64,000 bases of DNA from Schizochytrium sp. TIO01. Taxonomy: Eukaryota; Protista; Bigyra: Labyrinthulomycetes. Made by a program: the position numbers and the translations under genes. Location: the NCBI GenBank assembly GCA_004764695.1, contig SMSO01000036.1, positions 2,604,001 through 2,668,000 of the forward strand, in the 5' to 3' direction. The notes beneath the pieces were generated by a model. That model searched no databases and was not told where the DNA came from. It saw only the letters and a list, made by a program, of their open reading frames with translations. Numbering within the stretch: position 1 is the stretch's first letter; every line of letters begins with the position of its first letter. This document shows positions 1-64,000 of the stretch, in pieces.

Positions 1-341
1 AGGCTTTGAGACTTTCCTGTGTCCGACACAGACTGTTCATCATCATCATCTTCTTCTTCTTCCTCTTCTTCGTCCTCGAAATTGTCAACATTATTGAAGT
101 CTTCGCTTTTTCTAATCCGTTCCAAGCGGCGACGACGACGTCTGAAAGGCGTACTTTCGTGTTTGCGTCGCTTAAGACGCCTCTGACGATGCCCGTCAAG
201 ATCTTCCTCTTCCTCCGAGGACCCTTGCGAGTCTGCGCTGTTGGCCTCATTCACAGAGCTTGAGACCACCACATCTTCTTCGCCGGCCGAAAGCTCTTTG
301 TGTCGCCTCCTCGTAGATCGTTTTCTGGGGTCTTTGGCCAT
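1..341 (-). CDS. Partial (5' portion) CDS of a low-complexity acidic/basic protein, running off the window start
   Basis: Minus-strand frame from ATG at 341 is open to position 1: MAKDPRKRSTRRRHKELSAGEEDVVVSSSVNEANSADSQGSSEEEEDLDGHRQRRLKRRKH...EDEEEEEEEDDDDEQSVSDTGKSQS. It has NLS-like basic runs and acidic tracts. The true start is uncertain. Confidence 0.5.
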   Translation of the reverse strand, partial: MAKDPRKRSTRRRHKELSAGEEDVVVSSSVNEANSADSQGSSEEEEDLDGHRQRRLKRRKHESTPFRRRRRRLERIRKSEDFNNVDNFEDEEEEEEEDDDDEQSVSDTGKSQS

Positions 342-608
342 GTTATTGCCCTCTGCAACTGCGAAGCTTCTTTGTTGTTCTCCCCTCAGAGCCGCGGCAG
401 CACTTCGCCTGTTGCCAGCGCAGCAAGGAAAGTACTTGCTTCTTCGATAATCTAGTTTGCCAAAGAGACTTTGTGTGGAATGATGTTTGAGACTCGACGG
501 TATAACAAAAACCATTAAAAGTTCTTATATTTCGTAGTGTTTGTTTCATATACATCATATATTATGCTTATTTAGGTCTTTGATAAGAAGTGGAGGTTAG
601 GTAAGAAA

Positions 609-1293
609 ATGGGTTCCTCGCCAAGCTCCAGACGCTGCAAGTGGCGCAAATCTCCAATACAAACCAGCAAAGTTCTTTCACCAGAAGTTTGGGGTCTCGG
701 CAAGCGCCCTTCGGGGCTGGGCCGATGGCGGACGCGTGCGCTGCGCGCACCTCCCCGGAGGCAAGCGGATCTACGCCAGCGACGCTGTCGAGCGCATCTT
801 TGATTGCGGTTCCACCGGCCGCGAGCAACGCAGCTCTGGACATACCGTTATGTACGCCAGAGTGTCCTCGACCAAGCTAAAGGAGGACCTCGAACGCTAG
901 GTTGGCGATCTCCAGCGCGCCTACCCAGATGCTTCCGCCGTCTTCAAAAACATCGGCAGCGGGGTCAACTTCAAACGCCAAGGCCTGTGCTCCCTACTGG
1001 ACGCTTGCGACCGCGGAGGAATCCGCCAAGTTGTGGTCATGCACCGCGACCGACTTGCGCGAATCGCAGTCGACCTCTTGGAACACTTTTTCGAAAGAAA
1101 AATGTCAAACTCTTGGTACACGGCCAAGATGCACATGCCGGAGACTCAGACACCTAAAGACCTCCTCGGAATCATCACCGTCTTTGTATCATTGCATCAC
1201 GGAAAACGAGCAGCGCAAAATAGACGGCGACGACACAGCGAGGAAGAAGCGAGCTCGCACGAAGGCGCGCAAGACCACCAAGAAAGAATATAA
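609..1293 (+). pseudogene. tnpA: IS607-type TnpA (MerR-like HTH + serine recombinase), disrupted
   Basis: Frame starting at 658 reads YKPAKFFHQKFGVSASALRGWADGGRVRCAHLPGGKRIY...VMYARVSSTKLKEDLER*VGDLQRAYP...KNIGSGVNFKRQGLCSLLD...VVVMHRDRLARIAVDLLEHFF. After frameshifts it continues KNVKLLVH and DLLGIITVFVSLHHGKRAAQNRRRR. YARVSS (catalytic Ser), GSG.NFKR.GL and RDRLAR are IS607 resolvase motifs. Premature TAG at 898-900 and a frameshift near 1100. Confidence 0.9.
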
Positions 1294-2572
1294 CCTTGTC
1301 CGTGCCAGAAAGGTTAGAGTATACCCTACTGAACACAATTGCTTAAATGGTTTGGTGTCACTAGAAGAGCCTCTAATACTGGCGTTGCGTTTCATCGAGA
1401 TGTGGCAAAGGGTGAGGAGGAAGCCATCAAATTGCATCAAGAGTCGTGCCTTAAGAAGGATATTAAAACGAAGCAGGTTTTAGTAGACGAAAATGGGAAT
1501 CCCCAAACGCATGGTGCCCTCTATGGAGAAAAGAAGGTTGTTCGATATAAAGAAAGGAATGATGCTTCTGAATGGGTTCTCGAGGTCTTACAAGTTATCT
1601 GTGATTCCGGGGTTCTGGATTTCTTCAAGGCTCTTGACTCGGGACGAGCCAAAAACGAAGAACTCTCTGTACAAAAGAAAATTCATGAGCAATCTTTTTA
1701 TAAGTTTCGAACCAAGCGTGATGAATCGCAGATTTTCGAAGTGAATGCACGTACCTGGAATTTGAAGAAATCAAAGACCTCCAACTTTCTTTTTAAAAAA
1801 TCCGTTCGCGCAAAGAAAAGTTCCGATGACCAGATTTCGAACGCAATGCGTGTGCAAATGAATCGCCTTGGGCATGTCTACTTCTTCTTCTTACAAGAAG
1901 AAAAAAAGCGTCCACTGGATCAGGCGCCCAATGCGCACCACAGTGTCGTTGCCCTTGATCCAGGCGTACGTACATTTCAAACGATGTATGACGCTGATGG
2001 TCGTGCCATTGAATGGGGCACAGAGAAAGATTTTAGAACCATATTCTATCTCTGCCGCCGCGTTGAAGATCCAGAGCAGGATTGATAAAGCTCAAGAGAA
2101 TAATAAGAAAACTGCATCCAGTGATAAAGACAACTTTAACACTCCCTTGAAGCGCGCTTTATATCGCGCCCAACTCAAGGTCAAGAACAAGACCACTGAG
2201 ATTCACCGCAAGCTCGCGCTTTGGCTTTGTGAAAACTATCGTGTTATTCTCTTGCCTAAATTCGAAACCTCCAAGATGAGTAGGAAGATGGAGCGACGGA
2301 TCTCCAAGAAGTCTGTTCGAATGATGTGTCGATGGCGCCACTTTAGGTTCCGCCAGACTCTCATTCATAAGGCTGAAATGTTCCCGTGGTGCAAGCTTGT
2401 TCTTTATCAAGAGAGCTACACTTCAAATGAATGTGGTGCCCTCCACCATAAACTCGGTGCATCCAAGGTTTTCCAATGCCCTAATTCCAAGTGCAAACAT
2501 GTAGCAGACCGTGATGTCTATGCCGCCAAAGGCATCCTTTTACGCTACCTATCCAAGGAAATGATTTTTTAA
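1199..2572 (+). pseudogene. tnpB: Fanzor2 / IS607-TnpB-like RNA-guided RuvC nuclease, frameshifted
   Basis: Three frame pieces join into one protein. N-terminus: RARKVRVYPT...LKWFGVTRR. RuvC-I: VVALDPGVRTFQTMYD. Then ENYRVILLPKFETSKM, WRHFRFRQTL and ESYTS (shifted RuvC-II Glu), a zinc finger CGALHHKLG..FQCPNSKC, and RuvC-III DRD..AAKGILLR. Frameshifts at about 1335 and 2065. One zinc-finger Cys appears deleted. Possible decayed start (ACG at 1199). Confidence 0.88.
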
Positions 2573-2732
2573 AAAACCATTTCATTGAGTCGCTCTAAGT
2601 AGCTCATGATGGGGGTCTTAGCTCCCTGTATGAAATGCAAGTTGTGCAAATTTTGTAGTTAAATCACTAAGAGAATAGATTGGTAGTTAGATATCTATAC
2701 TAGTTTCTTTAAAAGTAGAGTCAATGGATGAC

Positions 2733-2774
2733 AAGGCAGAATCCGCTTGTCAAAAGGCAGAATCCGCTTGTCAA
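2733..2774. repeat. Perfect 21-bp tandem duplication
   Basis: aaggcagaatccgcttgtcaa x2. Confidence 0.9.
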
Positions 2775-3183
2775 TTTAAGTAGGTATTGCTAGGCATACA
2801 CTGATTGAGTTAAAGATTTAAACGTGATACATATGATTATGAGCATGCATCCTTTGTCGAACACAACAAACGACACTGTTACGCATGAGGGACAGTATTT
2901 TATAGCTACTATCTACTAGGGCACTTCGGAAGAATAGCAGGTGTGAGATTTATTGCTTTTGTGAAGATTCCAAACTTGTCGTTTTCACTTTTCTATGTCA
3001 AACACTTGAAGATGACTATTGTGATGAAAGATTTTGCTGAGAGTACTAAAACAAAGATTGTTGAATATTTGTCATCATCGTGGTGCTTATAAAAGATGCA
3101 TTTTCTTGCGGAAAGGAACGATAGAGCTACACGAAAGAGAATGAGGATGAACTGACGTGTGATGCGAGGCATGAAACACTTGA

Positions 3184-4221
3184 TTATTTAAGACTCAATG
3201 CAGACGATATACCACTGCCTTCGGCATCTCTCTTTTCTGCATTTCGGATGGTTCGTCGCATTGAAGAGCCCTTTCCACTGGAGCTTAGCTTCTGAGGCAA
3301 CGTTTTCCATGTTTTAGGGCTCCAAACAGCACTCGTAATTGCCATAAGCCCAGCGTAGTTACAAATGCTGTCGATCGGGGTTGCCATGAGCTGAATAATT
3401 TGAAGGTGATATTGATCACTCCGCATACCATGAAAGTTTGTATATACAGGGATAAATGTGATTGTTCCCATGACTCCAGCAGTCGTAATCAACGTGAAAG
3501 ATGACCAGAACAGATTTTTCAAGGCAATTCGCTTCAGCTTGCTTGTACTGTCCATTTCACGTATATTGCGTGATGCGCTCATTAGACTTACTTGCGAAAT
3601 GACAGGGACAAGAAAAAGAATGAGAAACACCGCTGAAAAAGTAATATCTGCCGAGAAAAACATCAGTCCAATCCACCATGGATATGTCATTACACATACG
3701 TGATTAGGTAGGGAGAGTCCCCGTACAGTAAGAAGGAGCCAGATAATGAATATCGGCATCGCGTATGTACCATACATTGCAAATTTTCTCAACAGATGTA
3801 AACGAGATTTCTTCTGAGCTATACCAATCTTGCAACGTTGAAGGAAGATTAAATAGGTACAAGCGTGTGCGGCGACATAGAAAAAGGGAGGCATAGATCC
3901 TCCGAAAGAGCACCCTAACCATCTTGCTTCTGAGAACTTGTCGATTGCTAAAATAAGCAACGAGATGTCAAGGCCAAACATAAAAAGCAAGTAGAAGTTG
4001 AGCATGACGTATACTTTTATTTGCGAAGGCTTAAGTCTTTTGTAACAAAATATGTGCAAATATATGATTGTGCCTGCGCAAAGAAGGATCCCACAGCCTG
4101 CAAAACATGCCTGCACTGTTAGCATGACATCAATAGTAGATGTAGCTACGAAATCATCATCATAACTCAGTGTGGTGTTGGCCGTACGCGCGACAACCTC
4201 ATCGAAGAACCACCCCATCAC
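3184..4221 (-). CDS. Seven-transmembrane (GPCR-like) membrane protein, 345 aa
   Basis: Intact ORF with seven hydrophobic segments, Cys residues in the predicted extracellular loops, and a Ser/basic C-terminal tail. Family not identified. Confidence 0.8.
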   Translation of the reverse strand: MMGWFFDEVVARTANTTLSYDDDFVATSTIDVMLTVQACFAGCGILLCAGTIIYLHIFCYKRLKPSQIKVYVMLNFYLLFMFGLDISLLILAIDKFSEARWLGCSFGGSMPPFFYVAAHACTYLIFLQRCKIGIAQKKSRLHLLRKFAMYGTYAMPIFIIWLLLTVRGLSLPNHVCVMTYPWWIGLMFFSADITFSAVFLILFLVPVISQVSLMSASRNIREMDSTSKLKRIALKNLFWSSFTLITTAGVMGTITFIPVYTNFHGMRSDQYHLQIIQLMATPIDSICNYAGLMAITSAVWSPKTWKTLPQKLSSSGKGSSMRRTIRNAEKRDAEGSGISSALSLK

Positions 4222-4322
4222 TAATTAAAATAGATTGACACGAGACACTGTTTCACGTTAGCACACGCAAGTAAGGACTGGCATGAATCATATTTGATAC
4301 TTGGTCCTAGTGGTGTTGAATT

Positions 4323-4346
4323 TAACCTAACCTAACCTAACCTAAC
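4323..4346. repeat. Short interstitial (CCTAA/TTAGG)n telomere-like tract
   Basis: taacctaacctaacctaacctaac, about 4.5 units. Confidence 0.6.
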
Positions 4347-5269
4347 GGATATCTTCAGCTCGACATGATACATTTATCCTGCCTGTATCCAGAACCAAAA
4401 CCTCAAAAATCTAAACATCATCCTTTTCTCTTGCACCTGAGCTCGGAATCCTTATCAGACTACCGCTGCGCGCTCTGCAACACAAACTGATCTGCAATGC
4501 GCTCACATCAATGTACACTAAATTGCATTGTTTCCAGCTTTTACCCGACTATGACCCTCAATATGGAACCAACGAATATTTTCCCTGGTTTGTTTCTTGA
4601 CGCAGATACTCTTACTGAAAAATTAATTAACCTTGTGTGAACAGTGACACAGCTGGAATCTTTAATCTAAGTGTACTAGTGGACACGATATTGCCAAAGT
4701 CCAAGGCGTCACATTGTAAGATCTCAAGGTTTTAGGACTAATATGGAATTGGCCTAGACAACCAGACTTGCGAAGTTGAGAAGAATCAAAGTTTACATAC
4801 ACATTCCCTAGAGTCAAGAGTGATGGAATCTGGAGTGGTAGTTGAAGAGGCGAGTTAACCATATCATGACCTCCAGTAAGTAAGACAATCCATAGTAGGT
4901 ACCGAGGTACGGTCCAACGATTGAATTAAGCTATAAAACACCAAGCTGGCTTATTATTGTAATGGCCGGCAAGTACATTATTTCACAGTACAGGACAGTG
5001 ATCTCGAGGAGGTACAGCTGCAATCTAGTAGGTACTTTTAGGATTAAAAGCAGAGAAGATGATAAAATGTCAGACCCACACCAAAACCTTACATTTACAA
5101 GACATCTAGTTGACAACGGTTCTATTTAAGCAGAGAATGAAGTCGAATAAAACTCAATATACTCAAAACCGCCAGGAAGGGCCTACATGGCCTGTTGGAC
5201 ATTCTGTCAGAAGCTTTGCACGAGAGGGGAACGGGAAAATGAAAAGAAAGATGAAAGAAGTTATTGATT

Positions 5270-7390
5270 TTAACTAGACTCACTGGTTAGAGTTGCTTTA
5301 ATGCTGAGACCCGCTTTGTTGTTGCTGGGATTGCTGCGAAAGTAAATGACCATCTGTTGGGCCTGTGCATCAAGCGCCACATCACTGACGTCTCCAGAAT
5401 ACGTATCACGAAGCATTGTATCCACAGAACTTGCCTTCAAAGTCGTAAAGTTCGCCAAAGAAGGGGAGAGCACATCGTACACCTCTAGAACATCCTTCTT
5501 CTTTTGAGTCGTTCCATCAACAACCAAACCAATAGTTCCTCCATTGGGAGCACGAATAATCCAACAAATATCAGCGTTTGATGAATATTTTGCTGCATCT
5601 TCATTGGTGCTTAATGTAACGGTTTCGCCTGAAACCTGCAAGTCCACGATGGAATTGTCCTCGTCAATCAAGCATTTATCACTCCAAGATGTGGACAAGA
5701 GATTCGGACACTGGCTTGCCTTTGTGACACACTTGAGACTGGCTGAGTCAAAGATGTCACCATCCTCGCATCGGCAGTAGGTTTCAAGAAATGCCTTTTC
5801 TTCAGCGTACGTGTAGTTCTCTTGAGGGTCAGGAAGAGTAATGCAGACGCGCTCGGCGCTACTAGAGCACTTAGCGCTCAACTTTGTGCCTCCACATTCC
5901 TTTTCACAGCTTGGACGATAGCATTGGGCAAGAATCATGTTGTTGGGACAAGAGGGATACGCATCAACATTATCAGGAAGAACACTTTGTGTTGGCGCAG
6001 GAGTTGGCTTTGTTGGTCTGGAAGTTGGAGCAGGGGTTGGACTTTTTGTAGGCCTAGGTGTCGGGTTCATTGTAGGTTTAGGCGTTGGAGACAAAGTAGC
6101 CCAGTTCGGAAGCGAGCTTGTGCACGACGATGATGAGCTTGCTTGCATAGCTGCACAATAAGAAACCTTTGAAGCTGCCACACTTGTAGCATTTACACTA
6201 ACGGGAGTGTCGCTGTAGATAAGACAAGTGCCAGAGCTTGAGCTTTCTCCAGAGAAGCCAAATGAGAGGCAGAAGGAGTTCTTCTGGCACCTATTGATAC
6301 ACTCCGAGAGAGAGATATCACTTAATCCGAAATTGTCGCCCGTGTATTGAGTGTCGCTGAGATTCAGTGGATTGGCAAAGAGGCAGGATCCTTCTCCTAC
6401 TAATTCTGGGCAAGTTGCTGTTTCTTCCTTGCTAGGCACTGCATACATACAAATAGCGGGACCTCGCTTTCCCATTTCCATCTTAGCTCTACCATATGTG
6501 TCTTTAATGACACTAAGGCGTCCCTTTTTTGTCATTATTAAAGGATAGCCATAGTAGCACTTTCGGGAATCTGTTTTGTAGAAGGACGAATAGAGATCGC
6601 TGCTGTAGCCAGACTTAGAATCAGTATAAGAGTTATCTGTTCCTGTAGCTGTGTATTCGTCCTGATCTTCAGACGAACTTGCAGAATCTGAGCGCAGATT
6701 AAGGTAGGTGTCAGAAGAACCATAGTCTTCGTTTTTATTATCTTTCCAAGCGGCGGAAGAGTACTCATCGGAGCTAAGGCCTTGGTAAAATGCAGTGGAT
6801 TCATACTCACCATAATCTTCTCTCTCCCAAGACGTCGAATTCCAGTCGTCCGGAGCTTCGTATCCGTCATAGCGATTGCCACCTTTCCAGGCCCACGGCA
6901 AAACTCTATCGGTACTGTAGTCGTCAGCATCACATTCATTGCCAAAAAACACTGCAGATTTCAGCTGTTGTGTTAAATTCTTAGCCTGAAGAACGGTCAA
7001 AGTTGTTGGATCAACTACCTTGCGGACAGGGCCAATTTCATAGTGTCGACGAGGCTCCCATCCAATGTAGGCGAATGGAATGTTTGATGTCTTGATCAAT
7101 TTGCGAAGGGCCGACACATGAGCCTTGGAGCGAACCACAAGGGGCTCAACATTACGAGCATTGGGATAGCGGTTTGTGCAAAAGGTTTTATTCTCGTATT
7201 CGTAGTACTGTTTCTCATACGGAATTCGAAGGTTCATCTGTGGATAACCAATACAGACACCTACGACAGTGTTGTCCTCAGCTTTGGCTGCTCCAAAGTA
7301 CCATCCTTCAGGACACCGAGAGCCTGCGTTGACAAAGGTCAACTGGCACAAACAAAAAGCGAGTAAGACAGCTGTCCGCGACATAGTCAA
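5270..7390 (-). CDS. Secreted modular Cys-rich protein (signal peptide, C-type-lectin-like N-terminus, PAN/apple-like, PT-rich linker, TIL-like, CUB-like C-terminus), 706 aa
   Basis: Signal peptide AVLLAFCLCQLTFVNA, then CPEGW. PAN-like: ECINRCQKNSFCLSFGF..GTCLIY. Linker of PTPKPT repeats. TIL-like: CPNNM...C.PSC...C.C.DG......CV...QC. CUB-like: YSSNADICWII.AP...DVLEVYD...YSG...MVIYFRSN.SNNKAG. Confidence 0.85.
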   Translation of the reverse strand: MTMSRTAVLLAFCLCQLTFVNAGSRCPEGWYFGAAKAEDNTVVGVCIGYPQMNLRIPYEKQYYEYENKTFCTNRYPNARNVEPLVVRSKAHVSALRKLIKTSNIPFAYIGWEPRRHYEIGPVRKVVDPTTLTVLQAKNLTQQLKSAVFFGNECDADDYSTDRVLPWAWKGGNRYDGYEAPDDWNSTSWEREDYGEYESTAFYQGLSSDEYSSAAWKDNKNEDYGSSDTYLNLRSDSASSSEDQDEYTATGTDNSYTDSKSGYSSDLYSSFYKTDSRKCYYGYPLIMTKKGRLSVIKDTYGRAKMEMGKRGPAICMYAVPSKEETATCPELVGEGSCLFANPLNLSDTQYTGDNFGLSDISLSECINRCQKNSFCLSFGFSGESSSSGTCLIYSDTPVSVNATSVAASKVSYCAAMQASSSSSCTSSLPNWATLSPTPKPTMNPTPRPTKSPTPAPTSRPTKPTPAPTQSVLPDNVDAYPSCPNNMILAQCYRPSCEKECGGTKLSAKCSSSAERVCITLPDPQENYTYAEEKAFLETYCRCEDGDIFDSASLKCVTKASQCPNLLSTSWSDKCLIDEDNSIVDLQVSGETVTLSTNEDAAKYSSNADICWIIRAPNGGTIGLVVDGTTQKKKDVLEVYDVLSPSLANFTTLKASSVDTMLRDTYSGDVSDVALDAQAQQMVIYFRSNPSNNKAGLSIKATLTSESS

Positions 7391-7658
7391 GCACTTTTAA
7401 GCAACGTTGCTTCTTCTTAGTTCTGTTCACACCCTACTTGAAATCCAAGTTCCGGGTTTGCCTACCTGGCAAAGAAATCTAGATACGCGAGATTAATTGT
7501 CTTCCTTTTCCTTTTCTTTTTTCTACTACTTAGTAAATATTTGTCAGGTCTTGTAAATAGTTGATATCTAGCATTTATTATGATCCATACTCTCTGAGAT
7601 GTAAGTATATTCGATTAACGTCAATAACTACTGAACCTGGCTGGAAACAAAAAATATT

Positions 7659-7691
<33 letters not shown>

Positions 7692-10600
7692 GTGCTAGTT
7701 TTGTCGTCACAAGCGTAAAATTATGCACGCTGCGAAACAACTTTATCCTTCGTATTCGCCAACTACAAAGTTCAAGACAGAAAGTGAGATAAACTAGTTT
7801 TCTTCGATTCTCTAAGTTTTTTTATTTCTTTTCGCCCTGTTTGGACTTTGAGAGGATAGAGAGATATGTGGTCTACTCCTCTGAAGCAAAGTGTTTTGAG
7901 CGGGGGTTGTTTTAGATCTCAGCATGTGCAAGATTCAGGGCCTGTTCCAATGTTTATGGAAGGAAGCTTAATCAAACAGTTGTGGTGTGAAATTCCCTCC
8001 CGAGAATACGATTGAAGATCTCTCAAGAAAGAAAATGAGCTTGAGATCTTCGCAGTCCATTCAAGTGAATTCATTAGTCATTACCCTGATGGAAATGTTC
8101 TGTCGAAGTCTCTTTCTTGGATCTTCGTTATTGAATAACAGTAATGCCTGACAACACCCAGTGTCTACCATATTCATACTTTCCAAGTCATAGGGAATGC
8201 AAGGCCACTGGGGCTGCGCTGGAAAATATCGAGATTGCAGGTGGCCGCAGAGAATTCAGTGATATGGTAGTCACGGCTGATGGCTGCATGAGTCTGGAAA
8301 CCGGACAGGAAATCCTCTCCATGCAACTGCGCTAGGTCTAAATGAGAATACTTTGATTATGCGTATGTGATATCGAAGAAGTCACGATCGGCATTTATCG
8401 ACTCTTGAAGATGGACTAGCGAACAAGGATATTTTGCGGGAGATATTGTTTTCGTCAGACTCCCGGACATCCCAGTGGGTTCACGTAAATTTCAATTTGA
8501 CTAATATTCAATATCTCACGAGTACTAACAGAAAACTATAACTTCCGGATATCATGGCCACGGGGGTGAGTGTATAGACTGTTTTGGCTTTGTGGCCTTT
8601 AATAAAAATAAAATGAGATATCTCTTTCTCCATTACTAGGTCTACTCACCGATTCAGACCGGTTGCTTTGGCCATTTAAAACTCGTCAAGGTTTATTAAA
8701 GGGGTATGTTGGGTATTCAAGCTATGATTTAGGAATTTTTGATCAGCCGGGACGCGCGCTCTTTATTCCGCCAAATACGTGATAAGTCTGCAAAGTTGGA
8801 AGATTGATTTCGAAAGAAATCCAATGAGGAAAAAACATATTTACATTTTTTTTTTAATGCGGAGGGAAGCAGGCAAAGACAAGACGTCACCAAATTACTG
8901 GTGGTGATGCCTTGTAGTGCAGCATGGTGCACCTAATTGCGAAACTAAAGTGTTGTCCCAGAGTCTATCCTAAATGAGGTGTCTTTTTCTTCTTCTTTTT
9001 GGGAAATGAAATGAAAAATATTCAATTTGTGTGCTGAGGTACTATCATGTTGACAAATCCAAAGCACAAGGCGCGCGTTCACCAGTCACCAACCACCTAC
9101 AATCTTTCAGGAAACTGTTTGCATAGCAAAACGATGCAACAAAGGAAAGACAAAAGAAAGAGCAAAAGAGATTCTGAGTGTTTGGAAAACATTATTCGTA
9201 TCTAGCCCTAAATATGGTGAAAAACTTTCTCCAATGTTTTGTCCAGCTAATCCCATGTTGCGAGAAACTAAAGGAGCTAGGATTGGGTAGTGTCAATTTG
9301 TTGTTTTTTTCACTTATTAATAAGAAAGTAAAATGGCTGTGTATCCCTTAGTCCAAATATAGTATTATTCCTAGTTAGTGAAATAGGAGAAGCAGAAAGG
9401 GCCAGGAAACTTCACCTTTTATGATAGTCTAATATCACGTGCAACAGGTGAAATACAGAGCGACAGATACTAGGGATACTTATAATGTTTAGTATTGATA
9501 TTAAAAGAACAAGTATTAGGTTTCTTGATTCGGGGTCTCAACTTCGAGTGGAACCTGTGCAAATCACGATGATAAAGAGGACAATGCTATCTCTACCTAT
9601 CGATGTTGGAGATTTGGAAATTTGGAGAATAGCGATGTGATTCTTGATCGTGATAGCCTCGATTGTTGCATCAGGTTCGTTAGAGAAGATCAAATCATGC
9701 TCATTAAAGATCTCTAATATGAAGATAGAGTGCTTTAATTTTCTTAGAAATTCGAATTGAGGTTATTCTATACATGTGTAGCTTAGTGTTTAGGACTAGG
9801 ATGTTAAGCTACGTGTTGGAACCGAATACCTCTTTTCATATATCAACTTTCTATTAGAAGTTTTTTTTTTAATGACGACTTTTAAATTACAGCTCAGAGC
9901 GTGCATGGAGTGCCACAAAGGTGGTTCTCCTCAACTGTACTTCGCCTCAACCTATCTGTCAAATCTGAAATCGCCAAATGTAAGCTCTGATCAGCATCAA
10001 TTAGAATTACATTTATTAGAAGGAGGACGAGAAAAGTCAGTCACAAAATAGAAGCAACATGTATTTAATATCCAGAGAAAAGTATAGTAAAAAGGAAAGT
10101 TATTGAAACGACTCACGTGCTTGAAACATGACTACTAGGTAGTAAGCTACCTTTCTTTTAATTACAAAACAATTCTACTCTTTAACTTTTTCTGCATCTA
10201 ACTAACTACTCTCCCTGGTATAGTTGAAGGTAGTTACTGGGTAGTAATGATAGTTATAGTTGTTTTTCGCTCAGGAGTCTTATTAGAATCCAGGATTTGT
10301 CCATTCAAACATATAGGTTGAGAGCTCGAAAGAGAAGGTATCATGCATATTCGTATGCTACCAGTGGTTATACTTTGTCAACATGAGCGTTTTACTCGAG
10401 GAGATGATGTGCAGATGGTCTCTGGCTAATTAATTATGAACGTGCCAGAGTCGAAAGTATTAATGGTAAATTTTTAACTTCAAAAAAAGTTAGAGAGAAA
10501 AGAAAAAGCTGAACGGAGAAATTGAGAAAAGAGCTACTGAATCCAATACCTTCCGCTACCCCAATTAATCCTGTTTCAGATTCGGTTGAAACTCATGTCA

Positions 10601-12032
10601 GAGCACATCACTAACAGCGATCGATTGTAAACACACGTGTTTCTAGATCATGGTTTACTCCGTTTCGTACTGATTTCCACTGCTACATTTATATAGAACC
10701 GACTGTTCACATTTATTTTCAGAAACTAGGTATAACAAAGAAGAACTACTAACAAAAATTGATAAGTGTCATTAATTATGATTCCATCCCACTAGTTGTT
10801 GAGAAAATCGTCATTTCTTATGATGTTTAATTTTGAAGTCTATACGTATCTACTTCCATCTCGGAGCGTCTGATTTCCCCGCCGATTTTCTTGTTACTCT
10901 TCTTCTCTTTCCATATGTCTCTACGTTCTCGCAATTGCATTAATAAAATAAGTCTCAGAATAAAAAGCTTCTCTCTTTACCTTCATTCGTGCAAAGGAAA
11001 TTTAAAGGATTGATGACCAACCCTATTTCTGGGCTGGCAGAGGACAGTCCCTTTCAACGACAAAAAAAAACATGCTTTATATATGTTTATGCGACTGAAT
11101 TAAAGGTTCAATAAATTTTACATAAAATTTGATGATTCTTCAGATACCACTTGGTTGATTTCTGATAAAGGTTAGTGCAGAAGAGCAACTATGATTGGCC
11201 TGTTCTAACAGAAATGTTTCATTGTTAGGGCTCTTGATTGTTGGGACAGACTCTCCACCATGCTTCAGAGGCGGTGCCGCATACAAAATCCTGAAAAGTT
11301 TGGTCATTTTCACTCGATTTAAAGATAGAGGAACCTTTCAATTCTTAGCAATTAGCTCAAGTAATTTATTGTAATGCCAAAAGAGGTACGGACTTCAGGC
11401 AAACTGCAATGATATTGCGCACCCATTCAACAAATAAAATGCTGTGAGAAACACATGGCATGGCTTAAAATGCAAAGAAAATAAGGAGCTTCTTCTAAAC
11501 AGTGCGGGTTTCAACTGCCGATCTTGGTACTGTTAATACCGTCCCTTACATTAAAGAAACTGGAAAACATCTGAGGCTATGAATGAAGTACAAAAGAAGC
11601 CAAGAGTGCTCCTAGGATTTACAATCTACAGAAGAGGCCTTAAGTTAGTGATTAATTGTTTGGCCATGAGCTTTAAGTATTGAAATGCATCTGGTCGTTC
11701 TGAGAGAGTACTATGCCTCTCTGCAAATTCTCTTTTGATCATTTTAGTCAAATGGGTGATTTTGAGTATCACCCAAGTTTTAGAAAAATACAAGAATTAG
11801 GAGTTTCCCTCTTCTTAGCGCTCTCTTATCAATCCTTTCAGTACTTGAACAAACCCAGGGAAATACACACCAATACGCGCTGAATAGCGCCTGTCTAAGC
11901 TGATTTGGAGTGAGACTAGCCAGTGCTACTTCATGGTTCTTTGCTTGGACTTGATGAAAGGCAAAATAAGTTGGAAAAAAAGAAGGAAAAAAACTTGGAG
12001 TTGCTATTCAATCACAGCCAAAAAAAAAAAAA

Positions 12033-12150
12033 ACATTCAACACCGGGGCTTCGCATGCAGTCCCCTATCATACTACTGACCCGGCCCTACGCGACTTTAC
12101 TTCTCAGTGCGAATGAGATGAGGTGTTACCCGCGTGGTATGATCGAATGT
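12033..12150 (-). rRNA. 5S rRNA (copy 1)
   Basis: 118 nt; reverse complement ACATTCGATCATACCACGCGGG...AGTAGTATGATAGGGGACTGCATGCGAAGCCCCGGTGTTGAATGT. Paired ends, 5S internal motifs, followed by an oligo-T terminator. Confidence 0.95.
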
Positions 12151-12563
12151 GATGCTAATTGTTCTATGCTGTATATATATGTATATATTATATTTATATT
12201 AATGTTCAATACTTCTTACTTCTATACATACTTAATTCCCGGTGTGGTGTAGGCAGTGCTACTTCATAGCACAAGTGGAACTTCTGGATCAACCTCACTG
12301 TAAAAGATCTTCTAGTCACAGTAATTAGCCTTTCCAGAACCCATGGTTTGCCAGAAATAATAGACTTTATAGTTTTGATACGTAGTACTTTTCAAAAGCA
12401 CTATGCACATCTATCCTCCTTAGCATTTCGTAACTGCCGCCTATATATTAGAGAAAGGGTAAATAATCCTTAAGCATTTTTTAGAATGGATTACACATTA
12501 TAGGGCTCCAAAATAGAGTGAATAATCCTTAAAGGAAGTGATTGCAAGAGATAGGCAGGACAA

Positions 12564-12678
12564 GTTGCGGTGACCGAGTGGTTAAGGTGGTGGACTGCTA
12601 TGTGTCTCACTAGTCTGAGATCAATATGTCTTGATCCATTGTTCTCCGAACGCCTGGGTTCGAATCCCAGCCGCAACG
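12564..12678 (+). tRNA. tRNA-Ser(GCT) with intron (~12601-12633)
   Basis: Acceptor GTTGCGG/CCGCAAC, D-arm ACCGAGTGGTTAAGGT, anticodon arm GTGGA-CT-GCT-A[intron]A-TCCAT, long variable arm, GGTTCGAATCC, downstream T-run. Confidence 0.92.
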
Positions 12679-12908
12679 AAGATATTTTTTAATTCATGTT
12701 GTTTCCTGAGTATATATAGAGTTCGTATATGGTCTGTAGGAATGTTTATTAGCTTTTTTTTTTATCTTTAATTTTTTTTTTGCTTTGCAGTGCAGGGCCT
12801 TTTCTGAGATTTGTTAGGTAAATTTAACGAATAGTTGAACCATGTGAAATATTGTAGTTATAATATTCAGCCATAAATCCGAATTCATCCTCATTAAATT
12901 AGTGAGAG

Positions 12909-12924
12909 GCGGTCTTAGCTCAGG

Positions 12925-12957
<33 letters not shown>

Positions 12958-12981
12958 TGCGTTCGATCCGCGGAGACCGCA
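12909..12981 (+). tRNA. tRNA-Phe(GAA)
   Basis: GCGGTCT/AGACCGC acceptor, TCAGA-CT-GAA-GA-TCTGA anticodon arm, GTTCGATC T-loop. Confidence 0.95.
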
Positions 12982-13229
12982 TTGTTTTTATACTTGTTGA
13001 TGATACTTTTATCATTGGTATTTTTTATTTTTTTTTTTCTCTGAAGAGGTAAGTGGTTGGGAGGCTCGTCTTTTTGGGGTGTAATTAAAAAAAAAAATAG
13101 ATTGGATGATTATAAGAACGAAAGAAAGAGAAAATATTGAGAAGAGAGCGAGGCAACTTATCATTAAGACGTTTAAGTTTGGACTCCATTATGAATATTA
13201 CGATACTCTCCTTCGAAAGTGATCCATGA

Positions 13230-13329
13230 GCAACTATGGCCAAGTGGTAAGGCGCTGCACTTGTACACAGTCTAGAGATCTAGCTATCATACTATGCAGT
13301 GATCCAGAGTTCGATCCTCTGTAGTTGCA
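13230..13329 (+). tRNA. tRNA-Thr(TGT) with intron (~13266-13293)
   Basis: GCAACTA/TAGTTGC acceptor, CTGCA-CT-TGT-A[intron]..TGCAG anticodon arm, GTTCGATC T-loop. Confidence 0.88.
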
Positions 13330-14799
13330 AATTTATATTTTTTTGGTTTATATTCTCGGGAATGAAAAAAAGGCCATTTAGGCGTTATCATTGGAGCCTT
13401 TTCTACATAAGTGCTTCTTTTAAAATTGCATATTTATTTATTTTGCTAATAAGCAAGGACTTATAGTTTTCTCCATCGTTAAGTTTAATCAGCAGTTTAT
13501 TATAATCATCTAACTTCGATTAAAACTTCGTGATTGTCGAATGAATAGTTTTTTATACGAGTTACATTAGAGTGTTTTCATGTTGGAAAATTGAGTTTTT
13601 CGAAGAGCGAGGAAGAACCCGGTTTAGACTGTAAATTTTTATGTTCTTTGAGGTCTTTAGTTCAGTAGCTACGAGGGTTGCATTGTTTTCCTTCTTATAT
13701 GCAGAGCAACTCAATTTCATACAGCACGCAATTAATTTTGCTTCTTTTTCTTGAACATATGTTGACCTTTGAAAGACTCGTTTCCATCATAATTTCGCAA
13801 GTCGATTCATTTTTTCACAATTAGGCGCAAATAAGCTTTTTGTGCTTGTTTCCAGATTTAGATATATGTCCAATACTGTTTGCTTGATATGTTTTTATGT
13901 TGAAATGACACAGATGAGCGGAGTTTTTTTAAAGGAAATTTTAAAATAGCTATAAAATTTGCATCATACGCTATTGTAGTAATCTTGTTTAAATTTGATG
14001 AATAGATTTTCTAGGTGACACAAACATATGAATTTGTAAAACGTTCTTATATTACTTTTCTAAATTGCAGAGATTCCCAATCGAAGGAATTAAGAGATAA
14101 GGCATTGCTAGTTCCAGGCATCCCTTTGCAACGACCTCGTGGATATAGGAATTGCGATAGAGTAGAACTAGAAAACCAGGCTCGCGTGGTTGAGAAGCCA
14201 AGAACCAAAAATGTGACTACGTATTCCCTAGAATCAAGTATTTTGCGACTTGAATTGATGGTTGAAGAAGCTGACTCAGTCTAACCAGACCAATTCTATG
14301 TAACAAAGTTCAAGAATGTCTTAGCTTTCTAATTGGTATATAAATCAGCCCGCCTTAAAGTTCGTTTCCCAAGGACAGAAGTTTGCCAACTCTTTAAACC
14401 AACCTTATTTTAGCCTTTCTCAAGACTCTTGCATTCATTTGCATAGTCAACCTCCAGATCCAACCTCAGAATATATATTTAAAGGGAAATGTTAGCATAT
14501 TAGCGAGGACACAAGCTGGTGGCTTTGTAGACATTTATTAATTCTATTTATTAAACAGACGCTATTGGTTTAAATTGGGAATCTCTTTTTTTGGAGGGGG
14601 GGAAGAGAGGGGGGAAGATATCTCCAAAGATTAAGAAACGTACTTTCTTTCGAAACTTGTAAAATTTAACGTCTAAGGGAAGAGAATACTCTGCTGGAAT
14701 ACATTATTATTGAAAATAATCTCTTAACTGATTAAATATTTATTACGTGGAAATGAGCCATCTGAAGTAACCAGCAGTTATGAAGCAAACGTTTCTCTT

Positions 14800-14871
14800 G
14801 CAGGTGTAGCTCAGTGGTAGAGCGTCCGCCTGACACGCGGAAGGTCACGAGTTCGATCCTCGTCATCTGTA
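14800..14871 (+). tRNA. tRNA-Val(GAC)
   Basis: GCAGGTG/CATCTGT acceptor (two G-U pairs), TAGCTCAGTGGTAGAGC D-arm, TCCGC-CT-GAC-AC-GCGGA anticodon arm, ACGAG-TTCGATC-CTCGT T-arm, T-run downstream. Confidence 0.88.
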
Positions 14872-15193
14872 AATCGATTTTTTTTACATTTTAATTGGTT
14901 AGGGGGGGGAGTCGTTTGCAATTTACAACTTGCAGAGGTTTTAATTAGATAACCCCACATGAAACAAATACGTACGTACTAAACCAAAAGGCAGCGATGA
15001 TGTATTTTTTGTTGCCATGTTGAAAACCCCATATTGTTTATAAGAAGACATAAATTAAAAAGAAAAAATGATGTTTGCATTCTTTTTACAAAAAAAAAAA
15101 AATTCAAAATAATATGTTTGGGTTAACTTTTCTACATACCTACAAATGGAGTTGTAGGATTGCTCTGGTGTCAGGCTACGGCAATTAGCCTGT

Positions 15194-15266
15194 GCTCGGA
15201 TAGCTCAGTTGGTAGAGTGACAGTTTAGTAAGCTGTTGGTCCCGAGTTCGACTCTCGGTTCGAGCA
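15194..15266 (+). tRNA. tRNA-Thr(AGT)
   Basis: GCTCGGA/TTCGAGC acceptor, ACAGT-TT-AGT-AA-GCTGT anticodon arm, GTTCGACTC T-loop, immediate poly-T terminator. Confidence 0.92.
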
Positions 15267-16452
15267 TTTTTTTTTTTAAATATTGGTTGATTATACTTTT
15301 TTTGTGGTGCGAATATCGATTTATGAAGAGATGCTACGAAGAGCCTTATTGCCGGGCAAACGCCTTTAAATAATTATAAGAACCTTTACATTGAAACATC
15401 TTTAGTTCCTAATAAGGTAACAATGCTTGAGTTCTACAAAATGTATGTTTGGCCGCTTACGATGCCCCTGTCGAGTTCTATTATACAAAACAGAAACGAA
15501 TGGTATTTAAAGTTCATTGATTGCACTTTGTAGCCAATCCAGATATACATGAAGGACATAAATGTCTGTCATGTAAGACCTAGAGCCATCTTCAATGGCG
15601 TTGACATTACATGAAAGACATGTTTTGTCTGCCGTGTAAAACTAGAGGCAACTCAGATGGCTTTGAGATTAGGAAGTCTCATTTTGACAACTTCATGAGT
15701 CAGTGATTCTATACTGTTCTCAAATTTAACGCATAAATAATTTGCGAGTGAGTCCCTGCCTATCTGCAGCAAGTACAGAATCAATTTTATCGTTGCTTTG
15801 CCTTGAGACTCAGTTGTCCCAGTCTTTTGAAATCAATTTCGCGAATAATAATTATTCTAAGTAGCTCCCACAATGATTCTTGCTATAAGAGTAGGTAAAA
15901 CAGAACGTCCGGCAGAAACAATATTTTTACACAGGATTGCGCACTCAACTTCAAACTTGATGATGGATATTTCTACTAACCAAAACTTAATTTATAACTA
16001 CAATTACTAAGCCACAGACTACGATGGAATAGAACACCCACCACAAAGATTTTATACAACACATGACGTAGATCGTGAGGACTACAGAGAAGCTCTATGC
16101 ACTCTAAGCCTCGATTATGAGTATGAAATAAAGAAATCAAAAAGATCATCTCGTGTTTTTGGTTTCACTCATTAAAATTTAATTTTAAGTATTTAAAGAA
16201 GAAATTATAAAATTATAAAGAAATATACATATATGTGTTTTGGTCAAGTTTGAAAAAAAAAAAAATGGGCAGGTGAACGAATACATACAAACACACTCAC
16301 TTGTTTTAAAAAATGCTACTGCTGAGGTCTAATCTATAAATGCTATCACTGAACGAGGCTATTCCTATCAAGATTTTCACTGGAGAAAAAATGCAAGTCA
16401 AACATTTGATTCCACAGTTACTTTATTTTTGGAGAAAAAAAATGTATTTGAG

Positions 16453-16526
16453 AATCTCCGGCGGGACTTGAACCCACGATCTCCTGATTCGTAGTCAGGC
16501 ACCTTATCCAACTTGGCCACGGAGAC
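16453..16526 (-). tRNA. tRNA-Arg(ACG) (copy 1)
   Basis: Reverse complement GTCTCCGTGGCCAAGTTGGATAAGGTGCCTGACTACGAATCAGGAGATCGTGGGTTCAAGTCCCGCCGGAGATT; anticodon arm CCTGA-CT-ACG-AA-TCAGG. Confidence 0.92.
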
Positions 16527-17538
16527 ACTATCGAAGGCTGATAGCAAGAGATCTTCCTGTGCAATATATCTTTTCTCAGACCCTGCTGAACCCAGCCTCA
16601 GAGATTTATATGGATAGAGTTTTATATGTATATTTGAATGGCCTTCCACCTTTTAGTAGGTATTTCCTAATCTCTTAAGAGCAAACTAGCTCTTGAGCAA
16701 GTCATTTTAAGCTTCACTTCAAACCCTACTAGGCATTACACAATTGAGTGTTTGGGTTTTACCCGATGAGAAGTATTGCTAATCATAACCACTGAGCATC
16801 TAAACAGTGAAATATTACCTTTTGGAAAGCAAGGGCTGTCAACTGACAATTAAAAATACTTTAAATTGGGTCCTGGAAGAAGCTCAACGCTTTTGTTGAA
16901 GTACAAATTGTTGAGTGTCAGGAACGTGCGTTTGATTTGCTACTCATTCACGGCTAATTCGCTTGGCAAGAGTAGTAGTCCTTCGAGATGTGGCCTTTGT
17001 AAGCGCTCAGCGACGGTGCGTGTGTCGCATGGGAATCAGCATACTGGCCATGCCAACCTCCCTTTCGAGTTGCCGCATATCGTGCTAAGTGATCGCCACT
17101 TAGACGCGCTATTAATATTTCACTATAATGCATTGACGCTCAAAAAAGACGAAATATACAAAAGCAATTGTTGTCATTCACTCAAAGAGGCTTTCTCAGA
17201 TAATATAATTATACATTAGGTTAACATTGAAGTAGTTGCGTGATCTGAGATCTCACCCATATCAGGGTCAATCAAATCTTGCAGTAAAAGGATAAGACGT
17301 AGCTCAACGTTTTTGAAGGGTTTATAAACATTCTCTATTTTGTTGCTGTCAACGGGGTGAAGAACAGTCACATCTCCTATATACGAGATCGCAGGAAACC
17401 ATTGAGACGAAAGTTGTTCTTACTATAATTTTGAATATTGAACCTTGGGCAATGGCTCGTAAATATTGAAATGAGTGTTGTGTATCATACCAAGCCTTCG
17501 TGATTGTGCGGTGGCGATGCAGAAGGGGAAAGGGAATC

Positions 17539-19638
17539 TTAAGTATCTGTATGCAGGGTGCTTGCATCAACCAGCTGCCTGCGAAGGTCGGCTTTAATGT
17601 TTTTAAAGGAACGACGAGAATCCGAACTTGTCTTGGACATAACGAATGTTTGGCCTGTTTGTTGGTTCCTATATTTGTAATGTGTTTTTTGGGCCTTGAG
17701 AGCATAACCTTGGCCCTTGAGGAAATCTACAAAAGACTTTTCATTGACAGCACGAAGTTCCTGAATTGCTTCAAGCACTTCCCCTTCGATTATTTCATTT
17801 TCTATTGTTGAGGGCTCCCTGTGTTCATGAACATCTTGCTGAGATTGCATGGAGGTGTGAATCTCATGCAAGATTGTATCTTTGTTTTGTAACTTTTTAG
17901 TCTTTGTGAGTTTACGCCGCACCACAGCGCTCTCTCGAGAAGAAGTTTCCGGAATCGCTAATGTCTCTGCCTGTTGAGACAAAGTTTGTATCTCCTTAAT
18001 GCGGGCCCGCTCGAGACGCCATGGTTTCACATATTGAAGAGCAAAAAGGTGCAAACTAACCAACATCCGCCATCGACCGAGTGCTGCGCGACTTGATGAT
18101 AACACCTTTTCATCAGTTCGGCGTATCTCGTCTGTGCGATGTGGCGGAATATAAAGCTTTTGCAGTGGCACCTTCTCAGTACAACCGGATGGACACGATC
18201 TTTGCTGGGAAAACAGGCACAAGTCGCACATGGGTTTGATACAAGAGCGACAGTAAAACTTAATTTGTACACCAATGAGGCCGTGGCCGTGACAACTGCG
18301 ACATTTGACAATGTAGTACTTTGAGGTGAGTGGATCGTAGCGATCTGGACCAAGAAGCTCAACGAAAATTGCGTCTCCGAAGAGAGAAATGTCCGCGTCA
18401 GTCATTCTGGTACTCGCATCCAAGCTCAAATAGAGACCATTGTAACTCGTAAATTTGGCTCCTGACTCAAACTCAGCATGGTGGTAGGTATCAAGGGGGA
18501 ATATATGTAAGTAGAAAGGATTCGCATGAGCAAGCTTAGTAATGGCCTTCTCCATCAGCTCGACCATAGCCGGCTCCTCATACACGCCATGTGGAACCAT
18601 TTTATAAGCAGGTACAATTACCGTTGAGAACATGAGCTGCATTGTCATAATGTACAGCCAGTTCATTTTCATCTCCTCTGGAGTCGTCGGCGTGTGAAGC
18701 CGGTTCTCAAATTGTGAAATCAGATCGGATAGATTATTGCCGTTTTTCTCTGGTCCTTTATAGTTAGAGTGCGGGAACAGAGCATTCAGTGTGATGACAA
18801 TCTCTTGCACGGCAACTGGTTTAAATATACAGTGAGCCAAGCAACATCTCGTCAGCTCGCGTTTATCATGGCGGTTCCAGCACTTTGCACATAGTGGACG
18901 ACAACAGTAAGCACAGGCCTTTGCTGTATTTCGCACAATCGGTGCACCGCAAGTCTGCACGCTGCAGACTCCGAGGGGTTCATCGCCTGAATGGCATAAA
19001 CACCATATATCATAACATGTGTCATAAAATCGCAGCATAGGCCAAAATGCCCTCAAAACGAAGCAGGACTTGCGTTTGCTCCTTTTCTCACGTGGGAGAT
19101 AGATTGGATGAGCACCATTGACATAAACAACATCCTTGTCGACCGGACGCAGATCTACGACAGTGAAAAGTGCACTTTCCTCTAGAATTGCACAGAATCG
19201 CCAGTTGTCAGCTTTTGTTGTATAGAGGCTACGAAACGTGAGCACTGGACCTTCTCCTGATGGCTTGAAAATCTCATTTGGAGTAATGGTGATTTGGCGA
19301 CGAGAGTGAATAAGGTACCAATCCATATTCTGATACAAGACGGATGCGGCCAAAAGCTTTCGTAAGCGCTCTACCACTTCAAGAGGGGGGCGCGATTGTA
19401 GCGCAGGATGTGTACGTTTGAGTGCGTTGATATTGACAACGTTCGGAGCCGCTGCTTTATAGTATCGTTCAGCATGCTCTACCGAAAGCCCTTCTCCAAG
19501 GAGAAGACGTCGAAGGTCAAGGTGCAGTGCGCGTCTTGTTTCTTCAGGAGTTTTTCCAAATTTTACTGTATAATATGTCGAGTTGGGTTCATCGCAGGAA
19601 CGAGTTGGAGCTGGTGGCGTGTTTTGGGGTTGGCTCAT
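17539..19638 (-). CDS. 699-aa protein with two Cys-rich Zn-finger-like clusters, a coiled coil and a C-terminal HicA-like domain
   Basis: Intact single-exon ORF. CxxC clusters at about aa 210-270 and 435-485. C-terminus FLKGQGYALKAQKTHYKYRNQQTGQTFVMSKTSSDSRRSFKNIKADLRR resembles the HicA/YcfA pattern. Domain call is by eye. Confidence 0.8.
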   Translation of the reverse strand: MSQPQNTPPAPTRSCDEPNSTYYTVKFGKTPEETRRALHLDLRRLLLGEGLSVEHAERYYKAAAPNVVNINALKRTHPALQSRPPLEVVERLRKLLAASVLYQNMDWYLIHSRRQITITPNEIFKPSGEGPVLTFRSLYTTKADNWRFCAILEESALFTVVDLRPVDKDVVYVNGAHPIYLPREKRSKRKSCFVLRAFWPMLRFYDTCYDIWCLCHSGDEPLGVCSVQTCGAPIVRNTAKACAYCCRPLCAKCWNRHDKRELTRCCLAHCIFKPVAVQEIVITLNALFPHSNYKGPEKNGNNLSDLISQFENRLHTPTTPEEMKMNWLYIMTMQLMFSTVIVPAYKMVPHGVYEEPAMVELMEKAITKLAHANPFYLHIFPLDTYHHAEFESGAKFTSYNGLYLSLDASTRMTDADISLFGDAIFVELLGPDRYDPLTSKYYIVKCRSCHGHGLIGVQIKFYCRSCIKPMCDLCLFSQQRSCPSGCTEKVPLQKLYIPPHRTDEIRRTDEKVLSSSRAALGRWRMLVSLHLFALQYVKPWRLERARIKEIQTLSQQAETLAIPETSSRESAVVRRKLTKTKKLQNKDTILHEIHTSMQSQQDVHEHREPSTIENEIIEGEVLEAIQELRAVNEKSFVDFLKGQGYALKAQKTHYKYRNQQTGQTFVMSKTSSDSRRSFKNIKADLRRQLVDASTLHTDT

Positions 19639-21939
19639 GGCCTTGAGCCTATAGTGAGAAATATCCGGGGCAACACTCCTCCCAAGCTGTCACTAAGGAC
19701 AAGCTAGACTTACTGAATTGTGTCTCACATGCCCCCATACAAGCCAGACTGGTCCAGCTACTGCTGCCCCGCAACCGGCATAGAACTTTGGCCGTGGCTG
19801 AGTAGACTTGACTGCGAGTTAATTTTCTTGGTGCTGCCTCAAATAATAGTACTACTAATTGCTATGCCTAAGTCGATAACAGGCTATTGTAGTTGTTCGT
19901 TAGTACTGAGACTAGGGTTGTTACTTGCCTTATTGAATGTGCCTGGGTCGATCCAAGTGATCCGGGTCTGGATCTGGACACAGGCAGGATGAATGTATCA
20001 TTTTGGACTGGTAAGCTAGGTAAGGTTGGGTCAGGTGAGGCTAGGCACTTAGCTATATATCACTTCAATAGTATCACAAAGGTGTTCCTTTGAGTCTTGC
20101 AAGTCGTGCCCTGATGATGGGTTTGCTTTCCTTCTCAGTAGATCCCTGACTTCCTGTACACTTGGAAACAAAATAAAAATACAATCTAAACTTTGGCCAA
20201 TTAAAGGAGCAGCACATAAGAGATTAAATATTGCTGCCTTATTCTAAAAAGTACGCCTCTAGAAGTGTAGGAATTATATACTAGCTTCGAATTCAAATCG
20301 CGCTTCAAGAACTTCTCTTCAATAAACAGAGACTAGTTACGCCATTTCCAAACATTTCTTTCCAGGTAATTCCCTCGTTCTTTGAGAATTGGAGGATATC
20401 ACGGCGCTTAAACTCACCTGCATGAAAATGTACATAAATCACATTGAGTGTAATGAGTAGTGTATTTACATACTGATCTGTCATAAGCCTTACAAAAAAA
20501 AAATTGAAATCCTTTTTGCAACAAAGCATTGAAAGCAGCTTCTGTAGAGAAAACCAGAAAATGAACACACATGAGCTGTGAGTAATCAAAATCCAATGAG
20601 CCTTCTTTTACGGTCAGCAGTATAGATTGGTTCTAGCAGAATTGATATATGTACTCTTCATTTTACAGCCAACTTTTTGCTTGCAAGGAGAAATCGATTC
20701 CCAATACAGGCTATCTTGCAAAAATAATATAAAGGTTCCTATTGATGAGAGAGAATCGTTGAGTGGTGCTCATTTCTATGTGCGTTCATGGCCTCATGAT
20801 ATATATTTGGCAAGAATACTGAAGGTTGGCCAGTTGTTGAAGGTACAAGTAAACTTTCACTTGTCAGCTCAACCACTTCCGCATTGCATGCAATTAAACG
20901 GGCAAAGTGCCCAACTTTAGTAACTCTTCAGCACACTGTCGGTCGAAAACTCTTAGGGAGGATGTTCATGCTTCTTTATGCTACTCATTTATCACTCCAA
21001 CTTGTTGATACGAGAGGCAGAGCAACAAAGAAGACTATCGCTTATCCTCATCTTTCTCAGTCAACATCTAGTCTTGATTTTCAGTACTAGCAAACAAGGT
21101 ACTTGAGAAAAGCATCAAAGATAGTGTAAACCTTGGCTCTAAGAGCCAGCGATCTGATGGTTTAAGGCAGATTGGCCCAGATGGTATTTCATAGACCAAG
21201 ACAGGTATGTTCTATATATTTTCATAACTATAGAGGCCGGGTGAAATTGCCGCTTTGATATCCAACTCAAATTCATGCTTTCTACTGTATATATGTCCCT
21301 ACGTATCGTATTTGGATGTCTAGTCAAAGCCCTCAGGCTACTAGAGGCTATGTTGGCATACTGTATAAATGGCTCTCTAATTAGTTAGTTTTAAAATATG
21401 GCCTTTTGTACTGTGCACGTGCATATTTTATTTTTTTTGTAAACTCAAAAGTATTGCAATGTGATACTTTACTTCAACGTGATTTTCTTAACAATTGGTC
21501 GAGAAAAAAACAACCCAGGTCCACGCTCTCGAACCTCATTTAGAAGTGAAAGTTAACGTCGGGATTATCATTGATCCAGACAAGATTCTCGCTCGTAGTT
21601 TTTGGTGCTTACCTGCCGCGGTGCATTCCAACTTTTAGCTTTTCTTATCCCCTCATTTAACTCATGCTCAATTCAGTTTGCACTTGAGTAGGACCAAGGT
21701 AGAACATTGTCAACACCAAAGCTAGTACCTACAAAGCGTTGTGCTCTTTTGTTTGAGATAATGTAGCTTTAGAAGAGATTACTTTGGCTCATTTGAGATT
21801 ATCACCCATGGTTGAAATATAGAATATAGAGAATAGCCAATTAGCTCAAGAGAGAAAGCGCGCAAATATAAAACAATGTCTTAGTTACTGTTCCCGTTCG
21901 AGTTCTCTATGGAGGTTACTGATCACATGTTCAGCCCTT

Positions 21940-22860
21940 TTTGCAAAGTCCTCAGGATCCATATTATCCTTTTATTTGTCCATACCAGAGCCGATAAACA
22001 TTGACTTCTTGGCTTTCTCATGATTGCACTTAATGTTGCACCGCACTATATCGCCATGTTTAATACCAAGTGAGTGAATAGACTTGAGAGCGCCACCTGC
22101 CTCTTTCACAAATTCAATCGCGAGATCTTTATCGGCACTAGGTGCTGAAAGACGGCTCTGGTGAGCTTGAGGTTGACTGTAAAGATGAAGGGTCTTGATG
22201 AAGGCTTTAAGAAGGTTGATTCTAAGAGTTTGCTAACTTCTTTTCTGGGAATGAATTGCAGGGCAGATTGTAGGAATTACGGAGGCTAAGACATTCTTGA
22301 ACAGTGTTAGAGATGCTTTTGATGGAGTTTGGATAATTCAACCTCTTCAACCATCAATTCAACTTGCACCATACTTGGATCTCGGTAATGCGCACTCTGA
22401 GGTCTTTACAAAGGGACGACAAGAACTCGAGCAATGTCTTGTCCACCAGACCTTTCGATTGGAAATCTCAGCAAGTAACTCATTAGAGCTATGCAAGCAA
22501 ATCATTTTCCGATTATTACAGTGTTCGATATTTAGCACTAGCGCCAGTTGACTCAAGAACAAAACACAGCAGAACACACATATGTACTTGGTAAAAATTG
22601 AATGAGTTGCCAACTTAAAAAAGTTTCAGAAGCAGAAGTGATCCGTTTTCTTGACACCATCTTCGCATCTAAAAAGGCAACTGTTGTGGCAAGACATTTC
22701 TTTTCAGGTCAAAATAGTTATTATTTAATTGTCGAAATACACGGTTGAAGAGGCAAACAACTTGTAGAACGAGACAAATGCGATTTAAATATTTGATAGA
22801 GACTAAGCACAGCATATGTGGTTCACTAGGAATGCAAAGCCCCCAGAAGACTGTCAAAAA
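21940..22860 (-). pseudogene. Decayed kinase-like gene (probable REase+kinase relative)
   Basis: Minus strand 22130-21975 translates KDLAIEFVKEAGGALKSIHSLGIKHGDIVRCNIKCNHEKAKKSMFIGSGMDK*, with an HGDI catalytic loop and a decayed FIDFG. Upstream TTYAVLSLYQIF (~22795-22830) resembles the FGVLST motif of the 24094 gene. Boundaries approximate. Confidence 0.55.
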
Positions 22861-23148
22861 CATTGTTTCTCTGGTGAAGCGACAACGACCACCTCAGTCA
22901 CAATGTTGTCAGTCTCATCGATTCTGCTCTCTTGGCTCATATCAATGGTAATTTGATATGAAAATCTTGCCCTGCGTGATTTAGTCGATTATAAACAAGA
23001 GCAGTGCGTTTCGGGAGATGTTAAGCGCCAGAGACATTGCTGACCTATTTCTTTCGAGTATGAGCTTATTCACCTACACCCACAGACATTGTTAAACCGT
23101 GGAGTTGCTTTCTTCTGGTGCTAAGTTAAAAAAGAAAAGGAGAAAAAG

Positions 23149-23266
23149 ACATTCAACACCGGGGCTTCGCATGCAGTCCCCTATCATACTACTGACCCGG
23201 CCCTACGCGACTTTACTTCTCAGTGCGAATGAGATGAGGTGTTACCCGCGTGGTATGATCGAATGT
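23149..23266 (-). rRNA. 5S rRNA (copy 2)
   Basis: Same 118-nt sequence as copy 1. Confidence 0.95.
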
Positions 23267-24093
23267 GACTACATTTGTGTTAATGCTGAATATATAGATA
23301 GTGTTAGTTTCCTCTTTCGCACTAGACATCGACCCAAATATTGAACATTGGCGGTATTTACATTCATCTGTTAATCAGTCAATCTTTGCAAACCCAGAGA
23401 CCTGTTTACACTGTTGTCCAGGGAACACCCACACCCAGCCTGATGATTCTCTTCCATACACTCCTTCAGAGGATCTAGGTGGCATTACTCGGTGGCTTCA
23501 ATGACACTCTCACCTGCATATGTGTATTTGGTAGCGTTAGAGATAGTGACACATCTATGCAAAAGGTCTTCTAGTACTACTAAGCAGGCCTACCTTAGTG
23601 TTACGGAATTAGACTTGAACATGCAGCATCCAGGATAGGGTTATGTGGAGTGGTAAGGAAGATAGATGTAGTACTACATCCGTCCTAAATGGGAAGTGTA
23701 CTAAAATGCTATTTCCGGACAAAGTCACGTGCCCGAAATATCTAGTAGTCAGTATAGTGAAACCTTTTGTGTATATAACGAGTAATTGTTATAGTTTGGC
23801 TCGTGAGAGTGTTGTGCACGCGCGTGGGTGATATACCGTACTTGAGACAGCTGGGTAGACTCAGTAGGTAAATAGGAAAGCTACAGACTGTGTGTAAAAG
23901 CTCAAGCCAAAACAATTAATCTCTCTACTGGAAATATTATCAGTGTGTGAAAAAGGAATACTAAGACACTGTGGAAAGTAAAACCTTATTGTCCCATCTC
24001 TCACCAAGACTTTTTGTCCGCGTAGGTTGAGAGGCTTAAAGCAACGAAGGCAGGCTGCGAACAAAGCACCCGCGTGAGGGGGGTAAGTCCAAG

Positions 24094-26454
24094 ATGCCTG
24101 GAAACCGACGCCAGCAAAGCGACAACCGGGAGGAGCGAGCAGCCAAGAAAAAGAAACAATCTGCAGAGCGTGCTGCTAGACACGCTGCTGACGCTGCTAG
24201 AGCTGAGCAGATCAGTGTGGATGATATCAAGAGTCTTAGTCTTCATGAAATCAACGAGGACTTGAGTCCTAGTCTGATATGTCTGCTTTCAATTGATAGA
24301 ATAGCGGCGCTCATTGAAAGAATATATGTTTTTTTAGATGAAGACGGCCGTTCCATAGAGGTTTGGGCTGACCCCGATGACGTGGAGGATATTCATAGCG
24401 GTGACCCAGAAACCTTGCTTGAACTTGTAGAACGAACAGAAGACTTGCAAAACTATGCTGATATGAAAGTTTTAGATGCAATTTGCAAAAGGCTAATTCG
24501 TTTATCAGCGGAACAGTTTCGAGCTAGAGCAGAAACTGCTGAAGAAAGAGCAGAAGCTGAGAGAGCTGGACGCGAAACTGCTGAAGAAAGAGCAAAAACT
24601 GCTGAAGAAAGAGCAAAGCAACTAGAGAGTAGTCTGGATATTTTAGTTGCTCTGCAAAACCTTGCAGAGGCCCCTGAAGTGGAAAAGGAAAAGGCTTACA
24701 AAGCTGCAAAGAAGCTACTGGATAAGGAAAACGAGGACCTAGATAAAGAAGTCGACGAGGACGCTACGTATTGTAGAAGAATGTATGATGAAAAAGCCGA
24801 GTCGGATCAACAAGTGTTGGGAAATCCCCATATATCTCGCTTAAGTAAGTGTCTAGACAAGGCACTATTTTTAGAACTTACTGATACGGGACCTGGTACT
24901 TCGAGCAGTGCTGTCAGGGGGACTTCACTTCCACCCCAATCGTTGCGAGAGTGGTCTATTGATGCCTTCCAAAGTGAAATTGTTGGGTCCATGTACCAAA
25001 ACCTTCCTATAGAGTCTACACGAACCTTTGACATTGTGTTTGAAAGTAAAACAACGCCTTTTAACAGACGAAGCAATGAGAGCGACGCGTTTTTGCAGGG
25101 AATTTCGACAGGTATTATTGCGCCTTTCTTTTCGACTGTCTTTAGAGGCGATACATTTCCTGGGGGCGGGAATATTGTGCAGTTCCCAACAACAGAAGTT
25201 ATAACCGCACTAAACTCGCGGCCTGACCTCACATGGCGCGCTTCCAAAGTGGACTCCCAAACAGTTGATATTTTTCTTGTACACGAGCAGAAAGCTCCTT
25301 CTGATTTCCCGGTGGACGCGTCGCACCAGCAGGATAATTGGTTCGATTTATTCAAAGCCGCGGGTCCCCTTGCTTCGGTTGAACAAAACATAAATATGAA
25401 TATGATGGGTGCTGGAAAACCGCGGTTGGGAATTTACCAGGTTTACAGTTATATGGTTATCCTCGGCTTGGAGTTTGGTGTACTGAGTACAACACGGTTT
25501 ACGTGGTTCCTGAAGCGTGACAATGAAGGCACCTTATGGATCACCAAGGGATTTTCGTGTATGGAAGAAGGAAGGACATCACTCAGAAACGCGTATTTTT
25601 GTCTACTTTGCTATATTCTGCATTCGCCTAGGCGTGGCCAGCTGGAAAACCCCACTGGAAAGCTTGCTGTTAATGTGAAAAATCACTGGTCAGAGCAGAT
25701 CTCTCGGTTGCCAGAAGACTGCACTAGGCCCGGTGCTTCAGTTCTTCGTGGACTAAAGAACTCAAGTTCTGGAAGCCAAGGCTCCAGCTCGGTACAAAGT
25801 ACCATGCCATCGCAGACTGATAATGCCAAAATGACCGCGGATTCAAGTGCAAATGCAAGTGGATTTCAATCTGAAAGGCAAGCAGGATTGAGGTGGGGAA
25901 GTACCTTCGAGATGCCACTTCCGTGGGAGCCTTCCTACGTGACCCTTTGTACGACTCACTCAGCCCACATTGCCCGAATGACTCTCAATAATGGTAAGGG
26001 ACCTGATGCAGTAGTCAAGACCCTTTCCTATCCGAAGCGCCGAGAAGAAGCTGATGCCATTGAATCTACATTCGTGAACGAAATACAAATGTATTGCGGA
26101 CCTTTGCAGAAACTGCAAGGCACTGTGGTGCCTCGATTTATCTTTGGTGGGATTTATTCGAAAATGGAGCGCTTCCTTGTAGTTACTGAGTATGGGGGTG
26201 ATACGCTCCTCAAACTTTCACAGCAACAAGTGCTTACCACCCGTATACAACGCTGTGCTCATGAGGCCTTAATGGCAGTACACAGGGCTGGTGTGCTTCA
26301 CAATGATGTTGCTCTACATAACTTTTTATGGAATGGCGAATCTGTGGTGGTAATTGACTTTGGCAGATCTTATGTCTGTACTGATCTTGAGCAATTTGCC
26401 AGAGAAGCTGACGACCTCGAAATGCTGTTGAGTCAACATGAATCAATGAGTTGA
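24094..26454 (+). CDS. Crinkler-like effector: coiled coil + PD-(D/E)xK restriction-endonuclease-like domain + C-terminal kinase-like domain, 786 aa
   Basis: AEERA coiled-coil repeats. REase-like: RPDLTW...FLVHEQKAP...GIYQVYSYM..LGLEFGVLSTTRFTWFLKR. Kinase-like: VVKT...NEIQMY...LQGTVVPRF...VHRAGVLHNDVALHNFLW...VVIDFGRS. Confidence 0.85.
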   Translation: MPGNRRQQSDNREERAAKKKKQSAERAARHAADAARAEQISVDDIKSLSLHEINEDLSPSLICLLSIDRIAALIERIYVFLDEDGRSIEVWADPDDVEDIHSGDPETLLELVERTEDLQNYADMKVLDAICKRLIRLSAEQFRARAETAEERAEAERAGRETAEERAKTAEERAKQLESSLDILVALQNLAEAPEVEKEKAYKAAKKLLDKENEDLDKEVDEDATYCRRMYDEKAESDQQVLGNPHISRLSKCLDKALFLELTDTGPGTSSSAVRGTSLPPQSLREWSIDAFQSEIVGSMYQNLPIESTRTFDIVFESKTTPFNRRSNESDAFLQGISTGIIAPFFSTVFRGDTFPGGGNIVQFPTTEVITALNSRPDLTWRASKVDSQTVDIFLVHEQKAPSDFPVDASHQQDNWFDLFKAAGPLASVEQNINMNMMGAGKPRLGIYQVYSYMVILGLEFGVLSTTRFTWFLKRDNEGTLWITKGFSCMEEGRTSLRNAYFCLLCYILHSPRRGQLENPTGKLAVNVKNHWSEQISRLPEDCTRPGASVLRGLKNSSSGSQGSSSVQSTMPSQTDNAKMTADSSANASGFQSERQAGLRWGSTFEMPLPWEPSYVTLCTTHSAHIARMTLNNGKGPDAVVKTLSYPKRREEADAIESTFVNEIQMYCGPLQKLQGTVVPRFIFGGIYSKMERFLVVTEYGGDTLLKLSQQQVLTTRIQRCAHEALMAVHRAGVLHNDVALHNFLWNGESVVVIDFGRSYVCTDLEQFAREADDLEMLLSQHESMS

Positions 26455-28558
26455 TTTTCCTTCCACCATTTTCATTAAATTTGGAGGTTTTTTGTGACAA
26501 GATATCAACATGAACGAAGCCGTACTTTTGATGTAGATATTAGTTGACATTAGAGTGTACTGAAAGAGATTCTAGCTCTTCTTTAGCAGATTAGCTTGTA
26601 ATGTAGAGCGCAAAGAGAAACGAATCGAGGCGAGCGATTGAGCAATCACTATGAAAGCAGGTGAAAAGGAAAAGTATGTGTTTTATAGAAATCATGAACA
26701 CAGTTCGAAACTTGAAGATCGGCTTGGGCAGTAGCCATTCTTTTGCCTAGATCCACAGGTTAAGCAGGTTTACTTTGAGTACATACTTGGCTAGCTTTCT
26801 TCATTTGTTCTCCTAAATCATACATAAGAATATAAAGGTCTCGAAAAAAAAAAAAGAATGGCAGACAACCGCAATTAAGGGGCTGTGCAGGTTCAGAAGA
26901 CCCCGAGGGAATGAGAACACCTATTCATAACATTCACTTGATAACCTCCAAGTTTATACACAACCACCTTTTGCTACTCCTGCGGTAGTTGCTCTCAAGA
27001 GACTGCCTTGTCTATCATTAAACATCCAGTCATGGAATAAAATGGAAGCTTCAAAAAGAGTATCATATGTCGCTTTATTTCCTCAAGGATGCGTTTGATT
27101 GTCGGATACCTCTAAAGTTTTATGTAATACTTGCCCAAAAGTTGCTATAATGTAATTTTTGGAGTATGGCATCTGCAATAGTCCTAACTAGGTAGGTAGG
27201 CAATAGGTTTTACAGGAAACTTGGGCGTATCACGAAACTGCGGATCGGCATTGTACGAGATGCTTAAAACTTTAGTTTCAATACCAACGCAACAACTGCG
27301 ATGACGATATCCAAGTCCTTCGCGAGTCTCACCCAGATGGGTTGAGCAAACTAAGCAACGCTCGTGTACCTGGTGTAAAACATGGAAGAGGGAGAGGAAC
27401 AATGACTCATTGTCTTTGCTTGGGTTTTACCAAGCTAGAAGAATTTGACTCGTAATAGCAAGAGTGCGGGCGGTAGAAAAAGACCAGCGCATGGAGAACC
27501 TAATGCGGGGCCGACTTACTATTCCTGATGGGATAGTTGCACTGGTATGGCCTCTAAGTCCCTTGATTTATGAGAAAAAGTGTGTGACTCTTTAATAAAC
27601 TTCATTTTGCTAATAGACACTGAATGTGAATAAACAGCCATGTTTATAAAGTCATAAACAAGGAAGGTTACCTAGCTTTAGCTGGGGCGCTCAAGATAAA
27701 TCAAACATTTAAGACACCAAAGAATTTGCATACTACCATGGTGTGATTGCATCTACTTAGAGCTACACAAGCAAACTCTATTCCAATTATGTAGATGTCG
27801 AGAGGTCCATGCTTTTGATTGCATCAGCTTGAGCCGGGTTACTTTAGATTAACACAGAGTATTAACTACATATATGCGTAATGAAAATAGATGAGTTCCC
27901 ATTTTTAAGGTTGCAGGAGCAGAGATGCGAACGCTCTGTTGTCTTTACAATTGCAGAATGCAACAAAATCGTTTACATAATATTGCATCTCTTCTATTAT
28001 GCGGACAGTTGTACTTGAATTTGTTCACTGTTGGCCGAAAAGAAGGCGCGTTCAGAGGCTGAGATCATGAAGCGTTGATATGGTTGTTTAGAGGCGATTG
28101 AGGACATGTTAGAGATACTTGTGCTTAGTTTGTATTGATGCTAGGGTTGATGCTTGTCTTGAATAACTTGTGGTCTTGTTGAATCGGTTTGGGTCAATTC
28201 AGGTTGGTTTGGATCTGCTGTCGGATAGGCTTTGCAAACTCCTCTCGACTAGTATGCGTGCATTTCATGCGGTGTTACACGTAAGGCATCACGTCAGTGG
28301 TGTCACAAATATTAGGCATCATGCCAGTGGTATCACAAACGAGTTCCTTTAAGCCGTGCAAAGTTATCCCGTATTGTTGTATCTGTTTTACTTCTCAGTA
28401 CTGAGATAATAGACTTCATCTCCTAACTCCAAACAATTCCTCTGGGAGGCAATATGTACTTTCCAATTAGATTTATTTGAAATAACCGCTGCATACTGAA
28501 TATGATTTGAAAGACATGCTAGTGAGCTCGGGCCCTTTCAAAATGTAGATTTTGGAGT

Positions 28559-30649
28559 TCAGGGTGAGCTCTTAGAACAAAAAAAAGATAGGAAGTGGGT
28601 CTTGTGACAGCTCGTTCTTCCAAACGTTGACTTTGAACCATTGATATAGCTCTGCTCATATTTACGAAGTGTTGCGAAATACACAATCATACGGTTCTCA
28701 GGACCAAGATCAAGCTCCCTTCGCAGCGATTCGTATGCAGTCTTCGGTTTGGGATGCCTGTCACTCAGTGTGCACTGTATAGCATGCATGGTACGATGTC
28801 CGCCGGGTCCATTTGAAAGTCCTCCATCACGTTCTACCCAGAGCAAATCAACAAATGGATATGTTAGATCCAATGGCTTGTACAAATATCCAACTTCCAT
28901 TTCAGATGCTTTCACAAAGCGGTTCCATATTACACTTGTACTTGTCTTACTATTAATCACCTGCCCTGGTTCTAACAAATCATCGAATTGAAAAGGCACG
29001 TGCCCCTTTCTTCCTTTGTTCCCCACTTTCGACCACCGCCATTGTAGACCTTTGCCTGAAATGAGAGAGGTCTCAACCAACCTCTCCAACAACATTAGGT
29101 CCCCGTGATCTTTGAGAGGGCTCAAGTTCATCAGGTATAGCTTGCGACGAGCCTCGTCGATAGAGATGGAAATAGCCTTTTCTCTCAGTCGTTACACATC
29201 GAATGCAGGAACAAGTTTAAAGTTGAAATAATCTCCCACGTCTGCATCTGGAGTTGCTACTGAGCCTAGCGTGTGCGTCAAATGATCCTCTTGTGAGTGA
29301 GTCTCGAGGCGGAGCCTTGTTAGAATCTTTAATACCTCCGATTCTTCCATAGTGCTAACTTTGTCTTGAATCTTGTTGGAATACTGTTCGAAACCCAGAC
29401 TGGGAGTGAACATTAACCACAAATATGGGCCAACTCTGGACTTACGTTTAAGAACCTCTGTTGGAGTAAAGTGCGAGCATTCAGCTAAAGATACAAGACT
29501 CGATCCCATCGTAAGTCGTTTATTATGTGTTGGGCATGACACATAAAGCTGCTTTGCATCATACTGTTTACAAAACTCTTTGTAGCGCTGCGTATCTGGA
29601 GAGCAGGCAGCAACGCATGGTATTCCTCGAACTGCAGGTACTTCCTGCATCAAGACCTCTGGGTCATAAATTTCTTTGTGTATTACCATTATGAGAAACA
29701 GGCCTGAGCGCAGATACACTAATTACGATGTCCCTCTCAACCCGACAAACTTGTCTTGAACCCGCCTCTAGTGACAAGAAGAACGCACCAACGCTGACGG
29801 CTGCTCCATTCCACCAAAACGTGAAAATTTGTGGCTGTGGAAGCACTGTTAGGTCTTCACCAAGAACACACCACACTTCTGGGTTAAATACCACCACTAC
29901 GTACTTCCAAAGGTGCCAAGACTTTGAGATACCTGGATCGCCAATAACGACTGAATTTTCATATTTCCACCACGTCTTCATAAGACCAATATCTTCATTT
30001 CTAAAGAATAAAATATTTGCTCCAGGACGATTAACCATTCCTGGAAAAGACCGTGGCAAGGTGACCACGTATATAGAGATACCCACAGCAAATTCCTCTT
30101 CACTCTTCCACGCCACCTTTGTCACCCCAATCTTGTCTGCCCTGGCCATATTGGGCCAGTCCACAAATCCTGTTTCCTCATCCAGTGTTCAAGTTCCATG
30201 ATTCACGACCTCAGCGCCTGACACGCTCCGAAGTCACGCTTGCTCGCCCTCCGCAGCTTTTGGTCTGCATTCGATATAATTGGCGCATGCTCGCGCTGTA
30301 GCTTCTGAGCCGTATCCTTGTCAAGCCTGTCCGTGTTGAAGAAGGAAGGTTGGTCAATATCAGCCGGATTCGTACTCATAGGCAACTTGCTCTCGCCAAC
30401 ATGTTTATAATATAGAAAGTCACAGGCAGCTAAAGGAACACCTTCCTGACGCAAAATACTTAGAAATGTCTTGTACTCACCTTGGCCAAGATGTAATGTG
30501 CAAGTATCACAACCAGCATGGAAAAGATTCCAGAAAGCAGTCGTAACTATAGCTTCTCGAAGGCCGTAATTCAATAGCCTAGGGACAACTTCTTTTCCGA
30601 GAAAGCCTTTCCAAGAAATTTTACATGCTTTAGTACCCCATCCATCCAT
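28559..30649 (-). pseudogene. Fragmented Crinkler/RHS-type P-loop NTPase + REase gene
   Basis: Four consecutive minus-strand ORF pieces. They include the Walker-A-like VVIGDPGISKSWHLWKY, CSPDTQRYKEFCKQ, and REase motifs YLYKPLDLTYPFVDLLW...AIQCTLSDRHP. Interrupted by stops and frameshifts. Confidence 0.7.
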
Positions 30650-31985
30650 CCATCCATCTTCTCAAGGATCTTTGGACACCTTCTCGGTCTGGTTTTCCAG
30701 GCGTTTCGATAGTCTTTTGACTAGTTCTTTGACCTGTCCTCATTTCATGATTAGTGGTGCTTCGGTACCGTACGAAAAGACTTTGTGTCCCTGCCGCTCT
30801 GACTCGATGCTCCATAAGAATTGTACTTCTGTCAGTAGTGGAGTTGCTCTCAAGAATAGGAGAAAGCTTAAAGCAACACCTTTCCATCATCAACTCTCTC
30901 TCTGCTGAGACTTCACAGCAGTCTTATTAATTAGTGTTGCGCAACAGATGCCCCGAGTGTACAAACCCAGTGACGCTTCCCTCAGCGTTTTGTAGAGAAT
31001 TCCGTTTCTGAACGATGAGGGAAGACCTCTCAAAAGCGGCGGCTGAGGCAGAGTTTTCAGGAGTGTTGAACAGGTAAGTTCTCAAGGAGGAGTCCAATCT
31101 CCTGAGTTCGAAGCGGCAGGGAAGAAGATAGACCGGGGACGAGGGGGCCTTGCACACACGGGCATTTCAGCAGGACCTCTCACTCCCGACTTGCTTAACA
31201 ATGAATAGAGTCCCATGTACCGCGCCAGAGTTTCACATGGACCAAACTCTTCATTCAAGATTTGCTTTGAGTAGGCCTAATTATTGAACTAGTAGTAGAC
31301 TTGCTAGAACGTCAGTACTAGGTACCCACTGACCTGTTTAAAGTGACGAACGAACCAAAGTATTTACTTAAGCAAATCATTTTCCGATTATGCATTGTTT
31401 TCGATGTTTTTTAGCGAAATTGCCTGACTTGAGAGAAAAACAGCGCCGGGAAACATATATGCTTAGTGAGAACTGAATGAGTCGCTAATATTCAAAGATC
31501 CCAGGAGCAGAGATGCGAGTGCCCCGTAGTGTCGACAATTTCAAAGAATATTTTGGTATCAACATTAGGAAGACTTTTCTTTTGGGGCAAGACAATAATC
31601 ATTTTATTTTCTAGGTATCGAAAAGGCAAACAGCTTGTAAAAGGAGATACATGCAATACTGAATATTGGATAGAAGCTGAGTATAGCATGAGTGGTTGGT
31701 TTTGTCTGGAGTATATAGCCCCAAAATATTGTTGAAAGCATCTCAATCAAGATGCTGTTACTCTCGTCGACTCTGCACCCTTGACTCATACAATCGGTGA
31801 TTGATTGCAATGTTGTGTGCAAATGATCGCGTTGAATCAGAACAACGACATTCCCTTCAACGAGTAAGCAATCTTGCTGTCGTATGCGCCGGAAGAAATT
31901 TAGATACTCACCTTTGCAAAACAAAACTGGAAACCTTGGAGTTGCTTTCTTGTAGTGCTACGGAAAAAAATGAACGGAGAAAAAA

Positions 31986-32103
31986 ACATTCAACACCGGG
32001 GCTTCGCATGCAGTCCCCTATCATACTACTGACCCGGCCCTACGCGACTTTACTTCTCAGTGCGAATGAGATGAGGTGTTACCCGCGTGGTATGATCGAA
32101 TGT
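31986..32103 (-). rRNA. 5S rRNA (copy 3)
   Basis: Same 118-nt sequence as copies 1 and 2. Confidence 0.95.
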
Positions 32104-32574
32104 GCTGTCGAAATGGTGCATACTGTATATATACTTAGTATTCAATGGGTTGTTGTTTACTTCTTACTTCTATGACTATCTAGTTTATGGTAGTAGTAAG
32201 GAATAGTACTGCTAGAACCTCTGGAGCAATATCACTGCAAACGATATTCTAGTAGTAGGATTTAGGAAATAGGAATAGTCTTGAAAGAGCGAGAAAGAAA
32301 GGAGGTCAAGCACCGAGGCTTAGTAGGTAAGGTTAAGTTCAAACTAGTAAAATATCCTTTTACCTCGAGAGCACTAAGTAGCATCTCCTTCTTAGGGAAA
32401 ACCATAATAACTCAGTAAGTCAGACCATGTGTGCAGAACCCGGTCATCGACTTGCAGCTTTACGTCCAGCAGGTTCGAAACCTTCTGCAACGACTGGGAC
32501 TGTGCCACGAGCTTAGCTGAAAAGGCACACGCACGCCCCCGCTAGTTAAGGTATAGATCGTTACTTGCTGCGCG

Positions 32575-32658
32575 ATGTCAGACCACCCACGTGTTGTCGC
32601 TGCTCTTGAACAGCTTCAGAATGGCGCTACAAAACTGTAGTAAGTTAACACTGTACTC

Positions 32659-32738
<80 letters not shown>

Positions 32739-35700
32739 TGCACGGTGTTGCTTTTGTTGTTATTGTTTTGCAAGTTTATACAATGGCTGGTTTGTTTGTT
32801 TTTTGTTTGATGGATGGATGGATGGATGGATGGATGGATGAGTTGTCTGTTTGAGTGAGTATACATCCATCGAACAAAGAGCAAAATGACAACACAACAA
32901 AGATAAATGCTGACAGCCAACCTAGATCACTCACGTTCATGCATGCATGCGTGCATCTATTGTAATATGTAACGTGTAATGTATTGCTTGCCATCATTCA
33001 ATCAAATCGACAGTCTTTTGTACAACGATATCGGCGACGAGGGCGCCAAGGCAGTGGGTGCGGCGCTGAAAGAGAACCGGTCGCTGACATCACTTGAGTA
33101 AGTTGTCTACGCAACACCGCAGCTCGTGGACTTGTTTGTACATGATGCTTGGTTTGTTATTTGGTGGGTGAGTCGGTGTTGTTTTGCAAGTTTATGCAAT
33201 CGCTTGTTTGTTTGATGGATGAATGAGTTGTCTGTTTGAGTGAGTATACATCCATCGAACAAAGAGCAAAATGACAACACAACAAAGATAAATGCTGAAA
33301 GACAACCTAGATCACTCACGTCCATGCATGCATGCGTGCATCTATTGTAATATGTAACCTGTAATGTATTGCTTGCCATCATTCAATCAAATCGACAGTC
33401 TTGAACGCAACGAAATCGGCTCAGAGGGCGGCAAGGCAGTGGGTGCGGCGCTGAAAGAGAACCGGTCGCTGACATCACTATCGTAAGTTGTCTACGCAAC
33501 ACCTCAGCTCGTGGACTTGTTTGTACATGATGGTTGGTTTGTTGTTTGGTGGGTGGGTCGGTGTTGTTTTGCAAGTTTATGCAATCGCTTGTTTGTTTGA
33601 TGGATGGATAAGTTGTCTGTTTGAGTGAGTATACATCCATCGAACAAAGAGCAAAATGACAACACAACAAAGATAAATGGTTAAAGCCAGCCTAGATCAC
33701 TCACGTCCATGCATGCATGCGTGCATCTATTGTAATATGTAACGTGTAATGTATTGCTTGCCATCATTCAATCAAATCGACAGTCTTGCGGGCAACAATA
33801 TCGGCTCAGAGGGTGCCAAGGCAGTGGGTGCGGCGCTGAAAGAGAACCAGTCGCTGACATCACTATCGTAAGTTGTCTACGCAACACCGCAGCTCGCGAA
33901 CTTGTTTGTACATGATGCTTGCTTCGTTGGTGTGTTATTTTGGTCGGTGTTGTTTTGCAAGTTTATGCAATCGGCTGTTTGTTTGGTGGATGGATGAGTT
34001 GTCTGTTTGAGTGAGTATACATCCATCGAACATAGAGCAAAATGACAACACAACAAAGATAAATGGTTAAAGCCAACCTAGATCACTCACGTCCATGCAT
34101 GCATGCGTGCCTCTATTGTAATATGTAACGTGTAATGTATTGCTTGCCATCATTCAATCAAATCGACAGTCTTCAAAGCAACGATATCGGCGACGAGGGC
34201 GCCAAGGCAGTGGGTGCGGCGCTGAAAGAGAACCGGTCGCTGACATCACTCAAGTAAGTTGTCTACGCAACACCGCAGCTCGTGGACTTGTTTGTACATG
34301 ATGCTTGGTTTGTTGTTTGGTGGGTGGGTCGGTGTTGTTTTGCAAGTTTATGCAATCGCTTGTTTGTTTGATGGATGGATGAGTTGTCTGTTTGAGTGAG
34401 TATACATCCATCGAACAAAGAGCAAAATGACAACACAACAAAGATAATAGCTGACAGCCAACCTAGATCACTCACGTCCATGCATGCATGCGTGCATCTA
34501 TTGTAATATGTAACGTGTAATGTATTGCTTGCCATCATTCAATCAAATCGACAGTCTTGGAAGGAATAATATCGGCTCAGAGGGCGGCAAGGCAGTGGCT
34601 GCGGCGCTGAAAGAGAACCGGTCGCTGACATCACTATCGTAAGTTGTCTACGCAACACCGCAGCTCGTGGACTTGTTTGTACATGATGCTTGGTTTGTTG
34701 TTTGGTGGGTGGGTCGGTGTTGTTTTGCAAGTTTATGCAATCGCTTGTTTGTTTGATGGATGGATGAGTTGTCTGTTTGAGTGAGTATACATCCATCGAA
34801 CAAAGAGCAAAATGACAACACAACAAAGATAAATGCTGAAAGCCAACCTAGATCACTCACGTCCATGCATGCATGCGTGCATCTATTGCATCTATTGTAA
34901 TATGTAACGTGTAATGTATTGCTTGCCATCATTCAATCAATTCGACAGTCTTGGAGGCACCAGTATCGGCTCAGAGGGCGCCAAGGCAGTGGCTGCGGCG
35001 CTGAAAGAGAACCGGTCGCTGACATCACTATCGTAAGTTGTCTACGCAACACCACAGCTCGTGGACTTGTTTGTACATGATGGTTGGTTTGTTGTTTGGT
35101 GGGTGGGTCGGTGTTGTTTTGCAAGGTTATGCAATCGCTTGTTTGTTTGATGGATGGATGAGTTGTCTGTTTGAGTGAGTATACATCCATCGAACAAAGA
35201 GCAAAATGACAACACAACAAAGATAAATGCTGAAAGCCAACCTAGATCACTCACGTCCATGCATGCATGCGTGCATCTATTGTAATATGTAACGTGTAAT
35301 GTATTGCTTGCCATCATTCAATCAAATCGACAGTCTTTCGGGGAATGATATCGGCGACGAGGGCGCCAAGGCAGTGGCTGCGGCGCTGAAAGAGAACCGG
35401 TCGCTGACATCACTCAAGTAAGTTGTCTACGCAACACCGCAGCTCGTGGACTTGTTTGTACATGATGCTTGGTTTGTTGTTTGGTGGGTGGGTCGGTGTT
35501 GTTTTGCAAGTTTATGCAATCGCTTGTTTGTTTGATGGATGGATTGGTTGTCTGTTTGAGTGAGTATACATCCATCGAACATAGAGCAAAATGACAACAC
35601 AACAAAGATAAATGCTGAAAGCCAACCTAGATCACTCACGTCCATGCATGCATGCGTGCATCTATTGTAATATGTAACGTGTAATGTATTGCTTGCCATC

Positions 35701-38700
35701 ATTCAATCAAATCGACAGTCTTTCGGGGAATGATATCGGCGACGAGGGCGCCAAGGCAGTGGCTGCGGCGCTGAAAGAGAACCGGTCGCTGACATCACTA
35801 TCGTAAGTTGTCTACGCAACACCGCAGCTCGTGGACTTGTTTGTACATGATGCTTGGTTTGTTGTTTGGTGGGTGGGTCGGTGTTGTTTTGCAAGGTTAT
35901 GCAATCGCTTGTTTGTTTGATGGATGGATGAGTTGTCTGTTTGAGTGAGTATACATCCATCGAACAAAGAGCAAAATGACAACACAACAAAGATAAATGG
36001 TTAAAGCCAACCTAGATCACTCACGTCCATGCATGCATGCGTGCCTCTATTGTAATATGTAACGTGTAATGTATTGCTTGCCATCATTCAATCCAATCGA
36101 CAGTCTTCAAAGCAACGATATCGGCGACGAGGGCGCCAAGGCAGTGGGTGCGGCGCTGAAAGAGAACCGGTCGCTGACATCACTCAAGTAAGTTGTCTAC
36201 GCAACACCGGAGCTCGTGGACTTGTTTGTACATGATGCTTGGTTTGTTGTTTGGTGGGTGGGTCGGTGTTGTTTTGCAAGTTTATGCAATCGCTTGTTTG
36301 TTTGATGGATGGATGAGTTGTCTGTTTGAGTGAGTATACATCCATCGAACAAAGAGCAAAATGACAACACAACAAAGATAAATGCTAAAAGCCAACCTAG
36401 ATCACTCACGTCCATGCATGCATGCGTGCCTCTATTGTAATATGTAACGTGTAATGTATTGCTTGCCATCATTCAATCAAATCGACAGTCTTCAAAGCAA
36501 CGATATCGGCGACGAGGGCGCCAAGGCAGTGGCTGCGGCGCTGAAAGAGAACCGGTCGCTGACATCACTCAAGTAAGTTGTCTACGCAACACCGCAGCTC
36601 GTGGTCTTGTTTGTACATGATGGTTGGTTTGCTGTTTGGTGGGTGGGTCGGTGTTGTTTTGCAAGTTTATGCAATCGCTTGTTTGTTTGTTTGTTTGATG
36701 GATGGATAAGTTGTCTGTTTGAGTGAGTATACATCCATCGAACAAAGAGCAAAATGACAACACAACAAAGATAAATGCTGAAAGCCAACCTAGATCACTC
36801 ACGTCCATGCATGCATGCGTGCATCTATTGTAATATGTAACGTGTAATGTATTGCTTGCCATCATTCAATCAAATCGACAGTCTTTATAGCAACGGAATC
36901 GGCGACGAGGGCGGCAAGGCAGTGGCTGCGGCGCTGAAAGAGAACCGGTCGCTGACATCACTTGAGTAAGTTGTCTACGCAACACCACAGCTCGTGGACT
37001 TGTTTGTACATGATGGTTGGTTTGTTTTTTGGTGGGTGGGTCGGTGTTGTTTTGCACGTTTATGCAATCGCTTGTTTGTTTGATGGATGGATGAGTTGTC
37101 TGTTTGAGTGAGTATACATCCATCGAACAAAGAGCAAAATGACAACACAACAAAGATAAATGCTGAAAGCCAACCTAGATCACTCACGTCCATGCATGCA
37201 TGCGTGCATCTATTGCATCTATTGTAATATGTAACGTGTAATGTATTGCTTGCCATCATTCAATCAAATCGACAGTCTTGGAGGCAACGAGATCGGCTCA
37301 GAGGGCGCCAAGGCAGTGGGTGCGGCGCTGAAAGAGAACCGGTCGCTGACATCACTTGAGTAAGTTGTCTACGCAACACCGCAGCTCGTGGACTTGTTTG
37401 TACATGATGGTTGGTTTGTTGTTTGGTGGGTGGGTCGGTGTTGTTTTGCAAGTTTATGCAATCGCTTGTTTGTTTGATGGATGGATGAGTTGTCTGTTTG
37501 AGTGAGTATACATCCATCGAACAAAGAGCAAAATGACAACACAACAAAGATAAATGCTGAAAGCCAACCTAGATCACTCACGTCCATGCATGCATGCGTG
37601 CATCTATTGCATCTATTGTAATATGTAACGTGTAATGTATTGCTTGCCATCATTCAATCAAATCGACAGTCTTGATGGCAACGAGATCGGCTCAGAGGGC
37701 GCCAAGGCAGTGGGTGCGGCGCTGAAAGAGAACCGGTCGCTGACATCACTTGAGTAAGTTGTCTACGCAACAGCGCAGCTCGTGGACTTGTTTGTACATG
37801 ATGGTTGGTTTGTTGTTTGGTGGGTGGGTCGGTGTTGTTTTGCAAGTTTATGCAATCGCTTGTTTGTTTGATGGATGAATGAGTTGTCTGTTTGAGTGAG
37901 TATACATCCATCGAACAAAGAGCAAAATGACAACACAACAAAGATAAATGCTGAAAGACAACCTAGATCACTCACGTCCATGCATGCATGCGTGCATCTA
38001 TTGTAATATGTAACCTGTAATGTATTGCTTGCCATCATTCAATCAAATTGACAGTTTTGAAGGCAACCGCATCGGCGACGAGGGCGCCAAGGCAGTGGCT
38101 GCGGCGCTGAAAGAGAACCGGTCGCTGACATCACTATCGTAAGTTGTCTACGCAACACCGGAGCTCGTGGACTTGTTTGTACATGATGCTTGGTTTGTTT
38201 TTTGGTGGGTGGGTCGGTATTGTTTTGCAAGTTTATGCAATCTCTTGTTTGTTTGATGGATGGATGAGTTGTCTGTTTGAGTGAGTATACATCCATCGAA
38301 CAAAGAGCAAAATGACAACACAACAAAGATAAATGCTGAAAGCCAACCTAGATCACTCACGTCCATGCATGCATGCGTGCATCTATTGCATCTATTGTAA
38401 TATGTAACGTGTAATGTATTGCTTGCCATCATTCAATCAAATCGACAGTCTTGGAGGCAACGAGATCGGCTCAGAGGGCGCCAAGGCAGTGGGTGCGGCG
38501 CTGAAAGAGAACCGGTCGCTGACATCACTATCGTAAGTTGTCTACGCAACACCGCAGCTCGTGGACTTGTTTGTACATGATGGTTGGTTTGTTGTTTGGT
38601 GGGTGGGTCGGTGTTGTTTTGCAAGTTTATGCAATCGCTTGTTTGTTTGATGGATGGATGAGTTGTCTGTTTGAGTGAGTATACATCCATCGAACAAAGA

Positions 38701-41700
38701 GCAAAATGACAACACAACAAAGATAAATGCTGAAAGACAACCTAGATCACTCACGTCCATGCATGCATGCGTGCATCTATTGTAATATGTAACGTGTAAT
38801 GTATTGCTTGCCATCATTCAATCAAATCGACAGTCTTGGATACAACGGTATCGGCTCAGAGGGCGCCAAGGCAGTGGGTGCAGCGCTGAAAGAGAACCAG
38901 TCGCTGACATCACTATCGTAAGTTGTCTACGCAACACCGGAGCTCGTGGACTTGTTTGTACATGATGCTTGGTTTGTTGTTTGATGGGTGGGTCGGTGTT
39001 GTTTTGCAAGTTTGTGCAATCGCTTGTTTGTTTCATGGATGGATGAGTTGTCTGTTTGAGTGAGTATACATCCATCGAACAAAGAGCAAAATGACAACAC
39101 AACAAAGATAAATGCTGAAAGACAACCTAGATCACTCACGTCCATGCATGCATGCGTGCATCTATTGTAATATGTAACGTGTAATGTATTGCTTGCCATC
39201 ATTCAATCAAATCGACAGTCTTGCAGGCAACAAGATCGGCTCAGAGGGCGCCAAGGCAGTGGCTGCCGCGCTGGATGAAAATCATGTTCTTCAGGAAATA
39301 AGGTGAGTTTGTACAAATTAAAGAAATTTAATCGTAAGCTTGAGTGATATGAAATGAAGCTTTGAAGTGATTTAAACTAACAAATCAGAGTTGTATACCT
39401 TGGCAGTTTTGATTATTCTGATATCTCTCAAGACGTGATAGATCATATTGGTGACCGCTTAAAGCTGGTCAAAGATATAGTTGACGAATTCACAAAGTCT
39501 GCATTGAATGGTTTTTCAAAAGATGAAAAAGTGCGATGGGGTCGGGCGAAACTGATGGTAGTTGGGAAGGGGGGCGCTGGCAAGACATCAACTATTCGCA
39601 CGTTACTCGGTCAAGCATTCGTAGCGGAGCATGACTCGACCATTGGTGTAGAACTCAAGGTGATTCGCACGAAGGACTGGACAGAGGACCCACTAGGCAT
39701 TCACTCTGCTGATCTCAACGATGCTCTTGTAAAATTGCAGATCCTTAAAGATCGAAAGAGTCTTCTTCGCCAAAGTATTCGCAAATCATTGGCCAGACTT
39801 TCTGGACCTCGGATGGATAAAACCTTGAAACCTGAGCTCAAGGTCAAGACGGAGGAGGTGGCGAGAGTTTTTAGGGCTGATGTGAAATTCCAAATTGAAA
39901 AAGCTGGACGTACAAAAGCAGAGCAAGATGTCAGTTTCTCCATTTGGGATTACGGCGGGCAGGAGGTATTCTACGCTTTGCATCACCTTTTCCTAACTAA
40001 TTACGGGGTGTATGTGATCGTTTTCGATATGCGAGAAGTGATTGGAAAAGATAATTTCCAGGACTGTTCTGACTATGCGTTAATGGAGGACAGCGAGACG
40101 GCACTAAACACGATTCGATTCTGGCTAGACTCGATACGCTTACATGCGAATGGAGCCAAGGTGGTTCTTGTAGGGACATATCTCGATGCTTTACGCGATG
40201 CTAAGGAAGATCTGAACCTCATAAATATTGAATTGCGAAGGCTCTTGCCTCAAGCCACGGGCCTCCGCCTTGTAAGAAACAAGGCAGATCAATTGTACTT
40301 TTATCCTATGGATAACACTGAAAGGCAAGATTTGTCACGCTGTGAACTTCTTCGCAAACTTCTCATGACTACAGCGGCCTCGGAGCCTTATGTACAGGAG
40401 GAGGTGCCTTTGCGATGGTCTCTCTGTTTCGATCGTATGTTTAGAACTAAAAAAGACTACTTGGAGCTCGATGCTGTGTATGAGCTTGCAATGGGATCGT
40501 GCGGCATTTCAAAAGATGACGCTACGAAGATGCTGAAGTACATGCACGAACTGGGCGTTATTGTACATCTCACCTCCACACCCGTTCTGGCAAACTATGT
40601 GGTCCTGCAACCTCAATGGCTGCTGGACAACTTATCACGAGTAATTTGCGATCCAATACATATGGAAGTGCATGTGCAGAAAATGGAAGAGGCATCTTTA
40701 GAGGCTGATATACCAACAGATTGGTTTCGCGACCTAGACACATGGGAGAAACGTGGTGTTGCAAGTCGATTGTTTCTGTCAACATTATGGGGTCAACCTT
40801 TTTTAGTTGAGTACTTTTCCAAACTCATGACAGAGATGCTTCTGGCGAGCAGAAGCCCATGGATTGGAGACTTGGACGCAGAGGGAGCTTTGTTAATTCC
40901 CAGCTTATTAAAAACCATCTCTGAGGATGAGCTTCATGATCTCTTATCGCAATTTGAAGGTGCCGCTTTAGTGTATATCGAGTTTGACTTTTTCCCCAAA
41001 GGAGTATTCCAACGCTTTATTGCGAGTATGGTGTCAAAATTCCCTGTAGGGCTCGTTGAGGTTCTACAGGTGCACGCAAATGCGGCAAGCATCATATTTC
41101 GTGGCATTTCTGTCCTCCTGGTTCCGGATGATACTGGACGTCGTATTATCATGTATTTAGAAAATGATGAAGAAGACGAAAGCAGCGATTTACAGAGGCC
41201 AATAACAAACATTGTACAACTACTGCATACTCAACTGCAATCGATAGATGAAGCTTTCATGAAACAGAAATTGAATCCAAGGTTGTTTTTGAGCTGTGAT
41301 GGTACCACAAATGATCAAAGTTGTGCCTCTATTAGTGTTTTGGCAAACGCACGACGCGGTAAGGTTCCGTCTGTTGAGCGCAAGAAAATATTGAGGCTAT
41401 CATCCTTTCAGTTGTTTTTCGCCACCAAAGATGAGGCTGAAGAGATAGAATCGAAGATAACAGCACAACGAGAGAAGTATGACGTCTTCTTGTCACACGC
41501 TTGGGGCAAAGATAAGACAGTGCATAACCTTGTTTGCCGTGTAAGTGATAACTTGCAGAAAAATCATGGTATATCATGTTGGCTCGATCGAGATGAAATG
41601 CAACATGGCGAGATTACTCGTATAATGACTCAGGGTATCGATGATTCCAAAGTGGGCGTTGTCTTTGTTACACGGGAATACATGGAGAAGGTAAACTCTG

Positions 41701-41948
41701 ACCGCACAATAACAGATTACTGCCGTTACGAGTTTGAGTACCTGGTAAAGAGAAAGTCTCCAGTTCGAATGATTCCGGTTGTACTTGAGCAGGCTATGAC
41801 TGACCCAGGCGAGTGGATAGGCTTTTTTGGCGGTTGGTGGGGAATCAGTCCTCTTTATGTTGACATGACGAGTGGTGGATCTCCAAGTGAGGTTAAGGAG
41901 CTCCACAATATGGTTCGTCAGGTTCTTAGTGAAATTGAAAAATCATGA
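32575..41948 (+). CDS. Multi-exon LRR-ROC(GTPase)-COR-TIR protein (ROCO family), ~1350 aa, 19 exons
   Basis: Exon 1 is 32575-32639 (MSDHPRVVAALEQLQNGATKL, donor GTAAGT). Seventeen 84-nt LRR exons start at 33014, 33399, 33784, 34170, 34555, 34949, 35334, 35719, 36104, 36489, 36882, 37276, 37670, 38055, 38449, 38834 and 39219 (acceptor GACAG, donor GTAAGT/GTGAGT; consensus xLxxNxIG[DS]EGAKAV[GA]AALKENRSLTSL). The last exon 39389-41948 follows an ACTAAC branch point and CAG, and is in frame. It carries ROC motifs GKGGAGKTS, STIG, WDYGGQ and VGTYLD; COR motifs HELGVI..VVLQPQWL and PKGVFQRF; and TIR motifs YDVFLSHAW..CRYEF..IPVVLE. Confidence 0.9.
32659..32717. repeat. (GCTT)n microsatellite in intron 1 of the ROCO gene
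   Basis: About 14 GCTT units. A shorter homologous tract, merging into (GTTT)n, lies at ~45837-45962. Confidence 0.9.
32760..39302 (+). repeat. Tandem array 1 of ~385-bp intron+LRR-exon units (17 units)
   Basis: Period 385-394 bp; near-identical ~301-nt introns and 84-nt exons. Confidence 0.95.
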
Positions 41949-43057
41949 TTATCCTAAGTTTGAGCAATTGATGTTTCATATATGTTAGTGTTTGCTCTTG
42001 CACAACATTGTTTCTCATTAGCAGATGGACCCCGCTTCCCAAAATGAAACAGTCTACTGCTATTATTTGAGGCTTTGCTCCAATTGAACACGGGGTTTGT
42101 TTTCTTTTTAAAATAATTCAAGTAACTTCATTCGATTTTTATTTTTGTTCTTAGGTCTAATTGTCATTTTGAGAGCAACGATACCCTTTTTAGTGGTAAG
42201 TCTACTACGAGAAACAGTGTAAATACTTTATATCTTAACCTATAGTACTATGCCGAGCTAGTGAAAACTAGGCCAATAGATGTTGGCACTACAAACCTGA
42301 ACCCATTTATCAACTCACACATATACCAGGGCCACGCCTTTCTTATTTCGTGTCTACGTCTTTATACTCATATTATCCACGCTTCTCTTCATCAGACCCA
42401 TCGATGAAGGCTAAATTTCAACTATGTCGTGTATATTATCAAACTCGATTTTCAAAATATAATTGAACTGAAAGATCTGCCAACCCTTTTAACTGTTTGA
42501 CCAAGGAAGAGAGAGACAGTGCTGAAGGCGATTCGTCCCGAGACGCTTGTATATGAATACGGTGTGGTCTTGTCGGGATATACCTGGAAGTGATGCGCAA
42601 TTCAAAGGAAGGTTTTATGTTCAATAGGACAAAGTTGAGGAGTGTCTTACTTCGGGTTAAAGGTCTAGCCTTTGTAAGTAACTATTGAAGTAATATACAG
42701 CTACTGCCTAACTTCATCTCACCTCACATAACCTAGCTCTTCTATCCGACACCTCCTGTGTGTTGGACTGATATGATACATACATTCTGCCTGTATCCAG
42801 ACCCAAAACCCCAACAACTCATATATCATCCTCTTTCTCTTTCTCCTAAGTTTACCATCCTTGTCAGCACGCTTCACAGCACAAGCTACTCTGCAATAGT
42901 TTGGTAACTAAGCACATTAAATTGCCCTCTGCTTTTCGATAAAATTGAAAGAGAAAACCTGGTTTGAAGGAGAAAACAGTGCAATAAGGGATTTTGCACA
43001 AAGAATTGCGAATTGACTTTTTTTGTAACTAGCCCCTTTCATGGCTAAAAATAGTCA

Positions 43058-43976
43058 TGTGTCAATTTGGAGATCAGCTATCGAACGATTTGTAACTTAC
43101 GCTTTGACAGTGATGTGCTCGGGAGGAAGCTGTGTGCAAGCTCTGAAAAGTTTAGAGTGAGTTTATAGAACTTTCTGTGATATGGCATTTGGCTGATATC
43201 ACATGAACACGAAGCAGAGCGTATGCGCCAATGCAATTTTGGTAGGCGTGCAAGATGGTTTCCAAATGACAGAGAAACATATAGTTGACTGACTCTTAAT
43301 TCCTTTCAATTTTGGAATTTCGACAACTCTGGATGGATAATCTTAGTCACAACGAGATCAATACCGAAGGTTGTGTGACTTTGGCAGAGGGGCTTGCGAC
43401 GAACAAGGCTCTGACAAGTTTAAAGTGAGTTTATAGAACTTTCTGTGATATGACATTTGGCTATGTAGCAGACGATATGCGCCAAGACCATTTGGGTAGG
43501 CGTGCGAGATGGTTTTATGAGTACCAGCATGAGGAGCAACTGACACTGAATTTGTTTCAATTTTGCAACTGTATTGATGTTTTGATGAGTGCGGCTTAAC
43601 AGTCTTAAATATACCGACTTTAGCAAGGAAGGTTGTATGGCTTTGGCTGAGGCATTGAAAACAAACCAGGCATTGGCAGAATTACGGTAAGTAAAATTGA
43701 GCTCTTTATGGCACATGCCATCCGGCATATTTGAAATGGAGAACTAGCAGATTATATCCACTGAGCTTGCTCTGGCAGACGTGCAAGAGGGGTTACTACC
43801 AGTAGCGATAAATATAGCTGACTGACACTTGATTTGCTTCAATTTTGCATATTCTCTTCTGCCGAATGCTTGTGCCGAACACGGATGAACAGTCATCAAA
43901 ACAATTAGATCGGTGACGAAGGATGTGTGGCCCTGGTAGAGGCGCTTGGGACGAACGAGGCGCTGACAAGATTGAA
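43058..43976 (+). pseudogene. Older, diverged LRR-exon gene (84-nt exons), pseudogenised and truncated
   Basis: Exon 43341-43424 reads LSHNEINTEGCVTLAEGLATNKALTSL with a mutated acceptor. Exon 43603-43686 reads LKYTDFSKEGCMALAEALKTNQALAEL. Exon 43893-43976 reads HQNN*IGDEGCVALVEALGTNEALTRL with TAG at 43906. Same 84-nt phase-2 geometry and GT donors. The 5' end is uncertain. Confidence 0.75.
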
Positions 43977-44349
43977 GTAATTTTTGATGCGACATCATGA
44001 GGCTGGATTCCTATATATATACACTCGTGCAAACAGATGATATGTTTAAAATAATTGGAATGACAACTGACACTTTACTCGTATTGATCATGTTTTCTTT
44101 TGACAAATTCGGCCAAGAATAGAATTTGGGGTTTACTGCCCCGGAGATCACAGAGCACTTAATGCATGAAGTTGAATTATAAGGAGGATACTTTGAATAT
44201 TCTAGAAGCTTGGAGATGGTTTGAAGAATGATCTGCGCGTCTCTTTTAATCATTGAGGCAAGTTTCTTGAAATTTCCTCGGGTCTTGGGTTGAAACACCG
44301 AGCGTTCTTTCATAGGTCATGATTGGGCGACTCGTTAAGGAGAGTTTCT

Positions 44350-45221
44350 TGAGATTTGCTCAGGGCTTGGTATTGAAACAGCGAGATTTCTTTGGTGTGA
44401 CTCCTTCAATAAAAATTTCCTGGAAATTCCTGAGTTGGTATTCTCTATTGCGACTTGCACATAATTTTTTTTCGCGTAGGGCCAAAACTTGCTCAGATGC
44501 ATTTTGCATAACTTTTCTAGATCTCTCAGGGCCAACTTGCACAGGAAACATTTTTCGCGTAGGGCCAAAACCTGCTCAGGTGCATTTTGCATAACTTTTC
44601 CAGATCTCTCAGAGCCAGCTTGCACATGAAACAACTTTCGCGTAGGGCCAAAACTTGCTCAGATGCATTTTGCATAATTTTTCCAGATCTCTCAGGGCCA
44701 ACTTGCATAGCACTTTTTCTTCTCTCAGGGCCAAACCTTGCTCAGTGGCTTATTTGCATAACTTTTATGGGTCTCTTAGGGCCGAATTGCATTTTTTAAA
44801 AAAATCTCTCTCAGGGCCAAACCTTGTTCAGGGGCTTATTTGCAAATCATCTATCTTATTACTTAAGGCCTGACATCTGACAGGCCCTAAGAGAGCAGCT
44901 CAAAATCCTACTTTCAAATGCATGTCAACTGACAGGCTCTGAGAGAGCGGCTCAAAATTCTGCTTTCACATACATGTCATCTGACAGGCCCTAAGAGAGC
45001 GGCCTCACAAAACTAAAATTAGGTCTCTCTCATAGTTTTAGTGGTCTAATGTCAACTGACAGTCCCTAAGAGAGCGGCTTCTCCTCACAAAATTGAGTTT
45101 GTACTTAGGGCCTGTCCACCGACAGATTACACTAAAGTGAATTTCTGGCCTATTATTAATTAAGCATAAGCAGGGGCTATCAGTGGGCGTGAAGAGATTG
45201 TCAGCTGACAGGCCCTGAGAT
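44350..45221. mobile_element. Repeat-rich putative transposon end/foldback element abutting a truncated 5S gene
   Basis: 83-bp tandem units at 44474, 44557 and 44640 containing TCTCAGGGCC. Oppositely oriented repeats TGTCAnnTGACAGGCCCTRAGA at ~44871, 44923, 44975, 45050 and 45199. No transposase recognised. Confidence 0.5.
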
Positions 45222-45278
45222 ACTTTACTTCTCAGTGCGAATGAGATGAGGTGTTACCCGCGTGGTATGATCGAATGT
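45222..45278 (-). pseudogene. Truncated 5S rRNA (5' 57 nt only)
   Basis: Matches the 5' half of the other 5S copies; the 3' half is replaced by the repeat element. Confidence 0.9.
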
Positions 45279-45752
45279 ACTAGCAAATCGGTGCATACTC
45301 TATATATACATAGTATTTAATGGGTTGTTGTTTACTTTCTTTACTTCTATGGATATGTGATTCATAGCAGGTAGCGCTAAGAGGTAGTATTGCTGGAATT
45401 TCTAGAGCAACATTACTGCAGAGGATATTCCAGGAGTAGGCTTTAGGAAATAGGAATAGTCTTGAAAGAGCGAGAAAGAAAGGAGGTCAGCACATGCAGA
45501 ACCCGAGGCTGAGTAGGGAAGGTTAGGTTCGTAATAGTAAAATATCCTTTCACTTCGAGAGCATATCTCCTTCTTAGGGAAAACCATAGTAACTCAGTAA
45601 GTCAGACCATGTGCACAACCATGTCATCGACTTGCAGCTTTATGTCCAGCAGGTTCGAAACCTTCTACAACGACTGAGACTGTGCCACGAGCTTAGCTGA
45701 AGGGATACAAGCACGCGCACGCTGTTTCAGGTATAGATCTTTACTTGCTGCG

Positions 45753-64000: not shown

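Follow-up and report, generated by a model that had tools for sequence, protein, structure and literature searches.

Related LRR-ROCO genes and chromosome-end repeats

Among described genes, the LRR-ROCO genes of brown algae are closest in design to the locus analysed here. In Ectocarpus, they encode one LRR of 24 aa per 72-nt exon (Zambounis et al. 2012, PMC3341825), and the LRR-ROCO exons of brown algae are separated by phase-2 introns (Teng et al. 2024, PMC11378527). Only peptidase and DUF900 domains have been reported at the C-terminus of brown-algal ROCO proteins (PMC11378527), and the term "TIR" is absent from the main text of PMC3341825. At the DNA level, the closest counterpart is LORE-TEARS group 0 of Aurantiochytrium limacinum MYA-1381, which comprises 94 elements of 1.8-20.6 units (median unit 385 bp, ~870 units in total) located between 5S and 18S and published as non-coding spacers (bioRxiv 10.1101/2023.06.15.545109).

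The window, a 64,000-nucleotide stretch of contig SMSO01000036.1 of Schizochytrium sp. TIO01 to which all coordinates below refer, contains a candidate receptor gene with several features of the brown-algal genes: N-terminal LRRs followed by Roc-COR, one LRR per symmetric phase-2 exon, an exon number that varies among paralogs, hypervariable concave-face residues, a stramenopile host and a proposed role as pathogen receptor. It differs from them in its exons, which measure 84 nt and encode 28-aa RI-type repeats instead of 72 nt and 24-aa type I repeats, in its near-identical introns and C-terminal TIR domain, and in its location in subtelomeric rDNA units, head-to-head with 5S, of a unicellular heterotroph. 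Given the exon lengths of 84 and 72 nt, the receptor gene is an analogue or variant, and not a member, of the brown-algal exon family. The analogy to Ectocarpus ROCO genes with a different LRR class, proposed in the initial annotation, held on exon phase and on the one-LRR-per-exon design.

The LRR arrays appear to correspond to LORE-TEARS group 0, the two being matched by length, number and position. They share a unit of ~385 bp, 2-21 copies, the 5S-18S position near the TTAGG telomere, and the transcription of 5S away from this telomere and of 18S-28S towards it; the ~870 published units compare with at least 1,010 donor sites in the TIO01 genome. They differ in the reading, as the published repeats are described as non-coding whereas the present arrays look like the exons and introns of LRR genes that are expressed. 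In addition, contigs of the assembly analysed are larger than the chromosomes published for A. limacinum.

Proteins of Hondaea fermentalgiana, automatically named LRRK2, NOD2 or NLRP1, possess the same domain order (LRR_6, Roc, COR-A, TIR_2), are 44-46% identical over Roc-COR-TIR, and share the 28-aa LRR consensus and the CRxEF catalytic motif, but have only 4-6 annotated LRRs compared to 17 here. No publications on these LRR-Roc-COR-TIR proteins were found. Likewise, literature searches on ROCO and TIR proteins in thraustochytrids yielded no description of an LRR-Roc-COR-TIR family, in agreement with the initial annotation.

In combining a putative LRR sensor with a nucleotide switch and a TIR effector, and in belonging to a large and rapidly varying family of clustered genes, the gene also recalls plant TIR-NLRs, animal NLRs and bacterial Roco and TIR defence proteins. 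By sequence, its TIR domain most resembles those of the bacterial NADases AbTir, PdTIR, BtpA and Cat1. However, the switch is a Ras-like Roc-COR and not a STAND NB-ARC or NACHT ATPase, and the order LRR-switch-TIR is the reverse of that of plant TNLs. The last exon showed no match to NACHT or NB-ARC, its P-loop domain being the Ras-like Roc. The gene is thus not a member of the NLRs, although its product may act in an NLR-like way.

Gene model and exon structure

Tandem Repeats Finder described positions 32829-39273 as 16.6 copies of a 385-bp unit with 94% matches, and this array reads as a satellite because its introns are nearly identical. A regular expression search for GACAG + 84 nt + GT[AG]AGT gave exactly 17 matches in the array and none on the minus strand. 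The matches delimit 17 exons of 84 nt on the plus strand (33014-39302), separated by 16 introns of 301-310 nt and starting at positions 33014, 33399, 33784, 34170, 34555, 34949, 35334, 35719 and 36104 (LRR exons 1-9) and 36489, 36882, 37276, 37670, 38055, 38449, 38834 and 39219 (LRR exons 10-17). All 17 were open in frame +1, each encoding one 28-aa RI-type LRR with the pattern LxxNxIGxEGAKAVxAALKENRSLTSL. The RI-type consensus LxxLxLxxNxIGxxGaxxLaxaLxxN, with its 28-aa period, was found in the translations of all of them, and this bears out the LRR class assigned in the initial annotation, as the search and the translations do for phase-2 exons of 84 nt bounded by GACAG and GT[AG]AGT. Single exons scored 20.8 and 17.5 bits on Pfam LRR_6 (cut-off 23.4), as expected for one 27-aa repeat. 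When the 17 units were aligned, the 84 exon columns contained no gaps, and the indels and length variation of the array were confined to the introns.

The first exon of the gene (32575-32639, plus strand, read from the sequence) starts with ATG, is 65 nt long and ends in phase 2 at a GTAAGT donor. Its last residues, KLY, complete the motif LxLxxNxIG with which the LRR exons continue, and the read-through frame confirms that it joins the LRR exons in phase, as first suggested. Twelve of 14 paralogs and the window's second LRR gene possess it too, with a conservation of 86-95% across 44-63 aligned nt. Downstream of the array, the last intron (39303-39406, plus strand; 104 nt, GTGAGT ... ttggcag) is unrelated to the array introns. 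It is followed by the last exon (39407-41948, plus strand; stop codon at 41946-41948), which encodes a linker helix, Roc, COR-A/COR-B and TIR. The last exon is in frame with LRR exon 17 through the split codon AG|T, as had been proposed, while its length is 2,542 nt and not 2.56 kb. Together, the exons amount to 65 + 17x84 + 2542 = 4035 nt, i.e. 1,344 codons and a stop, and all 19 were free of stops and frameshifts, with every splice site intact. The locus is thus probably a real spliced protein-coding gene of 19 exons (~1,344 aa) that combines an LRR array with Roc-COR-TIR and belongs to a subtelomeric family.

Domains and predicted fold of the last exon

In Pfam searches, the last exon matched Roc (2.3e-18; 67 bits, cut-off 27), COR-A (2.5e-11; 44 bits, cut-off 35) and TIR_2 (5.1e-13; 50 bits, cut-off 28), as well as TIR (1.1e-05), while COR-B was weak by sequence (0.023). 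Numbered in its 846-residue translation, the Roc part possessed the P-loop GKGGAGKT at residue 53 (G1), DYGGQ at 181 (G3) and TYLD at 257 (G4), and COR follows directly C-terminal of Roc, the two features that define ROCO proteins. The TIR part contained DVFLSH at residue 692 and a predicted catalytic Glu, E775, within CRYEF. This residue, which lies in a WxxxE-like motif, aligns with the Glu of DWCWDELE in Cat1 and was kept in all eight close paralogs and in most homologs of the family alignment. By sequence, the domain therefore has both the TIR fold and the WxxxE-like catalytic Glu of TIR-domain NADases.

Sequence matches in the PDB included LRRK2 Roc and Roco2 of M. barkeri for the Roc part, and AbTir, PdTIR, BtpA and Cat1 for the TIR part. 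An AlphaFold2 model of the last exon (pLDDT 81.6, pTM 0.70) had LRRK1, LRRK2 and the RocCOR of C. tepidum as best Foldseek matches. Its alignments with the RocCOR tandems of LRRK1/2 and of Roco from C. tepidum spanned ~650-720 columns (E 1e-17 to 1e-13). The ROC-COR-TIR content first recognized in this exon was thus confirmed by Pfam scores above curated cut-offs and by structural matches.

Splice junctions in public contigs

Evidence for splicing was sought in Logan contigs of four public runs, presumed to be RNA, which were compared over a 6-kb stretch of the locus; the first-exon junction (32639|33014) lies outside this stretch. Across the four runs, contig joints started exactly at the predicted exon ends 36187, 36572, 36965, 38138 and 38532, and at these predicted donors the contig sequence changed to TCTT..., with which LRR exons begin. 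At 38532->38834, the joint removed 301 nt, exactly intron 15 with its GT..AG ends. Most joints had 22-46 letters on their short side, as contigs break inside repeats, and their source may be this gene, a paralog or another strain. Two contigs (X2 record 17 and X3 record 25) began matching exactly at the acceptor 39407, with 32 and 57 unplaced letters upstream, respectively; the joint 39302->39407 was not seen among the 15 joints listed. In loose contig ends, first-exon-like ends were joined straight to TCTT... LRR exon starts, and in other contigs an LRR exon end was joined to a tail-exon-like start AATGTCC...TTGACGGATGAA.

The genome contained at least 1,010 donor sites CTGACATCACTNNN|GTRAGT and, in a pattern search with the donor pattern as positive control, no intronless junction CTGACATCACTNNN|TCTT. 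The joined forms in the contigs therefore cannot be genomic, which supports the reading of the array as a spliced gene and not a satellite. Checked against the contigs, the predicted junctions were matched by exact joints at exon ends and by contig starts at acceptor 39407, the joints not being specific to this gene. Some intron bins also showed contig depth, for which unspliced RNA, DNA carry-over and multi-mapping are possible sources. The Roc-COR-TIR exon and the 3' end were covered in part in all four runs at an identity of at least 95%, with 0 to 15 differences per record on that exon and listed pieces of 116-527 nt separated by gaps.

Two other models of the locus were rejected, namely chance ORFs in a satellite and Roc-COR-TIR as a separate gene with its own start. 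The last exon lacks an ATG-initiated frame that covers the linker and continues the frame of LRR exon 17, and contigs end at its acceptor.

Genomic setting and paralog family

The receptor gene sits inside a subtelomeric 5S / 18S-28S rDNA unit. A 5S rRNA gene (31985-32103, minus strand; Rfam RF00001, 96.5 bits) lies upstream, head-to-head with it and ~470 bp from its ATG, and the 18S-28S rRNA genes lie downstream. The module formed by 5S, the ~470-bp spacer and the first exon was found at seven or more paralogs, and 5S is next to LRR arrays on genome contigs C3-C8 and C13. Telomeres of the TTAGG type were identified, with the arrays between rRNA genes near them.

Counted genome-wide, the family consists of ~15 LRR-Roc-COR-TIR genes and ~100 genes in which the LRRs are followed by a short tail, all of them integrated into subtelomeric rDNA units. 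The window's second LRR gene is of the latter kind: a 111-aa tail replaces Roc-COR-TIR. This tail, which had no match in Pfam or in a protein database search, is present in ~100 copies genome-wide, and in most sister arrays, too, a short tail takes the place of Roc-COR-TIR. Among 14 paralogs, the number of LRR exons ranged from 2 to 21. Introns were 96-98% identical between genes on different contigs and Roc-COR-TIR exons 86-92% identical between paralogs; some paralog matches contained stops.

Sequence variation and selection

Units of the array had mean pairwise differences of 0.026 for the introns and 0.024 for the constant exon part, compared to 0.27 for the 25 nt at the start of the exon and 0.62 for the 3 nt at its end. 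Introns were thus 97% identical within the array, as the initial annotation had noted, while the codons of the LRR beta-strand face differed about 10-25 times more. Variable codons had a dN of 0.85 and a dS of 0.54, and scaffold codons a dN of 0.029 and a dS of 0.067. Family-wide, entropy peaked at the junction codon and at positions 2, 3, 5 and 8, and the 134 exons had 113 distinct signatures; variation was limited to these five predicted binding-face codons per repeat and the scaffold was conserved. The proposal that the gene is diversifying stood at the evolutionary level, where binding-face codons are hypervariable, paralogs have 2-21 exons and LRR exons duplicate locally. As an alternative to recurrent positive selection, old diversity could have been kept against homogenisation, or a local mutational process could be at work, given that dS was high too at variable codons. 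The Roc-COR-TIR exon is under purifying selection, with an omega of 0.24-0.36 against eight paralogs.

Proposed function and alternative explanations

With 17 LRRs that vary only at the binding face, a GTPase switch and a TIR domain, the gene product is plausibly an innate immune sensor. Expression of the first exon would be driven from the ~470-bp region shared head-to-head with the 5S rRNA gene. The LRR solenoid would bind a ligand on its concave face, and binding would release or alter the GTPase switch of Roc-COR together with its dimeric or oligomeric state, in the manner of LRRK2 and bacterial Roco proteins. This change could bring TIR domains together, leading to NAD+ cleavage or to signals derived from ADP-ribose. 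Such a protein would be NLR-like in its working, a Roco switch replacing NB-ARC or NACHT.

At the DNA level, the exon+intron unit may duplicate in tandem, changing array length with the frame kept. Introns and scaffold codons would be homogenised within arrays and across chromosome ends, while five binding-face codons per repeat stay diverse. The near identity of introns and scaffold within and between arrays suggests that they evolve in concert, through unequal crossover or gene conversion in the subtelomeres. A bolder extension, tentative and on balance rather doubtful, is that the ~100 subtelomeric arrays of LRR cassettes make up a single recombining repertoire, reshuffled via introns and perhaps by exon skipping, so that clones and strains differ in their specificities. 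Ectopic recombination or gene conversion in the near-identical introns would then reshuffle binding-face cassettes between arrays, and cassettes could move between the short-tail genes and the ~15 Roc-COR-TIR genes. Such a system would resemble subtelomeric variation of the var/VSG type or lamprey VLR assembly, with the 5S/rDNA coupling supplying a homogenising and expression context.

Other explanations were weighed against the receptor reading. The locus might encode a genuine LRR-Roco-TIR protein with a housekeeping or developmental signalling role, its LRR variation reflecting relaxed constraint; it would then act like LRRK2 or the Dictyostelium Roco kinases in the cytoskeleton, trafficking, the ectoplasmic net or life-cycle transitions. 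This explanation, which is unlikely, agrees with LRRK1/2 and the C. tepidum Roco protein being the nearest solved folds, and with the response of brown-algal ROCO genes to many stresses (PMC11378527). Relaxed constraint does not fit variation confined to five predicted binding-face codons, at ~30x the divergence of introns, in an otherwise conserved scaffold. The large family of variable copy number and the effector, a TIR domain whose catalytic Glu is conserved, also speak against a housekeeping role. In bacteria, plants and animals, TIR is chiefly an immune or cell-death module.

Stops in some paralog matches, and joints that are not uniquely assignable to the receptor gene, could indicate a recently dead family member that makes no functional protein, the contig joints coming from paralogs alone. 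This is very unlikely given the 19 open exons with intact splice sites, the omega values against eight paralogs, and the contigs that cover parts of the unique Roc-COR-TIR exon in all four runs, two of them stopping exactly at the acceptor. It is scarcely credible that the 385-bp array does not code for protein and serves chromosome-end or rDNA maintenance as a subtelomeric spacer or satellite of the LORE-TEARS kind, with incidental ORFs and Roc-COR-TIR as a separate gene or relic. In favour of this are the publication of repeats of the same size and position as non-coding, the location of the arrays among rRNA genes close to TTAGG telomeres, and the homogenisation of introns from one chromosome end to another. 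Against it, an open frame of exactly 84 nt is preserved in each of the 17 units along with canonical splice sites and the LRR consensus, indels fall in the intron part only, scaffold codons have dN < dS, and the LRR exon phases fit both exon 1 and the Roc exon. Moreover, spliced junctions absent from the genome occur in public contigs, and the Hondaea homologs combine LRR, Roc, COR and TIR in one protein. A structural role of the array DNA besides coding is possible.

Significance

If the receptor reading is true, the one-LRR-per-exon receptor design would reach beyond brown algae to a distant, unicellular and genetically tractable stramenopile, and its TIR effector would tie in with ongoing efforts to find NAD-based immunity in eukaryotes. 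Knock-outs are feasible in Aurantiochytrium, which harbours persistent mirusviruses (PMC12606086), and this makes the immune hypothesis directly testable. Caution is also warranted in annotation, as arrays with introns better conserved than the exons get masked as satellites and their genes lost. The published "non-coding chromosome-end repeats" would become the exons and introns of ~100 expressed LRR genes, and each subtelomeric rDNA unit of the protist would have its own candidate sensor.

Gene structure and domains of the LRR-Roc-COR-TIR gene

The studied gene (32575-41948, plus strand) contains a tandem repeat with a unit of 385 bp (32829-39273; 16.6 copies, 94% matches; Tandem Repeats Finder). 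A regular expression search for GACAG, 84 nt and GT[AG]AGT returned exactly 17 plus-strand sites (33014-39302), and a looser exon search over the whole window found no such 84-nt LRR exon on the minus strand. All 17 exons were open, as claimed in the initial annotation. They shared one frame (offset +1), and all 17 translations followed the consensus LxxNxIGxEGAKAVxAALKENRSLTSL, each 84-nt exon, split codon included, encoding one 28-aa ribonuclease-inhibitor-type LRR. Exon 1 (32575-32639, plus strand; 65 nt) ends in phase 2, and its terminal KLY completes the LxLxxNxIG motif of the first LRR exon. The last intron (39303-39406, plus strand) ends in ttggcag, and the last exon (39407-41948, plus strand) follows in frame via the split codon AG/T. 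The phases fit the proposed joining of a 65-nt first exon to a 2.56-kb ROC exon, although the latter is slightly shorter, at 2,542 nt. The predicted coding sum was 4,035 nt, or 1,344 codons plus the stop (exons read singly, split codons translated individually).

The last exon matched the Pfam families Roc (2.3e-18), COR-A (2.5e-11) and TIR_2 (5.1e-13), all exceeding the curated cut-offs, and its sequence matches in the PDB were LRRK2 Roc, M. barkeri Roco2 and C. tepidum Roco. An AlphaFold2 model of its protein, based on 30 aligned sequences (8 paralogs and 21 database homologs), had a mean pLDDT of 81.6 and a pTM of 0.70; its best Foldseek matches were LRRK1, LRRK2 and the C. tepidum RocCOR tandem, over ~650-720 columns. 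The Pfam and fold matches agree with the ROC GTPase-COR-TIR module first read from the sequence. The GTPase motifs GKGGAGKT, DYGGQ and TYLD were intact. Nearest to the TIR part were the bacterial NADase TIRs AbTir, PdTIR, BtpA and Cat1, and E775 of the exon translation, within CRYEF, aligned with the catalytic Glu and was kept in all close paralogs and most homologs.

Splicing of the family

Splicing was assessed on Logan contigs of four public runs, presumed to be of RNA origin, over the stretch 36050-42040. The contigs carried joints (contig matches skipping a genomic stretch) with their left edges at the exact predicted exon ends 36187, 36572, 36965, 38138 and 38532. The skipped stretch started with GT; to its right the contigs matched an LRR exon, in many cases preceded by the few letters TCTT... 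with which LRR exons begin. The joint from 38532 to 38834 took out precisely intron 15 (301 nt, GT..AG). In two contigs (record 17 of set X2 and record 25 of set X3), the match started precisely at the Roc exon acceptor, 39407, with 32 and 57 unplaced letters upstream, respectively; the joint from 39302 to 39407 was absent among the 15 joints listed. Loose contig ends included first-exon-like ends fused to TCTT... and an LRR exon end fused to a tail-exon-like start, AATGTCC...TTGACGGATGAA.

Intronless genomic copies were ruled out as the source of the joints. In a search of all 64 Mb of the genome, the donor form (CTGACATCACTNNN followed by GTRAGT) occurred at least 1,010 times and the spliced form (CTGACATCACTNNN followed by TCTT...) had no true match, so the joined forms derive from RNA. 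Because the joints extend over just 22-46 letters on their short sides and the family has many members, most of them demonstrate splicing at these sites for the family as a whole rather than for the studied gene by itself.

Exon versus intron variation

Across an alignment of 16 complete units, the mean pairwise difference was 0.026 in the introns, in keeping with their description as near-identical, and 0.024 in the constant part of the exon, compared to 0.27 in its first 25 nt and 0.62 in its last 3 nt. All indels were within introns. Five variable codons (the split codon and positions 2, 3, 5 and 8) had a dN of 0.85 and a dS of 0.54, against 0.029 and 0.067 in the remaining 23 codons (Nei-Gojobori). 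They correspond to the x residues of xLxxNxIGx, the strand that, from established LRR folds, lines the concave face. Among 134 exons of 16 genes, the same positions showed 2.1-3.4 bits of entropy and 113 distinct signatures. A local mutational process could be considered for this variation; the patch is contiguous only in mRNA and divided by a conserved intron in DNA, which favours selection on the protein. Given the high dS, old, preserved diversity at these codons is also an option.

Family size and dynamics

The genome-wide paralog count called for by the initial annotation gave about 13-14 Roc-COR-TIR exons of nearly full length, with 70-89% identity at the protein level, and further ones that are more distant. 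In 14 paralogs, each taken with 10 kb of upstream sequence, there were from 2 to 21 LRR exons, and the first exon was recognisable in 12. Together with the hypervariable codons of the predicted binding face, this range supports the claim of diversification, on the evolutionary scale and as far as paralogs of one genome are compared.

Array introns on other contigs were 96-98% identical to those of the studied gene, with a divergence of 3.1% within a gene and 3.7% from gene to gene; for 20 of 67 introns, the nearest neighbour lay in another gene. Roc-COR-TIR exons of paralogs shared only 86-92% nucleotide identity, with an omega of 0.24-0.36, showing that this half of the gene is under purifying selection. 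Compared to the paralog on contig C32 (L002), the studied exon was a mosaic: 41100-42948 was essentially identical, with a dS of 0 over the last ~280 codons (linker and TIR) and 99.9% identity in the 3' flank (1 kb), whereas dS was 0.2-1.0 in the Roc-COR part. This pattern shows that chromosome ends recently exchanged sequence, the breakpoint lying within the exon. Identical variable patches were found within one gene only (e.g. exons 4, 9 and 10 of the studied gene), and such exons are recent local duplications. Taken together, intron identity, the mosaic and the within-gene repetition of patches indicate that the exon-intron unit duplicates in tandem and that chromosome ends exchange sequence, binding-face diversity being kept despite homogenisation.

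The window holds a second LRR-array gene (45753-50849), with its own 385-bp array (45984-49792; 9.9 copies). Its first exon (45753-45817) is homologous to exon 1 (58/65 nt identical), and 11 LRR exons of 84 nt each (46125-50228) are followed in frame by a last exon (from 50513) that runs into a 111-aa tail, which had no known domain and no match in Pfam or Atlas. A 57-nt 5S remnant lies upstream (45222-45278), and the stretch between the two LRR genes contains an 83-bp tandem repeat (44468-44791; 3.9 copies, 83% matches). The tail exon has ~100 genome copies, typically just downstream of arrays, so most arrays belong to LRR-plus-tail genes, and the Roc-COR-TIR form is a minority.

Subtelomeric rDNA setting and LORE-TEARS

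Rfam placed 5S rRNA genes on the minus strand at 12032-12150, 23148-23266 and 31985-32103, the last being head-to-head with the studied gene, ~470 bp before its ATG, and a complete 18S-5.8S-28S unit on the plus strand at 54582-60124, downstream of both LRR genes. At many paralogs, this head-to-head arrangement of 5S gene, ~470-bp spacer and first exon is conserved as a module, so that a Pol III and a Pol II gene use one short divergent region. Across the genome, LRR arrays on contigs C3, C4, C5, C6, C7, C8 and C13 likewise have 5S genes ~1 kb upstream. Contig C3 is capped by (TTAGG)n on either end, its LRR arrays lying ~20-30 kb further in. Clusters of tRNA genes (8 Rfam hits) occur among the 5S genes (12564-16526) and just downstream of the 28S (61106-62012). 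A 786-aa ORF (24094-26454) starts just past the 5S gene at 23148, and its C-terminus has a weak protein-kinase/APH-like match (Pkinase 5e-06, under the cut-off).

Chromosome ends of Aurantiochytrium limacinum MYA-1381 have the same layout, with TTAGG telomeres, 18S-28S read towards the telomere and 5S away from it, and between them the LORE-TEARS, published as non-coding repeats that are described as dissimilar to GenBank sequences and proposed to act in chromosome-end maintenance (bioRxiv 10.1101/2023.06.15.545109). The window is a subtelomeric rDNA unit of this kind. Group 0 LORE-TEARS, located between 5S and 18S, have a median unit of 385 bp and 1.8-20.6 units per element in 94 elements (bioRxiv 10.1101/2023.06.15.545109), a total of ~870 units (94 x 9.3) compared to the at least 1,010 donor sites here. 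From this match in length, number and position, we conclude that group 0 LORE-TEARS are probably these exon-intron arrays. In the literature searched, the term is used only by that preprint.

Published A. limacinum chromosomes (1-4 Mb) are smaller than some contigs of the present assembly, and contigs C13, C24 and C30, some of 5.8-9.8 Mb, carry 5S/LRR-array clusters at a great distance from their ends. Several chromosomes may have been chained in the assembly via common subtelomeres, or it may represent another strain.

Comparison with known systems and proposed function

As the initial annotation proposed, the gene is an analogue of the Ectocarpus ROCO genes with a different LRR class: it shares the working principle of one LRR per exon with the brown-algal ROCO genes (PMC3341825, PMC11378527) but, with exons of 84 nt, lies outside their 72-nt exon family. 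Its TIR effector, its conserved, satellite-like introns and its subtelomeric position within rDNA are additions to that design. Lacking a STAND NTPase, it is not an NLR. Proteins of Hondaea fermentalgiana with LRR_6, Roc, COR and TIR are 44-46% identical to it, their database entries being auto-named LRRK2, NOD2 or NLRP1. No description of an LRR-Roco-TIR family in thraustochytrids was found in the literature searched.

With the gene structure, splicing of the family where predicted, intact motifs in the GTPase and TIR domains, purifying selection on the effector half, hypervariable binding-face codons and variable exon number established, an NLR-like logic with a Roco switch can be proposed. 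A ligand bound by the LRR face would control the Roc-COR switch, which would bring TIR domains together, and the gathered domains would consume NAD+ or make a signal. Active NADase function has recently been demonstrated for TIR domains of diverse protists (bioRxiv 10.64898/2026.04.20.719644). Persistent mirusviruses are present in the host (PMC12606086), which suggests a natural test of the proposed function.
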